Origin: an uncultured Candidatus Saccharibacteria bacterium
GTDB lineage: Bacteria; Patescibacteriota; Doudnabacteria; UBA920
Reading direction: 5' to 3'
Assembly: GCA_964384035.1 (NCBI GenBank)
Contig: CAYLIB010000001.1
Location: 48,532-112,531, forward strand
DNA: 64,000 bases
The position numbers were made by a program, and so were the translations under genes. Numbering within the stretch: position 1 is the first letter of the stretch; the number at the start of each line of letters is the position of its first letter. Below, piece by piece: positions 1-64,000 of the stretch. The notes beneath the pieces were generated by a model, which saw only the letters and a program-made list of their open reading frames with translations, did no database searches and was not told where the DNA came from.

Positions 1-146
1 AAATCACTCAACCTATTTTTTTCTACTTCGAGGATATCTCGAGTCACACAAGAATAACCAAATCTAGAAAGCTCTGCAGCAATATTTCTTGCGATCATTT
101 TATGACCCAAACCTATAGAAGTATAAAGAATCAAAATTTTATTCAC
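1..146 (-). CDS. partial glycosyltransferase, UgtP/MurG-like GT28 N-terminus; the gene continues past the window edge
   Basis: Minus-strand translation VNKILILYTSIGLGHKMIARNIAAELSRFGY... matches the Gly-loop (G.GH) N-terminus of diacylglycerol glycosyltransferases. Start is GTG near 146 or ATG at 108. Confidence 0.4.
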   Translation of the reverse strand, partial: MNKILILYTSIGLGHKMIARNIAAELSRFGYSCVTRDILEVEKNRLSD

Positions 147-308
147 GAAAGGCCTCTCTTACAATCCGCTTTTAAATAATATTTTCGAGCGAAAAAGTTT
201 TAAAAAAATGTTAACGTAATCGTTATTACGGTAACATTTTTTTGAAATTTTAGCAGCCTATTAAATTAAAATTGTTGGAATGGGATTGTAAGAGAGACCT
301 ACAAGCTA

Positions 309-1277
309 TTATCTTAATTTCAGATACTCAAGCAATCCTTCTTGCAATCTCTTTTCGCCATTCCATACCACTATGTTGTAACCCGGAAGAAACTCAGACG
401 GATCTTCTTGTCTAAAAGATATTGAACGAACCTTAGGATCTAATGCTTCAGATATATGTCTGTCTGTCCCACCCCTAGTAGTTGAAAATTTATCTCCCCA
501 AACTTCTAACCTATCTGGGTTTGAAAGTTCTTCAGAAGACGTTCCTAAAATCTCAAGTTGCTTTTCATTCTCTAAAACAAATTTTACTGCTGTAGTTTTT
601 GAAACTCCTTCTACAGCAAAATCTACAGCAAACTCTCCTGCCAATCTCGGAGTCATCGGAACATCATATTCTTTCAAAAGTTGATCCGCTCTTTCTATGA
701 AAGGAATTCTAAAATCAAAAATTTCTTTATCAAGATTTAATTTTTCTGAAATAGTTTTTGACTGATCAGAAGACATGTCATATGAGTTCACAAACTCATA
801 CGTAATCTGAGGACCTCTATCTTGGTACATGACTGCAAATGGATCTCTTCCACTGTCCATTAAAAATTTAGTCACGTTGGTAGGAGGAAAAATTTTTAAC
901 TTGAATTCAGAAATTAATTTTGAAGATACGACTCTTAAATTTTTCTTTTGGACCTCAGAAAGTTTTTCTTCATACAAACTATAAAAAGGTCTTAAATTTA
1001 TTTTTCCATCTTTGTTGAATCCCCAAACTTCTGTACCACTACACGACCCTATTAAAATTTTATTTCTATAATTAGAATTTATTTTATCCGTTACTCTCCA
1101 AACTATATCTTTAACATCTTGTCCAGAAATTAAAAATAAAATTTTACCTTCATCTAAAATTTTTTCTAGCTCTCGAACCAATTCTTGATCTATAGGAGAA
1201 TATAGATCAGCGATAGTTTGATCTATATCAGAAATTATAAATTTAACATTTTTATTCCACTCAATTTTTTTTTGCAT
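309..1277 (-). CDS. HAD-superfamily hydrolase
   Basis: N-terminal 'FIISDIDQTIAD' fits HAD motif I (hhhhDxDxT). 'LFLISGQ' fits motif II. The 3' end overlaps the methyltransferase gene by 17 nt. Confidence 0.5.
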   Translation of the reverse strand: MQKKIEWNKNVKFIISDIDQTIADLYSPIDQELVRELEKILDEGKILFLISGQDVKDIVWRVTDKINSNYRNKILIGSCSGTEVWGFNKDGKINLRPFYSLYEEKLSEVQKKNLRVVSSKLISEFKLKIFPPTNVTKFLMDSGRDPFAVMYQDRGPQITYEFVNSYDMSSDQSKTISEKLNLDKEIFDFRIPFIERADQLLKEYDVPMTPRLAGEFAVDFAVEGVSKTTAVKFVLENEKQLEILGTSSEELSNPDRLEVWGDKFSTTRGGTDRHISEALDPKVRSISFRQEDPSEFLPGYNIVVWNGEKRLQEGLLEYLKLR

Positions 1278-2064
1278 AATTATTTTTTAAATTTTCAATT
1301 CTCAATCTAGAAACTTCTAAATAATTTTTATCGATATCGATACCTACAAATTTTCTATTCTCACTAAGAGCAACAACTCCCGTTGTCGAGCTTCCTGTAA
1401 ATGGATCCAAAATCAAATCTTCTTTTTTTGTACTCGATAAAATTATTCTTCTTAAAAGTTCTAAAGGTTTTTGTGTAGGATGATTTCCTAAAATTTTTTC
1501 TTCCATCTTCGGACTAGAAATTTGCCATACCGTATGCATCTGCTGATTTGGAATTTTTAAATTATCATCTGCATCCAAATAATTTTTCATAGTATCGTAT
1601 TCAAAAATATATTTTGAATTGCTATCTTTACCAGCCCATATTAAATTTTCATGGCTTGCTGTAAATGTGCGTTTAGTAAAATTTGGTGTAATCTTTTTTT
1701 TAAACCAAACTATATCATTTAAAATTTTAAATCCAGAAGCTTGCAGTGCGAAGCCAGACATATATATAGAGTGGAAAGTTCCACTTACCCAAAGTGTGGC
1801 ATTCGGTTTCATTATTCTTCTACATGCTCTTATCCAAGATAAATAAAATTCAAAGTCTTTCTTTACCCCCTTACTCTTATCCCACTCTCCCTTATCTACA
1901 CTTTTAATTGTTCCATTCACAAATGTTTTACCACCGTTGGAAAGAAAATATGGTGGGTCTGCAAATACCATATCTACTGTTTCAGGCTCGAAAGTTTCAA
2001 GCACCGAAACACAGTTTCCTAAATATAGTTTGTAGTCTTTTCCTTCAAAGAAAGATTGTTGCAT
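1261..2064 (-). CDS. beta-class DNA methyltransferase, probably N6-adenine; no cognate endonuclease recognisable
   Basis: Motif IV 'FADPPY' is near the N-terminus and motif I 'LDPFTGSSTTG' near the C-terminus. This IV-then-I order defines the beta class. Confidence 0.75.
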   Translation of the reverse strand: MQQSFFEGKDYKLYLGNCVSVLETFEPETVDMVFADPPYFLSNGGKTFVNGTIKSVDKGEWDKSKGVKKDFEFYLSWIRACRRIMKPNATLWVSGTFHSIYMSGFALQASGFKILNDIVWFKKKITPNFTKRTFTASHENLIWAGKDSNSKYIFEYDTMKNYLDADDNLKIPNQQMHTVWQISSPKMEEKILGNHPTQKPLELLRRIILSSTKKEDLILDPFTGSSTTGVVALSENRKFVGIDIDKNYLEVSRLRIENLKNNYAKKN

Positions 2065-2176
2065 ACAGAGTTTGTGCTTTATTTACTAGCGTTTCACTTG
2101 TTTCATTGCCTTCAGTTTAACAGTTTAACTAAGTGTTACACAAAATGAAACCGCCATATTTATGGCGGTTTCATTT

Positions 2177-2270
2177 TGGCGGAAGCGGTGGGATTCGAAC
2201 CCACGTGAAGGCTTTTGGCCCTCAAGCGCATTTCGAGTGCGCCCCGTTACGACCACTTCGGTACGCTTCC
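2177..2270 (-). tRNA. tRNA-Ser(CGA), type II with long variable arm
   Basis: Hand-folded on the minus strand. Acceptor GGAAGCG/CGCTTCC, anticodon loop CTCGAAA, T-arm GTGGGTTCGAATCCCAC, CCA encoded. Confidence 0.7.
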
Positions 2271-2293
2271 CCACAAACGCTTGCTTATTGTAT

Positions 2294-2938
2294 CTAGCCA
2301 GTGAAATTTTTGCAAAACGTTTTTCTATGAAAGTTTGTTAATCCTAATTTTAAGATTGCATCTATGTGTTTCTTAGTTCCATAACCTTTGTTTTCTTCCC
2401 AAAAATATCTCGGGAAACATTCTGAAAGTTTCTTCATTAAGTTATCTCTATATACCTTTGCAATAATCGAGGCACAAGCTATTTCAAAAACCTTAGAATC
2501 CCCTTTCACAACAGAACGTGCGTTATAGGAAATATTACCGGGTACAAATTTACCATCAAACAACACCAAGGTTTTATTAATTTCTATATCACCATCACTC
2601 AAAATACTTTTCGCACATTCATTCATACTCTCCAAAACAGCGTTGTGAATATTTATTTCATCTATCCTAGCAGGCGTTGTTTCTAAAATTATATATTTTG
2701 CAGCTGTATTTATAATTTCTTTTGAAAGAATTTCGCGTTTACACTCGCGCAATGCCTTACTGTCTTTAACTTCACTCTTCCACGACTCACGTGCAGCGGT
2801 GGTGTGATTCACGTTGAACACCACCGCTGCAACCACTAAGGGCCCAGCCAAACTCCCCCTTCCTACTTCATCCACCCCCACAACCCATTCCACCGACTCC
2901 GGAATCTCATACTTTAACAACCTATTTTTTTTATTCAT
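2294..2938 (-). CDS. rnhB: ribonuclease HII
   Basis: The 'GVDEVGRGSLAGPLVVAAVV' signature of RNase HII is near the N-terminus. Confidence 0.85.
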   Translation of the reverse strand: MNKKNRLLKYEIPESVEWVVGVDEVGRGSLAGPLVVAAVVFNVNHTTAARESWKSEVKDSKALRECKREILSKEIINTAAKYIILETTPARIDEINIHNAVLESMNECAKSILSDGDIEINKTLVLFDGKFVPGNISYNARSVVKGDSKVFEIACASIIAKVYRDNLMKKLSECFPRYFWEENKGYGTKKHIDAILKLGLTNFHRKTFCKNFTG

Positions 2939-2957
2939 GTAATTTATTCTTAATTTA

Positions 2958-3190
2958 GAGCTCCCAAATTACTTGTTCACCTTATCCGTAATAAAAAGGA
3001 TTCGAAGAGTCTTTTTATTACATAGAGAAAAGCAATTTGGAATAGAGGAAGATTTAATAGAGAGTGCAGTAGCCAGTTTTGCATAAGGCGTGATAGTAAC
3101 TGGCTTTGCCAGTAACAGATCATGTCAAACTGGTTACAAAGCTCGGAGACAAATCTAACGTGCGTAGGAGGACCTAATGAGGGTGAAAAA
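2958..3190 (+). repeat. R1 structured repeat, copy A (slightly degenerate)
   Basis: 'gagctcccaaattacttg', then a hairpin with a GAAGA loop, then 'aaagcaatttgga', then an AGTT/AACT hairpin. Same order as copies at 17641 and 25191. Confidence 0.6.
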
Positions 3191-3233
3191 ATTTCTTCCT
3201 CCGAACACCAATGAACAAATCTCCAAACAAAGA

Positions 3234-3671
3234 CTAATATCTCACCCGTAACCTTGGTGACAACCCTAAGCTCAAAAACCTAAAACAACTATCTTTCTCA
3301 AAAAACAAAACCTCCCCTACCATCTCCCCTTCCAACAAGAGCATCTTCTCATTCAAAACTTCCATTGAACCATTCAACAAAAATATTCCGTTCTTCTTCT
3401 TGGTTTTAATCTCAGAAAACCTATACCACAAAAAACTACTAGACTTCCTATTCTCAATCACAAAATTTACGAACTCTTGTTTTCCCAGTTTACTATATTC
3501 TGTTAATCCAACATTCCCAAATCCAACATCTAAAAAATCTGCAATTTCATCTGAGTTCCCAAAATTTAATGCATTAACAAATTTTTCTAACCATTTCCTC
3601 AAACTGAACCTTTCTTCGGTTGTTAAGGTATAGTCAAACGTGAACTTGAAATCTAAATTTATATCTTTCAT
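3234..3671 (-). CDS. hypothetical protein
   Basis: 145-aa ORF. No recognisable motif. Confidence 0.35.
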   Translation of the reverse strand: MKDINLDFKFTFDYTLTTEERFSLRKWLEKFVNALNFGNSDEIADFLDVGFGNVGLTEYSKLGKQEFVNFVIENRKSSSFLWYRFSEIKTKKKNGIFLLNGSMEVLNEKMLLLEGEMVGEVLFFEKDSCFRFLSLGLSPRLRVRY

Positions 3672-4754
3672 AGTATTAAATATTTAAACAAGTAGTTACA
3701 AACAACGATGACAAATTTAACCGACTTGAATTAGAATAGCCTTTATTCCAAAATTCTTCTATAGAAGAAAAAATGTTTAACATAAATTTTTAACCTTAAT
3801 CATTTAATACCCACCTACCCGTAAACCTACTAATAACATTAACGGGTTATTTGAGGACTTGAAGATCCCCCTACCCTTGCTACTCAAAATATAGCTCTCG
3901 TCTTCAAAAACGAAATTCTAATACAAGAAGTTTCTCACATAATCTATACTACTCAGTTCCTAAAAATAAGAAGACATGTGGAAATATTTTAAAAAAATCA
4001 GACTCTACTAGGATTAAAAATCCTTTTTTAAATTCCAGACCCCTTACAAATAATCTCTGTTTGTATTTCCAAATAACCGAGATCCTAAGATTGCTTTTCG
4101 AATATACTTATAGTTTCTGCACATCGAAAAAAAAGTACATCGGTAATAAGTCTGATAAACAAATCAACAAATCAAAATATAACAGGAAGTTCGTTTAGCT
4201 ACACAAACCAGCACTATGAACTTTAGTCAGCGAGATTCATCGGATAATCCCTAACCATCTTGAACAATATTGGGAAATAAACTTTTCAAAAGTAAACAAT
4301 CAAAGTGAAATAGATTTAAATCACAAATTGAGTTTCACCTATGATTCCACACCCGTACCAACTGAAATACCACATTTACACCCGAAAGAAATCTAAAAAA
4401 AACAAAAGTACCCCACCGATGTTAATTTGGCTTTAAATTTAGTTAACACAAGTGTTATTTTGGACCACGGATTCGCAAAAAACAAAAAGTAAACTCACAC
4501 TGCAAATGGTGTTCGGCGGAAAAAATCAGCAGAAGAAAGTACTAGGAATATTACTACCCTCATATTCTTTCTGTACTATGAAATACGGTTAAAATTTCTA
4601 AAAAACTTACCACCACCCAGGTCTCCCCTTCCTAAATCTGCGGCCTGCTTAAGGTCTCGATTTTAATCCTTATGAACATCACCAACCTGACAAAATGTAA
4701 TGTTATTTTAAAAAAAATGAATCCAAATAATGGATTCTAAAAAACAACATAAAA

Positions 4755-5099
4755 TTAGTCATCTACCAATGCCACAGGACTCCCTGAAATTTTTTCATTC
4801 AACTCACCTCTACTAATCTCAGTGACGGAAAAGCGAATAAGATTTGAATCAACTCCACTATTCTGAAATAGCAATAACTCATTACTAGTTATTTGAAACT
4901 GCATAACGCCATTAGTTATTGGAATTGAGATAAAAACTTTTTCACTGCCCCCCTGTCCTTTTACTAAGTAGCAGTCTAGATTATGAAAGTAAACATAAGA
5001 GTTACTCCCCTCTCGAGGGAAATACTTAAACAAAACCACAAGCCCCCAAATTACCAAAGTAATCAATAACACATTAACACTGACTAAGGTATACACCAT
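4755..5099 (-). CDS. hypothetical membrane-anchored protein
   Basis: 114-aa ORF with a hydrophobic N-terminal helix (LVSVNVLLITLVIWGLVVLF). Confidence 0.3.
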   Translation of the reverse strand: MVYTLVSVNVLLITLVIWGLVVLFKYFPREGSNSYVYFHNLDCYLVKGQGGSEKVFISIPITNGVMQFQITSNELLLFQNSGVDSNLIRFSVTEISRGELNEKISGSPVALVDD

Positions 5100-5410
5100 A
5101 CTAATTCCTCCTCTATCATGGATCCAAATTATAATCTAACCAAACAAAAACCTCTATTGTTAAAATAGAAGCTTTTACTTGGTCGAATCACTGGAATCTT
5201 TAATAAGCAAGATCAAAATCTACCCAATATCACTTAACTTCACTGAAATGAAACATCCTATTTCACAATATATAAACAACCACACCTTCTTCGAAACGCA
5301 CTTTATATTTCTCAATCTTTCTGAATTAGGTCACCCTTTTTTAACACTCTTGACTTCTAATGGGTGGGTGCTAAAGTTAAGTTTATTTTACCAACAAGAA
5401 GGAGCAAAAC

Positions 5411-5827
5411 ATGGAGCTATCAACCTTACAAAACCTTATTTCTGCACTTCCAGATACACTTTTAACCGAATTAGTTATCAGGCTACGTCTTGATTCAGAA
5501 ATTTCCCTGGGGAAATCATCAAATTCAGAAATTTCTGCTCATTTAGTAGCCCACTTAAATCGTAGAAATCAAATATCTTTACTAACCGAAGCAATTACCG
5601 GACTCGCCCCTGGACTATTCACATATTCTTCTGGTGAAGAGATTCTTAATAGAAGAAATTTTCTTGCGGGAGAGATCACAAAAAAATTAAACGCTACAAA
5701 AATTTCTAGCTTGGCAGAAACTTTCATTTTCAGAAAATATATACCTAGAAATACCAGTGGCAACCTCATCCCATATCTAGTCTGCCATTTAGCAATCGTC
5801 TTAGAAAAAGAACAAGAACTTTCGTAA
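5411..5827 (+). CDS. hypothetical protein
   Basis: 138-aa ORF with no motif. The overlapping 5179..5493 ORF is the alternative. Confidence 0.3.
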   Translation: MELSTLQNLISALPDTLLTELVIRLRLDSEISLGKSSNSEISAHLVAHLNRRNQISLLTEAITGLAPGLFTYSSGEEILNRRNFLAGEITKKLNATKISSLAETFIFRKYIPRNTSGNLIPYLVCHLAIVLEKEQELS

Positions 5828-5888
5828 TAGACAACTCTTCTTAAGAAGGGTATTTTTTATAACAAAAAATCCCCCTCAGGGGATTTTT

Positions 5889-5963
5889 TGGTGGACCTAT
5901 GGGGAGTCGAACCCCAAACTAATCCATGCCATGGATCCGTATTACCGCTATACTATAGGCCCA
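5889..5963 (-). tRNA. tRNA-Ala(GGC)
   Basis: Minus-strand fold with a G3:U70 pair in acceptor GGGCCTA/TAGGTCC. Anticodon loop ATGGCAT, CCA encoded. A terminator hairpin sits at 5867-5890. Confidence 0.75.
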
Positions 5964-6010
5964 AATAAATGAATTAAAAATATTCTACTGAATCATCTTA
6001 TATAGGTCAA

Positions 6011-6310
6011 CTACTTGCTGCTATTTATATTTGGAAGCCTAGTTTGTTCTGCTTGCTTAAGTAAACCATCAAATCGTTTCATTTGGTCTCTAAAAGCGGG
6101 AACCACACCTATCGCATTTAGCATCCACCCAAGTATCGCCAGAGCAAGAACCGCTCCTACTACCGAACCAAAACCACTAAGTGTTCCATGAAAAAAGCTT
6201 TTCCACCAACCTTGTTTAAGTACCTGTTGAGTCTCTACAATACTCTTATGAATCTCGTCTAATTTTTTATAAAAATCTTGTTCATTCATATTCAAATTGT
6301 AACACATCAA
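6011..6310 (-). CDS. hypothetical small membrane protein
   Basis: 99 aa with a hydrophobic segment GFGSVVGAVLALAILGWMLNAIGVV. Confidence 0.4.
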   Translation of the reverse strand: MMCYNLNMNEQDFYKKLDEIHKSIVETQQVLKQGWWKSFFHGTLSGFGSVVGAVLALAILGWMLNAIGVVPAFRDQMKRFDGLLKQAEQTRLPNINSSK

Positions 6311-6335
6311 AAATAGTTTCTTCTGTTCATACTTC

Positions 6336-6410
6336 TGGTCCCTTTGGAGGGAATCGAACCCCCATCTTATCCTTAGGACGGATCTGCTCTATCCATTGAG
6401 CTACAAAGGG
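6336..6410 (-). tRNA. tRNA-Arg(CCU)
   Basis: Minus-strand fold. Acceptor CCCTTTG/CAAAGGG is perfect. Anticodon loop GTCCTAA, T-arm GGGGGTTCGATTCCCTC, CCA encoded. Confidence 0.65.
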
Positions 6411-6474
6411 CACAGAAGTACGGAACAAAAAATAATATATTTATACTACAGAGAAACCTTATAAAAAACAAAGT

Positions 6475-7893
6475 ATGTTCCGAAAATTAAAAAACCCACC
6501 CCTGTTTAACAAGAATACATCTAATCAAGAAAATCAGTTTTCACATCTATATAAGGTAGTCACAGGACTAATCATAGTTCTTTATATAACATCAATCTTT
6601 TTTCCTATAAAGGTCAGTCTCAATACCTCTCAACAATTTATAACAGGTTATAAATCAGATTTTTTAATAATTTTCCTTTATTTAAGCGATATTTTATTAC
6701 TTTGTTTATTTTATTTTCTTGTATTACAAAAAAAATTACTCTCAAAAAAAATAGTATATTTATGGGGATTATTTATTTTTTCCTCTTTATTAAGCATTTT
6801 TTATAAGGGACTTAATAATCTCGCCATTCCTATATACTATCTTGCTCTAATATCTTCAGGTTTTGTTACATATGAAACTGTACGCATTATCTTTAATAAT
6901 ATTCAGCTTAAAAAAATATTCATTAGTACATTTCTAATTCTCTCAGTTACTCAGTCATTGTTAGTAATATATCAGTGGAATAAACAACAATCATTTGGAT
7001 TATTTCACGTGGGAGAATCAAATATATCACGTGAAACAGCAGGAGTTGCCAAAATCGACACTCCACGTGGAAAACTAATACGTCCTTACGGCACTTTTCC
7101 GCACCCAAATATCCTTTCTGTATTTTTATTAACTGCATGGTTTATAGGATTTACCCTACTAAAACCCAATAAACATTTGATATATCCTCATATTTACGGG
7201 ATATTAACTACATTTTGCTTACTTCTAACATTTAGCCGATCCACCATCATAATTTGGACCATAAGCCTAATAGCGTTACTCCTATATAACATAATTAAGA
7301 AGCTTCACAGGAAACATCTATACTATCTAATAACTAGTTTAGTGACTTTATGTCTATTCATTACTATAAATTCACAATATCTATTAAATAGATATAACAG
7401 TGCATATACAGATGGGTCTTTAAATCTTCGTAATGCCTACAACCTATTCGCATATAAGTTTATCCAAAATTCTCCTATTTTTGGCATAGGGCCGGGACAA
7501 ACAATGTTTCAAATGAAACAAAACAACTATCTCAGCTTAAAAACATACGAAATTCAACCAATTCACAACTTCCCCCTACTTATATGGACAGAATTCGGGA
7601 TTATACCCCTTCTCATAATTTTATTTATAGCATTCCTCACTATAATGAATCTTTGGAAATCTTTTTATACAGCATTAAAAGATGATGAGAATAAATCTGA
7701 ATTATTCTTTTTAATGGTCTATATTTTCTCAATTCTTGCATTATCCCTTACAGACCACTACTTCTACACTTCTAGACAAGGAATATTGATTTTTTGGGGT
7801 ACCATCGGAGTGTCTTATTCAATACTTCTAAAACTCAACAAAAAAGATGTTTCAGATGAAACATCAATTTACGAGCCCCCTAGTAATAATTGA
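6475..7893 (+). CDS. polytopic membrane protein, O-antigen ligase / Wzy_C-like
   Basis: At least 10 hydrophobic helices. The large loop carries 'RPYGTFPHPN', which resembles the R..G.F.NPN motif of the O-antigen ligase family. Confidence 0.55.
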   Translation: MFRKLKNPPLFNKNTSNQENQFSHLYKVVTGLIIVLYITSIFFPIKVSLNTSQQFITGYKSDFLIIFLYLSDILLLCLFYFLVLQKKLLSKKIVYLWGLFIFSSLLSIFYKGLNNLAIPIYYLALISSGFVTYETVRIIFNNIQLKKIFISTFLILSVTQSLLVIYQWNKQQSFGLFHVGESNISRETAGVAKIDTPRGKLIRPYGTFPHPNILSVFLLTAWFIGFTLLKPNKHLIYPHIYGILTTFCLLLTFSRSTIIIWTISLIALLLYNIIKKLHRKHLYYLITSLVTLCLFITINSQYLLNRYNSAYTDGSLNLRNAYNLFAYKFIQNSPIFGIGPGQTMFQMKQNNYLSLKTYEIQPIHNFPLLIWTEFGIIPLLIILFIAFLTIMNLWKSFYTALKDDENKSELFFLMVYIFSILALSLTDHYFYTSRQGILIFWGTIGVSYSILLKLNKKDVSDETSIYEPPSNN

Positions 7894-7936
7894 GTACAAA
7901 TTGAGGAAACTACATAAGCAAGAAGTTTATTATGGC

Positions 7937-8407
7937 TTATTTATGGTAATTTTTTCCCGCTATAATCATACACGCTCTATATAATTGCTCTTCTAGTAAA
8001 ATACGAGCAAAATTGTGGGTAAAAGTCATTTTACTTAAAGAAATCTGATAATTAGAAACTGCTCTCAGGCTAGAATGAATCCCAAGGGAACCACCTATTA
8101 CAAAAACTAACTCCTGCCCTAAATTTCCTACTCTTTCAATAAAATTAGCAAATCCCACTGAGTCTCTTTCTGTCCCCTTCTCTTCCAGCACAATCGTAAT
8201 TGATTCCTTATCAAGGTACTTTAAAATATTTGTCGCCTCTTTCTCTTTTACGCGCTCTAAATCTTCGTTTTCTTTATAGCCCACCTCTTGCAATTCTACT
8301 ATTCTAAGTTTCGCATATGGAGATAAACGTTTCATGTACAACAATTCCAACTCCTTAAACTCCTTTTCTTTAAATTTACCTAAACAAACGATCTTTATTT
8401 TAAACAT
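7937..8407 (-). CDS. rlmH: 23S rRNA (pseudouridine1915-N3)-methyltransferase RlmH (SPOUT)
   Basis: 156 aa. The C-terminus 'ISLSKMTFTHNFARILLEEQLYRACMIIAGKNYHK' aligns with the RlmH C-terminus. Confidence 0.85.
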   Translation of the reverse strand: MFKIKIVCLGKFKEKEFKELELLYMKRLSPYAKLRIVELQEVGYKENEDLERVKEKEATNILKYLDKESITIVLEEKGTERDSVGFANFIERVGNLGQELVFVIGGSLGIHSSLRAVSNYQISLSKMTFTHNFARILLEEQLYRACMIIAGKNYHK

Positions 8408-8527
8408 ATATATACTCTACCTTAGATAATACCCAGTGTGTATAGTACTACCGAAACTCATTACATGCACGCCTAACCAAACTAAATACTAAACAAAAAA
8501 CACCCCATTTGGGTGTTTTTCTTAAAA

Positions 8528-8758
8528 TTAAAGATGTATAAACTTATCTAAATACTTATGCAGAACGTTATGACTCAAGTCATAGTAGTATAAAGCAAGT
8601 AACAACCCTAAATACAAGACATTTAACATTAAAAGCCTCACTAAGTCTTGTTTAATAAATGCATATTCTGCAGCAAAATGCCCTGGAACCGCTGAATTCG
8701 GGACCATACCAGAATTCTCATTAATGCTTGCCTTATTATTCTTATGTTTTTTACTCAT
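8528..8758 (-). CDS. hypothetical small membrane protein
   Basis: 76-aa ORF with a C-terminal hydrophobic stretch. Confidence 0.3.
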   Translation of the reverse strand: MSKKHKNNKASINENSGMVPNSAVPGHFAAEYAFIKQDLVRLLMLNVLYLGLLLALYYYDLSHNVLHKYLDKFIHL

Positions 8759-8885
8759 AGTTTGTAATTTATAAAGAAATAATAAACAATTTCAACATTG
8801 TAGGCAAGCAAAAAGGTTGTTAATATTAATATGATTTAATCCAATTACGATAGTTTGCTTGCTTCATGTTAAACAGTGTAATTAA

Positions 8886-9410
8886 ATGATTAAATCATTT
8901 AAATCGTACTTAATAAAAATAAATATCTTGATAAACACGCTACAAATTGTCTTAACTATTTTTTGCATATTATCACTCTGCTTCTCTACATACTCTCTTA
9001 TATGGGTTATAAAACTCAAAAAACTTAGAAGAAAGTTATTAGAAAAAAGCCCCCCTTTATCATTAGAAGAGGCGCTAAATAGCTTAGAAACTCACTTAAC
9101 AGTCCTAGAAAGAAACCAACTTTCTACTCAAGAACAAATAGATATTGTCGAAAAAATCCTCCAAGGAGCTATCCAAAAAGTAGGAATTGTGAAATTCAAT
9201 TCACTTTCAAATGACGGTGGCAATTTCTCCTTCTCCGCTGCTCTATTAAACCATCATAATTCTGGAATAATCCTTTCGAGTTTATATGGACGAGAATTCA
9301 ATAGAATTTACATAAAATCCATACAAAATGGGCATAGTGAGATCCCCTTAACCGAGGAAGAAGAAAAAGCTCTAGCAGAAACACAAGTTAGGAAAAAAAT
9401 AATCAATTAA
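8886..9410 (+). CDS. membrane-anchored protein, DUF4446-like
   Basis: N-terminal TM helix. The segment 'GIVKFNSLSNDGGNFSFSAALLNHHNSGIILSSLYGREFNRIYIKSIQNG' resembles the DUF4446 family. The match is from memory and is tentative. Confidence 0.4.
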   Translation: MIKSFKSYLIKINILINTLQIVLTIFCILSLCFSTYSLIWVIKLKKLRRKLLEKSPPLSLEEALNSLETHLTVLERNQLSTQEQIDIVEKILQGAIQKVGIVKFNSLSNDGGNFSFSAALLNHHNSGIILSSLYGREFNRIYIKSIQNGHSEIPLTEEEEKALAETQVRKKIIN

Positions 9411-9431
9411 ACAATACTTTAAATAAATTTT

Positions 9432-9821
9432 ATGTCAAAAAACCCAGACTCAGAAAACCTAAGCGCAGAAACAGTTGTCGGACCTTCAGTTAAAATACAA
9501 GGTGATTTAAATAGTGAAGGAAATATAAAAATAGAAGGACAGGTAACAGGGAAAGTAAATACAACTCAAAGCGTATATGTAGGTCAAGCAGCCAAGATTC
9601 TCGCTGATGTATTTGCAGGAAATGCCATAATTGCTGGTGATATTCAAGGAAATATCAAAGTATCTGGTAATTTAATTCTCCAAGGAACAGCCAAAATTAA
9701 AGGTGACATTACTTGTTCCATACTAAGAGTCGAAGATGGCGCACTATTCACAGGCAAATGTAGCATGAACGGTGGGTCTCCCCGAGTAGCCAGTTCTTCA
9801 ATGGAAGCCGAATTAGAATAG
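9432..9821 (+). CDS. bactofilin (CcmA-like polymerising cytoskeletal protein)
   Basis: Repetitive beta-helix pattern 'IKIEGQVTGKVNTTQSVYVGQAAKILADVFAGNAIIAGDIQGNIKVSG' typical of the bactofilin DUF583 domain. Confidence 0.7.
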   Translation: MSKNPDSENLSAETVVGPSVKIQGDLNSEGNIKIEGQVTGKVNTTQSVYVGQAAKILADVFAGNAIIAGDIQGNIKVSGNLILQGTAKIKGDITCSILRVEDGALFTGKCSMNGGSPRVASSSMEAELE

Positions 9822-9988
9822 AACATTAAACTTCCTCAAGCCACGGATCGCAAATTTGGGGTCAGATTATTGCGCAAATAATATTTAAAACCCAGCTCTG
9901 CTGGTTTTAAAATCAGTAATTCAGCTGTATGCTTAATGCTTAAAAGTAACAACCAAACTTGTGATCCCGTTTTCTGAGCACAAAAATT

Positions 9989-10831
9989 TTGTATTATTAC
10001 ATATTAGACCCAACAAATATACCGTACGATAAATTCGAACGGTATCAAATCGAATTACAAGGTCTTGTAGCTGAGTTTAATGTTTCTGGTGAAACCTCGA
10101 GAGTTACCCCATTAAGGAGTATTTCCGACCTTGTCGATACCGCAAGCAGTCGTGGAGTAAAAACCATAATCGCCTGCGGTACCGACGATACCTTTAACCT
10201 AATGCTCGCAAGTTTAAAAGGACGAGATTTCGTACTGGGATTTGTTCCATTCGACGAAAACTCTTACCTTTCAAAAATACTTGGTTTAGGAAGTGTTTCT
10301 AATGCAATTAGAACAATAGCAGGTAGAAGAATCGAAAAATTAGATTTAGCCTACGTCGGATCTTCGTATTTCATAAGTTCCCTAGAAATGGGAACCCCAA
10401 CATCTGAGATAAAAAAAGCGGGTTTCTTCAGTAGTTTTAAAATCTTTGGAAATACCGGTGAAGAAATAACTCTTAGAATAGACGACAATTACACTTTAAA
10501 CACAGAAATTTTAAGTGCACTTGTTGTGAACACGCGCTCTACTTCTTCCAAAAACGCCAAACTTGCTAACCCAACAGACGGTTACCTAGATTTACTTATG
10601 ATTCCCAAACTAAAAACTACCGAAGCATTAAAAAACAAAAGCATAATTGGTGAAGGTTTATTGGAACAAATACCAAATTCCTCAGCAATAAGATGCAAAC
10701 AAGTAGAATGCCTCGAACCAAAAGGAATGCCTATCAGGCTAGCAGGAAAAGTAATAGCAAAATTCCCCTGTTTAATCCAAATTTCCCCTGAAAGCCTAAG
10801 AGTAATAGTAGGAAAAAACCGCACCTTTTAA
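9989..10831 (+). CDS. DAGK_cat-like lipid kinase family protein with a degenerate G-loop
   Basis: 'IIACGTDDTFNLMLASL' and 'LGFVPFDENSYLSKILGL' align with the GGDGT and lGiiPlGTgND motifs of the YegS/DgkA catalytic domain. The glycine loop is altered to CGTDDT. Confidence 0.4.
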   Translation: MYYYILDPTNIPYDKFERYQIELQGLVAEFNVSGETSRVTPLRSISDLVDTASSRGVKTIIACGTDDTFNLMLASLKGRDFVLGFVPFDENSYLSKILGLGSVSNAIRTIAGRRIEKLDLAYVGSSYFISSLEMGTPTSEIKKAGFFSSFKIFGNTGEEITLRIDDNYTLNTEILSALVVNTRSTSSKNAKLANPTDGYLDLLMIPKLKTTEALKNKSIIGEGLLEQIPNSSAIRCKQVECLEPKGMPIRLAGKVIAKFPCLIQISPESLRVIVGKNRTF

Positions 10832-10995
10832 CCCCATTGCTCGGGGTTTTTAGTTGCCAAAACACGCGCTTTTAGGTATATTTAGAAAGTTATAAATAAA
10901 TTCCCTCGAATTTACTCATCCTTCTTATATTGAATTTATGCGATTCAAAATATAGCTTTTTCTCGATCCGGGTCCCCCGAGCCGAAAAAAATCAA

Positions 10996-11083
10996 CGGAA
11001 AGGGTGAGTAATGAGAGAAGCCTTAAAGGAATCAGGGTCTCCCTGTCCCTACTTAAGTGGAAAACCATATTTTCCCTCTCATA
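10996..11083 (+). promoter_or_regulatory. conserved leader motif 'cggaaagggtgagtaatgagag' with hairpin (atgagaggg.../...ccctctcat) upstream of infB
   Basis: The same 22-nt motif and hairpin recur at 21590-21635. Here the hairpin is interrupted by a 45-nt insert. Confidence 0.45.
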
Positions 11084-11090
11084 CTATTTT

Positions 11091-13016
11091 ATGAATCTAT
11101 CTTCCCTTTCCGAACAACTAAATTTGTCTATTCAAGAACTTCGCGATAAAGCTAACGCAAAGGGATTTCGTATATCCCCAAGAGCAAACAAGATAGATAA
11201 CCACCTCGCTAAAGAAATAATAGAAGCTCTACAAGTCAAAAAAACTGTTGAAAATAATACACCAACCACTCCTACAAGTATTAATCTCCCACCTTTCATT
11301 AAAGTTAGAGAATTTGCAGAATTATTAAAAAAACCAGTAACTGAAGTTATTAAAGTACTTATCCAAAATGGGGTCATGGCCACCATTAATGAAGAAGTAG
11401 ACTATGAAACAGCAGCAATCGTTGCTCAAGATCTCGGTTTTGAAGTCTCTACCCAGGTAAATAACGAGGAAGAAACATACGGACTAGGTTTCCTACAACA
11501 GGTAATTACCTCCGAAGCAGCAGAAAATTTACAACCCAGATCTCCTATTGTTGCGGTTATGGGTCACGTAGACCACGGCAAAACCACACTATTAGACGCT
11601 ATTCGTAGAACCAAAGTAGCTGAGGGTGAATCAGGTGGTATTACTCAGCATATTGGGGCTTATCAAGTTAAACATAACGGGAAAAATGTTACCTTCTTAG
11701 ATACTCCTGGACACGAAGCTTTTTCAGAAATGAGAGCTAGGGGTGCAAATGTTACTGACATCATTATTCTAGTTGTAGCCGCTGACGATGGCGTAAGACC
11801 ACAGACAGTTGAAGTCATTAACAGAGCAAAATTTACCAATACACCTATCATTGTTGCTATAAACAAGATAGATAAAGAAAATGCTAATCCAATGAGAGCC
11901 AAGCAAGAATTGGCTGAATACGGAATTTTAACCGAAGAATGGGGAGGTAAAACTATTGCTGTAGAAATTTCCGCCAAACAAAACAAGGGCATAGATGATT
12001 TACTCGAAATGGTCTTACTAACGGCGGAAATAGAAAATCTTAAAGCCAATCCAGAAGGTAAAACAGTAGGTACTGTAATTGAATCTGATACCGAACTTGG
12101 CTTAGGAGCCGTAGCTACACTAATAGTCCAAAACGGAACCCTAAAAATCGGTGATATCTGTGTAGCTGGTAAAGCTTACGGAAAAATAAAAAGCATGGAG
12201 AGCGATTCTGGTAAAAAGCTAAAATTAGCACCCCCTAGCTCCCCTGTTAGAGTTTCCGGTCTTTCCACTACAGCAGAAGCAGGTGATGTACTTCAAACAG
12301 TTGAAACAATTGAAAAAGCCAAGCAAATTGCTGAAAGTGTAGCCAAAAGACAAAGAAGCCATACCTTAAAAGGAAAGCATAGTTTACAAGGTGACCTACA
12401 GAATAAAAGCCTCAACTTAATTATAAAAACCGACGTTGCGGGTAGCCTTGAAGCTATCAAACAATCTTTGGCCAAATTAAAGAATGACGAAGTAAAAATT
12501 GAAATTTTAAACAGCGGTGTTGGCGAAGTAAATGAATCCGATGTCCTGTTAGCAGAACCTTCCAAAGCCACGATTATCGCTTTCAGAGCCAAAACAAACC
12601 CTAAAGCCATAAACCTAGCCAAACAAAAAAAGGTTATAATCGATTCGTACGACGTTATTTACGAATTAATCGAAAACATCACCTCTGCCGTCGTTAAAAT
12701 GTTCACTCCTGAATATGAAAAAGTAAGTTTTGGTAAGGGTGAAATACTAGCTATCTTTAGAACAGAAAAATCCGAAATGATTATCGGTGGTAAAGTCACC
12801 GAAGGCGAACTTAGAAAGAATAAACGTATTGCCATTGAAAGAGCTGGAGTTCAAATTGGAACCGCCGAGATCCTAGAACTCCAACAAAGCAAAATAGCTA
12901 CTAAAGAAGTCACTAAAGGAAATGAGTTTGGAATGAAACTCAAAACCAATATCAAACTTCAATCAGGCGATATTTTAGAAAGCTTTGAAGAAAACCTAAA
13001 ACAAAAGAGTCTTTAA
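11091..13016 (+). CDS. infB: translation initiation factor IF-2
   Basis: G-domain motifs GHVDHGKTTLLD, DTPGHEAF and NKID are present. The ORF opens at 11004 inside the leader motif. The likely true start is ATG 11091 (MNLSSLSEQLN...). Confidence 0.9.
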   Translation: MNLSSLSEQLNLSIQELRDKANAKGFRISPRANKIDNHLAKEIIEALQVKKTVENNTPTTPTSINLPPFIKVREFAELLKKPVTEVIKVLIQNGVMATINEEVDYETAAIVAQDLGFEVSTQVNNEEETYGLGFLQQVITSEAAENLQPRSPIVAVMGHVDHGKTTLLDAIRRTKVAEGESGGITQHIGAYQVKHNGKNVTFLDTPGHEAFSEMRARGANVTDIIILVVAADDGVRPQTVEVINRAKFTNTPIIVAINKIDKENANPMRAKQELAEYGILTEEWGGKTIAVEISAKQNKGIDDLLEMVLLTAEIENLKANPEGKTVGTVIESDTELGLGAVATLIVQNGTLKIGDICVAGKAYGKIKSMESDSGKKLKLAPPSSPVRVSGLSTTAEAGDVLQTVETIEKAKQIAESVAKRQRSHTLKGKHSLQGDLQNKSLNLIIKTDVAGSLEAIKQSLAKLKNDEVKIEILNSGVGEVNESDVLLAEPSKATIIAFRAKTNPKAINLAKQKKVIIDSYDVIYELIENITSAVVKMFTPEYEKVSFGKGEILAIFRTEKSEMIIGGKVTEGELRKNKRIAIERAGVQIGTAEILELQQSKIATKEVTKGNEFGMKLKTNIKLQSGDILESFEENLKQKSL

Positions 13017-13040
13017 AAACCCCTATCCGGGGGTTTTTTG
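13015..13040 (+). terminator. rho-independent terminator after infB
   Basis: aaaaacccctatccgggggtttttt. Confidence 0.6.
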
Positions 13041-13106
13041 TTCTGTTTGCTACAATAAAACTACACTTGATAATAAAATCTAAACCTCGTATACTATCCA
13101 TTCTCT

Positions 13107-13460
13107 ATGAAAAAAGACCTTAAAAAACCAAGTTTTCGCATAAATAAAGTTGAAGCCTTAGCTCAACAAATCATTGGCGTTTCCATACGTCCTTTTCTTG
13201 AAAATCTCCCCGGTTTTACCACAGTAAGCAAAGTTCAGGTAAGCAAAGATATGAAATGGGCCAAAGTCTACATATCAATTGTTGGGGGTGATGATAAAAA
13301 AATCTTTGATGCTCTAAATAGAAATATTTATGACATACAGGGCGAATTAAATAATCAATTAGCAGTAAAAATCGTACCCAGAATTAGCTTTCACCTAGAT
13401 GAATCTCCTAGATATGCTCAACATATAGAAGAAATAATAAAGGAGATACACAAAGATTAA
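13107..13460 (+). CDS. rbfA: ribosome-binding factor A
   Basis: 117 aa placed directly after infB, the conserved position. 'VSKVQVSKDMKWAKVYISI' matches the RbfA core. Confidence 0.7.
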   Translation: MKKDLKKPSFRINKVEALAQQIIGVSIRPFLENLPGFTTVSKVQVSKDMKWAKVYISIVGGDDKKIFDALNRNIYDIQGELNNQLAVKIVPRISFHLDESPRYAQHIEEIIKEIHKD

Positions 13461-13462
13461 AT

Positions 13463-14509
13463 ATGGAATCCATTTTTAACCTAACAAAAGAAACTCTTGA
13501 AAATTCTTCTAAGATACTCCTTACTACTCACGAACGAACAGATGGAGACGATCTTGGTACTGTTTTGGCTATTTATGCGCATCTTTCTATTTTCAAGAAC
13601 AAAGATATTAGAATCGTAATTAAAGGCGGAGTTCCTGAACAACTCAAATATCTACCTAATTCAGACAAAGTAACGGAAAAACTAGACCCTAGTTTTATTC
13701 CAGACGTGATATTGTATTCAGGCTGCTCAAAAAAAGACCGTTGTAACTTAACAGAAATCACATCTCTAATTGCGCCTGTAATAAATTTTGACCACCATCC
13801 AGACAACACTAATTTTGGCGATATTAATGTTGTCGATAGTAAAAAATCTTCCGTAGCAGAATTAACTTACGATTTTTTTAATAATTCTAACTGGAAAATA
13901 ACTTCCGAAACCGCAACCTGCCTTCTAACAGGTATATTTACGGACACTGGTTCATTTATGCACAGTAACACCAAACAAGCCAGTCTACTCGCTGCCGCTG
14001 ACTTAATGAAAAAAGGAGCATCGTTAACTAAGATTGCTAAATATACATATAAAGGCAAAAGCCCAAACACCCTAAAAGCTTGGGGCAAAGCCCTGGAAAA
14101 CACCTATTACGATGCAAACAGGAAGATAATCTATTCGGTAATGACAACTAAGGACTTAACGGACTTAAAAGACCTACCACTATCCTCTTTTGAAGGTTTC
14201 GTAGAAACCCTAAATAAAGTACCAGAAGCCAAAGTAGCCATGTTTCTAAAACAAGACGGGGATACCATTAAAGGAAGCTTAAGAAGCGACCCTCACAAAG
14301 GCATAGACGTGCAAAAAATAGCAAAAATCCTAGGTGGAGGAGGTCACGTATGGGCATCCGGCTTCTCCATAGTAGGCCAACTACAAAAAAACGAACTAGG
14401 CAAATGGGTAGTAACCCCAACTATGCCAGAAGTTACGGAAAACATAACTTCAGTTAAAAACTACCTGAAAGAAGAAGCCTCCCTTCCCTTCCCCAAAAAA
14501 CAAGCCTAA
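13463..14509 (+). CDS. nrnA: DHH/DHHA1 phosphoesterase, NrnA-like nanoRNase/pAp phosphatase
   Basis: 'HERTDGDDLGT', the DHH motif 'NFDHHPDN' and the DHHA1 'LGGGGH' are present. It follows rbfA, which is the usual position. Confidence 0.8.
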   Translation: MESIFNLTKETLENSSKILLTTHERTDGDDLGTVLAIYAHLSIFKNKDIRIVIKGGVPEQLKYLPNSDKVTEKLDPSFIPDVILYSGCSKKDRCNLTEITSLIAPVINFDHHPDNTNFGDINVVDSKKSSVAELTYDFFNNSNWKITSETATCLLTGIFTDTGSFMHSNTKQASLLAAADLMKKGASLTKIAKYTYKGKSPNTLKAWGKALENTYYDANRKIIYSVMTTKDLTDLKDLPLSSFEGFVETLNKVPEAKVAMFLKQDGDTIKGSLRSDPHKGIDVQKIAKILGGGGHVWASGFSIVGQLQKNELGKWVVTPTMPEVTENITSVKNYLKEEASLPFPKKQA

Positions 14510-14580
14510 ATACTCAAACAATCGTTCTTAAATAGAACGATTTTTGTTATAATTCAAGAAAATAATAGCTAAATAAATGA

Positions 14581-15066
14581 ATGAAAAGAGAATATTTTAT
14601 AAACCCACAAACAGAAAGAAAACTTATCCAAGCAGAGGAAAGAGGAGAAAAAAATGAACAAAGAGCATTTGATCTAGCTTTAAATCTAACCAACATACTA
14701 AAAGAAAAATATCCACAAATAGTCCTTTTTGCTTACTGCACAAGATCAGAAACTTACTCCAGAAAAGATAGAAAAGGAGAAGATATAAGAATACGTATAG
14801 AATCGGTAGCAGGGGGTAATACAAAAGAACATGGATACATTGTGTATGACGTAAAAAGTTCTGATTATGGAGCAAATCTCAAAAATACTGCTGATGCGAA
14901 ATTCAGTTCATACGTAAATGCAAAAAGGAAGGCTGGAAATATTAAAAATGCTAGATTATCAAAAACCCTGGTAGTTAACGAAAATAGAACTGATTATGAA
15001 ATCCAGGAACAAATACTAAAGGACCTAAAAGAAGTAAACTTATTACCAGATTCCATAGATCTATAG
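14581..15066 (+). CDS. hypothetical protein
   Basis: 161-aa ORF followed by a terminator hairpin at 15088-15116. Confidence 0.4.
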   Translation: MKREYFINPQTERKLIQAEERGEKNEQRAFDLALNLTNILKEKYPQIVLFAYCTRSETYSRKDRKGEDIRIRIESVAGGNTKEHGYIVYDVKSSDYGANLKNTADAKFSSYVNAKRKAGNIKNARLSKTLVVNENRTDYEIQEQILKDLKEVNLLPDSIDL

Positions 15067-15115
15067 GAAATCCACTTTTCCCAAAAGAAAACACCCAATT
15101 ATGGGTGTTTTCTTT

Positions 15116-15189
15116 TGGAGCGGCTAACGGGAATCGAACCCGTGTCCCTTCCTTGGCAAGGAAGAGTTCTACCATTGAACCATAGCCGC
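15116..15189 (-). tRNA. tRNA-Gly(GCC)
   Basis: Minus-strand fold. Acceptor GCGGCTA/TAGCCGC, anticodon loop TTGCCAA, T-arm ACGGGTTCGATTCCCGT, CCA encoded. Confidence 0.8.
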
Positions 15190-15216
15190 ACAATCTAAAA
15201 CTTATTTTACTACATC

Positions 15217-15353
15217 ATTCACGAGCGAAGCAATGTGAATGCGCCAACCAAAAGTAGCTCGCTACTTTTGAAAGGGACAACAAGGTAAACGAAGTGTAGT
15301 CTTTATGGAGCGAAAGCGTAATAAAGACGTAACGCAGTGAGCCTTGGTTGGCC
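15217..15353 (+). repeat. R2 tRNA-cluster spacer repeat, unit 1
   Basis: ATTCAC-gagcgaagcaat-GTGAAT hairpin, then a second hairpin (caaaagtagc/gctacttttg), then the core 'gaaagggacaacaagg..aacgaagtgtagtctttatggagcgaaagcgtaataaagacgtaacg.agtgagccttggttggcc'. Confidence 0.7.
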
Positions 15354-15358
15354 TGTGG

Positions 15359-15433
15359 TGGTGCCTCGGCTCAGAATCGAACTGAGTACGCAAGCCTCTT
15401 CAGGGCTTCGCTCTACCAATGAGCTACCGAGGC
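15359..15433 (-). tRNA. tRNA-Phe(GAA)
   Basis: Acceptor GCCTCGG/CCGAGGC, anticodon loop CTGAAGA, CCA encoded. Confidence 0.8.
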
Positions 15434-15473
15434 GCTTCTATATTCACGAGCGCAGCAATGTGAACCATTTATC

Positions 15474-15549
15474 TGGTGGACGCTACAGGACTCGAACCTG
15501 TGACATCTTCGGTGTAAACGAAGCGCTCTACCAACTGAGCTAAGCGTCC
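15474..15549 (-). tRNA. tRNA-Val(UAC)
   Basis: Acceptor GGACGCT/AGCGTCC, anticodon loop TTTACAC, CCA encoded. A truncated R2 hairpin at 15442-15472 sits just 3' of it. Confidence 0.8.
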
Positions 15550-15575
15550 ATACATATATTATAACTGAGACTATG

Positions 15576-15716
15576 ATTCACGAGCGCAGCAATGTGAATG
15601 TTTTTTGGGTCCCCGGCCACTCGTGGCTGGGGAGAGGGACAACAAGGTGAACGTAGTGTAAGGTTTATGAAGCGTAAGCGCAATAAAGACGTAACGTAGT
15701 GAAGAAAACTAGACCT
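15576..15716 (+). repeat. R2 spacer repeat, unit 2 (divergent)
   Basis: Same ATTCAC...GTGAAT hairpin. The second hairpin is replaced by ccccggccactcgtggctgggg. The core 'gagagggacaacaaggtgaacgtagtgta...aataaagacgtaacgtagtga' is retained. Confidence 0.65.
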
Positions 15717-15718
15717 TT

Positions 15719-15855
15719 ATTCACGAGCGAAGCAATGTGAATGCGCTAACCAAATGTAACTGGTTACATTTGAAAGGGACAACAAGGAGAACGAAGTGTA
15801 GTCTTTATGGAGCGAAAGCGTAATAAAGACGTAACGTAGTGAGCCTTGATTGGCC
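15719..15855 (+). repeat. R2 spacer repeat, unit 3
   Basis: About 90% identical to unit 1. Its second hairpin (caaatgtaac/gttacatttg) has compensatory changes relative to unit 1. Confidence 0.7.
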
Positions 15856-15857
15856 CG

Positions 15858-15942
15858 TGGTGCCCGAGGAGGGACTCGAACCCTCAAGCCTTACGGCATA
15901 CGCACCTCAAGCGTACGCGTATACCAATTCCGCCACCCGGGC
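15858..15942 (-). tRNA. tRNA-Leu(GAG), type II
   Basis: Acceptor GCCCGGG/CTCGGGC, anticodon loop TTGAGGT, long variable arm, CCA encoded. Confidence 0.75.
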
Positions 15943-16249
15943 ATAGATACCTTTTACTAAATGAGGAAAAACTAAACGCTTCGTTATTTTAACAAAGTCA
16001 TAAAAAAAAATCTAGCTTATTTACGCACATTGATCTTCCGCTGTTTTCAGAGGAAAAAAATAAAAATCCCCTTATTTAAGAGCTAAAACGGTAAAACAGG
16101 CTTGTTTTTGACCCTAAAATCTGCTATACTAGACATAGAACGTGCTAAATGGCACGCTCTTTTAATTCCCGAATTTGGATACAGAAACATATATCTGGAT
16201 ACAAATTCCTAACATTAACCCAAAAGGGATATAGGATTACTATCATAAA

Positions 16250-16900
16250 ATGAAAGCAAACCCTACAATTTCTTCTGCAGTTACAAAACTCCAAGCAATT
16301 GGACTTATGGTAACGACCTTAGTTTGGGCCTACCCAACTGACGCCCTGGCTTCAAGCCTCCAGCAAGAAATGCTTACAAAAGCTCTCGTTTTCGATGTAA
16401 AACAAAAAGAAGAACTTACCTCCCTTTATGGTTATACCGTTGGTACTAGCCCTAAAGAAAAACTTGCTCAAAGCGTAAAAGAATATCTCGCTAAAAGAAA
16501 TTCCCCTCTCGCTGACTGTGATAACATCATAGAACAAAACAACTGGAAAAAAATTCTTTCACTTGCCAATGCAGAAAGCGGATTAGGAAAACGTACTATC
16601 CCGGGAACCCATAATTATTGGGGAGTCATGGCAGGTAGCACTTTAAAAGTGATGGCTGATAACAAATGTGACGCTATCGCAAACATGAACGAATTCTTAG
16701 CTAACTTTCCTCGTAGAAGTGAAATAAAGTACCAAGATATGCCTATAGAACGTATGAACGGTTTATACAAACAACCTTACGCCTTACATTGGACTATAAA
16801 TAACAAAGTTATTATCAACGACTTAACTAAACTTGAAAAAGACGCTTACGGACCACTACTTACAGACATAGAACCCGAGGTAATATTAGCTAGAAAATAA
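16250..16900 (+). CDS. hypothetical secreted protein
   Basis: Signal-peptide-like N-terminus (LQAIGLMVTTLVWAYPTDALASS). Terminator hairpin at 16913-16942. Confidence 0.4.
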   Translation: MKANPTISSAVTKLQAIGLMVTTLVWAYPTDALASSLQQEMLTKALVFDVKQKEELTSLYGYTVGTSPKEKLAQSVKEYLAKRNSPLADCDNIIEQNNWKKILSLANAESGLGKRTIPGTHNYWGVMAGSTLKVMADNKCDAIANMNEFLANFPRRSEIKYQDMPIERMNGLYKQPYALHWTINNKVIINDLTKLEKDAYGPLLTDIEPEVILARK

Positions 16901-16966
16901 TAGAAATATTAAATCTCCCCCAATCTTTTGGGGGAGATTTTTAAATAAAAAACCGACATAGCAATT

Positions 16967-17290
16967 TCAAAGTCTTATGTCGGCAATAATGTCTGCAAGA
17001 GACGTAATTAATACAATTCGACTCTTCATTTTTCTAGCTTGTCTTATCTCCTCCATCTGCAACTGAGGATCATAGACCAAAAGAAAAATACGCTTCGTAG
17101 CGCTCGCGAAAAGTTGCTCCAATCCTTGAAAACTAGTTAGAACTACATGGCTGGGACCTCGTTCTACTACTTCCTTAACAGACTGGGTGAATGATGTCTC
17201 AAAACCCATAGCACGAATGGTATCAAGAAGCGGATTTGCTTCATCAACTCGCGCTACACTTCCGTTGGTGAAACAGAGTGTATTGGTCAC
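16967..17290 (-). CDS. hypothetical protein
   Basis: 107-aa ORF with no motif. Confidence 0.3.
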   Translation of the reverse strand: MTNTLCFTNGSVARVDEANPLLDTIRAMGFETSFTQSVKEVVERGPSHVVLTSFQGLEQLFASATKRIFLLVYDPQLQMEEIRQARKMKSRIVLITSLADIIADIRL

Positions 17291-17441
17291 TTAATTTCCT
17301 CCCGAAAAATTATGTTAAAGACTATAATAATAGATAACTAACGAATACTAATAAAATTATTTCTATATGTAAAGTGGAAAACCCCCACCGTTGATTTTTA
17401 CCCAAACTTAAAGTAAAATTGAGTAACGAAATCTCCCCTAA

Positions 17442-17545
17442 GTCGACTCATAAGAGTCGCATCCCCTAGCAGCAACTGCTGCGAGACAGGGGAGGCTCCA
17501 TAAGGGCTTTGCCCGTTGGAGGGGACGACGCTAGTCCCTATAGTA
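17442..17545 (+). repeat. 5' module of three hairpins immediately upstream of tRNA-Cys; homologous to 25062-25143
   Basis: gcagcaactgctgc, gggctttgccc and gggacgacgctagtccc correspond to gcggcaaagccgc, ggctctgcc and ggggcgacgcaagcccc at 25062-25143. The changes are compensatory. Both copies end '...cttagta(g)'. Confidence 0.6.
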
Positions 17546-17620
17546 GGTGCGTTGGCGAAGTGGTAACGCTGCGGTCTGCAAAACCGCCATGCGTGGGTTC
17601 GAATCCCACACGCACCTCCA
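17546..17620 (+). tRNA. tRNA-Cys(GCA)
   Basis: Acceptor GGTGCGT/ACGCACC, anticodon loop CTGCAAA, discriminator U73, CCA encoded. Confidence 0.8.
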
Positions 17621-17640
17621 TGAGACCCCTGAGATTCTCA

Positions 17641-17805
17641 GGGCTCCCAAATTACTTGCTTACCTATGAGTTTGTTTGAAAAAACCCGAAGAGGGATTTT
17701 TCAAAAAACAAAGAAAGAAGCAATTTGGGACAAGGAGAACTTGACGGAGAGTGCAGCTGTTAGTTCTGCACCGAACTGACAGCGGAGCTCGTAGACAAGT
17801 TGGAC
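17641..17805 (+). repeat. R1 structured repeat, copy B, between tRNA-Cys and tRNA-Leu
   Basis: 'gggctcccaaattacttg', a GAAGA-loop hairpin (gaaaaaaccc/gggatttttc), 'aaagaagcaatttggga' pairing back to the 5' end, 'ggagagtgcag', an AGTT/AACT hairpin, then 'cggagctcg...ggac'. Confidence 0.65.
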
Positions 17806-17807
17806 GC

Positions 17808-17894
17808 GCCCAGGTGGCGGAACTGGTATACGCTACGGACTTAAAATCCGTCGCCCGCAAGGGATTGAGGGTTCGATTCCCTCCCTGGGCACCA
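17808..17894 (+). tRNA. tRNA-Leu(UAA), type II
   Basis: Acceptor GCCCAGG/CCTGGGC, anticodon loop CTTAAAA, long variable arm, T-arm GAGGGTTCGATTCCCTC, CCA encoded. Confidence 0.8.
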
Positions 17895-18283
17895 CTAAAA
17901 ACACGTTGATAAAGTTAGCGTGTTTTTTAGTTAGTACATTTTCAAAACAAGGGAATCGAACCTTCGCGTTAGCGAAAACTTTAGGGAGTGAACCCATGCT
18001 CTGCTGGGTGAACACATCTGGGCTGGTTCACCAGATCCAGATTTAATAGCCAACCCTCCCTGGGCACCACAAAAAACATGCTAATTAAGTTAGCGTGTTT
18101 TTTTGTTTAAATAAGAATAGGCAAATTGGGGAATCGAACCTGAGCGAAGCGAAATCTTTAGGGAGTTTGAATCCAGCTTTGCTGGTTCAAACGTTCGGCG
18201 CAAGCCTGCGAAGTCGCCGATATATAGCCATCCCTCCCTGGGCACCACAAAAAACACGTTCTATATATGAACGTGTTTTTTAG
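17895..18283 (+). repeat. tandem array of two extra copies of the tRNA-Leu 3' end, each followed by a terminator hairpin and a ~160-nt paralogous spacer
   Basis: 'ccctccctgggcacca' occurs at 17879-17894 inside the tRNA and again at 18054-18069 and 18232-18247. Terminator hairpins at 17897-17927, 18071-18105 and 18249-18281 differ in their loops. The spacers begin 'gggaatcgaacc', an inverted T-arm. Confidence 0.65.
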
Positions 18284-18527
18284 TAATATGATGTACCCGG
18301 AGAAAACCTTAATTACATCATCATAAAACAGGTGAAAAATGGTTTAACCGGCGGAACCCAAAACGCGCGTCTTGAATTCCATATAAAACCTTCTTCCCGA
18401 ATACAAGGTGGAAGTTGGGACCATGGTAAGTCAGGCAAAGGGACAACCCAGCCAATCGATTAGCAGACAACCCAAACAAGGTCGTTTTTTATTTGGCAAC
18501 AACTGCATATACGTTTAAACTAAACTT

Positions 18528-19562
18528 ATGCAAAACAAGTTAAAAATAGCCATTCTTTACGGTGGCAAATCCGCAGAACATGAAGTCTCAATTAGATCAG
18601 CCGAAAGCATAATTTCTGCTCTCGATAAAGAAAAATATGAAATTGTTAAAATTTTCATTTCCCCTAAGGGTAAATGGCAACTAGAAAACAGCTCAAAAAA
18701 CATCCTTCTAGCCCCAGAATCGAATGGCGAACTAACAATAAACGGAGAAATCTCATCAGATAAAATCGATGTAGTGTTTCCAGTTCTACATGGCCCATTC
18801 GGTGAAGACGGCACTGTTCAAGGGCTCCTTAAGCTAGCCGGAATACCTTTTGTAGGACCAAGTGTTCTAGGTTCGAGTATAGGTATGGACAAAGATGTTA
18901 CCAAAAGATTACTTAGAGAAGCTGGAATTCCTATACCAAACTTCATAACAACCACACACTCTAAATTACCTAGTTATGCTATAGCCAAAGAAACACTTGG
19001 TAATATCATATTTATAAAACCAGCTAACCTAGGTTCTTCTGTGGGTGTTCATAAAATAACCAACGAACAAGAGTACCAATCTGCAACGTTAGATGCTTTC
19101 TCCTACGACACAAAAATATTACTTGAAGAATTCATAGAAGGCAGAGAAATTGAATGCTCTGTTTTAGGAAACGAAGATCCCATAACTTCCCTACCTGGTG
19201 AAATTATCCCGACTCACGACTTTTATTCATACGAGTCAAAATACACCGATCAAAATGGAGCTAAGTATGAAATTCCTGCCAATTTAGACGAACTTATGAC
19301 TAAAAAAATTCAGGATTTAAGTATAAAAACCTTTAAAACACTCTGTTGTGAAGGAATGTCACGAGTAGATTTCTTTTTAAAAGCCAATGGAGAAATATTT
19401 GTTAACGAGATTAACACCATTCCAGGTTTCACCTCTATTAGTATGTACCCAAAAATGTGGGAAGCTAGCGGTCTACCATATAGCAAACTACTAGATAAAC
19501 TTATAGATCTTGCGATAAAAAGACACCAAGTGGAACAAAAGCTCCTAACAAATAGAGCATAA
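18528..19562 (+). CDS. ddl: D-alanine--D-alanine ligase
   Basis: 'KIAILYGGKSAEHEVSIRSAESII' N-terminus and an ATP-grasp core. Confidence 0.85.
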   Translation: MQNKLKIAILYGGKSAEHEVSIRSAESIISALDKEKYEIVKIFISPKGKWQLENSSKNILLAPESNGELTINGEISSDKIDVVFPVLHGPFGEDGTVQGLLKLAGIPFVGPSVLGSSIGMDKDVTKRLLREAGIPIPNFITTTHSKLPSYAIAKETLGNIIFIKPANLGSSVGVHKITNEQEYQSATLDAFSYDTKILLEEFIEGREIECSVLGNEDPITSLPGEIIPTHDFYSYESKYTDQNGAKYEIPANLDELMTKKIQDLSIKTFKTLCCEGMSRVDFFLKANGEIFVNEINTIPGFTSISMYPKMWEASGLPYSKLLDKLIDLAIKRHQVEQKLLTNRA

Positions 19563-19564
19563 TT

Positions 19565-19591
19565 AAAACCCCCGAATTTCTCGGGGGTTTT
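19565..19591. terminator. bidirectional terminator between ddl and rpsA
   Basis: aaaacccccgaatttctcgggggtttt. Confidence 0.6.
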
Positions 19592-19601
19592 AAATACTTT
19601 A

Positions 19602-20741
19602 CTACTTTGTCTTCTCTTCTGTATTTTCCTTTGCTGGAGCATCACTAGTTTTAAGTGTAAGCCCTAGCCTATGCTCTCCTGGTTCTATAGAAATAATCTT
19701 GAATACTTTCTCATCTCCGATAGCAACAACATCTTCTGCCTGCTTAACTGGATCATTAGATAATTCCATTAAATGAGCCAAGCCCTGTATATCTTTATCC
19801 AGCTCTACAAATACTCCAAATGGCATTATCTTTGTGATTTTTCCACTGACTTCCTGTCCTACCTGATATTTTTTAACAGCTTCTAACCAAGGATCAGTCT
19901 TGAGTTGCTTGATAGACAAAGAAACTCTACCTTTGTCTATAGCTATAATCTTACATTCAACTTCTTGCCCAACTCTTATAATATCTTTTGGGTTTTCTAT
20001 TCTCTGCCAAGCAAGCTCAGAAATATGCACCAAACCTTCAAGTTCACCAAATTTTACAAAAACACCGAAGTCTACTACACCTGTTACTGTACCTTTTACT
20101 ACCTGGCCTATTTTCAACTTACCCAACTTATCTTCCATTTCTTTTTCATATACCGCACGCTCAGAAACGATAAGCTTTTCTTCTTCAGAATCAGCAGTAA
20201 TTATCTGTACAGTGAAAATTTGTCCTACATAAGAATTTAAAGCAGATAGAATCTTATTCTTGTCACCCTCTTCTACTCTAGGATAATGCTCTAAAGAAAG
20301 CTGGGAAACTGGCAAGAAACCCGTTACACCGTTAATTTCTACCATTAAACCACCTTTATTCGCAGCCAATATCTTAGTGTGAACAACTTCTTTACTATCC
20401 AACTTATCTTTAAGTGTTTGCCATACTCTTTCCTGACCAGCCACACGAAGACTTAGCTCTACATTACCATCCTTATTCTCTGCTTCTACAACGGAAGCGG
20501 TAATAGTATCTCCTACTTTAAGAGAATTTAAGGTAGCCTCATCATCATATAGTTCTCTACCTCTTACTACACCAAGACCCAAACCTTCTATATCAATATA
20601 AACTTCGTTTTTACCAACAGAAAGTAGAGTACCTTCTACCATATCACCAGGCTTTATAACCCGGATCTCAACACCACTTGCCAACAAATCACTCATTGTT
20701 TGAGCTTTTTGGGCATTTGAATTTACTTGTTCGTCTGACAT
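19602..20741 (-). CDS. rpsA: 30S ribosomal protein S1 (four S1 domains)
   Basis: Repeated S1-domain pattern (GDMVEGTLLSVGKNEVYIDI..., GQVVKGTVTGVVDFGVFVKF...). Confidence 0.8.
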   Translation of the reverse strand: MSDEQVNSNAQKAQTMSDLLASGVEIRVIKPGDMVEGTLLSVGKNEVYIDIEGLGLGVVRGRELYDDEATLNSLKVGDTITASVVEAENKDGNVELSLRVAGQERVWQTLKDKLDSKEVVHTKILAANKGGLMVEINGVTGFLPVSQLSLEHYPRVEEGDKNKILSALNSYVGQIFTVQIITADSEEEKLIVSERAVYEKEMEDKLGKLKIGQVVKGTVTGVVDFGVFVKFGELEGLVHISELAWQRIENPKDIIRVGQEVECKIIAIDKGRVSLSIKQLKTDPWLEAVKKYQVGQEVSGKITKIMPFGVFVELDKDIQGLAHLMELSNDPVKQAEDVVAIGDEKVFKIISIEPGEHRLGLTLKTSDAPAKENTEEKTK

Positions 20742-21049
20742 ATATATTAAAAAACACCTGCGAGCAGATGTTTAACAAAAAGAATTAAATTCCTAAAAAA
20801 GGTTATTAAATTCTAATAATTAAACAGTGCTTTGCCCGAAATGGGCAACTTATTCGGGATTAATAATTAATTTAGATAAAAGCACTGAACCAAATAAGCC
20901 TCCCCATTATACGCAAAAGGATTAGCTCTGTCACCTTGACAGAAATACTAAGAATTAGTATAATTTTATTTATTTCTTATATACCGATATAAAAATATTA
21001 TTCCTAAATATTTTTTTAATTGGAGTAAAAAAACTAACCTGGAGGAACA

Positions 21050-21421
21050 ATGGTTAAACTTATAATAAACGTAAAAATAGAAGGAAATGACCCAAACACA
21101 ACATTAAATTCATGGGAAGGTTTTATTGAACTACCTGTCCCCGATGGTAGCAGCCCCCAAGACCCCCAGACATTTGGCAGAATGACTGCAGATGCTTTAT
21201 GTATGTTAGGTGGCTGGAAATTAGTGGATACTGAACGCCCTCAAAACAGGATCATAGCGATCGCTCAACTTATGCATCTTTTGGGTAAACTTGCCAATTC
21301 ATTTAGAAATGCATTCGAAACCCGCTCAAACGAATCCCTCGAAGGCATAGACACTATCGTAATCGGATTCCCAAAAGATGGAATTGGCATCGCTCAAACC
21401 CATGAAATCAGAATGAGATGA
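21050..21421 (+). CDS. hypothetical protein
   Basis: 123-aa ORF. Terminator hairpin at 21430-21458. Confidence 0.35.
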   Translation: MVKLIINVKIEGNDPNTTLNSWEGFIELPVPDGSSPQDPQTFGRMTADALCMLGGWKLVDTERPQNRIIAIAQLMHLLGKLANSFRNAFETRSNESLEGIDTIVIGFPKDGIGIAQTHEIRMR

Positions 21422-21557
21422 ACTCAAACATACCGTAAAAGTGACGGTATTTTTTATTGCCTAATCCCCCATAAAAAAGTACAATACATAGGTACTTTTA
21501 ATAATTTATTAGCGGTTTTTTCTTCTCTTTTTGCCTTCCAAAGATGTAGCATTTCTA

Positions 21558-21635
21558 GGATCCGGCTTTGCCGGGCATAGAAATAACAGCGGAAAGGGTG
21601 AGTAATGAGAGGGAAAACCATGTTTTCCCTCTCAT
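21558..21635 (+). promoter_or_regulatory. upstream motif 'ggatccggctttgccgg', then leader motif 'cggaaagggtgagtaatgagag' with a perfect 13-bp hairpin ending at the start codon
   Basis: atgagagggaaaa-ccatg-ttttccctctcat abuts ATG 21636. The 22-nt motif is shared with the infB leader. 'tccggctttgccgg' also occurs at 31373-31386. Confidence 0.45.
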
Positions 21636-22262
21636 ATGCATTTACAATTTTTCGGACTTTCAAGTTTCAAATTTACAACAAAAGAAGCAGTGGTGGTTAC
21701 CGACCCCTTCGATAAATCGTCGGGCCTCACCCCACCAAGGGGAGGGGCTGACATAGTTATTCTCGCCGAAAAAGAAAACCCCCTCTATTCAGAAATAAAA
21801 GGAATAACCGGCGAACCATTCCAAGCTTTCGACCCGGGAGAATACGACGTAAAAGGTGTAACCATAACAGGTATTCCTCTGAAACAAGAAAAAGGTTATG
21901 TAACAGTATTCCTAATAGAAAGCGAAGACATTAGAATTCTAAACCTAACCCACATTAAAGAATTCTCAATGAAACAGGACGAACTGGAAGATTTAGGAGA
22001 CATAGACATACTTATCTTACCAGTTGGTGGTCACTCAGTAATGGACGCAAGTACAGCTGCAAAAGTAGTAAACCAAGTAGAACCAGCACTTATCATCCCT
22101 AGTCATTACAGTATGGAAGGATTAAAAACAGAGACAGATAAGCTAGAAAAATTTATTAAAGAAATGGGTGGTAAGTCAGAAGAGACAGATAAGATAATCG
22201 TTAAAAAGAAAGACCTAAACCCAGAAATCTCTAAAGTTATGGTTCTTACCCCAATGAGGTAG
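21636..22262 (+). CDS. MBL-fold metal-dependent hydrolase-like protein (UPF0173-like)
   Basis: 'VVVTDPFDKSSG...ADIVILAEK' and 'LILPVGGHSVMD' resemble the beta-lactamase-fold hydrolase family. Weak assignment. Confidence 0.45.
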   Translation: MHLQFFGLSSFKFTTKEAVVVTDPFDKSSGLTPPRGGADIVILAEKENPLYSEIKGITGEPFQAFDPGEYDVKGVTITGIPLKQEKGYVTVFLIESEDIRILNLTHIKEFSMKQDELEDLGDIDILILPVGGHSVMDASTAAKVVNQVEPALIIPSHYSMEGLKTETDKLEKFIKEMGGKSEETDKIIVKKKDLNPEISKVMVLTPMR

Positions 22263-22359
22263 TTTATAAAGTAAAAAGTTCATCAAGCTCATAAAGCAAT
22301 TTCCAGCAGAACATACCTAACAAACTTTACGAACCTTACGAACTTTAAATTCTTCAAAT

Positions 22360-22584
22360 ATGTCTCTAAAAGATATTCAAAATAAAAGTCCTGAAGAAAA
22401 AAAAAGACTGATAGCAATAATATTACTCATAACATCACTATTCCTTGTAGGTCTCTGGATAGTAACTTCAAAACTCAAACACACACTAAACAAAGACGAT
22501 ACCATAATAGAAACCTTCAAAACCGGAATCCAGGACACTAAAACTAATTTTAAAAACCCTAACGCCCCAGATCCTTCAAAATAA
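22360..22584 (+). CDS. hypothetical small membrane protein
   Basis: 74 aa with one TM helix ([18 protein letters not shown]). Confidence 0.3.
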
Positions 22585-22592
22585 TTTCAAAA

Positions 22593-25061
22593 ATGGCAAA
22601 CAAAGAAATCGAAAAAACCGACGAATTTAATATCGGTACAGTCAAACCAAGAGATATTCAAACAGAAATGCAAGAATCCTACTTGGACTATGCAATGAGT
22701 GTTATCGTTAACCGCGCTCTTCCAGACATTAGAGATGGTCTAAAACCAGTACATAGACGTATATTTTATGCCATGCACGAATTAGGACTTAGACATAACG
22801 CTAAATTCCGTAAATCAGCCGCTGTTGTTGGTGAAGTGCTCGGTAAATACCACCCTCACGGTGACCAAGCAGTATACCAATCCATGGTCCACATGGCCCA
22901 AGACTTCGCTATGCGATATCCTCTCATAGACGGCCAAGGAAACTTTGGCTCTATGGATGGCGACGAAGCCGCTGCCATGCGTTACACGGAAGCCAGAATG
23001 GATTCACTCGCAGAAGAACTTCTTACAGATCTAGACAAAGAAACCGTTGAATGGCGAGATAACTACGACGCAACAAGGAAAGAGCCTTCTGTGCTCCCAG
23101 CAAAGCTTCCAAACCTTTTACTAAATGGAACTCTTGGCATCGCCGTTGGTATGGCCACAGACATACCCCCACATAACATAAGCGAAGTTATAGACGGCAT
23201 CACAATGCTTATAGAAGACCCAGAGGTAACCGTTGAAGATCTCACTACAGTAGTTAAAGGTCCAGATTTTCCTACCGGAGGTACAATCTACGATATCGCA
23301 AGCATAAGAAACGCATACGCTACAGGAAAAGGAAGCATAGTAATGCGAGGTAAAACCGAAATTGTAGAAACCAAAAGTGGCATGTTCCAAATTATCATCA
23401 ACGAAATTCCTTATCGTGTGAACAAAGCCACAATGCTCGAGAGAATTGCCGACCTGGTTCGTGACAAAAAAATTGAAGGTATAAAAGATGTACGTGATGA
23501 ATCCGACAAAGACGGCGTTAGGGTCGTAATCGACTTAAAAAAAGAAAGTTTACCAAACAAAATACTCAATCAGTTATTCTCTTACACCCAGCTCCAAGAA
23601 ACCTTTCACATGAACATGCTGGCGCTTATAGACGGACTAGAACCAAGGGTTCTAAACCTCAAAAGCATTCTGGAAGAATACATAAAACACAGACAAGTAG
23701 TTGTAAGAAGAAGAACGGAGTTCGATCTCAAAAAAGCAAAAGAACGAGCACACATTTTAGAGGGTTTAACTATTGCGCTAGACCACATAGACGAAGTCAT
23801 AAACACCATAAGAAAGAGCGCAACAAAAGAAGAGGCCCACGCTAACTTAATGAAAAAGTTTAAGTTAAGCACTCTTCAAGCTCAAGCTATCCTAGATATG
23901 AGACTGCAAACACTCGCAGGTCTCGAAAGAAAGAAAATAGACGATGAGTTAAAAGAGAAAAGAAAACTTATCGCAGAACTCGAAGATATACTTAGCAAAC
24001 CAAAGCGTATTCTCGCTATTATAAAAACCGAAATTGCTGAACTCAAAGAAAAATATGGCGACGAGAGACGTACTCAAATAGTTAAGTCCCCTGTTGGCAC
24101 ATTCTCTGTAGAAGACCTTATTCCAGAAAACGAAAGTCTAATATCTTTCACTAAGAGTGGGTACATAAAACGTCTAGCTCCAGAAACCTACAAAGCCCAA
24201 GTTAGAGGAGGCAAAGGTGTCATAGGTACCGGACTAAAAGACGAAGACGTTGTTGAGAAGTTAATTTCCGCAAATACCCACGACGAAATCCTCTTCTTCA
24301 CCAACAAAGGGAGAGTATTCCTAACTAAAGTTTATGAACTACCAGAAGGAAGCAGAACTAGTAAAGGACAAGCTCTGGTTAACTTCCTAGAAATGGGTAC
24401 AGGCGAAACCGCTACAGCAATTCTGACCTTAAGCAAAAACGACTCAGTAAAATTCCTCGTAATGGCCACTAAGGGCGGGGTTATAAAAAAGGTTGCAAGA
24501 GAAGAATTCGCTAAAGTTAGAAGATCTGGACTTATCGCCATAAATCTAAAAGACGGAGATGAATTAAAATGGGTAGAAGGCAGCAGTGGAACAGACGAGA
24601 TTATCCTAGTATCAGAAAACGGAATGGCAATTCGTTTCAACGAGAAAGACGTAAGAGCAATGGGTAGGGTATCCACCGGCGTAGGAGGTATGAGACTTAA
24701 AAAAGGTGACTGCTTAATTTCAATGGATGTTATTGCCAAAACAGCAGACCAAAAAAATCTTGAAGTTTTGGTAATTACAGAAAAAGGTCTCGGCAAAAAG
24801 AGTCCAATCTCCGACTACAAGACCCAAAAAAGAGCCGGCGGTGGAGTAAAGACCCTAAAAATTACTCCAAAGACAGGTAAAGCCGTTGCAATGAATATCG
24901 TTAACAACAAAGATGAAAACGACCTCGTAATCATTTCCAAGCAAGGCCAAACCCTAAGAACACCCCTAAACTCCATCTCCACCCTAGGCCGAGCCACCCA
25001 AGGCGTAAGAGTAATGAGATTAGACGATGGAGACTCAGTGGCTAGCGTAACGGTCATTTAA
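22593..25061 (+). CDS. gyrA: DNA gyrase subunit A
   Basis: Sequence motifs '[11 protein letters not shown]', '[11 protein letters not shown]' and 'DGQGNFGS' plus a C-terminal beta-pinwheel. 822 aa. gyrB is not adjacent. Confidence 0.95.
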
Positions 25062-25191
25062 TAGCGGCAAAGCCGCGAGAAGGGAGGCTCGAATCTGGCT
25101 CTGCCAGTTCGAGGGGCGACGCAAGCCCCCTTAGTAGCAAGTCATGAGATTAGACGATGGCGATAGCGTAGCAAGCGTTACTGTCATTTAG
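25062..25191 (+). repeat. 5' module (homolog of 17442-17545) followed by a second, synonymously recoded copy of the last 15 gyrA codons
   Basis: 25144-25191 'atgagattagacgatggcgatagcgtagcaagcgttactgtcatttag' encodes [15 protein letters not shown]. This is identical in peptide to gyrA 25014-25061. Nine of the 16 codons (including the stop) are synonymously changed. Confidence 0.7.
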
Positions 25192-25380
25192 GGGTCCTAA
25201 ATTACTTGCTTACATATTAGTTTTAGAACAAAGCGCGAAGAGCGCTTTTTTCTAAAACATAGAAAGAAGCAATTTGGGAAGAGGAGAACTTTATGGAGAC
25301 TGCAGTAATTAGTTTTATATCAAACTAATTACGGAGGTCGAAATAAAGTGGGACGAGTAAGTGTGACTGTTATCTAAAAC
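25191..25380 (+). repeat. R1 structured repeat, copy C
   Basis: 'ggggtcctaaattacttg', a GAAG-loop hairpin (agcgc/gcgct), 'aaagaagcaatttggga', 'ggagactgcag', an AGTTT/AAACT hairpin (gtaattagttt/aaactaattac), then 'cggaggtcg...ggac'. Confidence 0.65.
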
Positions 25381-25414
25381 CCTAACCTTAATTAAATATA
25401 AAAATAAGCGACTC

Positions 25415-25783
25415 CTAAACGGGGTCGCTTTCGTTTTTTACCAGTTCAAGAATTCTCCTCTCAATTGTTATAAGATTAACGTTTAAAGGAAAACAAAATT
25501 GAGGAATTTCGGGATATTTCATTTGAGATTCACGCCAACTCTTAAGTGATATAGTAACACCAAAAGATTTCTCATGCTTATCGGTCCAAATCGTAAAATC
25601 TTTACCCTCACCATCGGCAACCGAATGGGGCCTGTGTCTCTTGTATTTGGTTATATACCCTTTCACCTTAAGTTCTTCTAATAATTTCTCGACCTTAGAC
25701 TCCAAATCTCTACCGAATTCGGAATATCTTTTAGATTTTCTTTCACGATAAGCCTGAAAATCTCGTTTATTCTTCCAACCCAT
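25415..25783 (-). CDS. hypothetical protein
   Basis: 122-aa basic ORF. Confidence 0.35.
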   Translation of the reverse strand: MGWKNKRDFQAYRERKSKRYSEFGRDLESKVEKLLEELKVKGYITKYKRHRPHSVADGEGKDFTIWTDKHEKSFGVTISLKSWRESQMKYPEIPQFCFPLNVNLITIERRILELVKNESDPV

Positions 25784-25910
25784 ATTCCCTCCTTTACCCC
25801 CCTATTTTAGATAAAATAACCCCACTTATCCACTCTTTGCAAAAACATTTAGCCTTTGCTATCTTTGCTTTTGGTACAATCCATATATTGTCCAAAAAAG
25901 GAGACGACAA

Positions 25911-26813
25911 ATGAAAAAGAAGGAAAGACTAAGCACATTAAGTTGGACTGAAGGTCAGAGGCTTTTACTCGAATGTGGTATTAATCCTCATCTGTTGAAT
26001 CCTGACTTTCTTTTGCGCTACCGTATACAAACGGAAGAATCAGATAGCATCTATGACGCCAAAACAACAATTGAAGTCGCCAAAGAGTTCAATACATATC
26101 TGAAAATTAATGGTTTTTCCACCCTAGACGAGACCGAAACAAAAGAACTCTATGTGGGCCTTTTGCTTTCCGATATCGGCAAAACCGGTCCGGAGTTTCA
26201 TGATGGAATGAAAGATGGAGAAAAAGTTATGCAAATAAGGGATTATTTAAAAGTTTATTCCATCAAAAATATTCCAAACTACGATTCGCTTTCGCTACAG
26301 GATTGCATTAGATCTTACTTTACTGATCCCGAAGAACTAATCTCTAGATTCACTGCATATGGCGAAGACCCAAACGAAACCATGAGATTCTTTACAAACC
26401 AACACGCACACCGAAGCTATAAAATTGCGTGCAATAGCGGAATTCCGGAAGATACTATTCCAGCCATAGCCTTACACCATATATTTGAGGATCAAAACCC
26501 AGGAGATCTAGTAGCTGAAGATGGCCATTTTACACGAAGCTGCGGTTGTAACACTGAATTTCACCGACCCGAGCTTCTGGTTGTAATATTGGATAAGCTA
26601 AACGCTGTTCAAACCAGACTAACCCCTGGTGAGAAAGCCCCAAGCTGGCAAGAAGCCGCTCTCTTAGTTGAGTTTCAAATGGAAGAAAGAATCGAAAAAC
26701 TAACTCACCCTGAACTCAAAAAACTTCTAAAATCCATGTGGTACGAGGTCACACAAACACTTCATAGAATCGCGGCCTTCAAATCTCCCAGAGCCTTCAG
26801 TACGAAAGCATAA
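25911..26813 (+). CDS. hypothetical protein, HD-domain-like with a degenerate metal-binding motif
   Basis: 'YVGLLLSDIGKTG' resembles the HD motif 'LLHDIGK' with His replaced by Ser. Downstream 'HAHRSY' and 'IALHHIFED' follow. Confidence 0.4.
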   Translation: MKKKERLSTLSWTEGQRLLLECGINPHLLNPDFLLRYRIQTEESDSIYDAKTTIEVAKEFNTYLKINGFSTLDETETKELYVGLLLSDIGKTGPEFHDGMKDGEKVMQIRDYLKVYSIKNIPNYDSLSLQDCIRSYFTDPEELISRFTAYGEDPNETMRFFTNQHAHRSYKIACNSGIPEDTIPAIALHHIFEDQNPGDLVAEDGHFTRSCGCNTEFHRPELLVVILDKLNAVQTRLTPGEKAPSWQEAALLVEFQMEERIEKLTHPELKKLLKSMWYEVTQTLHRIAAFKSPRAFSTKA

Positions 26814-26916
26814 AAACCGAGCAACAAAGTTGCTCATTTTATTTACCTTCTTGACTTTTATTCAAAAATTCAGTAAAATGCACGATTCGACTTAAAATAA
26901 TTTCTTTGGGGGGAAC

Positions 26917-28248
26917 ATGACAGGAACAAATCTGAACTCGCTTCTCAGCGAGTTTAAAAGACTAGCAGGAAACAACTTCCAACTTTTTACAAACCGATAT
27001 TTCCAAGCGAGGTCGGGAGGAGAATTCGTTCTCCCTTACGAAGCCATTCTTGAACACTTTGGCCTGAACCCCAAACTAGTTTCTGGCCAAACCTACATAA
27101 TCATATGCGATGCTTTCCGTGACTTAGACGACGAGAAGACTATCATTCTCATGAAAGCACTAATTGAATGCGAAGCCGAGCTCGCTGTCGTGGTCACAAA
27201 TCTAAACAGCGCGCTCGACCGGGCGTGCGGAGTTAAAGGATTACTAAGACTACTGGATCTGGGTTTTGTACCAGTAGGAGTAGGTACTGACGGCTCCAAC
27301 GAAGCGGTACCTTTCCATTTCGAAAGGACAGTACCTTTTGCAGTGCCCGCATACCAAGTAAACCCAGACGGTCAAGGCCTAATAATTAACACACTCACTT
27401 CCGCTAAGCCAAAAAGTGTAAGTGTATTACTAATCTCCTCACTTCGTGATATGGACATCATATTAGAAGAAAACAACTCCCTCTGCCGCGATCGGATAAA
27501 CCGAATTACCTTAATGGCGGGGGTAAAAATCGCAAATGGTAAACCAGAGTTGCTAAATGGCTTACTTCAAGCAGACATAAAGACTAACGGCGTAGGTGGT
27601 GCATCAAACTGCAATTTTGATACAGCTGCTAGCACAAGACTGTATCGGAACGCTCAAAAGCTCGAAATTCCTACTACAACTCTCACAAGAGTAACCGCGG
27701 GTGAAGTTAAGTTACCGTTTAGTATCTTCGATATTTGGGCTACTACAGGCCACCCAGCCGCCTCACGCCTCAAAGACGGTCAATCCCTTAGTTTCAATAA
27801 CTTACGCCTGGCTTGCCTTGAAGGCGAAGGCGGATCGCACCGAGTAGCCCTTGAACTCGCACTAGACCGAGACATAAACTGGTTCATCTATAAGGCATTT
27901 TTCAGAAACGCTCCAAAAGAAATACAGGAGCAAATTCTGAACCTGCCGTTACATGAATCTGTCTGGCCCATAGCCGCCGACTACGGCGAGCTTATGCCCT
28001 ACGACCCACTGGCACTACTCGCAAGCATAGAAGGCAACTCGCTGTTTAACTATCACTCCACAGTGGTAGGCGGAGCTGTTCACAAGGTGGTAGGTATAGA
28101 CGCCCAAAACACCGGCGCCCTAGACCCACTTTCCTTAAGAATGCTTCTGTTCATAGCCACAACAGAAGTACTCATAAGAACATCCAACCACGCCAAACGG
28201 GAGTTCCTGACCATCAAACGCGAACGCCTAGAAGCAAAAACTACCTAA
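26917..28248 (+). CDS. hypothetical protein (443 aa) with anomalously high GC
   Basis: Uninterrupted ORF. Sampled 60-nt blocks run 58-62% GC against about 35-40% in flanking genes. 'ICDAFRDLDDEKT' weakly resembles an aspartate-cluster motif of nucleoside hydrolases. Confidence 0.45.
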   Translation: MTGTNLNSLLSEFKRLAGNNFQLFTNRYFQARSGGEFVLPYEAILEHFGLNPKLVSGQTYIIICDAFRDLDDEKTIILMKALIECEAELAVVVTNLNSALDRACGVKGLLRLLDLGFVPVGVGTDGSNEAVPFHFERTVPFAVPAYQVNPDGQGLIINTLTSAKPKSVSVLLISSLRDMDIILEENNSLCRDRINRITLMAGVKIANGKPELLNGLLQADIKTNGVGGASNCNFDTAASTRLYRNAQKLEIPTTTLTRVTAGEVKLPFSIFDIWATTGHPAASRLKDGQSLSFNNLRLACLEGEGGSHRVALELALDRDINWFIYKAFFRNAPKEIQEQILNLPLHESVWPIAADYGELMPYDPLALLASIEGNSLFNYHSTVVGGAVHKVVGIDAQNTGALDPLSLRMLLFIATTEVLIRTSNHAKREFLTIKRERLEAKTT

Positions 28249-28309
28249 CTCCAAGACCCGAAGCGGTCTTTTTTATTTCAAAAAGACACCTTTTTGGGTG
28301 TCTTTTTAT

Positions 28310-28445
28310 ATTCACGAACCAAGCAATGTGAATCTATAACGGGGCCCCCGGGCACTCGTGACTGGGGAGAGGGACAACACGGGGCCACCAAATAACTCGA
28401 CCACACATTGTTTAAAAAAGATTCGAAGAGTCTTTTTTAACATAG
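28310..28445 (+). repeat. partial R2 unit (ATTCAC...GTGAAT hairpin + 'ggggagagggacaaca') followed by a degenerate R1 5' part with GAAGA-loop hairpin
   Basis: 'attcacgaaccaagcaatgtgaat...ccccgggcactcgtgactggggagagggacaacac', then 'ccaccaaataactcg...aaaaaagattcgaagagtctttttt'. Two terminator hairpins lie at 28254-28311. Confidence 0.5.
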
Positions 28446-28588
28446 CGGTGAGATATTTGGTATCAGGTTAATCCCTCACCGGATTCACTCAGGGGAGGGT
28501 GCTAATCTCGGGAAAAGCGGGAGCAAGGCGAACATGAGTTTGGACGGGATTACTTCCCGTACAGACTCGCGTGAACCTTGCTCACGCT

Positions 28589-28665
28589 TGGTGGGCGCAC
28601 TAGGACTCGAACCTAGGACCCTCGAGGTATAAGCTCGATGCTCTAACCAACTGAGCTATGCGCCC
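28589..28665 (-). tRNA. tRNA-Ile(UAU)
   Basis: Acceptor GGGCGCA/TGCGCCC, D-arm AGCTCAGTTGGTTAGAGC, anticodon stem TCGAG/CTCGA with loop CTTATAC, CCA encoded. Confidence 0.6.
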
Positions 28666-28875
28666 AAAATACTAACCTACCAATTATAGGAAAGTTCCAG
28701 CATCTTGAAAAGACCTCCGATAAACATATTCAAAGAATAATAAAGTTATCCCCTGTTGTGCATAAACTGTGCACAACTACCCATTTTTCTGTGGGTAGAA
28801 CAAGGATGAAACATGTAAAACCCAAAATTCCCTTTTTCTATCAACTCCTCTATTCTTTATCTGGATGTTTTTACG

Positions 28876-28934
28876 GATTGCAGATTTGGAAATAGATCAT
28901 TGCTATAAGTAGCATCGCCCAAATATGCGATCCC
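28876..28934 (+). repeat. R3 element copy 1 (short) with 'gattgcagattt' and 'aaatatgcgatccc' termini
   Basis: It ends 21 nt before the purF-like start. An AAGGAGG RBS follows. Confidence 0.5.
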
Positions 28935-28955
28935 GTTTTCAAAAGGAGGAGATTT

Positions 28956-30227
28956 ATGGCAGGAATCTTTGGAATATTTAACCATAACGAAGCAAGTAAC
29001 TTTGCATACCTTGGATGTTATGCCATGCAACAACGTGGTACCAAACAATCAGGTATTGTAAGTTCCGATGAAAACAAACTTTACTCTTTTCATAGTCAGG
29101 GCCTCATAAAAAAATCAGTAAGCGAAGAAACAATCAGACGATTAAAAGGTAAACACGCAATTGCCCAGATAGATCACAAAAGTGGATTAGCACTTCCTTA
29201 CAAATTCAAACACGCCAGCGTAGGAGAAATTGCAGTATGTTTAGACTCGAACCAAAATCAACCTGTTTCATTGTTTAGTCTCTTAGGTAACAACGAACTT
29301 GAAAGTCTCATTCTTAGCAGTCTTCAATATCTAGACTTTAGCTCCGAAGAAACGCTTAGAATGAGTTTGAATGGTGTAAACAAAACGTTCATCGCACTTA
29401 ATAAGAACAAAATGCTAGTTTCGAGAGATCCTTGGGGAAATAGACCTCTAATTTTAGGAAAACTAGGCAAATCCATCTTGGTTAGCACTGAGTCAATATC
29501 CTTCGACCTGCTAGGGGCAGAAATAATACGAGAAGTAGAACCAGGAGAAGTAATTCTTATTACTGACACCTCATTTATCTCTCTTCTAAAAAGGCCTTCC
29601 GAGAACCTTCTTAAGTGCTCTTTTGAACACGTTTATTTCTCAAGACCCGACTCCATTATTTTTGACCAGAGCGTAAACAAAAGCCGTCACAAATGGGGAA
29701 AAATACTAGCAAAGGAACACCCTGTCGAAAAGGATTGTATCACATTAGGAGTACCTGACTCTGGGGTACCAGTAGCAGTAGGATTCTCCCAAGGATCAAA
29801 CACAAACTACTTAAATGGAATAATTCGCAACCGATACGTAGGAAAAATGGAAAGCAATGCTACGTTAAGCCCAAGTAGAGTCCGTACGAAGTTCAACGTA
29901 GACAGATCGTTAATTGAGGGACAAAAAGTTGCTTTACTAGACGATTCATTACTTGGAGGAGAAGTGGCTAGACTTCTAGTTCAGATGCTAAAAGACGCTG
30001 GAGCAATTGAAGTCCACGTTAGGATAGCGTGTCCACCCATTCTTTCCACTTGCCAATTTGGACAAGGCATCTCCAATCAAGGTGTTCTTATCGCCAAGAC
30101 CCATTCATTCGGAGAGATACTCAAACACCTCAAAGCAGATTCACTAGGATTCCTAAGTATGGAAAGTTTTCTCTCTGTGTTTCACTCCAAACAAAATTTT
30201 TGTACCGAATGTATGCGTCGAAGCTAG
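28956..30227 (+). CDS. amidophosphoribosyltransferase (PurF)-like protein with the N-terminal nucleophile Cys replaced by Ala
   Basis: 'MAGIFGIF...LGCYAMQQRGTKQSGIV' aligns with the PurF 'MCGIVGI...HRGQDAAGI' N-terminus. 'EHVYFSRPDS' and the PRTase motif 'VALLDDSLLGGEV' are present, as is a C-terminal CxxC. Confidence 0.7.
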   Translation: MAGIFGIFNHNEASNFAYLGCYAMQQRGTKQSGIVSSDENKLYSFHSQGLIKKSVSEETIRRLKGKHAIAQIDHKSGLALPYKFKHASVGEIAVCLDSNQNQPVSLFSLLGNNELESLILSSLQYLDFSSEETLRMSLNGVNKTFIALNKNKMLVSRDPWGNRPLILGKLGKSILVSTESISFDLLGAEIIREVEPGEVILITDTSFISLLKRPSENLLKCSFEHVYFSRPDSIIFDQSVNKSRHKWGKILAKEHPVEKDCITLGVPDSGVPVAVGFSQGSNTNYLNGIIRNRYVGKMESNATLSPSRVRTKFNVDRSLIEGQKVALLDDSLLGGEVARLLVQMLKDAGAIEVHVRIACPPILSTCQFGQGISNQGVLIAKTHSFGEILKHLKADSLGFLSMESFLSVFHSKQNFCTECMRRS

Positions 30228-30268
30228 ACTTCGATCTTTTTTTATGGAAAAATACATACACGCACTAA

Positions 30269-30580
30269 TTGAGTCGAAAAAATTCGACAAAGAAAAAAAA
30301 TATGGAAGAAGAAGATATAAAAAATATATTCGAAGACAAATATGCAGATTTGCTTGAAATGGGTTATGAGGAATGGTTAGAAAAATCTCCAAAAACCGAA
30401 GATCAAGCATATGCCAGATGCATCGCAATAGATCGTGAGTTAAACAAAACCTACGACGAGTGGTTCGATTCAAAAGGCGACAAGCGGGAAGAGCTAGGAG
30501 AACACCGCGCCAAACTAAAAGCCGAGTACGATCTCATAGAAGAAATATTCAAACTCGAAGCCAACGACCGCAGTTGGTAA
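30269..30580 (+). CDS. hypothetical acidic protein
   Basis: 103-aa ORF. Terminator at 30584-30616. Confidence 0.35.
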   Translation: MSRKNSTKKKNMEEEDIKNIFEDKYADLLEMGYEEWLEKSPKTEDQAYARCIAIDRELNKTYDEWFDSKGDKREELGEHRAKLKAEYDLIEEIFKLEANDRSW

Positions 30581-30650
30581 TAAAAAAGACTAACTTAGTT
30601 AGTCTTTTTTATTACTTTTACCTTTTAGTAATTTCTGCTAGCATTGCCCT

Positions 30651-31319
30651 ATGTTAACAATAGTCCCAACGCCTCTAGGCAACTTAAAAGACATTACCTT
30701 CCGCGGAGTAGAAGCTCTAACAGACGCAGGTTTTATTATTGCAGAAAACCCAAGCTACTCCAGAAGACTACTCGACCACTACAAAATTCCAAAAAAAGAA
30801 TTAGTTCAATTTGCAGACCATAACGAACTGAGAATTTTAGATAGTCTAATAGAAAAACTAAAAACCCAATCTGCATGCTTAATTACCGACGCTGGCACCC
30901 CTGGTATTTCTGACCCCGGCTTCAGACTCGTAAAATCTTGCATAGAAAATAAAATAGAAGTATTAGCTCTGCCTGGTGCAAACGCAGCTATAACAGCACT
31001 TTCTGCTAGCGGACTACCAACCGACAAATTCATTTTTTTTGGCTTCTTAGGTAAAACCGAACCAAAAGTTGTAAAGGCGATCCAAGAGGCAAAAACTACC
31101 GAATCTACAGCATGTTTTTACGAATCTCCTGAACGCATTACAAAAACTGTTAGCTTTATAGCAAAAAACTTTCCAGCGGCAAATGTGGTAGTCGTAAGAG
31201 AAATATCAAAAATTCACGAAGAATACATAAGAGGCACAGCCGAAGAAGTTGAAAAAAACCTAAAAGTCCGCCAAACTATCAAAGGCGAAATAACAGTACT
31301 AGTATCATTTAAAAATTAA
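30651..31319 (+). CDS. rsmI: 16S rRNA (cytidine1402-2'-O)-methyltransferase RsmI (tetrapyrrole-methylase fold)
   Basis: 'LTIVPTPLGNLKDITFRGVEALTDAGFIIAENPSYSRRLLDHY' matches the RsmI N-terminus. Confidence 0.75.
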   Translation: MLTIVPTPLGNLKDITFRGVEALTDAGFIIAENPSYSRRLLDHYKIPKKELVQFADHNELRILDSLIEKLKTQSACLITDAGTPGISDPGFRLVKSCIENKIEVLALPGANAAITALSASGLPTDKFIFFGFLGKTEPKVVKAIQEAKTTESTACFYESPERITKTVSFIAKNFPAANVVVVREISKIHEEYIRGTAEEVEKNLKVRQTIKGEITVLVSFKN

Positions 31320-31332
31320 TCAATTTAAAACC

Positions 31333-31451
31333 GATTGCAGATTTTAGTTAATATTAGAATCGTAATTTTAGAATCCGGCTTTGCCGGTTATAAAATTAGC
31401 TATTGACTGAGAGCGTCAATGCAACTAGTAGAAGCCAAAATATGCGATCCC
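31333..31451 (+). repeat. R3 element copy 2
   Basis: 'gattgcagatttt...caaaatatgcgatccc'. The interior contains 'gaatccggctttgccgg' and a ttgac/gtcaa hairpin. It ends 6 nt before the yebC start. Confidence 0.5.
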
Positions 31452-31457
31452 TTAACC

Positions 31458-32177
31458 ACAATGAGCGGACACAGCAAATGGGCACAAATAAAAAGAAGTA
31501 AAGGAGCAAAAGACGCTAAGCGTGGCTTTCTCTTTTCTAAACTAAGTAAGAAAATCACACTCGCAGCCAAAGCCGGCAACTCCTCAGACCCCAATCTAAA
31601 CTTCCAACTCAGAACCGAAATAGAAAATGCCAAGGCAGAAGGTATGCCAAACGAAAACATAGAACGCGCGGCAAAAAAACCTTTCGGCAAAGACGCAGTA
31701 CAACTAACAGAGGTTGTCTACGAGGCCTATGGCCCATTCGGCACAGCATTCATAATAGAATGTGCTACCGACAACACAAACCGTGCAGTAGGAAATGTTA
31801 AAAAAATTCTAGGTAAACACGAAGGTAATCTAGGTAGCGTTGGTTCAGTCTCCTGGCAATTCACCACAAAAGGCCAAATCCTTATAGAAAAAGACCCCAG
31901 ACTAGATGAATACGAACTAGATGCCATAGAAGCCGGCGCAACAGACACAGAACTCAGCACAGAGGGCTTAATAGTCTATACACAACCAGATGAACTCCAC
32001 CGAATAAAAACTATTCTCACAGACAAAGGTGCTAAAGTAGTAAACAGCGAAATAGTAAAGGAGAGCACTCAACCAGTAGAGCTAACAGACACCCAAAAAC
32101 CCAAAGTCGAAGCACTATTCAATGAACTAGAAGACGACGAAGAAGTCGTAAACGTATACACCAACGCATTACTCTAA
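31458..32177 (+). CDS. yebC: YebC/PmpR-family transcriptional regulatory protein
   Basis: 'MSGHSKWAQIKRSKGAKDAKRG' is the canonical YebC N-terminus. The ORF-track start at 31419 lies inside the R3 element and is rejected. Confidence 0.85.
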   Translation, partial: TMSGHSKWAQIKRSKGAKDAKRGFLFSKLSKKITLAAKAGNSSDPNLNFQLRTEIENAKAEGMPNENIERAAKKPFGKDAVQLTEVVYEAYGPFGTAFIIECATDNTNRAVGNVKKILGKHEGNLGSVGSVSWQFTTKGQILIEKDPRLDEYELDAIEAGATDTELSTEGLIVYTQPDELHRIKTILTDKGAKVVNSEIVKESTQPVELTDTQKPKVEALFNELEDDEEVVNVYTNALL

Positions 32178-32204
32178 AAAAAAACGCCCAAGGCGTTTTT
32201 TTTG
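32176..32204 (+). terminator. rho-independent terminator after yebC
   Basis: aaaaaaaaacgcccaaggcgtttttttt. Confidence 0.6.
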
Positions 32205-32282
32205 TCTTAATCGTCATTCTCTATTCGTCATTCTTCATTCGTTATGCTTTATTCTTAATTCGTTATTCGCTATTCTTCATTC

Positions 32283-32747
32283 ATGATTATATTAGGACTG
32301 GATCCAGGTACTGCCACAACAGGTTTTGCCATAATCCAAAGAGAAAAAAACTTTCCTCTGAAAATTCTGGAACTTGGAGTTATTTCCACTAGTCCCAAAA
32401 AAACCGATGCTGAAAGACTCTGTGAATTGGCGGAAGATATTGAAGCCCTTCTACTAAAATATAAACCGGACAAAGTAGGAATAGAAAAGCTATATTTTGA
32501 AACCAACCAAAAAACCGCCATGACAGTAAGCCAAGCCCGTGGTGTCTTGCTTTACTTGCTTACAAAATACAAAATACCAACTCTCGAACTCACTCCACTT
32601 CAAGTAAAAAGTCGCACTACCGGTTTCGGCAAAGCAGACAAAAAACAAATGCAAACAGCTGTTAAATTACTATTTAAACTAAAAACAATCCCCAAACCCG
32701 ACGACGCCGCCGACGCCCTAGCTATCGCTTTTTGTGTAAGTTTGTAA
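32283..32747 (+). CDS. ruvC: crossover junction endodeoxyribonuclease RuvC
   Basis: 'MIILGLDPGTATTGFAIIQ' N-terminus and 'DAADALAIAF' near the C-terminus. Confidence 0.85.
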   Translation: MIILGLDPGTATTGFAIIQREKNFPLKILELGVISTSPKKTDAERLCELAEDIEALLLKYKPDKVGIEKLYFETNQKTAMTVSQARGVLLYLLTKYKIPTLELTPLQVKSRTTGFGKADKKQMQTAVKLLFKLKTIPKPDDAADALAIAFCVSL

Positions 32748-32806
32748 ATGCTTGCTCCTCAAATAAATCTTTGATAATATTTGCTTAATATTATTAATAC
32801 AAATAA

Positions 32807-32971
32807 ATGTCCGACGATACAATGAACGACGACAGCGGAATGGGTGCTATGGACGAAAGCAACACCGGTGGAACCCCTATGATGGGTGTTGACGACGAAG
32901 CTCCAACTACCGAAGGTGGCGACGAAACCGCCACAGAAGACGAAGGTGCTGGTGCCCACATGGAAGCATAA
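32807..32971 (+). CDS. possible small acidic protein (54 aa, MSDDTMNDDSGMGAMDESNTGG...)
   Basis: Open frame with GC-rich codons (gac/ggt/gcc) in an AT-rich intergenic region. A strong bidirectional terminator follows. No recognisable RBS. Below the ORF-track cutoff. Confidence 0.25.
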   Translation: MSDDTMNDDSGMGAMDESNTGGTPMMGVDDEAPTTEGGDETATEDEGAGAHMEA

Positions 32972-33008
32972 AAAAAGGAAATCCCAATATCGGGATTTCC
33001 TTTTTTAT
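32972..33008. terminator. bidirectional terminator between the small ORF and tyrS
   Basis: aaaaaaggaaatcccaatatcgggatttcctttttt. Confidence 0.6.
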
Positions 33009-34183
33009 TTACCTTGTATATTCACAAACTTTCTTTTCCCTACTTGCAGTAACAAACTTTTACCCTTTTCTATAACAATATTCTTTTCGTTAAATAATTT
33101 ACCATCTATTTTTACACCATTTTGTGAAATTAATCTCCTAGCCTCAGAATTACTCTCGGCCATACCTAGCTCAACCATAAGTTTAAGAGTCTCATAACTA
33201 TCTGATTTCAAAGTTTTACTTGGAATATCTGTTGGTACTTGTTTCTCACTAAATTGCGCTATAAAGCCATTTCTTGCCTGCACAGCTTTCTCTTTCCCAT
33301 GGTATAAGGTAGTTATCGCTTCTGCGAGTTCTAATTTTGAATCTCTTGGATTAGCTGCTTTCATAATTTCTGCAATTTTAGTAACAGGAATTCTTGTAGC
33401 TAATAGAAAATATCTTTCTATTAAATCATCCCGAAGACTCATAACCTTACCAAACATATCACTAGGAACATCCGTGATATTTATTGTATTCCCCCAAGAA
33501 GACGACATCTTTCTACCATCTAACCCCTCCATTAACTCAGACATTAAGATATCCTGCGGCTCCTGTTTATAGAGTGGTTGTAATACTCTTCCAGCTAGTA
33601 AATTAAATCTCTGATCAGTACCCCCAAGCTCTACATCTGCCTTTATGGCAACAGAATCGTAACCTTGCATTAGTGGGTAAAGGAGTTCCCTAAGTGACAC
33701 CCTTTTTCCTGCCTTCATCCTTTTTGCTATATTTTCTCTTGCCTCAAATTCATGTAAAGAAAATTCATTTGCTAATTTTCCAATTTCCGCAAACCCCAAT
33801 TTTTTTAACCATTTAGAATTAAAGTGTGTTTCTGTTTTGTCCTTATCAAGAATTGTAAACGCTTGTTTGAAATAAGTTTTTAAATTTTCTTTAATTACTT
33901 CCTCGGAAAGCATAGGCCTCTCAGCATCTTTATCAGAAGTATCACCAATAATCCCAGTAAAGTCACCGACTATAAATACCACCTGATGCCCCAAATCCTG
34001 AAATTCTCGAAGTTTCCATAAAGCAACTGCTCTACCTATATGAATCGAAGGACTAGTAGGGTCTATACCCAATTTAACTCGCAACTTTTTACCACCCTTC
34101 AGTCGTGCTAATAAATGCGGCCTGTCTATAACTTCACTAACCCCTCGGGTCAATAATTGTTCAATTTTATCGTTTTTATTCAT
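33005..34183 (-). CDS. tyrS: tyrosine--tRNA ligase with C-terminal S4 domain
   Basis: 'LGIDPTSPSIHIGRAVALWKLREFQDLGHQVVFIVGDFTGIIGD' (HIGH region) and KMSSS 'KMSSSWGN' are present. S4-like 'RRLISQNGVKIDGK'. Confidence 0.9.
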   Translation of the reverse strand: MNKNDKIEQLLTRGVSEVIDRPHLLARLKGGKKLRVKLGIDPTSPSIHIGRAVALWKLREFQDLGHQVVFIVGDFTGIIGDTSDKDAERPMLSEEVIKENLKTYFKQAFTILDKDKTETHFNSKWLKKLGFAEIGKLANEFSLHEFEARENIAKRMKAGKRVSLRELLYPLMQGYDSVAIKADVELGGTDQRFNLLAGRVLQPLYKQEPQDILMSELMEGLDGRKMSSSWGNTINITDVPSDMFGKVMSLRDDLIERYFLLATRIPVTKIAEIMKAANPRDSKLELAEAITTLYHGKEKAVQARNGFIAQFSEKQVPTDIPSKTLKSDSYETLKLMVELGMAESNSEARRLISQNGVKIDGKLFNEKNIVIEKGKSLLLQVGKRKFVNIQGK

Positions 34184-34262
34184 AAATTTAGTTTAGATAG
34201 TACATTCAAACTAACATTTATTATAATAGGTTGCCAAACAAAAAAATCGAGACCCGCTCGAT

Positions 34263-34640
34263 TCACTTCTTACAAACCAACTCCAGACCGTTCTCCTTTG
34301 CATAACACCTCAACCACACTAGGGTTTCTTCTATCTCAGAAGAATAAAAGAAACCACTAACTCTCCATTGATTACTCCCCTTTAGAACTAGCTTTATCTC
34401 GAGCCACCTATTTTCAAGTTGATAAAATATGATGCTTCCACGAGACATTCCAAAATTACTAATAGATACGGCGGCCCCCGGATAACCATGAGACTGCAAG
34501 TCTAAAGTTTTGCTAAAATTCTGACAAACCTGAATAGACACCAAAGCCGGTATTAGAGCCCTTAAAACAAGCAGAAACTTCGGCCCGCATTCTCTAGCGA
34601 ATTCAAAAAGATCAACTGAGTTATTACCAAAAAATGGCAT
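34263..34640 (-). CDS. hypothetical protein
   Basis: 125-aa ORF. Confidence 0.3.
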   Translation of the reverse strand: MPFFGNNSVDLFEFARECGPKFLLVLRALIPALVSIQVCQNFSKTLDLQSHGYPGAAVSISNFGMSRGSIIFYQLENRWLEIKLVLKGSNQWRVSGFFYSSEIEETLVWLRCYAKENGLELVCKK

Positions 34641-34740
34641 ATCTTCCCTCCCTATTTTTACAAACTCTACCCAAAACCGATTACTTTAAATAAATATTTC
34701 CTACCTGTCAAACATCTCTATACATTGATATAATCCTTAT

Positions 34741-37578
34741 ATGAAAATAATAAGCGTAAACAAAGATTCTAAATCATTTGAGTCTAAACCCAAAAAAAAG
34801 TCGAACAAAATTAATTACCGAAAACTAATCCTATGGTCATTTAGATTAGCGGCTTTTGGTTTTCTTTGTTTATCTATTCTCTTCGTCTACTTTTGGTTCA
34901 CACTGCCAACCCCAGAAGAACTTATGAATCGTAAGGTACCAGAGTCTACAAAAATTTTCGACCGAAACGGTAACACACTATACGAAGTTCATGGTGAATA
35001 CAAAAGAACACTTGTCGAAACGAAAGATATAAGCAAAGACTTGCTCCATGCCACCGTAGCGATTGAAGACAAAGATTTCTATAAGCATGGTGGAGTATCT
35101 CCCTGGGCAATATTCAGAACCATTATCCAAGATATTTATAAAAGACGCTCAGCGGGTGGAAGCACTATAACTCAGCAGTTCGTAAAAAATGCCGTACTAA
35201 CCAGAGATAAAACCGCTATCAGAAAGCTAAAAGAAATTTTCCTCGCTGTCCAAATAGATGCCAAGTACTCTAAAGAAGACATTTTAAAATTTTATCTAAA
35301 CGAAATCCCTTACGGAAGAAACGCCTATGGCATAGAAGCAGGATCTCAGGCTTATTTCTCTAAATCAGCCAAAGACCTTACCCTGGCAGAAAGCGCATAT
35401 CTCGCCGCTCTACCCCAAGCACCTAGCTATTACAGCCCATCCGGCCCCAACAGAAAAGCTTTAGACTCAAGATTTAAAACTGTACTGAAAGTAATGCGTG
35501 AACAAAATTACATAACCGAAGAACAAGAGAAAGCTGCACTAACTGAAAACGTAGTATTCCAAGCATCAAAAACAGCACTGATAGCTCCTCACTTTGTCCT
35601 TTATGTGCAAGACTACTTGGCTCAGAAGTATGGTGAAAAAACCCTAGAAGAAGGCGGCCTTAAAGTATATACAACACTAGACTCAGAACTCCAAAAACAG
35701 GCAGAAATAATAGTAAAAGAAGGTGTTGCTAAAAACTCAACTAAATACGGAGCAGGAAACGCAGGACTCGTCGCTATAGACCCAAAAACAGGACAAATAC
35801 TGGCCATGGTTGGAAGTAAAGACTACTTCGGAAAATCAGAACCTGAAGGCTGTACACCAGGAAAAAATTGCCAATTTGAACCAAACGTAAACGTTACCCT
35901 TGCCAATAGACAACCAGGAAGCTCATTTAAACCATATGTATATCTGACTGCATTCAAAAAAGAATCTGGATATTCTCCCGCTACAATGCTAATGGACGTA
36001 ACTACGAACTTTGGGACCTTTAATGGAAAACCCTACATACCAAACAATTATAGTTTTCAAAATTACGGACCGGTTTCTATGAGAGCCGCCCTTGCGGGAT
36101 CGCTCAACATCCCTGCTGTAAAAACTCTTTCACTTGTAGGTGTCGATAATGCTACTCAAACCGCCAGAAGCCTGGGAATTACCACCCCACTTGAAAACTG
36201 TGGACTCTCACTAGTACTAGGTGGTTGCGAAGTAAAATTACTTGATCACACCGCAAGTATGGCTACCATAGCTAACGGTGGAAAGAAAAATGAGAAAACA
36301 GCAATTCTAAAAATAGAAGACAAAACCGGAAAAATAGTCGAAGAGTGGAAGCAAGACGAAAAAGAAGTCATAGACCCAAAAGCAGTTTACCAGCTCACCT
36401 CTATAATGACCGACAACAATGCTAGAAGTTATATTTTTGGAAGCAACTCCCCACTTAATTTCGGCGACCGCTCTGTTGCTTGTAAAACCGGTACTACCAA
36501 CAACTGGCACGACGGTTGGACTATGTGTTTCACTCCTAGTCTGGCAGTTGGCGTATGGTCCGGTAACAACGACGGAAAGTTATTAAAAAAAGGGGCAGAC
36601 GGTGTGTACGTAGCAGCCCCTATCGTAAATGGATTTTTAAAAGCAGCACTCAAGGACAAACCCAAAGAGGAGTTTAAAAGACCTGACGGCATGGTGGATG
36701 TAGTAGTAGACGTAGTCTCAGGGAAACTTCCAACGCAATTTACCGAGAACACTAAAAGCGAAATTTTCGCTGATTACAACCAACCAAAAGAATACGACGA
36801 CATTCATGTAGGAATTAAAATAGATACCACAACCGGAGAACCAGCTACGGAGCTCACACCCCCAGACAGAGTCAGCATAAAAACATACACAGCATTCCAT
36901 AGTGAACGTAGAAACAATCCTAATTGGGAAGACCCAGTAGTTAAATGGGCAATAGAAAAGGGATACGTTTACCCACCCGGAAGCGGTGTAATAATACCAC
37001 CCGACGGAACAAACCCAGAAACCACAGGAGCGTTCGACATAAACGTGCTCTCTCCAACAGACGACGCAGCTATTATGCAACTCCCCTATAAACTTCAAAT
37101 AGAGACACCTCCAGGAGTTAATGTATCTCGAATGGACATCTCTATAGACGGCACCTTAGTCCAAAGCGTCACCGGAGGAGTTAAAGAAGTAGATATAAAT
37201 AAAAAATTAACAGATGGGCGACACACTTTGGTAGTAAAAGTAGTAGACTCCAACGGTAAAACCGGCAACAGCAGCGTAAATATATATTACTCACTTAACA
37301 ACCCTCTATTTATCAGTAACCCCAAGGATGGAGATACCCTAGACCTCCCTACTAGTATTTACGCCCTAAGCGAACAAAACCTTGGCCAAGTAGTCTTCTA
37401 CTACCAAGTAGGAAACGGTGCACAAAAAATACTAGGCACCACAGACCCAATAGACAACTCTGGTTCCTACCGCTACGAACTCAAAATAACCGACATCCCA
37501 GTAAAAGGCACAGTAAAAATCCAAGCCAAATCCCTCGGCGGATCCAGCAGCAACAAAATCACTATTACAGTTCCCTAA
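34741..37578 (+). CDS. bifunctional class A penicillin-binding protein (GT51 glycosyltransferase + transpeptidase) with C-terminal Ig-like extension
   Basis: GT51 motifs 'ATVAIEDKDFYKHGG' and 'GGSTITQQ'. Transpeptidase motifs 'SSFKP' (SxxK), 'SLN' and 'KTGTT'. N-terminal TM anchor. Confidence 0.85.
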   Translation: MKIISVNKDSKSFESKPKKKSNKINYRKLILWSFRLAAFGFLCLSILFVYFWFTLPTPEELMNRKVPESTKIFDRNGNTLYEVHGEYKRTLVETKDISKDLLHATVAIEDKDFYKHGGVSPWAIFRTIIQDIYKRRSAGGSTITQQFVKNAVLTRDKTAIRKLKEIFLAVQIDAKYSKEDILKFYLNEIPYGRNAYGIEAGSQAYFSKSAKDLTLAESAYLAALPQAPSYYSPSGPNRKALDSRFKTVLKVMREQNYITEEQEKAALTENVVFQASKTALIAPHFVLYVQDYLAQKYGEKTLEEGGLKVYTTLDSELQKQAEIIVKEGVAKNSTKYGAGNAGLVAIDPKTGQILAMVGSKDYFGKSEPEGCTPGKNCQFEPNVNVTLANRQPGSSFKPYVYLTAFKKESGYSPATMLMDVTTNFGTFNGKPYIPNNYSFQNYGPVSMRAALAGSLNIPAVKTLSLVGVDNATQTARSLGITTPLENCGLSLVLGGCEVKLLDHTASMATIANGGKKNEKTAILKIEDKTGKIVEEWKQDEKEVIDPKAVYQLTSIMTDNNARSYIFGSNSPLNFGDRSVACKTGTTNNWHDGWTMCFTPSLAVGVWSGNNDGKLLKKGADGVYVAAPIVNGFLKAALKDKPKEEFKRPDGMVDVVVDVVSGKLPTQFTENTKSEIFADYNQPKEYDDIHVGIKIDTTTGEPATELTPPDRVSIKTYTAFHSERRNNPNWEDPVVKWAIEKGYVYPPGSGVIIPPDGTNPETTGAFDINVLSPTDDAAIMQLPYKLQIETPPGVNVSRMDISIDGTLVQSVTGGVKEVDINKKLTDGRHTLVVKVVDSNGKTGNSSVNIYYSLNNPLFISNPKDGDTLDLPTSIYALSEQNLGQVVFYYQVGNGAQKILGTTDPIDNSGSYRYELKITDIPVKGTVKIQAKSLGGSSSNKITITVP

Positions 37579-37681
37579 TACATAAAAGACGAAGCAATTG
37601 CTTCGTCTTTTTTTACTATTTATAAATTATTATTGACAAATAAAGAAAAGAGTAGTATAATAATGAATTCACTCTAAACCT

Positions 37682-37954
37682 TTGCCACTACAGGAGGGCA
37701 ACATCATGTCATTTGAAAATATTGGCTTCTATGCTTTCATGATATGCCTCGTTGGAGCACTTATATCCAGCTTACGAGGTTCACGGATTGCAACTGGGAT
37801 CTTCTCTATCCTCGCAGGCATAATTTCCGCGATTTCTACCTGGGTACAATTTTATTATCCGGGTGGAGACGGTGAATTCGCAGCCATTTGCTCGATTTTA
37901 GCAGTCATTTTTCTACTAGCTGGCATTGGTCAGATAGTAAATAAAGGGGATTAA
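37682..37954 (+). CDS. hypothetical small membrane protein
   Basis: Two hydrophobic helices. Confidence 0.35.
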   Translation: MPLQEGNIMSFENIGFYAFMICLVGALISSLRGSRIATGIFSILAGIISAISTWVQFYYPGGDGEFAAICSILAVIFLLAGIGQIVNKGD

Positions 37955-37983
37955 TAACTACCATATTTTATCTATGGTATTTT

Positions 37984-38469
37984 TTATTTGAACAAATTCT
38001 CTAAATCTGTGGTGTTATTAATCTCAGTTGTTTTAATTAGTCTCACAAATAATTTCTCCGACAACTGTAAGAGCTCTTCTTCTATTTCTTTCGGAAGCAT
38101 ATAAGGCGAAGCCCAAATACTCGTCTGCCATTTCTTAAACCCCAGTGCCAGGAGTCTACTACGAAGGTGATCTCTCACTTTTCGTTTCTTCTCCGGAATA
38201 TCAAATATTATAAGCTTCCAAACCCCATCCCTCACCGGATTCTGCTGAAGCGCCAAAACCGCCCCGTCCTCATTCAACACAACAACCTTAGCTTTATTTA
38301 CTTTCTTAATATCTAAATACCCCTGAAGCTTTAACCTGTACAAAGAGTCATAAACTTCCTTCTTAGGGAGCTTAGAAAACTCTTCATAAAAAGACTCTAT
38401 ACTAGTCTCCCCAGACCTGTGTAAATATTCAATTATCTTCCTAGCCAAACCATTATGCGTTCTCGACAT
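37984..38469 (-). CDS. PaaX-family-like winged-helix transcriptional regulator (short form)
   Basis: The C-terminal domain 'DGVWKLIIFDIPEKKRKVRDHLRSRLLALGFKKWQTSIWASP' matches the PaaX_C signature (W.L..FD.PE..R..R..LR..L...GF..LQ.S.W). Confidence 0.5.
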   Translation of the reverse strand: MSRTHNGLARKIIEYLHRSGETSIESFYEEFSKLPKKEVYDSLYRLKLQGYLDIKKVNKAKVVVLNEDGAVLALQQNPVRDGVWKLIIFDIPEKKRKVRDHLRSRLLALGFKKWQTSIWASPYMLPKEIEEELLQLSEKLFVRLIKTTEINNTTDLENLFK

Positions 38470-38527
38470 GTTATTACACTAATAAAAATATTGTCTAATT
38501 GCAATAAAAAAATCCGCTGAAGATTAT

Positions 38528-39511
38528 TCAGCGGCCCAATTTAGGCTCCCACAGCTCTACTTGGATATCATCTAAGGAATAAAGTTGGGTCTTTATTGAT
38601 CTCAACGACAAAGCCAACTTTGCTGTGTTTGGTTCTTTTCCTGCAGATTCAACCAGAAAGCTCTCCACAACCCCTAAGACCTGTGCCTGTATCTCGTCTC
38701 TGTAAAAACCAGGTAGCTCATTCAAGCGACCACTTCTCAGAGCCGTCTGATTCAACTTCTTACCATACCTGATCTTGAGCCATTTCTTTCCGAATACATC
38801 CTCTCGTTCATACTCCTCGGTGCTCTTGTCATACCAGGTAATTTTGTTGGAAAAAGAAGGAGGAGAGACCCAAAAATTCTCATTTGAATCAATTACTCTG
38901 ACCAACGCACCGTTACTTGTTTCTACTCCCACCTTATTTAGAGGCGCAGGAGATCTGTAAAAAATCACAGTCAACGGCACTACCAAACAAAAGACCGAGA
39001 CAATGATACGCACATAACTATGAATCAAATTCCCCATTCCCTTTGTAACAGTCAGTGCGATCAATAAAGTAAGCACACAAAAGTTCATCACACAGAAAGC
39101 TACAGTTCCCACATTCATACCTGTATAAGTATCGAACCAAAAAAGCGAAATCAGGCCTGAGAAAAAGGTTACAGCCCACAATATAATGCTAAACACAGGA
39201 AGCCATTCCTTAAATCCCTGTCCTTTTTCTGCAGCGACCTCCCATACTTTCATCAAATACGCGGCCTTATTTGCCCTTGCATCACCGAGACCACCCAATT
39301 CACCCAGAACAAGAGCCAGTTCTTTTTCAGATTCCAGGAGGTACTGACGCAAAGATTCATCTTCAGTTTCTTCTGCCAATATCCTAAGTCGCCCAGAGGC
39401 ATCTTCCTGTCTAAAACGTTCCAGCGTTTCACTAGAAACGCTAGAACATAGCCTGCTCACTTCTTTACCAAATTCACGCTTAAGAACGCTGTTTTTCATA
39501 ATCACCTCCAT
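38528..39511 (-). CDS. hypothetical membrane protein
   Basis: 327 aa with 3-4 central TM helices. Confidence 0.4.
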   Translation of the reverse strand: MEVIMKNSVLKREFGKEVSRLCSSVSSETLERFRQEDASGRLRILAEETEDESLRQYLLESEKELALVLGELGGLGDARANKAAYLMKVWEVAAEKGQGFKEWLPVFSIILWAVTFFSGLISLFWFDTYTGMNVGTVAFCVMNFCVLTLLIALTVTKGMGNLIHSYVRIIVSVFCLVVPLTVIFYRSPAPLNKVGVETSNGALVRVIDSNENFWVSPPSFSNKITWYDKSTEEYEREDVFGKKWLKIRYGKKLNQTALRSGRLNELPGFYRDEIQAQVLGVVESFLVESAGKEPNTAKLALSLRSIKTQLYSLDDIQVELWEPKLGR

Positions 39512-39637
39512 TTGATAGATTTAAGTCGCAGAAAACTTATAATTATACAACATAAATAAATTTTAGTCAAGATTTATTTAATAAATAAAAATACTCCTTT
39601 CTCTACAAAAGGAGTATAAAACCCAACTAAACAGGAC

Positions 39638-40114
39638 TTATTGTAATTTCTTTAGCGTTATAACCACCTTTCGGTATGGCTCTTCACCCTCGGAAGTACT
39701 CTCTATTTCCGTAAAATGTTCCTGGACAAAGGAATGTACGAGCCTTCTTTCATATGAAGACATAGGCTCCATATGTACCGGGTGCCCACTTGCCTTAACT
39801 TTCTCTATCGCATTCTTAGCAGCTTCCTTCAAATACCACTCACGCTTCTTTCTATAGTCATCAATATCTACCGTAAACTTTACTGGTTCTTCTACTTTCA
39901 GCTGCTTCCGAGCCATTGCCTGCACCACAAACTGCAAAGCATGCAAATTCGCCCCACCCTTACCAATAAGCAAATAAGAATCCTCACTAGTAATGTTAAA
40001 CACCAATCCTCTGTCGAGAGTTTCCTCCGCACCCACTTGTGCCACCACTCCCATTTGCCTTAATACCCCCTCGAGTATTTCCTGAATTTGTTGCGATATT
40101 TCAATCTGAACCAT
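39638..40114 (-). CDS. jag: Jag/KhpB-like RNA-binding protein (KH + R3H)
   Basis: R3H motif 'MEPMSSYERRLVHSFVQEHFTEIESTSEGEEPYRKVVI'. It lies downstream of yidC in the conserved rnpA-yidD-yidC-jag order. Confidence 0.7.
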   Translation of the reverse strand: MVQIEISQQIQEILEGVLRQMGVVAQVGAEETLDRGLVFNITSEDSYLLIGKGGANLHALQFVVQAMARKQLKVEEPVKFTVDIDDYRKKREWYLKEAAKNAIEKVKASGHPVHMEPMSSYERRLVHSFVQEHFTEIESTSEGEEPYRKVVITLKKLQ

Positions 40115-40214
40115 ATTTGTAATCTAAATAGTACCCTATATAATACTCCAATTTAACCATAAAGAAAAACCTCGGTTTTTAGCCGAGGTTTCAAATAACT
40201 TTCAGTCAGAGCTC

Positions 40215-40334
40215 GATTGCAGATTTTGAGCGGATTTTCGTCGATTTTCGAGAAGTGAACGGAGGCGTCCGCGAGGGGACGGTGGAGTGAGCCTCGCAGA
40301 AAATCGGCGAAAAGCCACCAAAATATGCGATCCC
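40215..40334 (+). repeat. R3 element copy 3 between yidC and jag
   Basis: 'gattgcagattttg...ccaaaatatgcgatccc'. Arms gagcggattttcgtcgattttcgag / ctcgcagaaaatcggcgaaaagc. Central 'ggcgtccgcgaggggacggtggagt'. Confidence 0.55.
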
Positions 40335-40350
40335 ACGTTACTTAGAACCA

Positions 40351-41043
40351 TTACTTAGAGTTGTTCCTCCGAACGACAAACCACTGTTGTGCAATAGCAA
40401 ATAATGTATTTACCATCCAGTACAAAGGAAGCCCTGCGGGTAACTTCCAAGCAAAAACAATAGTAATTATTGGGAAGAAGTACAGTGCCTGCAAATTCAT
40501 CGCCTTCGTTGTCGGGTCCTGAGTATCTGTCTTCGGCATCATCATCTTAGTTTGTAAGTACTGAAGCAAACCCGCGACAATAGCAAAGACCAAACTAGGA
40601 TGGGATAAATCTACTGTGTGTAAGAATTTAGGATCTATGACACCAGGATTAAATACACTCACATACAATCCGGCCAAATTACCCTTAAGTGCCTTTGCCA
40701 AAACTTGATATAAAGCGATAAGAACAGGAAGCTGAATTAACATTGGCAAGCAGGAAGAAAGAGGGTTCACATTCTGATCTTTATACAATTCCATCATTGC
40801 TTTTGATTGCGCTTCCTTATCATTCTTATATTTCTCTCTTATTTCATTCAGTTTGGGCTGAAGTGCATTCATCGCCTTTTGATTAACAAGCGACTTATGC
40901 ATAAGAGGAGCCATTAAAAATCTAATAGCTAAAGTAACTAAAATAATGGCTATACCTACATCATGCCCAGGTACAGTGTTATACAACCAGACTAAAAGAT
41001 TCAATATCGGGTTATAAATTAAAATTGTATATAAATGTAACAT
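40351..41043 (-). CDS. yidC: membrane protein insertase YidC (short form)
   Basis: 'QKAMNALQPKLNEIREKYKNDKEAQSKAMMELYKDQNVNPLSSCLPMLIQLPVLIALY' is the conserved YidC/Oxa1 core. Confidence 0.85.
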   Translation of the reverse strand: MLHLYTILIYNPILNLLVWLYNTVPGHDVGIAIILVTLAIRFLMAPLMHKSLVNQKAMNALQPKLNEIREKYKNDKEAQSKAMMELYKDQNVNPLSSCLPMLIQLPVLIALYQVLAKALKGNLAGLYVSVFNPGVIDPKFLHTVDLSHPSLVFAIVAGLLQYLQTKMMMPKTDTQDPTTKAMNLQALYFFPIITIVFAWKLPAGLPLYWMVNTLFAIAQQWFVVRRNNSK

Positions 41044-41068
41044 TTATTAAATATTTACTAATTAATTC

Positions 41069-41302
41069 TTAAACTACAGGATCTACTTCTGGTTTTGCAA
41101 AAGGATTACACTTAATAATTCGTTTCACCGACATTAGCATACCTATCACAAAACCCTTCTTCACCACAGCTTGTTTAGCATATTCACTACAAGAAGGGTA
41201 AAATCTACAAAAACCATAAGGATATCTGGCTCTAAAGATACCATGATCCGGCGACAGCGTCTTCTGATATATATTTATTAATAAAATAATAATCGTCTTC
41301 AT
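41069..41302 (-). CDS. yidD: membrane protein insertion efficiency factor YidD
   Basis: 'YQKTLSPDHG...CRFYPSCSEYAKQAV...KRIIKCNPF'. Confidence 0.8.
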   Translation of the reverse strand: MKTIIILLINIYQKTLSPDHGIFRARYPYGFCRFYPSCSEYAKQAVVKKGFVIGMLMSVKRIIKCNPFAKPEVDPVV

Positions 41303-41333
41303 TCTCTATTCGTTATTCTTCATTCACCACTCT

Positions 41334-41672
41334 TCACTTTATTAACTTTACAAACTTTAAAAACTTTATAAACTCACTAGCTATAGCTTTGTCATATATC
41401 TCCATTGCTTTTGGTTTTACTGTAAAAATATAGTCACCATACGCAAATCTCTCCAAATTATCCCTTATAACTACCCTGACTATCCTTTTCATTCTGTTTC
41501 TCACAACAGCCTTCTTGGATACCTTGGTAGAGACAACGACTGTAAATCTTTTAGCTGAACTTTCTGTTTTTTTAAATTTAGCCATAAAAAAAGGACTAAA
41601 AAAAGCCCGCCCCCTAGCAAAGGTAGCTTGAACTTCCCTTGTTTTTTGGAGACGATGCTTTTCAGGTAGCAT
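41334..41672 (-). CDS. rnpA: ribonuclease P protein component
   Basis: 'LPEKHRLQKTREVQATFARGR' N-terminus plus the conserved position after rpmH. Confidence 0.8.
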   Translation of the reverse strand: MLPEKHRLQKTREVQATFARGRAFFSPFFMAKFKKTESSAKRFTVVVSTKVSKKAVVRNRMKRIVRVVIRDNLERFAYGDYIFTVKPKAMEIYDKAIASEFIKFLKFVKLIK

Positions 41673-41700
41673 AATTCAAAAATATCCTATTTTTTAAAGA

Positions 41701-41838
41701 CTAAGCGAGAGCTAATCTCTTTCTTCCTTTAGCGCGTCTTCTTGCGAGGACATTTCTTCCACCGGGAGTCTGCATTCTTGCAATAAAACCGTGGACCCTC
41801 TTGCGCCTTCTAACTTTCGGTTGGTAAGTACGTTTCAT
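41701..41838 (-). CDS. rpmH: 50S ribosomal protein L34
   Basis: Minus-strand translation [45 protein letters not shown]. Below the ORF-track cutoff. Confidence 0.85.
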
Positions 41839-41860
41839 GATTCAAAATTAATACTGGCTT

Positions 41861-41889
41861 ATTCTACATAATTCCGCCCCACTTGTCAA
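41861..41889 (-). promoter_or_regulatory. sigma70-type promoter for rpmH (TTGACA-17-TAGAAT)
   Basis: Minus strand 'ttgacaagtggggcggaattatgtagaat' is about 20 nt upstream of the rpmH ATG. Confidence 0.5.
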
Positions 41890-41937
41890 AACCCTATAGT
41901 ACAAGATCCCACAAAACTAAAAACCTAAAAAACCACT

Positions 41938-42060
41938 CATTGCAGATTTTGGTTCAGTTTGTGCGATTTTTGTATTTTTTTTATGCAGGCGTCCGTAACG
42001 GGACGGTGGAGTAAAAAAAAATACAAAAATCGTGCAAAATGGAGCAAAATATGCAATGCC
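41938..42060 (+). repeat. R3 element copy 4
   Basis: 'cattgcagattttg...gcaaaatatgcaatgcc'. Arms tgtgcgatttttgtattttttttatgc / gtaaaaaaaaatacaaaaatcgtgca. Central 'ggcgtccgtaacgggacggtggagt'. The arms show compensatory change relative to copy 3. Confidence 0.55.
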
Positions 42061-42105
42061 TTACTTTAATAGTAGAGCAAAGCATAGTGTTATACTTTAA
42101 TTACT

Positions 42106-42486
42106 ATGTCACCTAAATCCTCTATATTAATAACATCTTTTTTTGCACTTTTAGCCTTCGCCACTATAGAGAATCAGATCCTAGCTTTTGTAGGGGAAAA
42201 CACTCCAAACACCCCAGAAGTAGCCGGTGCTAGTATTGGTGCAATTGTTGAACCTACCCCCTTAAACACCGGTTGGGAGGAACTCAGAAAAGAACAAGAA
42301 AAGCTAAAAACTGAAAAAGAAAAAATAGAAGCTAGTAAAAGTTCTTTTACCAACTTCTTTGAACCCACAGAACGAAGTATTCGCTATCTATATATATTCC
42401 TATTCGTCTTCTTCTGCCTAGTTGTTATCAATCTCTTGCTCGACTTATACATCCTAAAATCCCAAAAGCGCAAAACTCATGCGTAA
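42106..42486 (+). CDS. hypothetical secreted/membrane protein with coiled-coil and C-terminal TM
   Basis: Signal peptide, 'ELRKEQEKLKTEKEKIEASK', C-terminal helix YLYIFLFVFFCLVVINLLL. Confidence 0.4.
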   Translation: MSPKSSILITSFFALLAFATIENQILAFVGENTPNTPEVAGASIGAIVEPTPLNTGWEELRKEQEKLKTEKEKIEASKSSFTNFFEPTERSIRYLYIFLFVFFCLVVINLLLDLYILKSQKRKTHA

Positions 42487-44014
42487 ATTTACAAATACTC
42501 TATTAGCCTTATTGTTAGTTCTAAGTAATTTATTTTTTCAACCAACTTTCACAACCCACAGCGCCACTCTTTCTCAGACCAGAGACACACTAATCGATCC
42601 GCGTCCCTCACAAGCGGTTGATCATTCTATAAACTTTACTACTGTAAACCTTATTCCTGTTTCAGGAAAAATAACACTTGAGTGGAAAGCCGGCAGCTTC
42701 AACATCCCCGGTACTCTAAGTTACCAGGATATAGATTTCAAAATAAACGGCACTGACCAATCCCTTGGTGCAACTCCAGGTACCGGTTTAGGATCAAATA
42801 TAGGAGTAAATATAATAAGCGGTACTAGCGGAAACATTACTTTCACCCTTAATGATACCAACAATATAGCTGGTGGAAGCACAATAACAATTCTTATAGG
42901 AAAAAATACCAATTACCAAACCACAGGCACAGAACAAATTACCAACCCCGTTGTAAATGGCTCATACACATACACTATTACTACAAAAAATGCTGTCAGC
43001 ACAACGATAGATTCACAAACGGGCGCAGTAAGTATTAACCCTACAGTTTCTGTAACAGGTAAAGTAGTACTCGGAATAGTTGCGACCCCAGACATTACAC
43101 CAAACGGAGGATCATTTGTAGATTATGTAGATGTAAATATTACCGATACCACCCCAGGAAGTACAATATATTTCACAACCGACGGTTCTACACCCACTAC
43201 TTCCAGTAATCTATATACCACACCCTTTACTCTATATTCCAACACAACAGTTAAAGCCTTCGCTACAGCACCTAGCTACGACGACAGTAGTGTCGCGACA
43301 GCAGTATTTAGTGTGACCCCTAGTGTACCCCCTGTAATCGGTTACGGACCAGAAAACCCAACACCGATTATTCACACCAACCAAAACGGGTTAGCTAATA
43401 TAAACCAAAAAGCAGTGGATATTATCCACACTTGCCCTAACAGTGTAGAAGTAATCCTCAAAATTCCTAGCAACTTTTACCCAGACCCACTTTCATTAAA
43501 CTTCTACTGTCTCCCCTGGAACACTTTACCCGAAACAGTTAGAAAGGCCGGTTCACTTAGCACACCGCCTGTTGCTGACACCGTAATTCTCATCACCGCC
43601 GAAGACAACAAAGGAAAAATCGTAGAATATTTACAAAATCCATTGACATTAAATATTACTTATACATCGGGTCATATTCAAAGCTTCATTTCAAACTCTC
43701 TTTATCTCAAAACCTATTTTTCAAATGAAAAAAATTGGTCAGATATCTCAGGTTTCTCCTCAAATCAAGAAAAAACTTTCTATACCGCGCAAATTAAACA
43801 CCTAAGCTACTTCGGAGTCTTTGGTCAAACACAAAAATTAGACTGCAAAACAGTAAAAGCAGATTTAAATTGTGACGGGAGAGTAAATTTAGTCGATCTA
43901 AGCATACTGCTTTACAATTGGGATATACCAAAGAATATAAAAGCAGATTTAAATAACGATACACGAGTAAATTTAGTAGATTTCAGTATTTTACTCTTCT
44001 ATTGGACAAACTGA
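42479..44014 (+). CDS. secreted protein with chitobiase/Fn3-like beta domain and C-terminal type-I dockerin (two Ca-binding repeats)
   Basis: Signal peptide. 'GGSFVDYVDVNITDTTPGSTIYFTTDGSTPTTSSNLYTTPF' is CHB_HEX_C-like. The dockerin repeats are 'DLNCDGRVNLVDLSILLYNW' and 'DLNNDTRVNLVDFSILLFYW'. Confidence 0.6.
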   Translation: MRKFTNTLLALLLVLSNLFFQPTFTTHSATLSQTRDTLIDPRPSQAVDHSINFTTVNLIPVSGKITLEWKAGSFNIPGTLSYQDIDFKINGTDQSLGATPGTGLGSNIGVNIISGTSGNITFTLNDTNNIAGGSTITILIGKNTNYQTTGTEQITNPVVNGSYTYTITTKNAVSTTIDSQTGAVSINPTVSVTGKVVLGIVATPDITPNGGSFVDYVDVNITDTTPGSTIYFTTDGSTPTTSSNLYTTPFTLYSNTTVKAFATAPSYDDSSVATAVFSVTPSVPPVIGYGPENPTPIIHTNQNGLANINQKAVDIIHTCPNSVEVILKIPSNFYPDPLSLNFYCLPWNTLPETVRKAGSLSTPPVADTVILITAEDNKGKIVEYLQNPLTLNITYTSGHIQSFISNSLYLKTYFSNEKNWSDISGFSSNQEKTFYTAQIKHLSYFGVFGQTQKLDCKTVKADLNCDGRVNLVDLSILLYNWDIPKNIKADLNNDTRVNLVDFSILLFYWTN

Positions 44015-44024
44015 TACAAAACAA

Positions 44025-44972
44025 ATGAAAAGCTCAATTATAAAAATATTCACTATTAGTTTCCTTTTAGGTTGTTATTTATTCATTGCAAAAGGGGCAC
44101 AAGCTGCGATCCTTCAATACGAAATTCCTAAAAACACCGTACGAGTAGGTGACTCGGTTACTATGAAAATAATACTTAATACAGAAGGTGAAAGTATAAA
44201 TACAGGATCAATAACGTCAATTATTCCAGAGAGTTTAGTTATACAAAATATATCCACAGCAAAATCCATCTTCAAATATTGGGTAAACAATCCAGACCAT
44301 CCATCCTCAAACATTATCAGTTTTACTGGTGGCTTACCCAACCCAGGATTCAACGGTACAAACGGTATAATAGGAGAAATCACTTTAAAACCCACCAAAG
44401 CTGGTAAATTCTCACTATATGCAGAGAGAGGTTCGCAAATCCTAGTAAACGACGGCTTTGGTACAAGTGCAAATGTGCAAATTCTCCAAAATACCCTGCT
44501 AGTTCTCGACCCTGGTAAAAACTACTCCCCCTTACCTTCAACCAAAGCAATAGACAACACCCCTCCTCACGACCTTATGCTAATTATTGGGAATAGCCAA
44601 TCAGAATTTGACGGTAAATATTTTGCTAGCTTCCGAGCAGAAGATGATGAATCAGGAATAGACCATTACGAAATAAGCGAAAAAATTAAAAACCAGAATT
44701 TAACTAACAAGGACCCCAACCCAAATGACAAGTCGCTAATATGGCGCACCGCAACAAGCCCATATATATTGGAAAACCAGGATAACAACACCTATGTTTT
44801 CCTAAAAGCCATAGATAAAGCAGGTAATACTTCTATTGTTTGGAAAATGCATGAAATTAAAAAAACCCCAAAGTTACCTTGGTTAATAATAATTATTCTT
44901 CTTGCACTCTTATTCATCACATATAAAGTAGGTCCTATATGGGTAAATAAAAAACTTAAAAAAAATTCATAA
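44025..44972 (+). CDS. membrane-anchored protein with a cohesin-like beta-sandwich domain (tentative)
   Basis: Signal peptide, a beta-rich N-domain (…GIIGEITLKPTKAGKFSLYAE…) and a C-terminal TM with basic tail (LPWLIIIILLALLFITYK…KKLKKNS). It is adjacent to the dockerin gene. Confidence 0.35.
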   Translation: MKSSIIKIFTISFLLGCYLFIAKGAQAAILQYEIPKNTVRVGDSVTMKIILNTEGESINTGSITSIIPESLVIQNISTAKSIFKYWVNNPDHPSSNIISFTGGLPNPGFNGTNGIIGEITLKPTKAGKFSLYAERGSQILVNDGFGTSANVQILQNTLLVLDPGKNYSPLPSTKAIDNTPPHDLMLIIGNSQSEFDGKYFASFRAEDDESGIDHYEISEKIKNQNLTNKDPNPNDKSLIWRTATSPYILENQDNNTYVFLKAIDKAGNTSIVWKMHEIKKTPKLPWLIIIILLALLFITYKVGPIWVNKKLKKNS

Positions 44973-45031
44973 ATAGTAAATAATGTGTTATAATTTTTTA
45001 AGAATTTCCTTACAATAGAAATAAAAATAAT

Positions 45032-46156
45032 ATGTTTCAAAAGTTAAAAAGCAAACAAATAATTAAAGTTTCCAAAATTGTTGTAGCAGCACTTGTCCTT
45101 GGTATATTTGGTCTCCAACCCGCACCCGTAAACGCTGCTTCACTAACAACTGTAAAAGATACCCTTACCAGAATCGAACAAGCCCAAACCGCAGACCATA
45201 CAATAACATTTACACTCCCAGGTGGAGCCTCAAGCTTCGTAGCTGGCGATAAAATGTCCATTGACTTCCCAGCAAACTTCGTAACCTCAACGGGCTGGGC
45301 AACCTCAGATTTCACCTTTAACGACGGTACTTCAAGAACCATAACCACAGTAGGCACCAACTCTACTCCTACCTGTACGGCTGGTACTAATAATGTTTCT
45401 GTAGAAATTACAACAGCAAGCGACCTATTTGTAATTACCGCCTGTTCTACCTTCACAGCAAACTCATCAGCCAACATTACATTCACCATTCAAGGTACTG
45501 GCGCTAACGGAACCCTCACGAACCCTTCTTCTCCTGAGACTTCCGTAGTGGCAATAGTAGGTGATGATAAAGGAAACGGGTTCGGTTCAGACGACGACAC
45601 CGCTTCCCTAGCTATCCCAATCATCGCAGACGATACAGTTACAATTACAGCTACCGTGGACCCAACTATTACCTTCTCAATATCAGATACAGCTATTTCA
45701 TTTGGAACCCTGTCTTCGGGAGCTGCGCGGTACGCTACTGGAGACGGAACCAGTACATCTACTGACCCCTCTGGTGGTGCTCACAACCTACAAATCTCTA
45801 CCAATGCCACCAGCGGTTACATCGTTACTTACAAAGGTGCAACACTAACCAGCGGAGCTAACACTATCGATGTTCCAGGTACATTCATAAACAACGACGC
45901 CAACGGTACTCCAGGACAAGAAGAATTCGCTCTTTCTGTAAACAGACAAACCGGTACCGGTACGGTTGCCGCCAACTACCAATACACCGACCCAGACTGG
46001 GACTTCGACGCCAACACTACCACTACCATTTACACCCAAACCGCAGCAACCAACACTGAAACTCTAGAAATTCACTACCTCGCTAATATAGCTGGCGCTA
46101 CTCAAGCTGGCACCTACACCACAGACGTTACTTACATAGCTACTGGAACGTTCTAA
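45032..46156 (+). CDS. secreted beta-rich surface protein, paralog 1
   Basis: Signal peptide with AxA site (PVNA/AS). T/S/G/N-rich. C-terminus '...GTYTTDVTYIATGTF'. The last 565 nt are identical to 47946-48510. Confidence 0.55.
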   Translation: MFQKLKSKQIIKVSKIVVAALVLGIFGLQPAPVNAASLTTVKDTLTRIEQAQTADHTITFTLPGGASSFVAGDKMSIDFPANFVTSTGWATSDFTFNDGTSRTITTVGTNSTPTCTAGTNNVSVEITTASDLFVITACSTFTANSSANITFTIQGTGANGTLTNPSSPETSVVAIVGDDKGNGFGSDDDTASLAIPIIADDTVTITATVDPTITFSISDTAISFGTLSSGAARYATGDGTSTSTDPSGGAHNLQISTNATSGYIVTYKGATLTSGANTIDVPGTFINNDANGTPGQEEFALSVNRQTGTGTVAANYQYTDPDWDFDANTTTTIYTQTAATNTETLEIHYLANIAGATQAGTYTTDVTYIATGTF

Positions 46157-46164
46157 ATACATTC

Positions 46165-46190
46165 AAAACCGCCCATAAGGGCGGTTTTAT
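46165..46190 (+). terminator. rho-independent terminator
   Basis: aaaaccgcccataagggcggttttatt. Confidence 0.55.
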
Positions 46191-46233
46191 TATTCCTCAT
46201 GTTATAATTCCCTTAGAATATTTTACTTAACCA

Positions 46234-47295
46234 ATGCCTAGCTCTAAATTCTTCGTTATTCGTATATTCTCTCTATTCGTTATTCTCTATTCGTTACTCT
46301 TCATTCCACGCGAAGCTAGCGCCCTTACCATATCTCCTCCCAGATTAGAGACCTCGGCAGACCCAGGTCAAACAATAGAACAAGAAGTAAAAATCATCAA
46401 TGAAGAAAGATCCTCACGAACACTCTATATTGTTCCTCAAAACTTTGAAGCCAAAGACGAAAGCGGAGAACCAAATTACGTCGAAGGCACAGAAAACCTA
46501 GCCGGTTGGATAAAAGTAGCAAAATCAGTAAATCTCGGACCAGGTGAAGAAAAATTTGTAAAATTTTCTATTTCGGTTCCACCCACTGCTGAACCTGGTG
46601 GATATTTTACAGCTCTATTCTTCCAAAGTGAACCCCCTAGCTTTGAACAAGGTGCTGGTATTGGTATAGGTAGCCAGTTAGGAAGTTTAATTCTTTTAAA
46701 AGTTAATGGTGCTATAGGAGAGCAAGCGGGTATACTCGAATTTGCTACTAAAAACAAAGATCGCACTTTCTTAAATCTACCTATAGAATTCTACTACCGT
46801 TTCCAAAACACAGGAGACACGTGGGTTAAACCTTTAGGTGAAGTCTTTATAACAAACACATTCGGAAAAAGAGTAAAACTCCTTACAGCGAACAGGCAAA
46901 AAGGAAATGTGCTACCCAAAAGCATTCGCAAATTCGAAACTGCATGGTTAAATAGCGGTGGAAATATAAAGGAAGACCCAAAAGGTGAAATTGAATACCC
47001 AAAACTAGAAGATTTCTGGGCAAATGTAAAATATCAATATAGCAATTTCGCTTTCGGACTCTACACTGCCAAACTCCATTTAGCTTACGGCACAAATCCT
47101 GTGCAGGTAGGAGAAACAACTTTCAAATTTATCGTATTTCCTTGGCAGCTCACATTAGTAAGTACCATTCTCGCCATAATTATCTTAATTATTCTGAGAA
47201 TACTTATTAAAAAATACAATCAAAGTATTATTAGAAAAGCCCAAAATCAAATTCAAAGTAAAGACAACCCTACTTCCAAACGAGGTAAAAAATAA
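46234..47295 (+). CDS. CscA/DUF916-DUF3324-like cell-surface protein with C-terminal TM anchor
   Basis: Signal peptide, 'ALTISPPRLETSADPGQTIEQEVKIIN', C-terminal TM with K/R tail (WQLTLVSTILAIIILIILRILIKKYN). Confidence 0.45.
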   Translation: MPSSKFFVIRIFSLFVILYSLLFIPREASALTISPPRLETSADPGQTIEQEVKIINEERSSRTLYIVPQNFEAKDESGEPNYVEGTENLAGWIKVAKSVNLGPGEEKFVKFSISVPPTAEPGGYFTALFFQSEPPSFEQGAGIGIGSQLGSLILLKVNGAIGEQAGILEFATKNKDRTFLNLPIEFYYRFQNTGDTWVKPLGEVFITNTFGKRVKLLTANRQKGNVLPKSIRKFETAWLNSGGNIKEDPKGEIEYPKLEDFWANVKYQYSNFAFGLYTAKLHLAYGTNPVQVGETTFKFIVFPWQLTLVSTILAIIILIILRILIKKYNQSIIRKAQNQIQSKDNPTSKRGKK

Positions 47296-47390
47296 AATAT
47301 AAAAAACACCAAATAGTTCTTTGGTGTTTTTTAAAAATTAAAAAATAATTTTATGTTATACTTTTTCTATAAAACAACTTTATAAATTCC

Positions 47391-48509
47391 ATGTTAAAGC
47401 TTCTAAACAAAAATCAAAAAATAACAAAGTTAGTTATCACTGCATTAATCCTCAGCGTGTTTGGTCTCCAACCTTCACCCGTAAACGCTGCTTCACTAAC
47501 AACTGTAAAAGACACCCTTACCAGAATCGAACAAGCCCAAACCGCAGACCATACAGTACAATGGACATTACCCGGCGGCGCATCTAGTTTCGTTGCTGGA
47601 GATAAGGCAAGAGTAGATTTCCCGGCAAACTTTGTTACTAGTACAGAATCGGGTTGGGTAGCCGGAGACTTCACGTACAACGATGGTACCTCAAGAACTA
47701 TTGTAGCAGTGGGAGCATCACCGTCATGTTCTGCAGGTGCCAACAATATTACTGTCCAAATAGACTCTGCTAATGACCAATTTATTATCACAGCCTGCGC
47801 TTCCTTTACCGCTAACTCCTCAGCTAATGTTTCATTTACTATAGACGGAACCACAACAGACGGAACCCTTACAAATCCTTCTTCCCCAGAAACATCCGTG
47901 GTAGCTATCGTCGGTGACGATCAGGGCGACGGCTTCGGAAGCAATGACGACACCGCTTCCCTAGCTATCCCAATCATCGCAGACGATACAGTTACAATTA
48001 CAGCTACCGTGGACCCAACTATTACCTTCTCAATATCAGATACAGCTATTTCATTTGGAACCCTGTCTTCGGGAGCTGCGCGGTACGCTACTGGAGACGG
48101 AACCAGTACATCTACTGACCCCTCTGGTGGTGCTCACAACCTACAAATCTCTACCAATGCCACCAGCGGTTACATCGTTACTTACAAAGGTGCAACACTA
48201 ACCAGCGGAGCTAACACTATCGATGTTCCAGGTACATTCATAAACAACGACGCCAACGGTACTCCAGGACAAGAAGAATTCGCTCTTTCTGTAAACAGAC
48301 AAACCGGTACCGGTACGGTTGCCGCCAACTACCAATACACCGACCCAGACTGGGACTTCGACGCCAACACTACCACTACCATTTACACCCAAACCGCAGC
48401 AACCAACACTGAAACTCTAGAAATTCACTACCTCGCTAATATAGCTGGCGCTACTCAAGCTGGCACCTACACCACAGACGTTACTTACATAGCTACTGGA
48501 ACGTTCTAA
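47391..48509 (+). CDS. secreted beta-rich surface protein, paralog 2
   Basis: N-terminal half is about 60% identical to paralog 1. The C-terminal 188 aa are identical. Confidence 0.55.
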   Translation: MLKLLNKNQKITKLVITALILSVFGLQPSPVNAASLTTVKDTLTRIEQAQTADHTVQWTLPGGASSFVAGDKARVDFPANFVTSTESGWVAGDFTYNDGTSRTIVAVGASPSCSAGANNITVQIDSANDQFIITACASFTANSSANVSFTIDGTTTDGTLTNPSSPETSVVAIVGDDQGDGFGSNDDTASLAIPIIADDTVTITATVDPTITFSISDTAISFGTLSSGAARYATGDGTSTSTDPSGGAHNLQISTNATSGYIVTYKGATLTSGANTIDVPGTFINNDANGTPGQEEFALSVNRQTGTGTVAANYQYTDPDWDFDANTTTTIYTQTAATNTETLEIHYLANIAGATQAGTYTTDVTYIATGTF

Positions 48510-48578
48510 AAAAACTAAAAGAGCTTTTGCTTAATGCAAAAGCTCTTTTGTTTTATTTCTACGTGTTAAAATAATCTT

Positions 48579-49676
48579 ATGCGTAACAAAATTTTATCTT
48601 CTATCTACTTATTCATCTTTATTTTTTCCTCCTTTTTTGGAGTAGCCAACGCACAAACACTGAATTCTACCAACTACAACCTAGAAAACTCGTCGTTTAA
48701 TTTCGGTGGCGAAGAAAGCAGCTCAACAAACTATAAATCGCAAGACTCAGTAGGTGACGCAAACGATTCAGGCTCAAGCTCTACGAATTACAAAGTCTTT
48801 CCTGGTACAATACAGCCCGTATATCCAGGTGTACCGGGTATACCAACCTTAACCAATACAGGTGGCACACTTTATAACTCCCTCGACTTTGTGGTCACAG
48901 AAGGCCCCGGAAACGCAAGCGACGTACTGTATGCAATAGCAATCTCGGACGACAACTTCACTACAACCTATTTTATTCAAACAGATGACACATTAGGAGC
49001 TAGCGCAGTTTGGCAAACTTATACCAACTGGGGAAGCGGAACTGGTGAAAGAGTTACGGGTCTTAAAAGCAACACCACTTACAAAATAAAAGTAAAAGCC
49101 CGCTTCGAAGCCGATACAGAAACCCCTTATTCTGTTGAAGCCAGTGCCGCTACAGCCAATCCTTCAATCTCAGTTAGCTTTGCTGGAATATCCAGCAGCA
49201 CCAGCGTAGAAGGCCAAACAACAACTATCACATCTACCGCAACAACTGTCCCCTTTGGCACTCTTATTGTAAGCACCCCCGCCGTAGGTGCTCAGAGAAT
49301 AACAGTTAGCACAAACGCCGTTAACGGATACACAACAACTATCCAACAAAACCAAGACCTGACCCAAGCTCAAAGCAAAACCATAGACGGCGTATCCGGC
49401 ACCAACGCCTCCCCCTCCAGTTTTCCCGGAAGTGTTTCTCGTGGAGCGTTTGGTTACCACACTAGCGACACTACTCTATGCACTGGCACTACTGGAAGGT
49501 TTACTGCTGACGACACTTACGCAAAAATAACCACCACAGCGCTAGAAATTGCCTGTAACACAGGAACAGCCTCAAGCGAACAAACTGACATAGTATACAA
49601 ACTTCTAATTGGACCCCTACAAGAAAACGGCGCCTACACAAACGACGTAACATTCATAACCACTGGCACCTTTTAA
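48579..49676 (+). CDS. secreted beta-rich surface protein, related family (C-terminus '...GAYTNDVTFITTGTF')
   Basis: Signal peptide, T/S-rich, shares the C-terminal TGTF motif with the paralogs. Confidence 0.5.
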   Translation: MRNKILSSIYLFIFIFSSFFGVANAQTLNSTNYNLENSSFNFGGEESSSTNYKSQDSVGDANDSGSSSTNYKVFPGTIQPVYPGVPGIPTLTNTGGTLYNSLDFVVTEGPGNASDVLYAIAISDDNFTTTYFIQTDDTLGASAVWQTYTNWGSGTGERVTGLKSNTTYKIKVKARFEADTETPYSVEASAATANPSISVSFAGISSSTSVEGQTTTITSTATTVPFGTLIVSTPAVGAQRITVSTNAVNGYTTTIQQNQDLTQAQSKTIDGVSGTNASPSSFPGSVSRGAFGYHTSDTTLCTGTTGRFTADDTYAKITTTALEIACNTGTASSEQTDIVYKLLIGPLQENGAYTNDVTFITTGTF

Positions 49677-49741
49677 AAAAATAACGCAATAAAAATCTCG
49701 GCACACCGAGATTTTTATTTTCATCATGTTAAAATGAATTC

Positions 49742-50776
49742 ATGCGCATCTCTAAATTCTCCATTAGTCATTCGTTACCTGTCCTCCGTAGCTTCAGCGT
49801 AGGAGGATTCGTCATTCTTTATTCTCTATTCGTCATTCTCTATTCACCATTCCCTAAAACTACTTTCGCCCAGTCAACATTGCCGACCGAAAAACCCTAC
49901 CTAAGCCAAAACGCCCTCTCCATAGCACCGTTTATAATCGAAGAGAGCATGGAAAAAGGACAAACAATAGAAAAAGAAATAGAAATTAGCAATATAGGAG
50001 ACGTCCCACTACCCCTAAGTCTCAGTATCAACGACTTCATTCCAGTAGATAAAGAAGGCCATGTCCGCTTTCTTTCCGAGGAAGAAAAAAAAGATGACAG
50101 ATTTTCTCTCTCTCACTGGATCACAATCACGGAACAACCTGAATTCAACATCAAAGCACTAAGCAAAACAAAAGTAAAATTCAAAATTACCGCCCCCGTC
50201 TCGGCTGAACCAGGAACTCATTATGGTGGTTTATTATTTGGCTACGAACCAACAGTCCAAAATATTCCTGGAACGAAAGTAAAGCAGAAACTCGGCGCAC
50301 TTGTGATCATTACACTAGGCAAAGCTAAAGAGCAGGGAGAAATAAGCGGGTTTTTAGTAAACCAAGACTGGAAATCTAAAAGTATATTGGAATTCTCAAC
50401 AATATTTAAAAATACAGGGAGAAGTAGAGTAATTCCTAAAGGAGAAATAGAAATAAGAAATTGGTACGGAAAAATTATCTCAAGTAGCCACATAAACGTC
50501 GACGGTTCGATTGTACTTCCAGAAACCGAACGAAACTTCGTTACTAAATTGGAAAAACCCTTTTTATTAGGCTATTATACAGCAGAGAGTTTTGTACAAT
50601 TTGGTAATCCTAAACAAGAAAAAAGGGTAAAAATGAGCTTCTGGGTACTACCAGTAAAACCCATAATTTCTGTCTTAGCTTTTATTTCACTATTCACCCT
50701 AAGTCTATATTTTGGCCTCAAACGTTACAATCGCTGGCTAATAAAAAAAGTCGGCTTAGAAACTAAAAACCAATAA
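49742..50776 (+). CDS. CscA/DUF916-like cell-surface protein with C-terminal TM anchor
   Basis: 'LSIAPFIIEESMEKGQTIEKEIEISNIGDVPL' plus a C-terminal TM and basic tail. Confidence 0.45.
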   Translation: MRISKFSISHSLPVLRSFSVGGFVILYSLFVILYSPFPKTTFAQSTLPTEKPYLSQNALSIAPFIIEESMEKGQTIEKEIEISNIGDVPLPLSLSINDFIPVDKEGHVRFLSEEEKKDDRFSLSHWITITEQPEFNIKALSKTKVKFKITAPVSAEPGTHYGGLLFGYEPTVQNIPGTKVKQKLGALVIITLGKAKEQGEISGFLVNQDWKSKSILEFSTIFKNTGRSRVIPKGEIEIRNWYGKIISSSHINVDGSIVLPETERNFVTKLEKPFLLGYYTAESFVQFGNPKQEKRVKMSFWVLPVKPIISVLAFISLFTLSLYFGLKRYNRWLIKKVGLETKNQ

Positions 50777-51891
50777 TGTCTTTAAAATTTAAACCCAAGT
50801 TTTTCCGCATATTTCTAGTTTCCCTACTTGTTACTATTCACTTGTTACTTTTTACTAGCAACACTAAAGCGTTGACCGTCTCCCCCGTTCGCTTAGAGCT
50901 TAGCGGAGACGCAGGAGATACCGTATTCGGAAACTTCAAACTCTTCAACGAAAAGGATGAAAATTTAAAATATTTCATTGTTTTCCGAACCTTCTCTGCA
51001 AAAGACGAGACTGGGGAACCCAATTTCCCGGATACCCAAGATGAATTCATATCATGGGTAAATGTCTCTCCGGAAGTAACCGTACCAGCAAAAGACTATA
51101 AAGAACTTACATTCAAAGTAAATATCCCCAAAAATGCAGATCCGGGTGCTCACTTTGCTGCGATATTCGCTTCCACAGTTCCCCCAAAAGATGGCGAAAA
51201 TTCATCAAACCTAAAAATAACAGGCGAAGTTGGTACTTTAATTCTTTTCCGAGTAAACGGTGATTTCAAAGATGGCGCGGACATATTAGAATTTAATACC
51301 AAAGATAAAAAAAACAGCTTTACAGAATTACCAGTTTGGTTCTACTACCGCTTCCAAAACAGTGGTAATAACTACATAAAACCCCTTGGCGACATAATTA
51401 TAAAAAATTTCTTCGGGGGAACAAGCAAAGTAATTCCAGCCAACCGAGATAAAGGCAACATCTTACCACAAAGCGTTAGACGATTTGAAGCAGCATGGTG
51501 GGAAGGAAGTGGTGCAAAAAACCAAAGCCCAGATTTTAAAGGTTATAGTGAACCACAAACATTCTTAGAGCATGTTTCTCACCAATGGAACAACTTTGCC
51601 TTCGGAAAATACACCGCAACCCTCAACCTAGCATATGACAAGTCTACAGACAAAGCCGCCACAGCAACAATAAGCTTCTGGTTAATTCCTTGGCATCTAT
51701 TATCAGTTATAGCAGCAGTAGGTACAGTATTCTTTGGCGGAATTATTTTCATAGCTATCGTCATTGCCGTATTCTTTATGAAAATTCAAGACAAAAAGCC
51801 CAAGAAAAAGAAGAAAACTACAAAACCAACAAGAAAAAAGGCTATTCCAGTCGCAGAAAACGAAGACTCAAAACAAGATGAACAGAATTAA
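50776..51891 (+). CDS. CscA/DUF916-like cell-surface protein with C-terminal TM anchor and poly-Lys tail
   Basis: 'ALTVSPVRLELSGDAGDTVFGNFKLFN', 'GTLILFRVNG', 'WFYYRFQNSGNNYIKPLG' (shared with the 46234 protein), TM + KKPKKKKK tail. Confidence 0.45.
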   Translation: MSLKFKPKFFRIFLVSLLVTIHLLLFTSNTKALTVSPVRLELSGDAGDTVFGNFKLFNEKDENLKYFIVFRTFSAKDETGEPNFPDTQDEFISWVNVSPEVTVPAKDYKELTFKVNIPKNADPGAHFAAIFASTVPPKDGENSSNLKITGEVGTLILFRVNGDFKDGADILEFNTKDKKNSFTELPVWFYYRFQNSGNNYIKPLGDIIIKNFFGGTSKVIPANRDKGNILPQSVRRFEAAWWEGSGAKNQSPDFKGYSEPQTFLEHVSHQWNNFAFGKYTATLNLAYDKSTDKAATATISFWLIPWHLLSVIAAVGTVFFGGIIFIAIVIAVFFMKIQDKKPKKKKKTTKPTRKKAIPVAENEDSKQDEQN

Positions 51892-52184
51892 CAATAAAAC
51901 CCCTTAATTAAGGGGTTTTATTATAAACAAAATCATTTATCCTATATTTGACTTTTAACAAAATCTATGCTATTATACTTTTAGTTGAATTTGTTAAGTT
52001 AAGTTATCTTAAGTTAACAAAAGCCACTAAAGTCGAAACAAAAAATAAAAATTAAATAATCTGTTTTAAATAAGCCGCTTTTGTTCCAAAATTAGAACAA
52101 AGTCTAAGGCTCAAGCCGATTTATCGCAAAGATAAAACCTTTTTTGCGAAAATTGTCTTATTTAAGACAAGAAACAAAAATAAA

Positions 52185-52376
52185 ATGACAAGTTTGCCAA
52201 GCAGACTCATCACTTTGAAGCAAGCATGCGAACTTCTAGGCGTCCACCCAAATACCCTACGTAATTGGGAAAAGGAAGGGAAAATTGCCAGCATCCGCAT
52301 CGGCACCCGCGGCGATCGTCGTTACACCGAAGACACCTTGCTCAGGGTTATGAATAACCAACCAGTTACAGCTTAA
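52185..52376 (+). CDS. small HTH DNA-binding protein of the excisionase/MerR-like (HTH_17) type
   Basis: 'ITLKQACELLGVHPNTLRNWEKEGKIASIRIGTRGDRRYTEDTL'. A perfect palindrome ttgtcttatttaagacaag at 52154-52172 lies just upstream. Confidence 0.5.
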   Translation: MTSLPSRLITLKQACELLGVHPNTLRNWEKEGKIASIRIGTRGDRRYTEDTLLRVMNNQPVTA

Positions 52377-52466
52377 TACTAGCTGTGAGTTTTTTAGTGT
52401 CCAAAAATCAGTTCAAACAAAAAGAAAAACCCCTTAGACTTGTTATCCATTAATTTTTCTAGAATG

Positions 52467-52568
52467 TTTCATAAATTTTCGAGAGAAAACTTTATAAAAA
52501 CCGGAAGCGATATAGGCAAAATATCGGTGAGGATTTTTATAAAGTTTGCAGCCGAAAATTTATGAAAG
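52467..52568 (+). promoter_or_regulatory. long inverted repeat (~31-nt arms) in the 5' leader of the giant gene
   Basis: 'tttcataaattttcgagagaaaactttataaaaa' and 'tttttataaagtttgcagccgaaaatttatgaaag' flank a 33-nt loop. Confidence 0.45.
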
Positions 52569-52607
52569 AGTCGGAAAAAGTAATGAATAGCGAGTCTAAC
52601 CAAACAA

Positions 52608-55600
52608 ATGGGAGAAAATAAAATTAAACAACTTTTGACTTCAGTCCAAAAGCCTGGAAGCCTCGTGCTACTGGCCGTACTTTTGTTTGGTTCTATTTTC
52701 CCCCAAAGCTTCGCTCTCCCTGTAAAAACTGCCGAAGCTGCAACTGGTGTCCCACTTCAAATAAACTTCCAAGGAAGATTAACTCTTGCAACAGGTGCTG
52801 TTGGTACAAACGTTGCTAATGGTACCTACGCCATGCGTTTCAAACTCTATGACGCACTCACTTCCGGAACCCTACTCTGGACAGAAACCTACGACCAAGC
52901 ACCAGTAGACCCATGTCAAAAAGTTCAAGTTACTGCCGGAGTATTTAACGTAAAACTCGGATCTTGTGCAACTTTAAGCGGAGTAGATTTCACAAGCGAC
53001 AGCCTATACCTATCGGTAGACTTCGCACCAACCGGTACTAGCTACGACGGTGAAATGTCCCCAAGAAAGCGTTTAGTTTCCGCTCCTTACGCAATAAACG
53101 CAAATAACTTAGCGGGAAACGGTAAAATAGACCTCACCAACACAGCAACCACCACAACTCCGTTCAAACTAACTGCAAATACTCTCACCACAGGAAGCGG
53201 ACTTACTCTGACCACAACCACCAATTCCGCAGCAAACACCGCTTGGACAGGTGCTACGCTTACCTTTAACAACGCACAAGCTTCTACTGCTGTATCGAGC
53301 GGTTCTATTGCTGGTCTAGACATTCAGTTCAACCAAAATACTGCCATCGCTGGTAACACCGAAACCGCTGCAAGAATAAACGTAAAACAAAATGACTCTT
53401 CTTCCACAGACGCAACTGTAGCTTCTCTCTTAGACCTCGCCAACAACGACACCGCTACAGGAAACCAAATAACAGTTTCAGATGCATTGAAAATTACAGG
53501 GAGCAATGTTACCAACGGCATTAACCTTTCAGGAACCTTTGCAAGCAATCTTATTACCTCAACAAACTTCACAGTAGCTCAGAGTGGGCAAATAACATCA
53601 GCTAACTTAGGTGGAAGCGGAACCCAGTGTTTGCAAGCTAGCAACACCGGTGTAATTTCTGGTACTGGCGGCGCTTGCGGCGGTACCACCACCCTCCAAT
53701 CAGCCTACGGTAACGACGTGGACGGAAGCGACACCACCATCTCCCTTACCACAGCCGACGATTCAGTAATAATAACTAACCCATCTTCTTCTGGAACTGA
53801 CTCAACTTTCGTGCTCAAAGTCGACCAAGCCGCAAGTGGCGCAGTCGATTCACTTATTGTAAACAACGCAGGCACCGGAACCCTTGCCACCTTAGACGCT
53901 TCTAACGCTTCTGGTAACGGTGTTTCCATAGATGTTCAAAGCTCTTCATCTTCCCAATATGCCCTAAAAGTAACCAGCAACAACGGCTCCACCAATGGCC
54001 TATACGTTAGAGCCGATGGAAACGTAGGTATAGGAACCACCAGTCCAACTCAAAAATTATATGTTGCTGGTGATGCATTAATAGGTAACACAGGTACCGG
54101 AAAATTATACTTCGACGATACAAATGGTTGGATTGCCAGAACCGCCGCTGGTAACACACTCCAATTCTCACCAAGTGGAAATGCTACTTCAATGTCCCTT
54201 ACTTCAAGCAGATTACACGTTGGATCCGACCCCGCCACAACTGGTTATACCGCAAACTTTTTCGTCATAGGTGCCAACGCTGGTTCTGGTGGTGCACAGC
54301 AGACCATCTGGTTTGGAGCATCTGCCAGGGGTGGAAATACAGGTAGTGGACACAACACCGTGCTAAGCGGTGGCGCGGGGTCTACTGCCACAACCGGTTC
54401 AATTGGTGGGAATGTTAATATTTACGGCGGCAACGCAAATGGAACAGGCGACAATAATGGTGGATCAATCTATTTAGACGGTGGCACAGCAACAGGCACA
54501 GGAACCGCTGGTAATATTTTACTAGCATCAACTACCGGTAAAGTCGGAATTGGAACATCTTCTCCATCTGCACTCCTTCATGTACAGAAAGACAATATCG
54601 GTAGCACTTCCACAGACGGTGAAGCATTGGTAAACAGTACCGCAGCAGGAGTCGGAGCACAACAATTCTCACCACGACTTCGCTTCACTGGCCAAGGCTG
54701 GAAAACAAACGCTACCGCCGCAAGCCAAACAGTCGACTGGGCTATAGAAAACCAGCCAGTTCAAGGAGCTGCCAACCCTTCAACAAATTTATCTTTTAAC
54801 TACCAAATAAACGGTGGAGGATATTCAAACATCCTAACCTTAACTTCCGGAGGGGTAATTGGTACCGACGCTGTTTCAACTGCGAATGCAAGTTTCGGTG
54901 TTATAAATTCTAGTGCCCTCAGAACCGGTATGAAAATTTCGAGCGATGATATCTATTTTACCCAAAACAGTTCCGACAAACTTCGCTTGTTAAACGGAAT
55001 TGGTATAAGAACACGTTCTGACAACTATTTTGGATGGAGCTCAGGAGCAGACGTCTCTTCAGCAACCGACTTATTCCTAAGAAGGAATGCTGCAGCAAAT
55101 CTCGCTCTGGGAGCAGTAGATGCTGCATCACCAGTGGCACAAACCATCTCTGTTCAAAACGTCTCTACAGGCACAAGCGACACCGCAGGGGCAGCATTAA
55201 GTATTGCCGGCTCTCAAGGGACTGGTACCGGTGTTGGTGGTTCCATCCTCTTCAAAACGGCACCAGCTGGATCCACAGGTTCTTCTCAAAACGCCCTAAC
55301 AACAGCCATGACAATATTAGGCAGTGGGAAAATCGGAATAGGTACCACCACTCCGTCAGACCTATTGGATGTAAATGGCGCAATTAACTCTACTGCACTA
55401 ACCATCAGCCAAACTTCTCCCTCCTCAACCAACAGATACATAATAGGTAACAGTAACGGTTTTGCACTACGAAGCAACATTAGCTACGGATGGGGCTCTG
55501 GATCGGGAGATGCTGGTGGCTCAAAAGACACCGGTATCTCTCGTGGAGCTGCAAACACCGTCTACATTGGAAACGGTACTGGTGGGGACTCAAGTGGTAC

Positions 55601-58600
55601 TTTAGTTGCAACAAATATAGGAATTGGATCCACTTCTCCTGGTTCCAACCTAGATATCGACAGAGCAGACGCATCTTCTATAACAGCAGAACAAATTCTC
55701 TTCAGAAGCAACAACACTGCACAAACCCTAACAGATGGAACAACAATAACAAATTGGAGAAACAATCAGTTCCTAGCTCCTACCATAAATGGCGTGGCTG
55801 GGGGAGGCACTGAAACAGTTACCAATGCTGCTACGTTATATGTAGATAACGCTCCCGCAGGTAGCAACATTACAATTACTAACCCATATGCTCTCTGGGT
55901 AGATGAAGGCGCAGCAAGATTCGACCGTGAATCTATTGGCACCACCTCAACTGATGGCATAATTCTACAAAACAGCACCGCAGCAGGCGCAGGTGCACAA
56001 CAATACTCCCCAAGAATCCGCCTTACCGGCCAAGGTTGGAAAACAGATGCTACGGCCGCAAGCCAAACCGTAGACTGGATAATGGAAGCTCGCCCAGTTC
56101 AAGGCGCAGCAAATCCTACTGTAAACTTAGCAATCCTCGCCCAAGTTAATGGTGGTGGTTATACAAGCGCAATTGCCCCAGGTCAAATACTTGCACCAGG
56201 AGGAGCCTCCACTTCTCAAGCCGCACCTCAATATTCAGCAATAAACAACTCAGCCTATGGACTTAAGATAGGAGGAGGAAACGCCGGTAACGCAGTTGCA
56301 CTCGTTGGTAATAACACTTCTTACTTAAATATCGATGCAAATGTAAACGCCATTGGTATAAAATCAAACGCCACACTACGATGGGGTGCAGAAAACTTTG
56401 GCACTACCCAAGTATCCCTCTCTTCTCCCTCGAATGACAACCTATTGCTTAGAGACTCAAGTGTTACTGGTCCAGGTAACTTTATCATCGGTTCAACCTC
56501 AACTTTACCAGGCACCTCTGGAAAAGGTGTGTTAGTGGTTGGATTAGGCACTGTACCAACATCCTCACCAGCCGATATCTTCCAAATATATGCAGCAGAC
56601 TACGCTGCCGGGGATACTCGTGCTTTCTTAAGAACAGAATCCGGTACTGCACAAATAATAGGAAACAACTCTATTGGAACTGCGCCTTCAACAGGCACAG
56701 ATACCGCTGGAACAAACTTCAGTCTTTTCGGTGGCCAAGGAACAGGTACTGGAATAGGTGGTAATGTAGTTCTACAAGCAGCTTACCCAAGCACCACTGG
56801 CTCTACTGCAAATTCACTCACAGATGTATTCACAATACTCGCTTCCAACAAAGCAACATCTGGCACTCAAAACTTAGTTTCTATAACTCCGACTGTAAAC
56901 CAATCCTCCACTGCTGCATACAATGCTCTATTAGTAAACGTAACCGAAACAGCAACGGGTAGTGGTGCAAAAAACCTTCTTAAATTACAAGTTGGTGGCA
57001 CAGATAAATTTAACGTAAGTAACTCCGGCGTAATCACTTCTAGCTCACTCGCAGGTGGTGGAACTTTATGTTTACAAACCGATAACAATGGTGTCATATC
57101 TCCCGCTGCATCTGCCTGTGGATCAGCCTCAACCACCCTCCAATCAGCCTATGGGAACGACGTAGATGGCTCAGACGCAACCATTTCTCTTACCACAGCA
57201 GACGACTCCATAATAGTAACCAACCCATCTTCCTCTGGCACAGACTCTACCTTCACTTTCAAAATCAACCAAGCAGCTTCTGGTGCTGTAGACGCTCTCA
57301 TCATAGACAATGCAGGAACTGGCACACTTGGCACCTTTGACGCCTCAAACGCCTCTGGCAATGGTATATCTATAGACGTACAAAGCTCCTCTGCCTCTCA
57401 ATATGGTTTAAGAGTAACGGCAAACAATGGTGCTACCAATGCACTATGGGTAGGCGGCGATGGCAGGGTTGGTATTGGTGATGTAAATCCAGCAAGTCTC
57501 TTCACCGTAGGATCTGGAGATTTGTTCCAAATAAATACCACAGGTCAAATAGGTTCCCAGCAAGCCCCACTCTCTGACTATCTTTTCGCACTTGCAGGTA
57601 CCACAGGCAACGACAACAGCAGAATCATAGATATAACTCAGGAAAATGATGAAGTAGAAGATTCAACTGTAATTAATATAGTCAACACAGCCAATGCAGG
57701 CACAATTGCCTCTGGTGCTACAAGAAATATTAAAAATATTTACACCTCACTTACGCCAACTATAACTTTTAGCACTACTGGCGTACAGGCTTCTGCCAAT
57801 ATTTACGGAGCTGACAACAATGTTTCTTTAGCAAATGTAAGCATACCCAATGTTCCCACGTCGAGAAGCAGGACAGTCAACTCTTATGGTAGTAGCTCAA
57901 CGGTAAGTGCAGGTATTACACTTAACGACACCAATGGTGGTTCGACGATTACCCTTAATACATATGGTACATACGGAGCCGTGACCGCAAGTCCCACTTT
58001 AACAGCATTGTCTACATCCACAAACGCTACCTATGCCGCAGGTTATTTTAATAACACTTTAAGCTCAGCGGGAAATGCCTTTTTTAATCCTGGAGCCTTT
58101 GGCATTATAGCTATAACAAATGGAAATTTAACCACCACTGGCGGTACTTCTCATACGGGTGGATATTTTGATGTTGGTGGTACAGCAGTAAACAATTACG
58201 GTATTCAAATTAACAGTGTAACAGCAGCTACAAACAACTACGGATTATATATGGATAGTATTGCCTCTGCTGCTTCTAACTATGCCATATACTCAAACGC
58301 TGCCGCTCAAAGCTATTTTGCAGGGAATATAGGTATCGGTACCACCGTCCCAGATTCTCAATTACACATTGGTGCTACCACAGGCTCTCTAACTACTAGT
58401 ACATCTATAAATATAAGCAAAATAAACTTCGCATCTGCCTCTACCATTGCAGGTTCCGGTGCTCAAATCTATGGACAGTTCATAGATATGTCCAACATTA
58501 CCGGTGCTGCCGATACCGCCGTAGTAGCCAGCGCAAAATATCTCCTTCCTAGTCAAACAAACTCTACTATCAATGCGTACAATTACGTAGGCGCAACAGT

Positions 58601-61600
58601 CAGTGGCGGAACATTAACCATGAACAACGCCAGTGGTGCACTCAATTACACAGGCTTCCAAAACACCAGTCCAGCAATTGTTGGTACGAACGGTAGTGTC
58701 ATTGCAAACGGATTCAAAACCACCAATGGCACAGTTACAACTACCGGCACTCAGGCTGGTCTAGATATCACCACCAGCACCATTACAACAGCTGGAAATC
58801 AATATGGTGTTAATGTAAACGCTGTAGGTATTGGAGCTGGTACTCTTAATGCTCTAAAAATTTCTAACATCACCGCAGGTGCAGGTACTGAAAACGCTAT
58901 TCAAATCGGTACAGGTTGGGACAAGCAAATAAATGGTAATGGTTGGAATGTGGATGGAAGTGGTAACCTAACCGTAACCTCATGTACCGGTTGTGGTGGT
59001 GGTTCAGGCTCACTAGACAGCATTACTGCGGCAACAGCGGACGACACCAACAACGACAATACCAACAAGCAAATCGCTTGGGATTGGTCTACACCAACCA
59101 CACAAACTGCATTTAAATTACAAAACACAGGAACAGGGCTTACCTCTGGCTCCATCTTCAATGTATCTTCCGCAACAACCAGCACTGTCGCAACCAACGG
59201 TATTGTTTCTTTGAATGCTTCTGGTAACTACACATCTACTTCAAATGTTGGATTACTTCAAGTCGCAGCAAACGCCACTACAGCTGGAACCGTAGCAAAG
59301 TTCAGCGGTACTGCACTTACTACTGGTACTGGAGTATTCATGCAAGGTGGTACAGCCATGACCACAGGTTCAGTACTACAATTAGCAAGTACAACCTACA
59401 ACCACGGCAACGCCACAGAAACCGGTAACCTTCTAAATATAGCTTTCACCGACGCAACCAATGGTACTGCTACCAGCACAACCAACGGTATAAACATTAC
59501 CCCAACAATAAACGTTACTACTGGTGCAAGTGGAGCTAAAACAATAAACGGCATAAAAATAAGTGCACCAACCCTAACAGCATGTACCGGCGGTTCAACT
59601 TGTACCTATGCAGGATTAAATGTAGATACTTCCGGCACACTTGCAAACACAACAATCTATTCAGCCTTATTTAGTGGTGGCAATGTGGGTATTGGCACTA
59701 CAGCCCCAACCCAAATACTCCACGTACAAAATGGCTCAGAGTTTATTAATCTTACAAGCTCCTTTACTCCAACCACTCTCGCAGGTGGGTTCGACACAAG
59801 TGGACAAAACATAAACACTGTCTTCGTTGCTGGAAAATACGCCTTCATTGGTCAATCCACCAACGCCGGCACCTGTTCCGGCACTACAGTTACCGGTTGT
59901 GAATTTAGCATTTGGGACATCCACAACCCAAACAACCCACTCGCAGTAAGCGGAGTAAACATTGCAAGTACGGTTAAGACAATATATGTTTCTGGCAAGT
60001 ACGCTGTCATTGGTCGTATAGCAGATGCTGGTACCTGTACCACCAGCACCATTACCGGTTGCGAACTTATGATCTACGACATAACCAACCCAAACAGCCC
60101 AAGCCTTCTCTCTGTAGATGGTGGCTTTAACCAAGACATTAACTCCCTGTTCATTCAAGGCAAACTTCTCTTCGTCGCCTCCAACACCGACAACTCCACT
60201 GGTACAGAACTTAAAATTTACGACCTCTCTAACCCAACTACCCTTGCAGTTATCGGTAGCATAAACACAGCAGACGCTACATCTGGTGAAGGTGCAATAA
60301 AATCTGTTTACGTTCAAGGTCGTTATATGTACTTAGGTCTTTCCTCCACAACTGGTACCGGTTGTACCTCTGGCGATGCTACTAGTTGTGACTTCAGAAT
60401 CTACGACATTAACGACCCATTTAACCCAACCTTCAAAGGTGGTACAAACCCTGGCACAGACGTAAACGCAGTTTCAGCAAACGGCAAATATGCTTACGCA
60501 GGTTTCGCTTCTGTCTCTGGAAACGACTTCCAAATCTATAACATCGCCGACCCAACCGCTCCAACAGCGACAGCAGGAAGCGATCTTTCTACCGGTGTCT
60601 TAACACTTCAAATTCAAGGAAAATACGCTTACATTGGTAAAACTTCAGCAAGCGGTAACGACTTCCAAATACTAGACATAACCGACCCAACCGCAACCCC
60701 AGTAAACGCCGGCGGTAGCGACATAACCTTCGACGTAAAATCTGTGTTCATCTCCGGAAAGTACGCATACATTGGTATTGCAAACACAGCAGACACCGCA
60801 AAAGAATTAAGAGTTCTAGATATTGCCGGAGTAGACACCCCAACCATAACAACCGGAAACGCTGGTATAGGTAACCTTCAAGTAACCGACAACGCACGCA
60901 TAGACAGCGACCTCCACGTTGCCGGTAGCATAAACGTTGGTCTTGGCGGTATCCAAAGCAGTGGCCCAATCTCCATAGAAAACACCCTCCAAGGCAACAG
61001 TAGTGGTAACGGCGTAGCTGGTATCTACGGTAACTACACCTTCAACAACACAACCAGTTCAGTCTTCCAATACGGCAACCGTTTCATTTCCAACATAACC
61101 GCAGTAGAAGACAGCAACGTAGACTCTACATACATTGGCCAACTCATCCGTATAGTAGACACCGACTGTGATACAGGTGCTACTACCCTAGACTGTGACA
61201 ACACAGTAAGAGGTCTCGAAGTCCAAAGTTGGACCGGCAACAACACCGCAGGTACCAACACCGCTATTGCCGGTTTCGGTAAAACCTTCGGTCTCCAGGG
61301 TACAACAGACGCCCTAGCCGGTGGTGTAAGCCAACCAGCCGCAGTCTTCGCAGATCTAGATAACGGTTCCGCGGCCACAGTAGGTAACGCTATCCGCGCC
61401 TATACCGACAACGCAACAAGCGCAGACTTAGTAAGCTTCTACCAAGAAACCACAGCATACACAGGAACTGGTTTACTTATGAACTTCGGTAACAATTCTG
61501 GTTCCTACTCGGGTAACTTCATTGACTTACAAAAAGCAGGCTCCAGCAAGTGGAAAATAAATTATGATGGTACAAAAATTACTCAGACCATCTCGCCAAC

Positions 61601-63047
61601 CGGTAGCATCATCGACTTCGCTTCAGCCACCAACGGCAATACTTTCATCTGGAAAGTCCCACAAAAAGCCACTACTGGTACCTGTGCCACCGCAACCGCA
61701 GAAGGTATGATCTTCCAAAATACTGGTGGTACCCAAGTCGGTCATATCTGTATCGACGGTCCTACTTCTGGTACCCCTAACAAGCTCCGCTTCTACGCAG
61801 AACAGTTCAATGCAACTTCTACTGACTTAGCAGAAAATTATAGCGATGTAGCGGGTAAACTAACCCCTGGTGATGTCGTTTCCTTCGACTTAAACCAAGA
61901 CAAAGCAATAGTCCAAGCAAACGCAGAAAATTCCGAAAACCTAGCTGGTATTATTTCTACCGCCCCTGGCCTCTTGCTCACAGACGCAAGCGAAGACGGT
62001 ACCCCAAGTGAACTCGTAAATCCAAAACCTCTCGCAATTTCCGGACGTGTTCCAGTTAAAGTTACAGACGAAAACGGAATAGTTAAAAAAGGTGACTACC
62101 TCACTCTTTCTCTTACAAAACCAGGCTTCGCAATGAAAGCTACTAAAGCAGGTACCGTACTCGGCCAAGCCATTAGCGATAGCAAAGACGGTTACGCAAC
62201 TGTATTCGTAAACCTAACCACTTGGAACGGCAAAAAGAGCGGTCTTCCTAAACAAAAGAGCCTCACAGGGGAAGTTAAAATCCCAACCGACTTACTAAAG
62301 GAGCTGTCAGAAGATAACTCAGATTACCTATCCGAAATATTCACCGACAGAGTCGTTGCAAGAGATGTAGTCTCCGACACTATTTCTACCAACACCCTCT
62401 CTGTTGCTTCACTGAAATTCATAGAAAAAGACGGTCTCTCACTCGACAACGCATTCATTATGAAGGGCGGACTCAAAGTCGACTCTATTACTTCTATTAC
62501 CGATCTAATCAAAATAAATTCCGATGTCGAATTCATTGGTACCCCATTCTTCAACAAAGACACTGCAGGTTTTGCGCGTATCATCGCTGGTACAAAAGAA
62601 ATTCGCGTTGAATTTGAAAAAGAATACTTAGTTAAGCCAATTGTTACTGCCAACCTAAGCTTCGAAAGAGACGAAAACACAAGAGAAGACGACCAGATCA
62701 AAAACGAGGAACTAGACGTCCAAGCTGCATTTAGTGGAGTACAATTTGTAATCATCAATAAAAACACCAGAGGCTTTACAATTTTACTCAACAAGAAAGC
62801 CCCTCGTGATCTTAGTTTTAGCTGGATAGCTCTCGCCGTTAAGGACGCCACAACCTATGTAAGCAAAGATCTCACAGCAGAAGAAAAAGCTCAAGAACAA
62901 GCACTCGAACAAACCCAAGATAAGCAAACAGTTAATACAAACGAGGACATCCAAACAGATACCACCCAAATAACTAATGAAAATCCAGATCAAAACGAAA
63001 AAACAAAGGTCGAAACTAAGGAGGAATCAGAAACAACAAAACAATAA
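52608..63047 (+). CDS. giant secreted surface protein (3479 aa) with duplicated modules, phage-tail-fibre-like 'VGIGT' repeats and an LVIVD-repeat beta-propeller region
   Basis: Signal peptide. More than 7 'xVGIGTxxPxxxLxV' motifs. Two about 500-aa modules are internally duplicated (…LQSAYGNDVDGSD.TISLTTADDS…). About 8 LVIVD-type blades (KYAYIGxxxxxGNDFQIxDIxDP). K/E-rich C-terminal tail. Confidence 0.8.
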   Translation: MGENKIKQLLTSVQKPGSLVLLAVLLFGSIFPQSFALPVKTAEAATGVPLQINFQGRLTLATGAVGTNVANGTYAMRFKLYDALTSGTLLWTETYDQAPVDPCQKVQVTAGVFNVKLGSCATLSGVDFTSDSLYLSVDFAPTGTSYDGEMSPRKRLVSAPYAINANNLAGNGKIDLTNTATTTTPFKLTANTLTTGSGLTLTTTTNSAANTAWTGATLTFNNAQASTAVSSGSIAGLDIQFNQNTAIAGNTETAARINVKQNDSSSTDATVASLLDLANNDTATGNQITVSDALKITGSNVTNGINLSGTFASNLITSTNFTVAQSGQITSANLGGSGTQCLQASNTGVISGTGGACGGTTTLQSAYGNDVDGSDTTISLTTADDSVIITNPSSSGTDSTFVLKVDQAASGAVDSLIVNNAGTGTLATLDASNASGNGVSIDVQSSSSSQYALKVTSNNGSTNGLYVRADGNVGIGTTSPTQKLYVAGDALIGNTGTGKLYFDDTNGWIARTAAGNTLQFSPSGNATSMSLTSSRLHVGSDPATTGYTANFFVIGANAGSGGAQQTIWFGASARGGNTGSGHNTVLSGGAGSTATTGSIGGNVNIYGGNANGTGDNNGGSIYLDGGTATGTGTAGNILLASTTGKVGIGTSSPSALLHVQKDNIGSTSTDGEALVNSTAAGVGAQQFSPRLRFTGQGWKTNATAASQTVDWAIENQPVQGAANPSTNLSFNYQINGGGYSNILTLTSGGVIGTDAVSTANASFGVINSSALRTGMKISSDDIYFTQNSSDKLRLLNGIGIRTRSDNYFGWSSGADVSSATDLFLRRNAAANLALGAVDAASPVAQTISVQNVSTGTSDTAGAALSIAGSQGTGTGVGGSILFKTAPAGSTGSSQNALTTAMTILGSGKIGIGTTTPSDLLDVNGAINSTALTISQTSPSSTNRYIIGNSNGFALRSNISYGWGSGSGDAGGSKDTGISRGAANTVYIGNGTGGDSSGTLVATNIGIGSTSPGSNLDIDRADASSITAEQILFRSNNTAQTLTDGTTITNWRNNQFLAPTINGVAGGGTETVTNAATLYVDNAPAGSNITITNPYALWVDEGAARFDRESIGTTSTDGIILQNSTAAGAGAQQYSPRIRLTGQGWKTDATAASQTVDWIMEARPVQGAANPTVNLAILAQVNGGGYTSAIAPGQILAPGGASTSQAAPQYSAINNSAYGLKIGGGNAGNAVALVGNNTSYLNIDANVNAIGIKSNATLRWGAENFGTTQVSLSSPSNDNLLLRDSSVTGPGNFIIGSTSTLPGTSGKGVLVVGLGTVPTSSPADIFQIYAADYAAGDTRAFLRTESGTAQIIGNNSIGTAPSTGTDTAGTNFSLFGGQGTGTGIGGNVVLQAAYPSTTGSTANSLTDVFTILASNKATSGTQNLVSITPTVNQSSTAAYNALLVNVTETATGSGAKNLLKLQVGGTDKFNVSNSGVITSSSLAGGGTLCLQTDNNGVISPAASACGSASTTLQSAYGNDVDGSDATISLTTADDSIIVTNPSSSGTDSTFTFKINQAASGAVDALIIDNAGTGTLGTFDASNASGNGISIDVQSSSASQYGLRVTANNGATNALWVGGDGRVGIGDVNPASLFTVGSGDLFQINTTGQIGSQQAPLSDYLFALAGTTGNDNSRIIDITQENDEVEDSTVINIVNTANAGTIASGATRNIKNIYTSLTPTITFSTTGVQASANIYGADNNVSLANVSIPNVPTSRSRTVNSYGSSSTVSAGITLNDTNGGSTITLNTYGTYGAVTASPTLTALSTSTNATYAAGYFNNTLSSAGNAFFNPGAFGIIAITNGNLTTTGGTSHTGGYFDVGGTAVNNYGIQINSVTAATNNYGLYMDSIASAASNYAIYSNAAAQSYFAGNIGIGTTVPDSQLHIGATTGSLTTSTSINISKINFASASTIAGSGAQIYGQFIDMSNITGAADTAVVASAKYLLPSQTNSTINAYNYVGATVSGGTLTMNNASGALNYTGFQNTSPAIVGTNGSVIANGFKTTNGTVTTTGTQAGLDITTSTITTAGNQYGVNVNAVGIGAGTLNALKISNITAGAGTENAIQIGTGWDKQINGNGWNVDGSGNLTVTSCTGCGGGSGSLDSITAATADDTNNDNTNKQIAWDWSTPTTQTAFKLQNTGTGLTSGSIFNVSSATTSTVATNGIVSLNASGNYTSTSNVGLLQVAANATTAGTVAKFSGTALTTGTGVFMQGGTAMTTGSVLQLASTTYNHGNATETGNLLNIAFTDATNGTATSTTNGINITPTINVTTGASGAKTINGIKISAPTLTACTGGSTCTYAGLNVDTSGTLANTTIYSALFSGGNVGIGTTAPTQILHVQNGSEFINLTSSFTPTTLAGGFDTSGQNINTVFVAGKYAFIGQSTNAGTCSGTTVTGCEFSIWDIHNPNNPLAVSGVNIASTVKTIYVSGKYAVIGRIADAGTCTTSTITGCELMIYDITNPNSPSLLSVDGGFNQDINSLFIQGKLLFVASNTDNSTGTELKIYDLSNPTTLAVIGSINTADATSGEGAIKSVYVQGRYMYLGLSSTTGTGCTSGDATSCDFRIYDINDPFNPTFKGGTNPGTDVNAVSANGKYAYAGFASVSGNDFQIYNIADPTAPTATAGSDLSTGVLTLQIQGKYAYIGKTSASGNDFQILDITDPTATPVNAGGSDITFDVKSVFISGKYAYIGIANTADTAKELRVLDIAGVDTPTITTGNAGIGNLQVTDNARIDSDLHVAGSINVGLGGIQSSGPISIENTLQGNSSGNGVAGIYGNYTFNNTTSSVFQYGNRFISNITAVEDSNVDSTYIGQLIRIVDTDCDTGATTLDCDNTVRGLEVQSWTGNNTAGTNTAIAGFGKTFGLQGTTDALAGGVSQPAAVFADLDNGSAATVGNAIRAYTDNATSADLVSFYQETTAYTGTGLLMNFGNNSGSYSGNFIDLQKAGSSKWKINYDGTKITQTISPTGSIIDFASATNGNTFIWKVPQKATTGTCATATAEGMIFQNTGGTQVGHICIDGPTSGTPNKLRFYAEQFNATSTDLAENYSDVAGKLTPGDVVSFDLNQDKAIVQANAENSENLAGIISTAPGLLLTDASEDGTPSELVNPKPLAISGRVPVKVTDENGIVKKGDYLTLSLTKPGFAMKATKAGTVLGQAISDSKDGYATVFVNLTTWNGKKSGLPKQKSLTGEVKIPTDLLKELSEDNSDYLSEIFTDRVVARDVVSDTISTNTLSVASLKFIEKDGLSLDNAFIMKGGLKVDSITSITDLIKINSDVEFIGTPFFNKDTAGFARIIAGTKEIRVEFEKEYLVKPIVTANLSFERDENTREDDQIKNEELDVQAAFSGVQFVIINKNTRGFTILLNKKAPRDLSFSWIALAVKDATTYVSKDLTAEEKAQEQALEQTQDKQTVNTNEDIQTDTTQITNENPDQNEKTKVETKEESETTKQ

Positions 63048-63063
63048 TAAAAGTAAAAAATAA

Positions 63064-63321
63064 ATGGATACAAACAAATTGAACATATTTCTAGCAGAGA
63101 TAAACGCTAATCTAGCAGCAAGTATAATGGTCCTTGCATTATCCACCGCAGTAATGGCAATTGGCCAGGAATCCATAGCCTATTCCCATTCTGCAGACCA
63201 AGAATACCAAGCATCCATAGCAAATATGAAAATTACTCGTTCTCATGCACATGTAGCAGGTATCTACACCGAAAACCCAATTTTCCCTATAAGCGGCATG
63301 CCTTCCTATCTCGCAAAATAA
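63064..63321 (+). CDS. hypothetical small protein
   Basis: 85 aa. Terminator at 63325-63350. Confidence 0.3.
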   Translation: MDTNKLNIFLAEINANLAASIMVLALSTAVMAIGQESIAYSHSADQEYQASIANMKITRSHAHVAGIYTENPIFPISGMPSYLAK

Positions 63322-63449
63322 AAAAATAACCCCTAGCGGGTTGTTTTTTTATCTTTACATAGAATCACGGAAGATATACAAAGTATATAGTCACCCTATA
63401 ATCGTCGGTCGATACGAAAATCTTTATTAATTCTAAAATTCATTACACT

Positions 63450-64000
63450 ATGACAAATAAATTACTTAAATACTCTAAATTTTTGGCCGCTGGACTCATA
63501 GCAGCTCTAGTATTTACTCTAAATTTCGCAAATTTCAACAATAACCTAAAAACACCGATCGCATCTGCCGCCGCAGTCGACTATTACCTACAAATAGACG
63601 GCATAGACGGCGAAAGCACAGATGCCCAACACAGAAATCAAATAGAAATCCTCAGTTTTTCATGGGGACAAAGTAACCCAGGTATAACCAACCAAGCTTA
63701 TGGTGCAGGATTTGGCGGTTCCGGCAAAGCAAATTTCCAAGATATCAGCTTCACATCAAGCGCCAGCAAAGCCAGTCCAAAACTAATGCTCGCCGCAGCA
63801 ACTGGCCAACACATAAAAAGCGCCAAACTTTTTGTAAGAAAAGCAGGCGAAAGACAACAAGATTTCTATAAGATCGAACTTCAAGATGTGTTAGTTAGTT
63901 CTTACCAAGCATCTGGCCAGGGAGGTAGCATCCCAACCGACAGCTTCTCCCTAAACTTCACCAAAATCCAGTTCGAATACTCGCCACAAGGCGCAGACGG
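63450..64000 (+). CDS. Hcp (T6SS tube protein)-like protein with N-terminal signal peptide; 3' end beyond window
   Basis: After 'FLAAGLIAALVFTLNFANF...ASAAA' the sequence 'YLQIDGIDGESTDAQHRNQIEILSFSWGQS...GKANFQDISFTSSASKASPKLMLAAATGQHIKSAKLFVRKAGERQQDFYKIELQDVLVSSYQ...LNFTKIQFEYSPQGADG' aligns along its length with Hcp1 (FIKIGDVKGESKDKTHAEEIDVLAWSWG...LTIRKAGGENQVEYLIITLKEVLVSS...NFAQVQVDYQPQKADG). Confidence 0.7.
   Translation, partial: MTNKLLKYSKFLAAGLIAALVFTLNFANFNNNLKTPIASAAAVDYYLQIDGIDGESTDAQHRNQIEILSFSWGQSNPGITNQAYGAGFGGSGKANFQDISFTSSASKASPKLMLAAATGQHIKSAKLFVRKAGERQQDFYKIELQDVLVSSYQASGQGGSIPTDSFSLNFTKIQFEYSPQGAD

Follow-up and report, generated by a model that had tools for sequence, protein, structure and literature searches.

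A PurF-derived protein lacking the catalytic cysteine and most PRPP-clamping residues is a candidate [4Fe-4S] pseudoenzyme in Saccharibacteria-like genomes

We analysed a 64,000-nucleotide stretch of an uncultured Candidatus Saccharibacteria genome (contig CAYLIB010000001.1; hereafter the window) that encodes a relative of PurF, the amidophosphoribosyltransferase. The PurF-like gene has a tRNA-Ile gene, a XopQ-like gene, a 92-aa gene, rsmI, yebC, ruvC and gyrA as its neighbours, and the locus contains the following features:

28758..28819, + strand: conserved non-coding block 140-200 nt 5′ of the PurF-like start
28942..28949, + strand: Shine-Dalgarno sequence AAAGGAGG, 6 nt 5′ of the ATG
28956..30227, + strand: PurF-like coding sequence, 423 aa plus stop (ORF scan, PDB and TIGR01134 matches, AlphaFold2/Foldseek, dN/dS), with an Ntn-glutaminase-like domain at about aa 1-220 and a type I PRTase-like domain at about aa 221-423
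28959..28961, + strand: codon 2, GCA (Ala), which aligns with the nucleophilic Cys1 of PurF
29241..29249, + strand: L96-D97-S98, aligned in place of the H-N-G oxyanion-hole motif (His101-Asn102-Gly103)
29616..29618, + strand: Cys221 (B. subtilis Cys236), predicted [4Fe-4S] ligand 1
29841..29861, + strand: G296-K-M-E-S-N-A302, where the PRTase flexible loop begins (G-R-T-F-I-x-P in canonical PurFs, here degenerate)
29940..29966, + strand: PRPP loop D329-D330-S-L-L-G-G-E-V337 (canonical DDSIVRGTT), acidic pair kept
30051..30053, + strand: Cys366 (B. subtilis Cys382), predicted [4Fe-4S] ligand 2
30201..30212, + strand: Cys416-x-x-Cys419 (B. subtilis Cys437/Cys440), predicted [4Fe-4S] ligands 3 and 4
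30217..30245, + strand: terminator-like hairpin and T run overlapping the PurF-like stop codon

A sequence-only reading of this DNA had proposed PurF homology across both domains, and profile and structure comparisons agreed. Residues 3-419 matched PDB 1gph/1ao0 (E 3e-76), and TIGR01134 purF was matched at E 9e-74 with 249.3 bits, below its equivalog cutoff of 350. The AlphaFold model (pLDDT 88.7) had 1ao0 as its top Foldseek match (TM 0.88) and combines an Ntn class II glutaminase fold with a type I PRTase fold. Pfam PF00156 was matched in the homolog P0002 and not in the window protein. The four [4Fe-4S] ligand cysteines were invariant in 107 of 107 aligned homologs, which by sequence places the protein in the [4Fe-4S] subfamily; it is a full-length homolog of the B. 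subtilis-type PurF enzyme (EC 2.4.2.14), with 34-35% identity over Foldseek structural alignments. The two share the motifs R26-G27, RDxxGxRPL, SE(T/S), CxxExxY, VPDSG, NxY and DD. In contrast to B. subtilis-type PurF, however, the window protein has a glutaminase domain about 12-19 residues shorter (aa 101-130, low pLDDT), lacks Cys1, the glutamine site and the RTFI motif, carries GGEV for RGTT, ends 4 residues past Cys416-x-x-Cys419 without the usual F-T-G-x-Y-P tail, and is encoded outside any pur operon. Its nearest canonical neighbours are bacterial PurFs of the Acidobacteriota and cyanobacteria types. A phage origin was considered and rejected, as phage records hold just ordinary PurFs at 31-35% identity.

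The absence of an N-terminal cysteine, the GCA codon and the lack of an alternative start, all noted earlier from the letters alone, held up on inspection. The protein begins MAGIFGIF, with Met-Ala-Gly-Ile-Phe-Gly facing the Cys-Gly of PurF, and in the Cys1 column of the alignment all 88 canonical PurFs have Cys, against A/A/S/A for the PurF-like clade. An in-frame TAG at 28893 lies 63 nt 5′ of the start, and direct reading of the sequence between this TAG and 28956 revealed no ATG, GTG or TTG. The identical Shine-Dalgarno sequence and ATG GCA were present in JGI 3300006899, in Logan SRR12487045 and in the NCBI MAG of a 92%-identical strain (CAYSUI01), while of two divergent relatives one opens with ATG TCT (Ser) and the other with ATG GCA (Ala), each behind its own GGAGG; this GGAGG is kept across 5/5 assemblies and 3/3 lineages. 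The residue preceding G-I-F-G is Ala or Ser in all lineages, the read-through variant P0123 included. Database mis-starts do exist for some archaeal PurFs (PMC3261824), but because the same ribosome-binding and start codon context recurs across independent assemblies and relatives, both sources of doubt raised beforehand, a sequencing error in codon 2 and a wrong start masking a propeptide that ends in Cys, are excluded with near certainty.

The loss of Cys1 is therefore real, but it is not the sole loss on which the sequence-only reading had centred: residue alignment revealed that the entire glutamine site and the PRTase loops are replaced too. The substitutions are listed in B. subtilis numbering, in the order window / 92%-identical strain (L004) / L001 homolog / L008 homolog:

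C1: A/A/S/A
R72: D/D/H/G
Y73: H/H/H/gap
T75: S/K/K/gap
N102: D in 4/4
D127: N/N/G/D
RTFI: KMES (window, L004), KMER (L001), RLMS (L008)
R350: G/G/G/R
T353: V/V/A/T

Among the glutamine-binding and oxyanion residues of the window protein, R72, T75, N102, G103 and D127 have become D, S, D, S and N, and position 102, Asn in 86 of 88 canonical PurFs, is Asp in all four clade members. Arg73, Thr76 and Gly102 contact the glutamine analogue in PurF (PMC7953260), and a PurF Cys mutant is dead (PMC7056826). Because nucleophile, oxyanion hole and glutamine-binding residues are all gone, the window protein is predicted to be unable to hydrolyse glutamine.

The PRTase domain, previously taken as conserved, is compromised by replacement of RTFI and of R350/T352/T353. 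The motif quoted for it, VALLDDSLLGGEV, does occur at aa 325-337 but is a degenerate form of the canonical VVLVDDSIVRGTT: in VALL-DD-SLL-G-G-E-V, the hydrophobic run, acidic pair and Gly of a type I PRTase are there, whereas the final Thr is Val. Compared with DDS-x-x-R-G-T-T, the DDS is kept and Arg350, Thr352 and Thr353 are lost (RGTT to GGEV); the flexible loop reads G-K-M-E-S in place of G-R-T-F-I, with a 2-residue deletion, and aa 295-310 of the model have low pLDDT. In E. coli PurF, cPRPP is bound by Thr333 and Phe334 (the equivalents at the flexible loop), Arg371 and Thr374 (at the PRPP loop), Lys349 and Tyr258 (PMC7953260); the flexible loop has to close for channel formation, and the DDS residues and the Tyr are essential for activity (PMC7056826). 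Judged by this alignment, the window protein lacks most of the side chains responsible for gripping PRPP and sealing the ammonia channel. Kept throughout the PurF-like clade are D345/D346, Y242, K328, the PDS (PPi) loop and C236/C382/C437/C440.

The PurF-like gene is under strong purifying selection. Against the 92%-identical strain its dN/dS was 0.066 overall (0.065 in the N-domain, 0.059 in the C-domain), similar to 0.076 for the neighbouring rsmI in the same strain pair, and the gene is therefore functional; the reading frame is free of frameshifts and stops in 5 assemblies from 3 lineages. The family is small. A PurF-like profile run against 1.84 billion representatives returned matches of 884 and 778 bits, with the next match down at 325, and a third member was found through synteny only. 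A second profile search found no further members, a genome scan returned the 92%-identical strain only, and searching metagenomes for the DNA motif conserved upstream of the gene yielded no new members, only 9 unrelated matches attributable to chance. The carriers are three lineages, all Saccharibacteria-like genomes, none of which has Cys1 (Ala/Ser/Ala).

All three genes share one variable slot, ordered tRNA-Ile / PurF-like gene / 92-aa gene-rsmI. The window contains no de novo purine genes among the scanned ORFs of at least 120 aa, in line with the earlier remark, and no pur genes were seen in the L001 and L008 loci. The hairpin and T run at the stop codon mark the PurF-like gene as a stand-alone transcription unit. 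Upstream, the conserved block comprises an inverted repeat, GTTGTGCA-N7-TGCACAAC, and the 15-mer GAACAAGGATGAAAC; its local alignment score was 55 against a shuffle maximum of 30, and it also precedes the L008 homolog (about 30% identical to the window protein) and is missing from related loci without a PurF-like gene. A riboswitch or leader RNA 5′ of the gene was rejected, since Rfam scans at gathering and at permissive thresholds found tRNA-Ile only. We likewise rejected a functional tie to the downstream 92-aa protein, although its gene adjoins all three PurF-like genes: this family forms 68 clusters, ~3/68 of its lineages carry a PurF-like gene, the 92-aa gene precedes rsmI without a PurF-like gene or remnant in 4/4 other inspected genomes, and a terminator-like hairpin lies between the two genes. 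The adjacency gives no functional clue because core synteny accounts for it. Two features 5′ of the PurF-like gene lies a XopQ/HopQ1-like nucleoside ribohydrolase homolog, with a terminator-like hairpin and a tRNA on the other strand in between; the homolog looks like a recent import (different GC3, dS 0.07), and none was seen beside the L008 homolog. Defence-system membership was rejected, with no PADLOC matches for the PurF-like gene or its neighbours, as was an oriC reading of DnaA-box-like repeats (the 64 kb hold only 4 consensus boxes where 2.4 are expected, and show no GC-skew inflection).

Cys-less PurF paralogs are not new, and the window protein is an additional, doubly degenerate variant. 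Crenarchaeal PurF′ and Mlab_0150, which carry Ala, Val or Ser in place of the N-terminal Cys, were described in 2011 (Brown et al. 2011, Biol Direct 6:63, PMC3261824) and judged unable to serve as glutamine amidotransferases; PurF′ genes adjoin a genuine purF and further pur genes in purine-synthesising archaea, and an NH3-dependent activity was proposed for their products (PMC3261824). Compared by description, the window protein shares the missing Cys1 (Ala or Val) with PurF′ and the Methanocorpusculum protein Mlab_0150, but is bacterial, is encoded alone among housekeeping genes rather than beside canonical purF or pur genes, and has in addition lost PRTase contacts. About 20 further Cys-less representatives were found among the best 150 profile hits. 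Those from Tissierellia/Bacillota (P0129, P0125, P0176; Dolosicoccus P0287) carry Ser, Gly, Ala or Thr at position 1 and share Asn102 to Asp with the window protein, but unlike it retain RTFI and DDSIVRGTT; at least P0129 sits inside a Tissierellia purE-purF*-purM-purN-purH-purD operon. They are probably working NH3-using enzymes. Across many lineages, Cys1 loss covaries with Asn102 to Asp. Another degenerate Cys-less PurF-like protein, P0174, adjoins IMPDH. A dead Ntn domain kept as a scaffold is also found in β-lactam synthetase and carbapenam synthetase, which are Cys-less, AsnB-derived enzymes; their C-terminal synthetase site is fully active, whereas that of the window protein is degenerate too. 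Separately, β-lactam synthetase turned up as a distant fold match in the Foldseek search of the PurF-like model.

The explanation we favour, at about even probability, is that the PurF-like protein is a pseudoenzyme, an Fe-S scaffold that binds a phosphoribosyl compound or purine nucleotide and serves a regulatory rather than a catalytic role. The PurF-derived protein keeps the two-domain fold and the four cysteines predicted to hold a [4Fe-4S] cluster; because the capacity for glutamine hydrolysis is predicted to be gone and most PRPP and ammonia-channel side chains are missing, it would not act as a purine-pathway amidophosphoribosyltransferase. Apparently transcribed on its own, and maintained by strong purifying selection in the few Saccharibacteria-like lineages that carry it, it would use the remnant PRTase pocket (the Asp-Asp pair, PPi loop, and Tyr242 and Lys328 equivalents) for binding, an activity that, like the regulatory role, we infer. 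Several points count against a pseudoenzyme: with R350 and T353 in place, at least the L008 homolog may retain productive PRPP binding; even without the Thr side chains, a 5′-phosphate could still be held by main-chain amides of the PRPP loop; and a need of the fold for the cluster may be the only reason why the Fe-S cysteines persist. A bolder and less probable reading is a small Saccharibacteria-specific family of PurF-derived [4Fe-4S] pseudoenzymes recruited to sense or regulate purine nucleotides, PRPP or oxygen (the last through the lability of the cluster), or else to handle phosphoribosyl compounds in a new enzymatic role, with the upstream inverted repeat as dedicated control region; such a family would fit an epibiont dependent on its host for all purines.

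Of the three roles originally offered (ammonia-dependent, regulatory or repurposed), the ammonia-dependent one is now the least likely, given the PRTase losses. As proposed for PurF′, free NH3 would attack PRPP on a protein whose glutaminase domain is a scaffold. E. coli Cys1 mutants lose glutamine- but retain NH3-dependent activity (Mei & Zalkin 1989, as cited in PMC3261824), the window protein keeps the DD pair, PPi loop, Tyr242 and Lys328, and the Gly1/Asp102 PurFs of a Tissierellia pur operon suggest that such enzymes probably exist; those operon-borne proteins, however, keep the RTFI and RGTT that the window protein has lost, a loss that takes away 4 of the 6 residues given in PMC7953260 as hydrogen-bonding to PRPP. 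With neither PurD nor another enzyme to use up the unstable product nearby (among window ORFs of at least 120 aa), and with Saccharibacteria generally lacking the purine pathway and reported unable to make nucleotides de novo (PMC7786006), we regard an ammonia-dependent PRPP aminotransferase as improbable. A neofunctionalised enzyme, whose PRTase-like pocket would carry out another ribosyl or phosphoribosyl transfer or hydrolysis (for example in host-derived salvage, with a new nucleophile or substrate), is a doubtful but weightier alternative. Purifying selection on both domains, retention of the catalytic acidic pair and PPi loop, clade-specific conserved replacements (a C-L-D motif and AYLGCYAMQQRGT), the upstream XopQ/HopQ1-like homolog and the pairing of P0174 with IMPDH point towards it, but a precise active site common to the three lineages is hard to reconcile with their differing 5′-phosphate loops (GGEV, GGRA, RGIT), and the XopQ-like gene is separated, apparently imported and not seen beside the L008 homolog. 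A decaying, functionless remnant of a lost purine pathway might account for the many lost catalytic residues, the patchy distribution (3 of ~68 lineages with the neighbouring 92-aa gene) and the fast deep divergence, the L008 homolog being ~30% identical to the window protein as against 78% for the neighbouring protein. Yet the rsmI-like dN/dS, the uninterrupted frames, the conserved Shine-Dalgarno sequence and upstream non-coding block, and the four invariant Fe-S cysteines make decay very unlikely.

The combination of two degenerate active sites, retained Fe-S ligands and strong purifying selection makes the protein a clean candidate for a bacterial pseudoenzyme descended from an enzyme of central metabolism; should its role be to sense purine nucleotides, PRPP or the redox state, it could bear on how obligate epibionts track host supply. 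Automated pipelines call such proteins "amidophosphoribosyltransferase", as done for Cys-less relatives, and these labels would wrongly credit reduced genomes such as those of Saccharibacteria with step one of purine synthesis. For annotation more broadly, the pairing of Cys1 loss with Asn102 to Asp, in some cases within intact pur operons, is useful in its own right and suggests that NH3-dependent PurFs probably form a widespread class.

The PurF-like gene and the elements discussed with it lie on the plus strand:

28758..28819, plus strand: non-coding block of ~62 nt, ~140-200 nt 5′ of the PurF-like start (counterpart at 430..492 of L008, the locus of a third PurF-like lineage)
28956..30227, plus strand: PurF-like ORF from the ORF scan, 423 aa, N-terminus MAGIFGIFNHNEAS
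30217..30235, plus strand: terminator-like hairpin in the sequence, with a T run, overlapping the PurF-like stop
30302..30580, plus strand: acidic, probably helical 92-aa protein with no Pfam family, dN/dS 0.019

The Cys-less start proposed in the sequence-only reading was borne out. Codon 2 is GCA, AAAGGAGG lies 6 nt 5′ of the ATG, and no ATG, GTG or TTG occurs between the in-frame TAG (28893) and this start. The identical protein was found in JGI metagenome 3300006899, Logan assembly SRR12487045 and NCBI, and a 92%-identical allele in MAG CAYSUI01 (‘uncultured Candidatus Saccharibacteria bacterium’; locus L004); GGAGG and ATG GCA are common to all copies of both, ruling out a sequencing error at codon 2. 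A hidden propeptide Cys was likewise ruled out by the closed frame and by P0123, an N-terminally extended database variant that still reads ...F-M-A-G-I-F-G. We consider the chance that the Cys-less start is an artefact to be negligible.

Homology to PurF across both domains, also claimed from sequence, was upheld: the protein is a full-length homolog of the [4Fe-4S]-type PurF of B. subtilis and plants, matching PDB 1gph/1ao0 over residues 3-419 (E ~4e-76) and Arabidopsis 6lbp (E 7e-65), with E. coli PurF alignable over the phosphoribosyltransferase (PRTase) half only. Its TIGR01134 (NCBIfam) score is 249 bits, below the 350-bit equivalog cutoff, and the Pfam scan gave GATase_7 below threshold only and no Pribosyltran. 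An AlphaFold2 model built from a 107-sequence alignment was confident (pLDDT 88.7, pTM 0.88), with weakness confined to aa 101-130 (where the glutaminase domain is shortened) and aa 295-310 (the PRTase flexible loop), and its best structural matches were 1ao0 (TM 0.88), 6lbp and 1gph, followed by E. coli PurF.

We then rebuilt mature B. subtilis PurF from the PDB-search alignment, aligned it with 107 homologs, and tabulated key positions against 88 canonical PurFs.

Active-site residues (B. subtilis numbering): canonical PurFs; window protein; L001 (locus of the relative P0002); L008
Cys1: C 88/88; Ala; Ser; Ala
Arg72: R 83/88; Asp; His; Gly
Tyr73: Y 83/88; His; His; gap
Thr75: T 81/88; Ser; Lys; gap
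His101: H 77/88; Leu; Leu; Leu
Asn102: N 86/88; Asp; Asp; Asp
Gly103: G 88/88; Ser; Gly; Gly
Asp127: D 86/88; Asn; Gly; Asp
R311-T-F-I314: mostly RTFI; K-M-E-S with 2-residue deletion; KMER; RLMS
Arg350: R 85/88; Gly; Gly; Arg
Thr352: T 75/88; Glu; Arg; Ile
Thr353: T 85/88; Val; Ala; Thr

The L004 allele agrees with the window protein at these positions, Thr75 aside (Ser in the window, Lys in L004). Retained are R26-G27, Tyr242, the P-D-S PPi loop, R305-N306-x-Y308, Lys328, Asp345-Asp346-Ser347, Gly351 and His370, together with all four cluster ligands, Cys236/382/437/440 (window C221/C366/C416/C419), which are invariant in 107/107 aligned sequences. The importance of the lost residues follows from published roles: the PurF Cys mutant has no activity, DDS and the Tyr are required, and channel formation requires closure of the flexible loop over PRPP (PMC7056826), while E. 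coli PurF holds a glutamine analogue through Arg73, Thr76 and Gly102, and cPRPP through Thr333, Phe334, Arg371, Thr374, Lys349 and Tyr258 (PMC7953260). Of the residues so listed, two of the six PRPP contacts and none of the glutamine site remain in the window protein. On five defining features it falls short of a PurF equivalog, and it cannot be a glutamine amidotransferase; fold and Fe-S ligands are retained.

Both halves are nevertheless under strong purifying selection, as seen in the low dN/dS of the N-domain (0.065) and C-domain (0.059) against the L004 allele (whole gene 0.066, dS 0.59; neighboring rsmI 0.076). GC (0.40) and GC3 (0.34) are in line with host genes. The gene is thus maintained and, with its own SD and terminator-like hairpin, predicted to be independently expressed. 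Decay of the gene, contradicted by dN/dS, is accordingly very unlikely.

Loss of Cys1 has precedents. Crenarchaeal PurF′ carries Ala/Val at position 1, its gene adjoins purF and pur genes, and NH3 dependence has been proposed for it; Methanocorpusculum Mlab_0150 has Ser (PMC3261824). Both lack Cys1, as does the window protein. Cys1 was missing in ~20 of the best 150 representatives, replaced by S, G, A or T. In an alignment of 269 PurF homologs, Cys1 and Asn102 were closely linked in their loss, Asp being the usual replacement for Asn102: 231 sequences had both, 3 Cys1 without Asn102, 4 Asn102 without Cys1, and 18 neither (15 Asp), with Fisher's p = 5e-21 for sequences that are not independent. 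Half of the Cys-less proteins retain an intact PRTase signature. Among them P0129 (Tissierellia) starts Met-Gly-Gly, has Gly1 and Asp102 (the oxyanion Asn position), keeps RTFI and RGTT, and lies in a purE-purF*-purM-purN-purH-purD-fhs operon (L020 7512..13754; Logan SRR27197536, Tissierellia-like); it is presumably a working, natural NH3-using PurF. The window protein, by contrast, has neither RTFI nor RGTT, and lies outside any pur operon. Other Cys-less proteins from uncultured bacteria have a degenerate PRTase site outside pur operons: P0147 (L021 1684..3039) adjoins topA, dprA and hicAB, and P0174 (L022 5061..6422), with VHS for DDS, lies directly 3′ of IMPDH. The window protein is of this doubly degenerate kind, for which our literature search found no description. 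It is a more extreme form of the documented Cys-less PurF paralogs, confined to a handful of Saccharibacteria-like lineages.

As to function, the sequence-only reading suggested that this Cys-less two-domain PurF homolog may be ammonia-dependent, regulatory or repurposed; the homology stands, and the ammonia-dependent option is weakened. An NH3-dependent phosphoribosylamine synthase, for which PurF′ and P0129 offer models, would have to work after loss of RTFI, R350 and T353 and apparently with no purine pathway: as the same reading had noticed, no purine-biosynthesis gene occurs among the scanned window ORFs of 120 aa or more, and published Saccharibacteria genomes were judged incapable of de novo nucleotide synthesis (PMC7786006). 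We find it improbable. That the enzyme has been repurposed for a new substrate is somewhat less doubtful, though still unlikely. The likeliest reading, to which we give about an even chance, is a pseudoenzyme with a binding or regulatory role, whose residual pocket (DD, PPi loop, Tyr, Lys) may still accommodate a nucleotide or phosphoribosyl compound. The protein makes a good candidate for a pseudoenzyme and is easily misannotated, but it does not amount to a system of a wholly new category.

Among 5.8 billion proteins, a phmmer-type search recovered the window cluster itself and a single relative at 46% identity, P0002 (N-terminus MSGIFAI; Logan SRR23592405), followed by ordinary Cys-bearing PurFs at ~40% identity. 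When 1.84 billion cluster representatives were searched with a profile, the window cluster and P0002 scored 884 and 778 bits, and the next hit 325. A third member was found via synteny only: L008 encodes a 440-aa protein (MAGLLGIW), ~30% identical to the other two, directly 5′ of the closest homolog (78%) of the window 92-aa protein. The final profile search yielded no further members. All three lineages share absence of Cys1, C-L-D for A-H-N, four Fe-S cysteines and the DD pair. They form one clade in a neighbor-joining tree (bootstrap 100% when P0002 joins the window pair, 48% once L008 is added), grouping with other long-branch degenerate sequences, and shared position is a stronger argument for common origin than the tree.

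Related Saccharibacteria-like genomes have the core order gyrA, variable genes, tRNA-Ile(UAU, minus strand), 92-aa gene, rsmI, yebC, ruvC, tyrS (minus strand) and PBP1. The window PurF-like gene sits between tRNA-Ile (28589..28665) and the 92-aa gene; four core-order loci (L005, L006, L007, L009) contain no PurF-like gene or remnant. The 92-aa family comprises 68 clusters (55-78% identity, Saccharibacteria/Patescibacteria), so its pairing with the PurF-like gene reflects core synteny, not necessarily function. In 4/4 related genomes examined the 92-aa gene lies 5′ of rsmI, in one of them separated from it by a radical-SAM gene. Relative to the window, the 92-aa and PurF-like proteins are 78% and only ~30% identical in L008, and 58% and 46% in L001, a discordance that points to faster evolution or to replacement within the one slot.

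The upstream block is preserved between window and L008 despite this ~30% protein identity (local alignment score 55 versus a shuffle maximum of 30). The exact 15-mer GAACAAGGATGAAAC occurs in L002-L004 and in L008; 15-mer and block are absent from related loci without the gene. Within the block lie DnaA-box-like 9-mers and an inverted repeat (window, GTTGTGCA-N7-TGCACAAC; L008, GTTGTCCAC-AAC-GTGGATAAC); an oriC was rejected. From these two independent sequences, it could be an operator, leader RNA (fold z-score -3.5) or part of a cassette with which the gene arrived.

Window neighbors include gyrA, ddl, rpsA-like S1, infB, PBP1, yidC, rsmI, yebC, ruvC and tyrS. The tRNA-Ile (anticodon UAU; 28589..28665, minus strand) keeps its syntenic position in all related genomes (L004 9670..9746, L005 1691..1766, L006 5498..5574, L007 5570..5646), and AUA is apparently read by it in these bacteria, not solely by a lysidine-modified CAU tRNA. 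A 443-aa ORF (26917..28248, plus strand) with no Pfam match resembles XopQ/HopQ1-type inosine-uridine nucleoside N-ribohydrolases (PDB 4p5f/4kl0, E 1e-14; 7jlu); its deviant GC3 (0.455 versus 0.28-0.41 in neighbors) and low dS to the sister strain (0.07 versus 0.2-2.0 nearby) suggest recent horizontal import or recombination. Seven successive ORFs of 315-374 aa (44025..51891 and 52608..63047, plus strand), mostly without Pfam match and one with a WxL-interacting peptidoglycan-binding domain, come after a CHB_HEX/dockerin protein and before a 3479-aa ORF; the run is probably a gene cluster for the cell surface. An N6/N4 DNA methylase (1261..2064, minus strand) and a 322-aa ORF lacking any Pfam match (309..1277, minus strand) share a 17-nt overlap and may form a restriction-modification pair. 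Finally, a 161-aa protein (37984..38469, minus strand) carries a PaaX central Cas2-like domain (PF20803, E 5e-18).

What the first reader, a model, noticed from the sequence alone, without database searches (positions are those of the whole stretch)
45593..48510. 565-nt perfectly identical 3' halves in two tandem secreted-protein paralogs
45593-46157 and 47946-48510 are identical through the stop codon, by manual comparison. The 5' halves are only about 60% identical at the protein level. Even the antisense ORFs 45845..46039 and 48198..48392 translate identically. This indicates very recent gene conversion or cassette exchange restricted to the C-terminal half. The pattern is mosaic, like contingency or surface-variation loci.
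Basis: seen in the sequence. Interest (0 to 1): 0.55.

Follow-up and report, generated by a model that had tools for sequence, protein, structure and literature searches.

The report
Pilin twins sharing one identical assembly half
Two neighbouring pilus-subunit genes of an uncultured CPR (Patescibacteria) bacterium are kept letter-for-letter identical in their filament-assembly half by repeated copying between the two genes, while their other halves stay as two old, distinct types; this is a clean example of a known evolutionary process in a pilus system described only recently.

Summary
In detail: window 45593-46157 and 47946-48510 are 565 nt with no mismatch.

**What the genes are.** They are two tandem PamB-like pilins of the recently described CPR "Pam" donor-strand-exchange pilus. 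Evidence is an NCBIfam CPR_Pam_pilin_C hit above its cut-off, a two-domain AlphaFold model, and adjacent PapD/WxLIP-like chaperones with a membrane anchor.

**Where the tract sits.** It starts at codon 188, one residue before the predicted inter-domain linker strand, and runs one base past the stop. It therefore covers the linker plus the whole C-terminal domain.

**Concerted evolution.** Two syntenic genomes from other assemblies show the same thing, with the 5' edge at the same codon (562 and 569 nt). Between genomes the tract differs by 13-19% (dS 0.7-1.1). This is recurrent gene conversion, not one recent event.

**The other half.** The N-terminal domain cores are two old types (dS above 1.4) under purifying selection (dN/dS 0.03-0.13). 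Their order is swapped in one genome.

**Verdict.**
- Gene conversion is supported.
- A contingency or antigenic-variation locus is not supported.
- Exact 100% identity inside the repeat cannot be certified without reads.
- A new member of a known kind; moderate interest.

The parts
45032..46156 (+). Pilin gene A1 (374 aa), PamB-like, N-domain type alpha
   Evidence: ORF. NCBIfam NF058581 CPR_Pam_pilin_C 64.1 bits against a cut-off of 55, residues 239-374. AF2 model pLDDT 88.8 with two beta domains and a linker strand. More than 400 homologs; the records that carry names are mostly Patescibacteria.
47391..48509 (+). Pilin gene A2 (372 aa), PamB-like, N-domain type beta
   Evidence: ORF. 85% identical to A1 overall; C-terminal 187 residues identical.
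45593..46157 (+). Identical tract, copy 1: codon 188 to stop plus 1 nt (linker strand + C-terminal domain)
   Evidence: Exact 565-nt match. Linker strand E189-196 and the CTD strands lie in this range in the AF2 model.
47946..48510 (+). Identical tract, copy 2
   Evidence: Exact 565-nt match.
45203..45592 (+). Variable N-domain core of A1 (type alpha)
   Evidence: Groups with L002 A1 and L001 A2. Quartet sites 39-40 for type against 5-9 for the alternatives. pS 0.81 against A2.
47556..47945 (+). Variable N-domain core of A2 (type beta)
   Evidence: Groups with L002 A2 and L001 A1.
45107..45202 (+). N-block of A1 (end of signal peptide + first mature residues): a second, short homogenised zone
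   Evidence: 93/96 identical to 47460-47555. Substitutions shared by genome 11 against 1-2.
47460..47555 (+). N-block of A2
46234..47295 (+). B1: membrane-anchored PapD/WxLIP-like chaperone candidate (PamC/D-like), lying between the two repeat copies
46165..46188 (+). Terminator-like hairpin after A1
   Evidence: Identical in L002.
48516..48550 (+). Terminator-like hairpin after A2
   Evidence: (I3).
44966..44994 (+). Promoter-like site upstream of A1
   Evidence: TTCATA-17-TATAAT with TG, 10/12. A consensus match only.
48579..49676 (+). A3: third, divergent pilin-family gene (24% identical to A1), not involved in the conversion
   Evidence: Family HMM score 165. Weak NCBIfam PamT hit at the N-terminus.
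49742..51891 (+). B2 and B3: two further chaperone-like genes with C-terminal TM segments
   Evidence: B2 hits Pfam PF06030 WxLIP_PGBD at 32.5 bits against a cut-off of 27.3. Both align with B1.

Best explanation
The two genes are tandem paralogs encoding PamB-like subunits of the CPR 'Pam' pilus, which assembles by donor-strand exchange. Each protein has four parts:
- a signal peptide;
- a short conserved N-terminal block;
- an N-terminal beta-sandwich domain;
- a linker strand plus a C-terminal truncated-Ig domain. In the published Pam filaments the linker strand is the donated strand and the C-terminal domain is the acceptor.

Homologous recombination between the two direct repeats repeatedly copies the linker + C-terminal-domain segment from one gene into the other. 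As a result, the segment evolves as a single unit within a genome while drifting between genomes.

The tract is bounded 3' by the end of the duplicated homology, at the stop codon. It is bounded 5' by the N-domain core, whose synonymous sites are saturated between the two types. Strand exchange cannot extend across that region, so the edge has stayed at codon 187/188 since before the three genomes split.

The two N-domain types (alpha and beta) are both kept by purifying selection. They have been exchanged between the two gene positions in one lineage, using the conserved N-block and the identical tract as flanking homology.

**Shown:** the identity, the concerted pattern, the conserved edge, the type swap, and family and operon identity by HMM and predicted folds.

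**Inferred:**
- that the recombination is RecA-type;
- that identical polymerisation modules let both subunits enter the same filament and use the same chaperone;
- that this compatibility is selectively favoured rather than a neutral by-product of homology.
For: **Identity.** Exact 565-nt identity.

**Same tract in other assemblies.** It is found in two independently assembled syntenic loci:
- L002: 569 nt
- L001: 562 nt, with two mismatches in the last 4 nt

The last type-specific difference is the first base of codon 187 in all three genomes.

**Concerted pattern.**
- Tract identity is 99.8-100% within genomes and 81-87% between genomes.
- Quartet sites in the tract: 74/107/101 by genome against 1 or fewer for the alternatives.
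- Quartet sites in the N-domain core: 39-40 by type against 5-9.
- Downstream flank: 43 by position against 0.
- dS is 0 within genomes and 0.72-1.10 between genomes in the tract. Neighbouring genes give 1.0-2.9.

**Selection on the N-domain.** dN/dS is 0.09-0.13 between types and 0.025-0.07 within a type.

**The swap is not an assembly ambiguity.** The longest exact N-block match in L001 is 19-20 nt.

**Family and operon identity.**
- NF058581 hit above its cut-off.
- Pilin model with a strand at 189-196 between two beta domains.
- Chaperone-like fold with a TM anchor.
- Architecture and operon as described for Pam pili in bioRxiv 10.64898/2026.03.03.709456. That paper also reports PamA and PamB stretches within single filaments.

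**Other lineages.** Domain-wise loss of synonymous divergence between tandem paralogs recurs in L023, L015, L035, L046 and L077.
Against: - No reads are available. Differences deep inside a 565-nt repeat cannot be phased by short reads and may have been merged by the assemblers. Literal 100% identity, and the copy number of the repeat unit, are therefore not certified.
- Strictly, the data require only one full-length conversion per lineage. 'Frequent' conversion is inferred from all three lineages being homogeneous at once.
- The adaptive reading (identical polymerisation modules are favoured) is weakened by other lineages. There it is the N-domain that is identical and the C-terminal domain that differs: L035, L046, L077.
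- Which strand is the donor strand rests on an AlphaFold monomer model and on analogy with the published filaments.
Confidence: 0.8

Rival explanations
1. Assembly artefact. One gene's 3' half was duplicated or collapsed, or a repeat loop in the assembly graph was traversed wrongly, so the identity or the tandem layout is not real.
For: A 565-nt exact repeat exceeds the usual read length. L001 is a SPAdes contig at about 4x coverage. Interior variants could be merged and the number of loop passes is inferred. No reads could be examined.
Against: - Three assemblies from different samples give the same layout and the same 5' edge, each with its own genome-specific tract sequence.
- The segment between the copies (B1 plus the A2 5' half) is unique. 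It joins the tract at both ends, so two tract copies are needed in any linear path.
- L001 keeps two differences at the tract's 3' edge.
- Assemblies of other lineages do resolve paralog pairs at 84-99% identity.
- There is no other long exact repeat in the window.
- Collapse could hide at most about 1-2% divergence, not the 13-19% seen between genomes.
Confidence: 0.05
2. A programmed contingency or antigenic-variation locus, of the kind where expressed pilin genes are rewritten from variant cassettes to vary the cell surface.
For: The layout is mosaic: a variable segment flanked by conserved blocks. The proteins are surface filament subunits. The N-domain types are swapped in L001. The 565-nt direct repeats could generate deletion or amplification variants.
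Against: - There are only two N-domain types, each conserved across three genomes with dN/dS 0.025-0.07.
- Both genes are full length, each followed by a terminator-like hairpin.
- No silent or truncated cassettes were found. No other copies of the tract occur in the 64 kb.
- The part that is being rewritten is the conserved assembly module, not the variable part.
Confidence: 0.08
3. Independent recent partial duplications, or a single chance recent conversion in each lineage, without any sustained process.
For: One full-length conversion per lineage is formally sufficient to give the pattern.
Against: - All three lineages are homogeneous at once. The pooled upper bound on paralog divergence is about 0.2%, against 13-19% between genomes.
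- The edge is the same codon in all three.
- The N-domain cores, flanks and gene order show that the duplication predates the split.
- Other lineages show intermediate, decaying states, as a continuing process would produce.
Confidence: 0.05
4. Identity is maintained by purifying selection on the protein or mRNA alone, without recombination.
For: The C-terminal domain is the most conserved part of the family (paper).
Against: Synonymous sites are identical within genomes yet have diverged to dS 0.7-1.1 between genomes. The protein is also nearly identical just upstream of the edge (residues 160-186), where the nucleotides differ heavily.
Confidence: 0.01

Closest known systems
Pam pili of Candidatus Mycosynbacter amalyticus (PamA/PamB pilins, PamC/PamD chaperones; Troman et al., bioRxiv 10.64898/2026.03.03.709456)
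   Same: - Secreted subunit of about 38 kDa with a beta-sandwich N-domain, a linker strand and a truncated-Ig C-domain.
- NCBIfam Pam pilin C-domain model matched above its cut-off.
- Neighbouring PapD-like chaperones with a C-terminal membrane helix.
- A giant fibre-like protein nearby.
- Named relatives mostly CPR.
   Different: Here two PamB-like genes sit in tandem with identical linker + C-domain and two distinct N-domains. The paper describes two dissimilar pilins (PamA, PamB) and does not mention paralogs, recombination or gene conversion. No filament has been seen for this organism.
Long-lasting concerted evolution of duplicated bacterial genes (tufA/tufB; tandem flagellin fla genes; Wang and Chen 2018, PMC6053082)
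   Same: Paralogs are more alike within a genome than orthologs are between genomes, including at synonymous sites. The duplication is older than the species split. The genes encode subunits of stable assemblies. The flagellin case is also a tandem pair of filament subunits.
   Different: Here conversion covers only one structural module, with a sharp edge conserved across genomes. The other domain persists as two old types.
Neisseria pilE/pilS pilin antigenic variation (from general knowledge, not tested here)
   Same: Pilin genes are altered by non-reciprocal homologous recombination. A variable segment is flanked by conserved sequence that guides the exchange.
   Different: In Neisseria, many silent partial cassettes rewrite the variable part of one expressed gene, giving diversity. 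Here two complete genes homogenise the conserved assembly part, and the variable parts are stable.
WxL / Csc surface-protein clusters of Firmicutes (WxL-interacting protein with DUF916 + DUF3324; PMC10599100)
   Different: The pilins here have no WxL-domain hit. No LPXTG protein was noted. The relationship between the two systems is unexplored.

Membership tests
Pam pilus pilin (PamB-like) | Match to the curated Pam pilin C-domain model above its cut-off | tested here: met
   NF058581.1 CPR_Pam_pilin_C, 64.1 bits against a cut-off of 55, residues 239-374 of A1. A2 has the identical residues.
Pam pilus pilin (PamB-like) | [quoted passage not shown] | tested here: met
   [not shown]
Pam pilus pilin (PamB-like) | Sec signal peptide | tested here: inconclusive
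   Basic N-terminus, a hydrophobic helix at residues 6-26 in the model, and a VNA/AS motif. No signal-peptide predictor was available.
Pam pilus pilin (PamB-like) | Operon with PapD/FimC-like chaperones carrying a C-terminal membrane helix | tested here: met
   [not shown]
Pam pilus pilin (PamB-like) | Assembly into filaments by donor-strand exchange | not testable with these tools
   Needs microscopy or biochemistry. The PDB copy holds no Pam structures to compare with.
Concerted evolution by gene conversion | Paralogs within a genome more similar than orthologs between genomes | tested here: met
   Tract identity 99.8-100% within genomes against 81-87% between. Quartet sites 74-107 by genome against 0-1.
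Concerted evolution by gene conversion | Duplication predates the divergence of the genomes compared | tested here: met
   N-domain cores group by type across genomes (39-40 against 5-9). The downstream flank groups by position (43 against 0). Gene order is conserved.
Concerted evolution by gene conversion | Homogeneity extends to synonymous sites | tested here: met
   pS 0.00-0.01 within genomes; dS 0.72-1.10 between genomes.
Contingency / antigenic-variation locus | Silent or partial donor cassettes feeding an expression site | tested here: not met
   Both copies are complete genes, each followed by a terminator-like hairpin. No further copies of the tract occur in the 64 kb window. The rest of the genome was not visible.
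Contingency / antigenic-variation locus | Variable region diverse and under diversifying selection | tested here: not met
   Two types only. dN/dS is 0.025-0.07 within a type across genomes and 0.09-0.13 between types.
WxL / Csc cluster | WxL-domain proteins encoded beside the WxL-interacting protein | tested here: not met
   [not shown]

The most novel reading that the evidence does not exclude
The pair could be a modular pilus-diversification device. Conversion keeps one shared polymerisation module (donor strand plus acceptor domain) so that alternative N-domain 'heads' can be co-assembled, swapped between expression positions, gained or lost. Recombination between the 565-nt direct repeats would produce subpopulations with one, two or more head types. 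For an episymbiont, this could tune what the pilus binds and hence its host range. The recurrence of domain-wise conversion in at least five other CPR lineages would make it a general feature of Pam pilus evolution.
Probability: 0.2. Interest if true: 0.6.

Novelty: new member of a known kind. Interest (0 to 1): 0.42.

Why it matters
Pam pili were described only in 2026. They are thought to make first contact between CPR episymbionts and their hosts.

This locus shows that some CPR lineages carry two subunits with one shared assembly module and two conserved alternative outer domains. That predicts mixed or block filaments displaying two surfaces. It also points to the N-domain as the functionally differentiated part.

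It is also an unusually clean bacterial case of concerted evolution confined to one structural module. The edge has held at one codon over a synonymous divergence of about 1 substitution per site. That makes it useful for studying how sequence divergence limits conversion tracts.

Practically, it warns that these genes will confuse ortholog trees and short-read assemblies.

Tried and rejected
- **The repeat finder and self-BLAST.** The default repeat finder output did not list the 565-nt pair as such; it reported a 300-nt family at 76%. Self-BLAST with a 95% filter missed it because BLAST merged the tract with its diverged flank. An exact k-mer extension solved this.
- **Pfam.** No hit for the pilins. 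My initial idea that they are divergent WxL-domain proteins was dropped once NCBIfam identified the Pam pilin C-domain.
- **Profile search of PDB sequences with the pilin alignment.** No hit; the Pam structures are not in that copy.
- **Metagenome-contig scan with the six close orthologs.** No relatives found, so no further genomes of this clade were obtained.
- **The look-up of encoding contigs.** It could not locate the window's own contig.
- **The listing of cluster members.** It gave no names or accessions.
- **Literature search for WxL plus Patescibacteria.** Nothing relevant.
- **Explanations considered and rejected.**
  - A diversity-generating retroelement: the two copies show no mismatches of any kind, and no reverse transcriptase was looked for or noticed near the locus.
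  - Inversion switching: the repeats are direct, not inverted.
Full report
**1. The observation**

At offset 2353, the longest perfect run in the region is 45593-46157 = 47946-48510: 565 nt with no mismatch.
- It ends one base after the two stop codons.
- Beyond that point the sequences are unrelated. Each gene is followed by its own terminator-like hairpin.
- Upstream of 45593, five of the next seven positions differ.
- No other exact repeat of 80 nt or more exists in the 64 kb window.

It is 76% for the mature N-terminal domain and about 72% for residues 1-187.

**2. What the genes are**

The locus reads as follows:

| Gene | Window coordinates | Size |
|---|---|---|
| A1 | 45032-46156 | 374 aa |
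| B1 | 46234-47295 | 353 aa |
| A2 | 47391-48509 | 372 aa |
| A3 | 48579-49676 | 365 aa |
| B2 | 49742-50776 | 344 aa |
| B3 | 50776-51891 | 371 aa |
| giant ORF | 52608-63047 | 3479 aa |

*The pilins (A genes)*
- Pfam gives nothing for the A proteins.
- NCBIfam matches A1 to NF058581 'Pam pilus system pilin subunit' C-domain above its curated cut-off: 64.1 against 55 bits.
- The A1 AlphaFold model (pLDDT 88.8) has a signal-peptide helix, a beta-sandwich at about residues 41-178, a strand at 189-196 and a second beta domain at 213-372.

*The family description.* It comes from Troman et al. (bioRxiv 10.64898/2026.03.03.709456).
- The linker strand is donated to the C-terminal domain of the next subunit.
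- They are encoded with PapD/FimC-like chaperones that carry a C-terminal membrane helix.
- PamB is 38.7 kDa, the size class of A1 and A2.

*The chaperone candidates (B genes)*
- The B1 model (pLDDT 89.8) is a two-domain beta protein with a C-terminal helix at 304-344.
- B2 passes Pfam WxLIP_PGBD.

*Distribution.* Homologs of A1 number more than 400. The records that carry names are mostly Patescibacteria; a few are labelled otherwise.

So the region is a pam-type pilus operon, and A1 and A2 are tandem PamB-like subunits.

**3. Where the tract lies in the protein**

The tract begins at codon 188 (D188).
- The model's inter-domain strand is 189-196.
- The rest of the tract is the C-terminal domain.
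- The identical segment is therefore the linker plus the C-terminal domain. In the published filaments these are the donated strand and the domain that accepts it.
- That 189-196 is the donor strand here is an inference from the monomer model and the paper.

**4. Related genomes: concerted evolution**

Two syntenic loci were recovered:
- L001: ENA ERZ1758445, a SPAdes contig.
- L002: GCA_964434195.1.

Both have the same A1-B1-A2-A3 order.

*Within-genome identity*

| Genome | Exact tract | Note |
|---|---|---|
| Window | 565 nt | |
| L002 | 569 nt | |
| L001 | 562 nt | two further differences in the last 4 nt |

In all three, the last type-specific difference is the first base of codon 187.

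*Between-genome divergence*
- The same tract is only 81-87% identical between genomes.
- Quartet site counts in the tract are 74, 107 and 101 for grouping by genome, against 1, 0 and 0 for the alternatives.
- Synonymous divergence in the tract is 0 within genomes and 0.72-1.10 between genomes. This is comparable with the neighbouring genes B1 and A3 at 1.0-2.9.
- The N-domain core groups by type: 39-40 sites against 5-9.
- The downstream flank groups by position: 43 against 0 for the window against L002.

*What follows*
- The duplication is older than the split of these genomes.
- The tract has been homogenised separately in each lineage.
- Pooling the three genomes, no interior difference in about 1,690 sites gives an upper bound near 0.2% paralog divergence, against 13-19% between genomes.
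- Formally, one conversion per lineage would suffice. That all three are homogeneous at once, with the same edge, argues that conversion is frequent relative to mutation.

**5. The 5' half is structured, not simply diverged**

*Two N-domain types*
- Alpha: window A1, L002 A1, L001 A2.
- Beta: window A2, L002 A2, L001 A1.
- Between types, pS is 0.63-0.70 (saturated) and dN/dS is 0.09-0.13.
- Within a type across genomes, dN/dS is 0.025-0.07.
- Both types are therefore old and under purifying selection.

*The swap in L001*
- In L001 the types sit in the opposite order relative to three markers: the flanking genes, the downstream sequence, and a 2-residue indel in the signal peptide.
- This is not an assembly ambiguity. 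The longest exact match between the two L001 genes upstream of the tract is 19-20 nt.

*The N-block*
- A short block covering the end of the signal peptide and the first mature residues is itself partly homogenised.
- In the window, 45107-45202 is 93/96 identical to 47460-47555.
- Substitutions shared by genome outnumber the alternatives 11 to 1-2 for the window against L001.

The gene is therefore built as: position-specific leader, N-block (concerted), N-domain core (two stable types), linker + C-domain (concerted, identical). The two homogenised blocks supply the homology needed for the type swap. One possible route is excision through one block and reintegration through the other (inference).

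**6. Mechanism**

*Shown:* the pattern of concerted evolution and its boundaries.

*Inferred*
- Homologous (RecA-type) recombination between the 565-nt direct repeats converts one copy by the other.
- The 3' limit is the end of duplicated homology.
- The 5' limit is the synonymous-site divergence of the N-domain core, which blocks heteroduplex extension.

*Why the edge is a recombination edge rather than a selective one*
- The protein is nearly the same on both sides of it (residues 160-186 differ at three positions).
- The nucleotides, however, differ heavily upstream.

*Why both subunits appear to be needed*
- Direct repeats of this length should also delete the intervening B1 and A2 5' half.
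- The arrangement has nevertheless persisted over dS of about 1, which implies selection for keeping both.

*A functional rationale*
- Identical donor and acceptor modules would make alpha and beta subunits interchangeable in polymerisation and chaperone binding. They could then share filaments.
- The paper reports PamA and PamB stretches within single filaments.
- I rate this rationale at roughly even odds.

**7. Other lineages**

The survey covered 80 loci from species-representative genomes; 26 paralog pairs could be compared. Several unrelated lineages show domain-wise loss of synonymous divergence between tandem paralogs.

| Pattern | Locus | pS (identical or less diverged domain vs the other) |
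|---|---|---|
| C-domain homogenised | L023 | 0.09 vs 0.66; 464 nt exact, A1-equivalent residues 217-370 |
| C-domain homogenised | L015 | 0.27 vs 0.69 |
| N-domain homogenised | L035 | 0 vs 0.43; 468 nt exact, A1-equivalent residues 37-202 |
| N-domain homogenised | L046 | 0 vs 0.24 |
| N-domain homogenised | L077 | 0 vs 0.31 |

Mosaic conversion is thus a family habit. It does not always target the assembly module, which tempers the adaptive reading.

**8. Rivals**

- *Assembly artefact.* This is unlikely, because three assemblies agree, each with its own tract sequence. The unique segment between the copies also joins the tract at both ends. However, interior differences of up to about 1-2%, and the repeat copy number, cannot be excluded without reads.
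- *Contingency or antigenic-variation locus.* This is not supported: there are two stable types, complete genes, and no cassettes.
- *Selection alone.* This cannot explain synonymous identity.

**9. Comparison and novelty**

- Concerted evolution of duplicated bacterial genes is established though uncommon.
- A genome-wide survey found 26 long-lasting cases, mostly subunits of complexes, including tandem flagellin genes (PMC6053082).
- The Pam pilus family is published and has curated models.
- New here is the application to Pam pilins: a module-bounded tract, an edge conserved across genomes, and a swap of N-domain types. None of these is mentioned in the Pam paper.

I rate it a new member of a known kind, of moderate interest.

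Noticed in passing
[not shown]
   Followed up: partly
window 45107-45202 and 47460-47555: A second, short homogenised block at the end of the signal peptide and the start of the mature protein. It is 93/96 identical in the window, and both copies share genome-specific substitutions. It is less uniform in L001 and L002.
   Followed up: yes
L001 4313-5437 and 6647-7768, compared with window A1/A2: The two N-domain types are in swapped order in L001, while the flanks and the signal-peptide indel stay positional. This is a cassette-like exchange between the two genes in one lineage.
   Followed up: yes
window 42479-44972: The two genes upstream of the pilins are a 511-aa protein with a C-terminal dockerin-like module and a 315-aa membrane-anchored protein. 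The N-domain of the 315-aa protein aligns with a weakly cohesin-like protein of L001/L002. Both are only about 41-44% identical to their L001/L002 counterparts, although the pilin region is about 84% identical in DNA to L002. The window also lacks a 394-396 aa gene present in both other genomes.
   Followed up: partly
L023 8566-9029/9796-10259; L035 7016-7483/8096-8563; L046 109-1299/1282-2472; L077 5491-6276/8000-8785: Other distantly related CPR lineages also carry long exact tracts between tandem pilin paralogs. These cover the C-domain in L023 but the N-domain in L035, L046 and L077.
   Followed up: partly
window 46261-46306 and 49814-49859: A repeat with a 14-nt period (ATTCGTTATTCTCT-like) sits in the 5' coding ends of B1 and B2. 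It encodes FVILYS-type hydrophobic leader segments. The period is not a multiple of three.
   Followed up: no
window 52608-63047: A 3479-aa ORF lies directly downstream of the operon. It may correspond to the 'tail fibre-like protein' that the Pam paper reports as a conserved neighbour.
   Followed up: no

What the first reader, a model, noticed from the sequence alone, without database searches (positions are those of the whole stretch)
52608..63047. 3479-aa giant protein with tail-fibre-type repeats, LVIVD propeller and large internal duplications
The 10.4-kb ORF is uninterrupted. It carries a recurring 'N/KVGIGTxxPxxxLxV' motif at least 7 times, including NVGIGTTSPTQKLYV, KVGIGTSSPSALLHV, KIGIGTTTPSDLLDV, NIGIGSTSPGSNLDI, RVGIGDVNPASLFTV, NIGIGTTVPDSQLHI and NVGIGTTAPTQILHV. 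This motif is known from phage tail fibres and PTR-like repeats. About eight LVIVD-like blades span roughly aa 2395-2750. Two pairs of ~100-aa near-identical segments were seen at aa ~350-475 vs ~1505-1630 and aa ~685-765 vs ~1125-1205, which implies internal module duplication. A conserved '...DLAENYSDV...PGDVVSFDL' block lies near the C-terminus. It is probably a fibrous adhesin. Module duplication implies rapid length evolution.
Basis: seen in the sequence. Interest (0 to 1): 0.6.

Follow-up and report, generated by a model that had tools for sequence, protein, structure and literature searches.

The report
Giant phage-fibre-like Patescibacteria surface protein
This 3479-residue secreted protein of an ultrasmall (Patescibacteria) bacterium is built like a phage tail fibre and ends in a phage phi29-type self-assembly module plus a sugar-binding-type domain; it belongs to a very large, unnamed family that probably supplies these host-dependent bacteria with attachment fibres.

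Summary
The 10.4-kb ORF is real and uninterrupted, and two independent assemblies recover the identical protein. Seven GIGT motifs are confirmed (0.0004 expected by chance). Pfam confirms LVIVD, with seven blades rather than eight. The internal duplications are real but diverged: 79% and 57% amino-acid identity, about 70% DNA identity, longest exact repeat 20 nt. An assembly artefact is therefore unlikely.

This C-terminal pair defines about 31,000 protein clusters, mostly Patescibacteria, many of 2000–4900 aa. Pfam and NCBIfam name none of it.

The gene lies in a cellular chromosome (GyrA is Doudnabacteria-like), next to a conserved WxL/DUF916-like surface-protein cluster. A related species has the same ends but a reshuffled stalk 770 aa shorter.

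Best reading: a secreted, probably trimeric, tail-fibre-like adhesin assembled from its C-terminal chaperone. Trimerisation, cleavage and ligand are inferred, not shown.

The parts
52608..63047 (+). Giant gene, 3479 aa plus stop codon
   Evidence: Uninterrupted ORF. The identical product is found on two independent assemblies.
52608..52739 (+). Sec-type signal peptide, aa 1-44 (…LPVKTAEA|A); cleavage is inferred
   Evidence: There is one hydrophobic segment (KD 2.1) in the first 60 aa and none elsewhere. An AxA motif directly before the first domain is conserved in homologues (sequences).
52749..53120 (+). N-terminal Ig/FN3-like beta-sandwich domain, aa 48-171
53121..59732 (+). Variable T/G/A/S/N-rich stalk, aa 172-2375
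   Evidence: No family hits. The AF2 monomer model of aa 172-700 is unstructured, pLDDT 40-50. The stalk is mosaic and non-colinear with the orthologue P0249/L083.
54021..54065 (+). GIGT junction motif 1 (NVGIGTTSPTQKLYV, aa 472)
54540..54584 (+). GIGT junction motif 2 (KVGIGTSSPSALLHV, aa 645)
55329..55373 (+). GIGT junction motif 3 (KIGIGTTTPSDLLDV, aa 908)
55614..55658 (+). GIGT junction motif 4 (NIGIGSTSPGSNLDI, aa 1003)
57465..57509 (+). GIGT junction motif 5 (RVGIGDVNPASLFTV, aa 1620)
58326..58370 (+). GIGT junction motif 6 (NIGIGTTVPDSQLHI, aa 1907)
59682..59726 (+). GIGT junction motif 7 (NVGIGTTAPTQILHV, aa 2359)
53340..54149 (+). Duplicated module 1, copy a (aa 245-514)
   Evidence: Tile BLASTP shows 63-68% identity to aa 1381-1653, and 79% in the best 116 aa.
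56748..57566 (+). Duplicated module 1, copy b (aa 1381-1653)
   Evidence: DNA identity is about 70%.
54480..55034 (+). Duplicated module 2, copy a (aa 625-809)
   Evidence: 46-53% identity to aa 1066-1260.
55803..56387 (+). Duplicated module 2, copy b (aa 1066-1260)
59811..60872 (+). LVIVD region of seven repeat units, a presumed 7-bladed beta-propeller (aa 2402-2755)
   Evidence: Pfam PF08309, E=5e-9. Seven aligned units; three carry a Cys-x7-Cys loop. Self-similarity is shown.
60873..61823 (+). Pre-chaperone region, aa 2756-3072; fold unknown
   Evidence: Conserved in P0019, P0026, P0027, P0001, P0288 and P0294. No family hit.
61824..61835 (+). DLAE motif (D3073…E3076), the putative autocleavage site T3072|D3073
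   Evidence: D is present in 58/58 and A and E in 58/59 module-A copies. The motif aligns with phi29 gp12 S691|D692-F-A-E695. Mature gp12* ends at residue 691 (PMC6542822).
61824..62237 (+). Module A: phi29 gp12-type C-terminal intramolecular chaperone fold (aa 3073-3210)
62238..62459 (+). Linker with two short helices, low confidence (aa 3211-3284)
62460..62882 (+). Module B: H-type-lectin-like beta-sandwich (aa 3285-3425)
62883..63044 (+). Hydrophilic, acidic, probably disordered tail (aa 3426-3479)
   Evidence: Sequence. No hydrophobic segment and no LPXTG motif.
45032..51891 (+). Syntenic surface-protein cluster: three WxL-like secreted proteins alternating with three DUF916/WxLIP-like membrane-anchored proteins
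   Evidence: Pfam PF06030, E=1e-7. Homologues lie next to module-A genes in at least 10 of 80 genome loci, and in the same order in L043 and L083.
52185..52376 (+). 63-aa HTH_17/MerR-type ORF directly upstream
   Evidence: It holds the same position in L043.
63450..64000 (+). Secreted Hcp-like gene (PF05638), cut by the window end; association is uncertain
   Evidence: It holds the same position in L083.

Best explanation
The gene encodes a secreted cell-surface fibre of a Patescibacteria (Doudnabacteria-like) cell, built on the plan of a phage tail fibre or tail spike.

After removal of a Sec signal peptide, the chain has these parts in order:
- an N-terminal Ig-like domain, conserved in the family and the probable attachment end;
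- a stalk of about 2200 aa, low in charge and rich in T/G/A/S/N, made of reshufflable modules joined at 'GIGT' motifs;
- a seven-bladed LVIVD propeller;
- a 300-aa pre-chaperone region;
- a phi29 gp12-type intramolecular chaperone (module A) with an invariant DxAE motif;
- an H-type-lectin-like domain and a disordered tail.

Proposed mechanism. Three chains are registered and trimerised from the C-terminus by module A, as in phi29 gp12. Folding then propagates N-terminally. The chain is probably cut between T3072 and D3073. The mature fibre, with its propeller head near the tip, serves in glycan or cell-surface recognition of the host bacterium on which such epibionts live.

Shown: the domain architecture, the fold matches, conservation of the motif, family size, synteny, and stalk mosaicism.

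Inferred: trimerisation, autocleavage, surface display and the adhesive role.
For: ORF and assembly:
- The ORF is intact and is reproduced in two assemblies.

Module A:
- AF2 pLDDT is 88-98.
- Foldseek's top hit in BFVD is 'Preneck appendage protein', E=2.4e-9, followed by many phage fibre proteins.
- The sequence profile's best PDB hits are gp12 itself. The family's DlAE aligns on W690-S691-D692-F-A-E695.
- D, A and E are invariant in 58 of 59 copies.
- Peptidase_G2 gives weak hits in 2 of 49 members.

Module B:
- Pfam H_lectin hits 17 of 49 members.

Fibre kinship of the stalk:
- GIGT-region homologues end in Peptidase_S74, the other phage chaperone type. P0135 combines the same N-terminal domain with S74.

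Extracellular location:
- A signal peptide, ten close Cys pairs, and no transmembrane segment or LPXTG motif.

Cellular, not viral:
- gyrA, IF-2, TyrRS, YidC, PBP1A and ten tRNA genes lie on the same contig.
- GyrA is 76-78% identical to Doudnabacteria GyrA.

Family:
- 30857 clusters at E<=1e-3. The top hits reach 4899 aa, always with the module at the C-terminus.
- At least 554 genome loci, mostly Patescibacteria.
- L043 has the same full architecture and gene order.
Against: - Sequence similarity of module A to gp12 is weak (E 0.06-0.11). The Pfam Peptidase_G2 model does not hit the window copy.
- The same fold occurs in uncleaved phage decoration proteins, so fold alone does not prove cleavage.
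- Unlike gp12, module A is not the C-terminal end. A lectin-like domain follows it and would be lost on cleavage.
- No oligomer could be modelled. The monomer model of the stalk is unstructured, which says nothing for or against a trimer.
- The window's own module B does not reach Pfam H_lectin at E<=0.1, and no sugar-binding residues were checked.
- No anchor to the cell was identified.
- No expression or proteomic evidence was available.
Confidence: 0.6

Rival explanations
1. The architecture is the same, but module A is a permanent trimerisation node that is not cleaved, like the beta-tulip decoration proteins or the uncleaved P22 tailspike C-terminus. The H-type-lectin trimer that follows is then the distal sugar-binding tip of the fibre.
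For: - 130-560 aa follow module A in 78 of 80 loci, and module B follows in at least 43 of 80. This makes little sense if everything after the DxAE site is discarded.
- H-type lectins act as trimers with sites at subunit interfaces (my own knowledge of HPA).
- The P22 chaperone domain is retained (PMC3357383).
Against: - The DxAE motif sits at exactly the gp12 cleavage position and is invariant in 58 of 59 copies. Such conservation at a domain boundary is most easily explained by catalysis.
- Some family members end directly after module A, for example P0070, P0072, P0083, P0086 and P0089.
Confidence: 0.25
2. It is a monomeric beta-solenoid-type giant adhesin or S-layer-associated protein. The phage-like C-terminal domains are merely borrowed binding modules and no fibre assembly is involved.
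For: - The composition and modular duplication resemble those of giant bacterial adhesins.
- No oligomer evidence was obtained.
Against: - The closest structural relatives of module A are all obligate trimers.
- The same N-terminal domain and GIGT stalk occur elsewhere with the S74 trimerisation chaperone.
- The AF2 monomer model gave no solenoid.
Confidence: 0.1
3. It is a structural gene of a prophage or tailocin (a true tail fibre), not a cellular surface protein.
For: - Phage-type chaperone and tail-fibre-like motifs.
- An Hcp (tail-tube-like) gene lies two genes downstream.
Against: - The protein has a Sec signal peptide.
- No capsid, portal, terminase, sheath or baseplate genes lie nearby.
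- The flanks are housekeeping genes and a WxL/DUF916-like surface cluster that is syntenic across species.
- The whole protein gave no PHROG match.
- The Hcp-like protein itself has a signal peptide.
Confidence: 0.03
4. The length and the duplications are an assembly artefact.
For: Internal repeats exist.
Against: - The copies are only about 70% identical at DNA level, and the longest exact repeat is 20 nt.
- The same 3479-aa product is found in two independent assemblies.
- Complete homologues of 2400-4900 aa are common.
Confidence: 0.02

Closest known systems
Bacillus phage phi29 pre-neck appendage (tail spike) gp12, C-terminal autochaperone; Pfam Peptidase_G2 (PF11962), PDB 3GQH/3GQ7
   Same: - A D-x-A-E motif starts the domain, exactly where gp12 is cut (S691|D692-F-A-E695).
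- It lies at the C-terminal side of a long beta-rich receptor-binding protein.
   Different: - Sequence similarity is marginal (E about 0.1), and Pfam's model does not hit the window copy.
- The host protein is cellular, secreted and five times longer.
- Module A is followed by a further 270 aa, including a lectin-like domain.
- Cleavage and ATP-dependent release are untested.
Peptidase_S74 (PF13884) tail fibres and 'tail fiber domain-containing proteins', e.g. phage K1F endosialidase and T5 pb1
   Same: - The overall plan matches: N-terminal attachment domain, long stalk, globular head (a propeller in K1F), short stalk, C-terminal intramolecular chaperone.
- Bacterial S74 proteins share the GIGT motif, and some share the N-terminal domain.
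   Different: The chaperone here has the gp12 (G2-like) fold, not S74. There is no S74 hit and no Ser-Lys dyad motif.
H-type lectins (Helix pomatia agglutinin, discoidin I C-terminal domain, SLL-2; Pfam PF09458)
   Different: The window copy is below the Pfam threshold. GalNAc-binding residues were not examined. Its position downstream of a putative cleavage site has no counterpart known to me.
LVIVD-repeat beta-propeller surface proteins (PF08309)
   Same: Seven LVIVD units that score above Pfam's cut-off.
   Different: Here the units are embedded in a giant fibre. The family itself has no established function.
Giant bacterial and archaeal surface proteins of host-dependent or predatory microbes (Omnitrophota giant proteins, bioRxiv 10.1101/2023.11.21.568195; Saccharibacteria adhesins, PMC10633639)
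   Same: Very large secreted multi-domain proteins in ultrasmall or predatory organisms, proposed to mediate cell-cell contact.
   Different: The domain content differs. Neither paper uses the terms 'tail fiber' or 'fiber', and their few uses of 'chaperone' and 'lectin' refer to other things.

Membership tests
Peptidase_G2 / phi29 gp12-type intramolecular chaperone | Fold of the released gp12 C-terminal domain | tested here: met
   [not shown]
Peptidase_G2 / phi29 gp12-type intramolecular chaperone | Asp and Glu at the start of the domain (gp12 D692, E695), next to the scissile bond | tested here: met
   D3073 and E3076 align with D692 and E695 and are invariant in 58 of 59 family copies. That these are the catalytic residues rests on my recollection of MEROPS G2 and Xiang et al. 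2009; that paper could not be read here.
Peptidase_G2 / phi29 gp12-type intramolecular chaperone | Significant match to the Pfam model PF11962 | tested here: not met
   No hit for the window copy at E<=5. Only 2 of 49 family members hit, best E 5.9e-3.
Peptidase_G2 / phi29 gp12-type intramolecular chaperone | Autocleavage after trimerisation, then release | not testable with these tools
   Needs protein expression and mass spectrometry.
Peptidase_G2 / phi29 gp12-type intramolecular chaperone | Domain forms the C-terminal end of the precursor | tested here: not met
   269 aa follow module A here, and 130-560 aa follow it in 78 of 80 loci. A minority of members do end right after it.
Peptidase_S74 tail-fibre chaperone | Pfam PF13884 match at the C-terminus | tested here: not met
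   No hit on the whole protein or on tiles. It is present only in distant GIGT-region homologues.
H-type lectin (PF09458) | H-type lectin beta-sandwich fold | tested here: met
   [not shown]
H-type lectin (PF09458) | Match to the Pfam model | tested here: inconclusive
   The window copy has no hit at E<=0.1. 17 of 49 homologous copies hit, best E 3.6e-6.
H-type lectin (PF09458) | Conserved GalNAc-binding residues and sugar binding | not tested
   Needs a residue-level superposition and a glycan array.
LVIVD repeat (PF08309) | Score above the Pfam gathering threshold, with tandem units | tested here: met
   35.8 bits against 20.2. Seven tandem units at aa 2402-2755.
   No hit on the whole protein (E<=1) or on tiles (E<=5).
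Phage structural protein (tail fibre of a virus) | Located among phage morphogenesis genes, with no secretion signal | tested here: not met
   Chromosomal housekeeping context, a Sec signal peptide, and a syntenic cellular surface-protein cluster.

The most novel reading that the evidence does not exclude
Patescibacteria have taken over the phage tail-spike assembly device (the gp12-type self-cleaving chaperone) for a very large, unnamed family of cellular giant fibres. In these proteins cleavage at DxAE would be a maturation switch. It would release or re-position a trimeric lectin module and leave a propeller-tipped fibre docked on the neighbouring WxL/DUF916-like surface complex. The reshufflable stalks and heads would then act as the host-range determinants of these epibionts, in the way receptor-binding proteins do for phages.
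Probability: 0.2. Interest if true: 0.75.

Novelty: new variant of a known kind. Interest (0 to 1): 0.5.

Why it matters
How ultrasmall, host-dependent Patescibacteria recognise and hold on to their host cells is largely unknown. Beyond type IV pili, only a few adhesin candidates have been named (PMC10633639, PMC11665869).

This protein is one member of a family of about 31,000 sequence clusters. The family has a conserved N-terminal domain, a hyper-variable stalk and head, and a phage-type C-terminal assembly module. None of it is covered by Pfam or NCBIfam names.

If the fibres are what their anatomy suggests, they are strong candidates for host-specificity determinants. They would also be a clear case of a phage assembly mechanism used by cells. 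The DxAE site gives a simple, testable handle: cleavage or no cleavage.

Tried and rejected
- Whole-protein homology search timed out. I used the C-terminal 440 aa and aa 245-700 instead.
- NCBIfam, PHROGs and PDB sequence searches with the whole protein found nothing.
- Tiles gave only sub-threshold hits: XM1_gp53 minor capsid at E 1.5e-3, later explained by the shared fold, and DUF3244, PROPPIN and others, which I dismissed as noise.
- The search for related loci with the broad alignment A1 failed for lack of a conserved stretch. It succeeded with the module-A alignment A2.
- The first alignment made for the second structure prediction (A4) misaligned the N-terminal domain fragments (10-21% identity to the query). 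I discarded it and rebuilt the alignment as A5.
- The AF2 model of aa 40-700 resolved only the N-terminal domain. The stalk came out unstructured (pLDDT 40-50), so the stalk fold remains unknown.
- The afdb50 fold library was unavailable.
- Xiang et al. 2009 (PMC2692858) is not held. The cleavage position was taken instead from PMC6542822, from PMC3357383, and from the PDB chain boundaries.
- Literature searches found no description of this family.
- Rejected readings: PTR repeats, eight blades, near-identical duplicates, an assembly artefact, and a prophage gene.
- The 'Saccharibacteria' labels of the closest loci were not taken as the taxon of the window, because GyrA points to Doudnabacteria-like Patescibacteria.
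Full report
**Observation**

The ORF at 52608..63047 (+) is the most upstream-start reading of an uninterrupted 3479-codon frame. Exactly the same protein is called on a JGI metagenome contig (3300005002, 16.6 kb) and on a Logan assembly of SRR12487045 (15.5 kb).

All seven quoted 'GIGT' motifs exist, at aa 472, 645, 908, 1003, 1620, 1907 and 2359. The pattern [NKR][VI]GIG[TSD]xxP is expected 0.0004 times from composition. It occurred at most once in 9 of 20000 shuffles. An alignment of the seven sites shows that only about 15 residues are conserved, so this is a recurrent junction motif and not a long repeat.

Pfam confirms LVIVD (PF08309, E=5e-9, above the gathering score). The region resolves into seven units at aa 2402-2755, three of them with a Cys-x7-Cys loop.

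The internal duplications are real: aa 245-514 vs 1381-1653, aa 625-809 vs 1066-1260, and a weaker third pair. They are not near-identical. Together with the two concordant assemblies, this makes an assembly artefact very unlikely.

**What the C-terminus is**

A search with the last 440 aa returned 89 proteins, all 'hypothetical'; every hit whose source name gives an organism is Patescibacteria, apart from one labelled Nanoarchaeia. Mapping the hits resolves two separable conserved modules:
- module B, aa ~3285-3425.

An AlphaFold2 model built on 49 sequences is confident for both modules (pLDDT 88-98 and 81-98).

By sequence the match is weak but specific. Profiles of the family find gp12 as their best PDB hit (E 0.06-0.11). 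They place the family's D-l-A-E on gp12 W690-S691-D692-F-A-E695.

Mature gp12* ends at residue 691 (PMC6542822). The C-terminal domain is an intramolecular chaperone that is cleaved off after trimer folding (PMC3357383, PMC9863714). The motif therefore sits exactly at the cleavage site. In 59 aligned copies of module A, D3073, A3075 and E3076 are each present in 58.

**The rest of the chain**

The N-terminus is a typical Sec signal peptide (…AEA|A) and is the only hydrophobic segment in the protein. A confidently modelled Ig/FN3-like beta-sandwich follows (aa 48-171). About 40 family members share it.

The 2200-aa stalk is T/G/A/S/N-rich and has no family match. It could not be modelled as a monomer (pLDDT 40-50). 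That result is compatible with an obligate oligomer, but equally with a thin alignment.

Homologues of the GIGT region are bacterial 'tail fiber domain-containing proteins'. Twenty of the 120 listed end in Peptidase_S74, the other phage chaperone type, and others carry Mtd_N or Gp53-like_C. One of them (P0135) combines the same N-terminal domain with S74.

All 20 cysteines form ten close pairs, and none lies after aa 3048. This fits an extracellular protein with local disulfides. There is no C-terminal membrane anchor and no LPXTG motif.

**Context and family**

The window is cellular. It carries gyrA, infB, tyrS, yidC, a class A PBP and ten tRNA genes. GyrA is 76-78% identical to Candidatus Doudnabacteria proteins.

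Directly upstream lie three WxL-like secreted proteins alternating with three DUF916/WxLIP-like membrane-anchored proteins, then a 63-aa HTH gene. Homologues of these proteins flank module-A genes in at least 10 of 80 other genomes. L043 has the same upstream gene order (DUF916-like gene, HTH gene, giant gene), and L083 shares the upstream WxL/DUF916-like cluster and the downstream small ORF and Hcp-like gene.

A profile of modules A and B finds 30857 clusters (at 50% identity) at E<=1e-3 and 7442 at E<=1e-30. The best hits range up to 4899 aa, and the module is always C-terminal. A genome scan found at least 554 loci, overwhelmingly Patescibacteria. Complete ORFs of 2400-3200 aa occur, and several exceed the 10-kb flank. 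L043 (3161 aa) has the whole architecture: N-terminal domain, seven GIGT motifs, LVIVD, module A and module B.

**Length evolution**

The syntenic orthologue in a related species (P0249, 2709 aa; L083, GCA_964434195.1) has colinear flanks and gene ends at 79-90% DNA identity, or 85-98% protein identity in most 80-aa tiles of the two ends. The central 5.8 kb is different: it shows only scattered, out-of-order matches and is 770 aa shorter.

**Interpretation**

The best-supported reading is a secreted, probably homotrimeric, tail-fibre-like surface fibre. Its assembly would be nucleated by a gp12-type C-terminal chaperone, and its variable stalk and propeller head would mediate recognition of host-cell surface glycans.

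The main open point is whether the chain is cut at T3072|D3073. The invariant DxAE motif argues for cleavage. The conserved lectin-like domain downstream argues that the C-terminal part is functionally retained, or has its own role.

A monomeric adhesin, a prophage gene and an assembly artefact are all much less likely, for the reasons listed under the rival explanations.

I found no description of this family in the searchable literature.

**Verdict**

This is a real and correctly delimited giant gene. It is an ordinary member of a very large but unannotated Patescibacteria family. It is a new variant of the known 'fibre with C-terminal intramolecular chaperone' design, not a new kind of system. 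[quoted passage not shown]

Noticed in passing
window 45032-51891: A surface-protein cluster resembling the Csc (WxL/DUF916) clusters of Firmicutes. Three secreted proteins end in …TYIATGTF or …TFITTGTF; 45032-46156 and 47391-48509 are 85% identical paralogues. They alternate with three DUF916/WxLIP_PGBD-like proteins that have a C-terminal membrane anchor. Homologues recur next to module-A giant genes in at least 10 of 80 genomes.
   Followed up: partly
window 63450-64000 (gene cut by the window end; complete in L001 15063-15671): A 202-aa Hcp-like protein (PF05638, T6SS_HCP) with an N-terminal signal or membrane segment lies two genes downstream of the giant gene. It holds the same position in the related species (L083 18537-19145). 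A secreted Hcp in a Patescibacteria genome with no visible T6SS is odd.
   Followed up: no
window 52185-52376: A 63-aa HTH_17/MerR-type ORF lies in the 717-bp gap before the giant gene. It is conserved at the same position in L043 (57% identity) and may be a local regulator.
   Followed up: partly
window 42479-44972: A secreted protein with CHB_HEX_C, Fn3_assoc and dockerin domains (42479-44014) and its 315-aa neighbour (44025-44972). Homologues of the pair occur together downstream of module-A genes in L007, L063, L077, L047, L073 and L040; L042 has a dockerin-region match only. A dockerin-domain protein was reported as essential in a Saccharibacterium (PMC10633639).
   Followed up: partly
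L083 21300-28130 and L043 11331-17435: Further giant ORFs lie close to the orthologous fibre genes: at least 4517 aa with PATR repeats in L083, and 2034 aa in L043. These loci appear to be hot spots for very large surface proteins.
   Followed up: no
window 28589-28665: ARAGORN calls a tRNA-Ile with anticodon TAT. This anticodon is uncommon in bacteria, which usually read AUA with a modified CAT anticodon.
   Followed up: no
P0043, P0048, P0049, P0054; L068, L074, L065, L022, L066: Some family members carry two copies of module A in one chain, each with its own DxAE motif. If both sites are cleaved, this implies multi-step processing.
   Followed up: no
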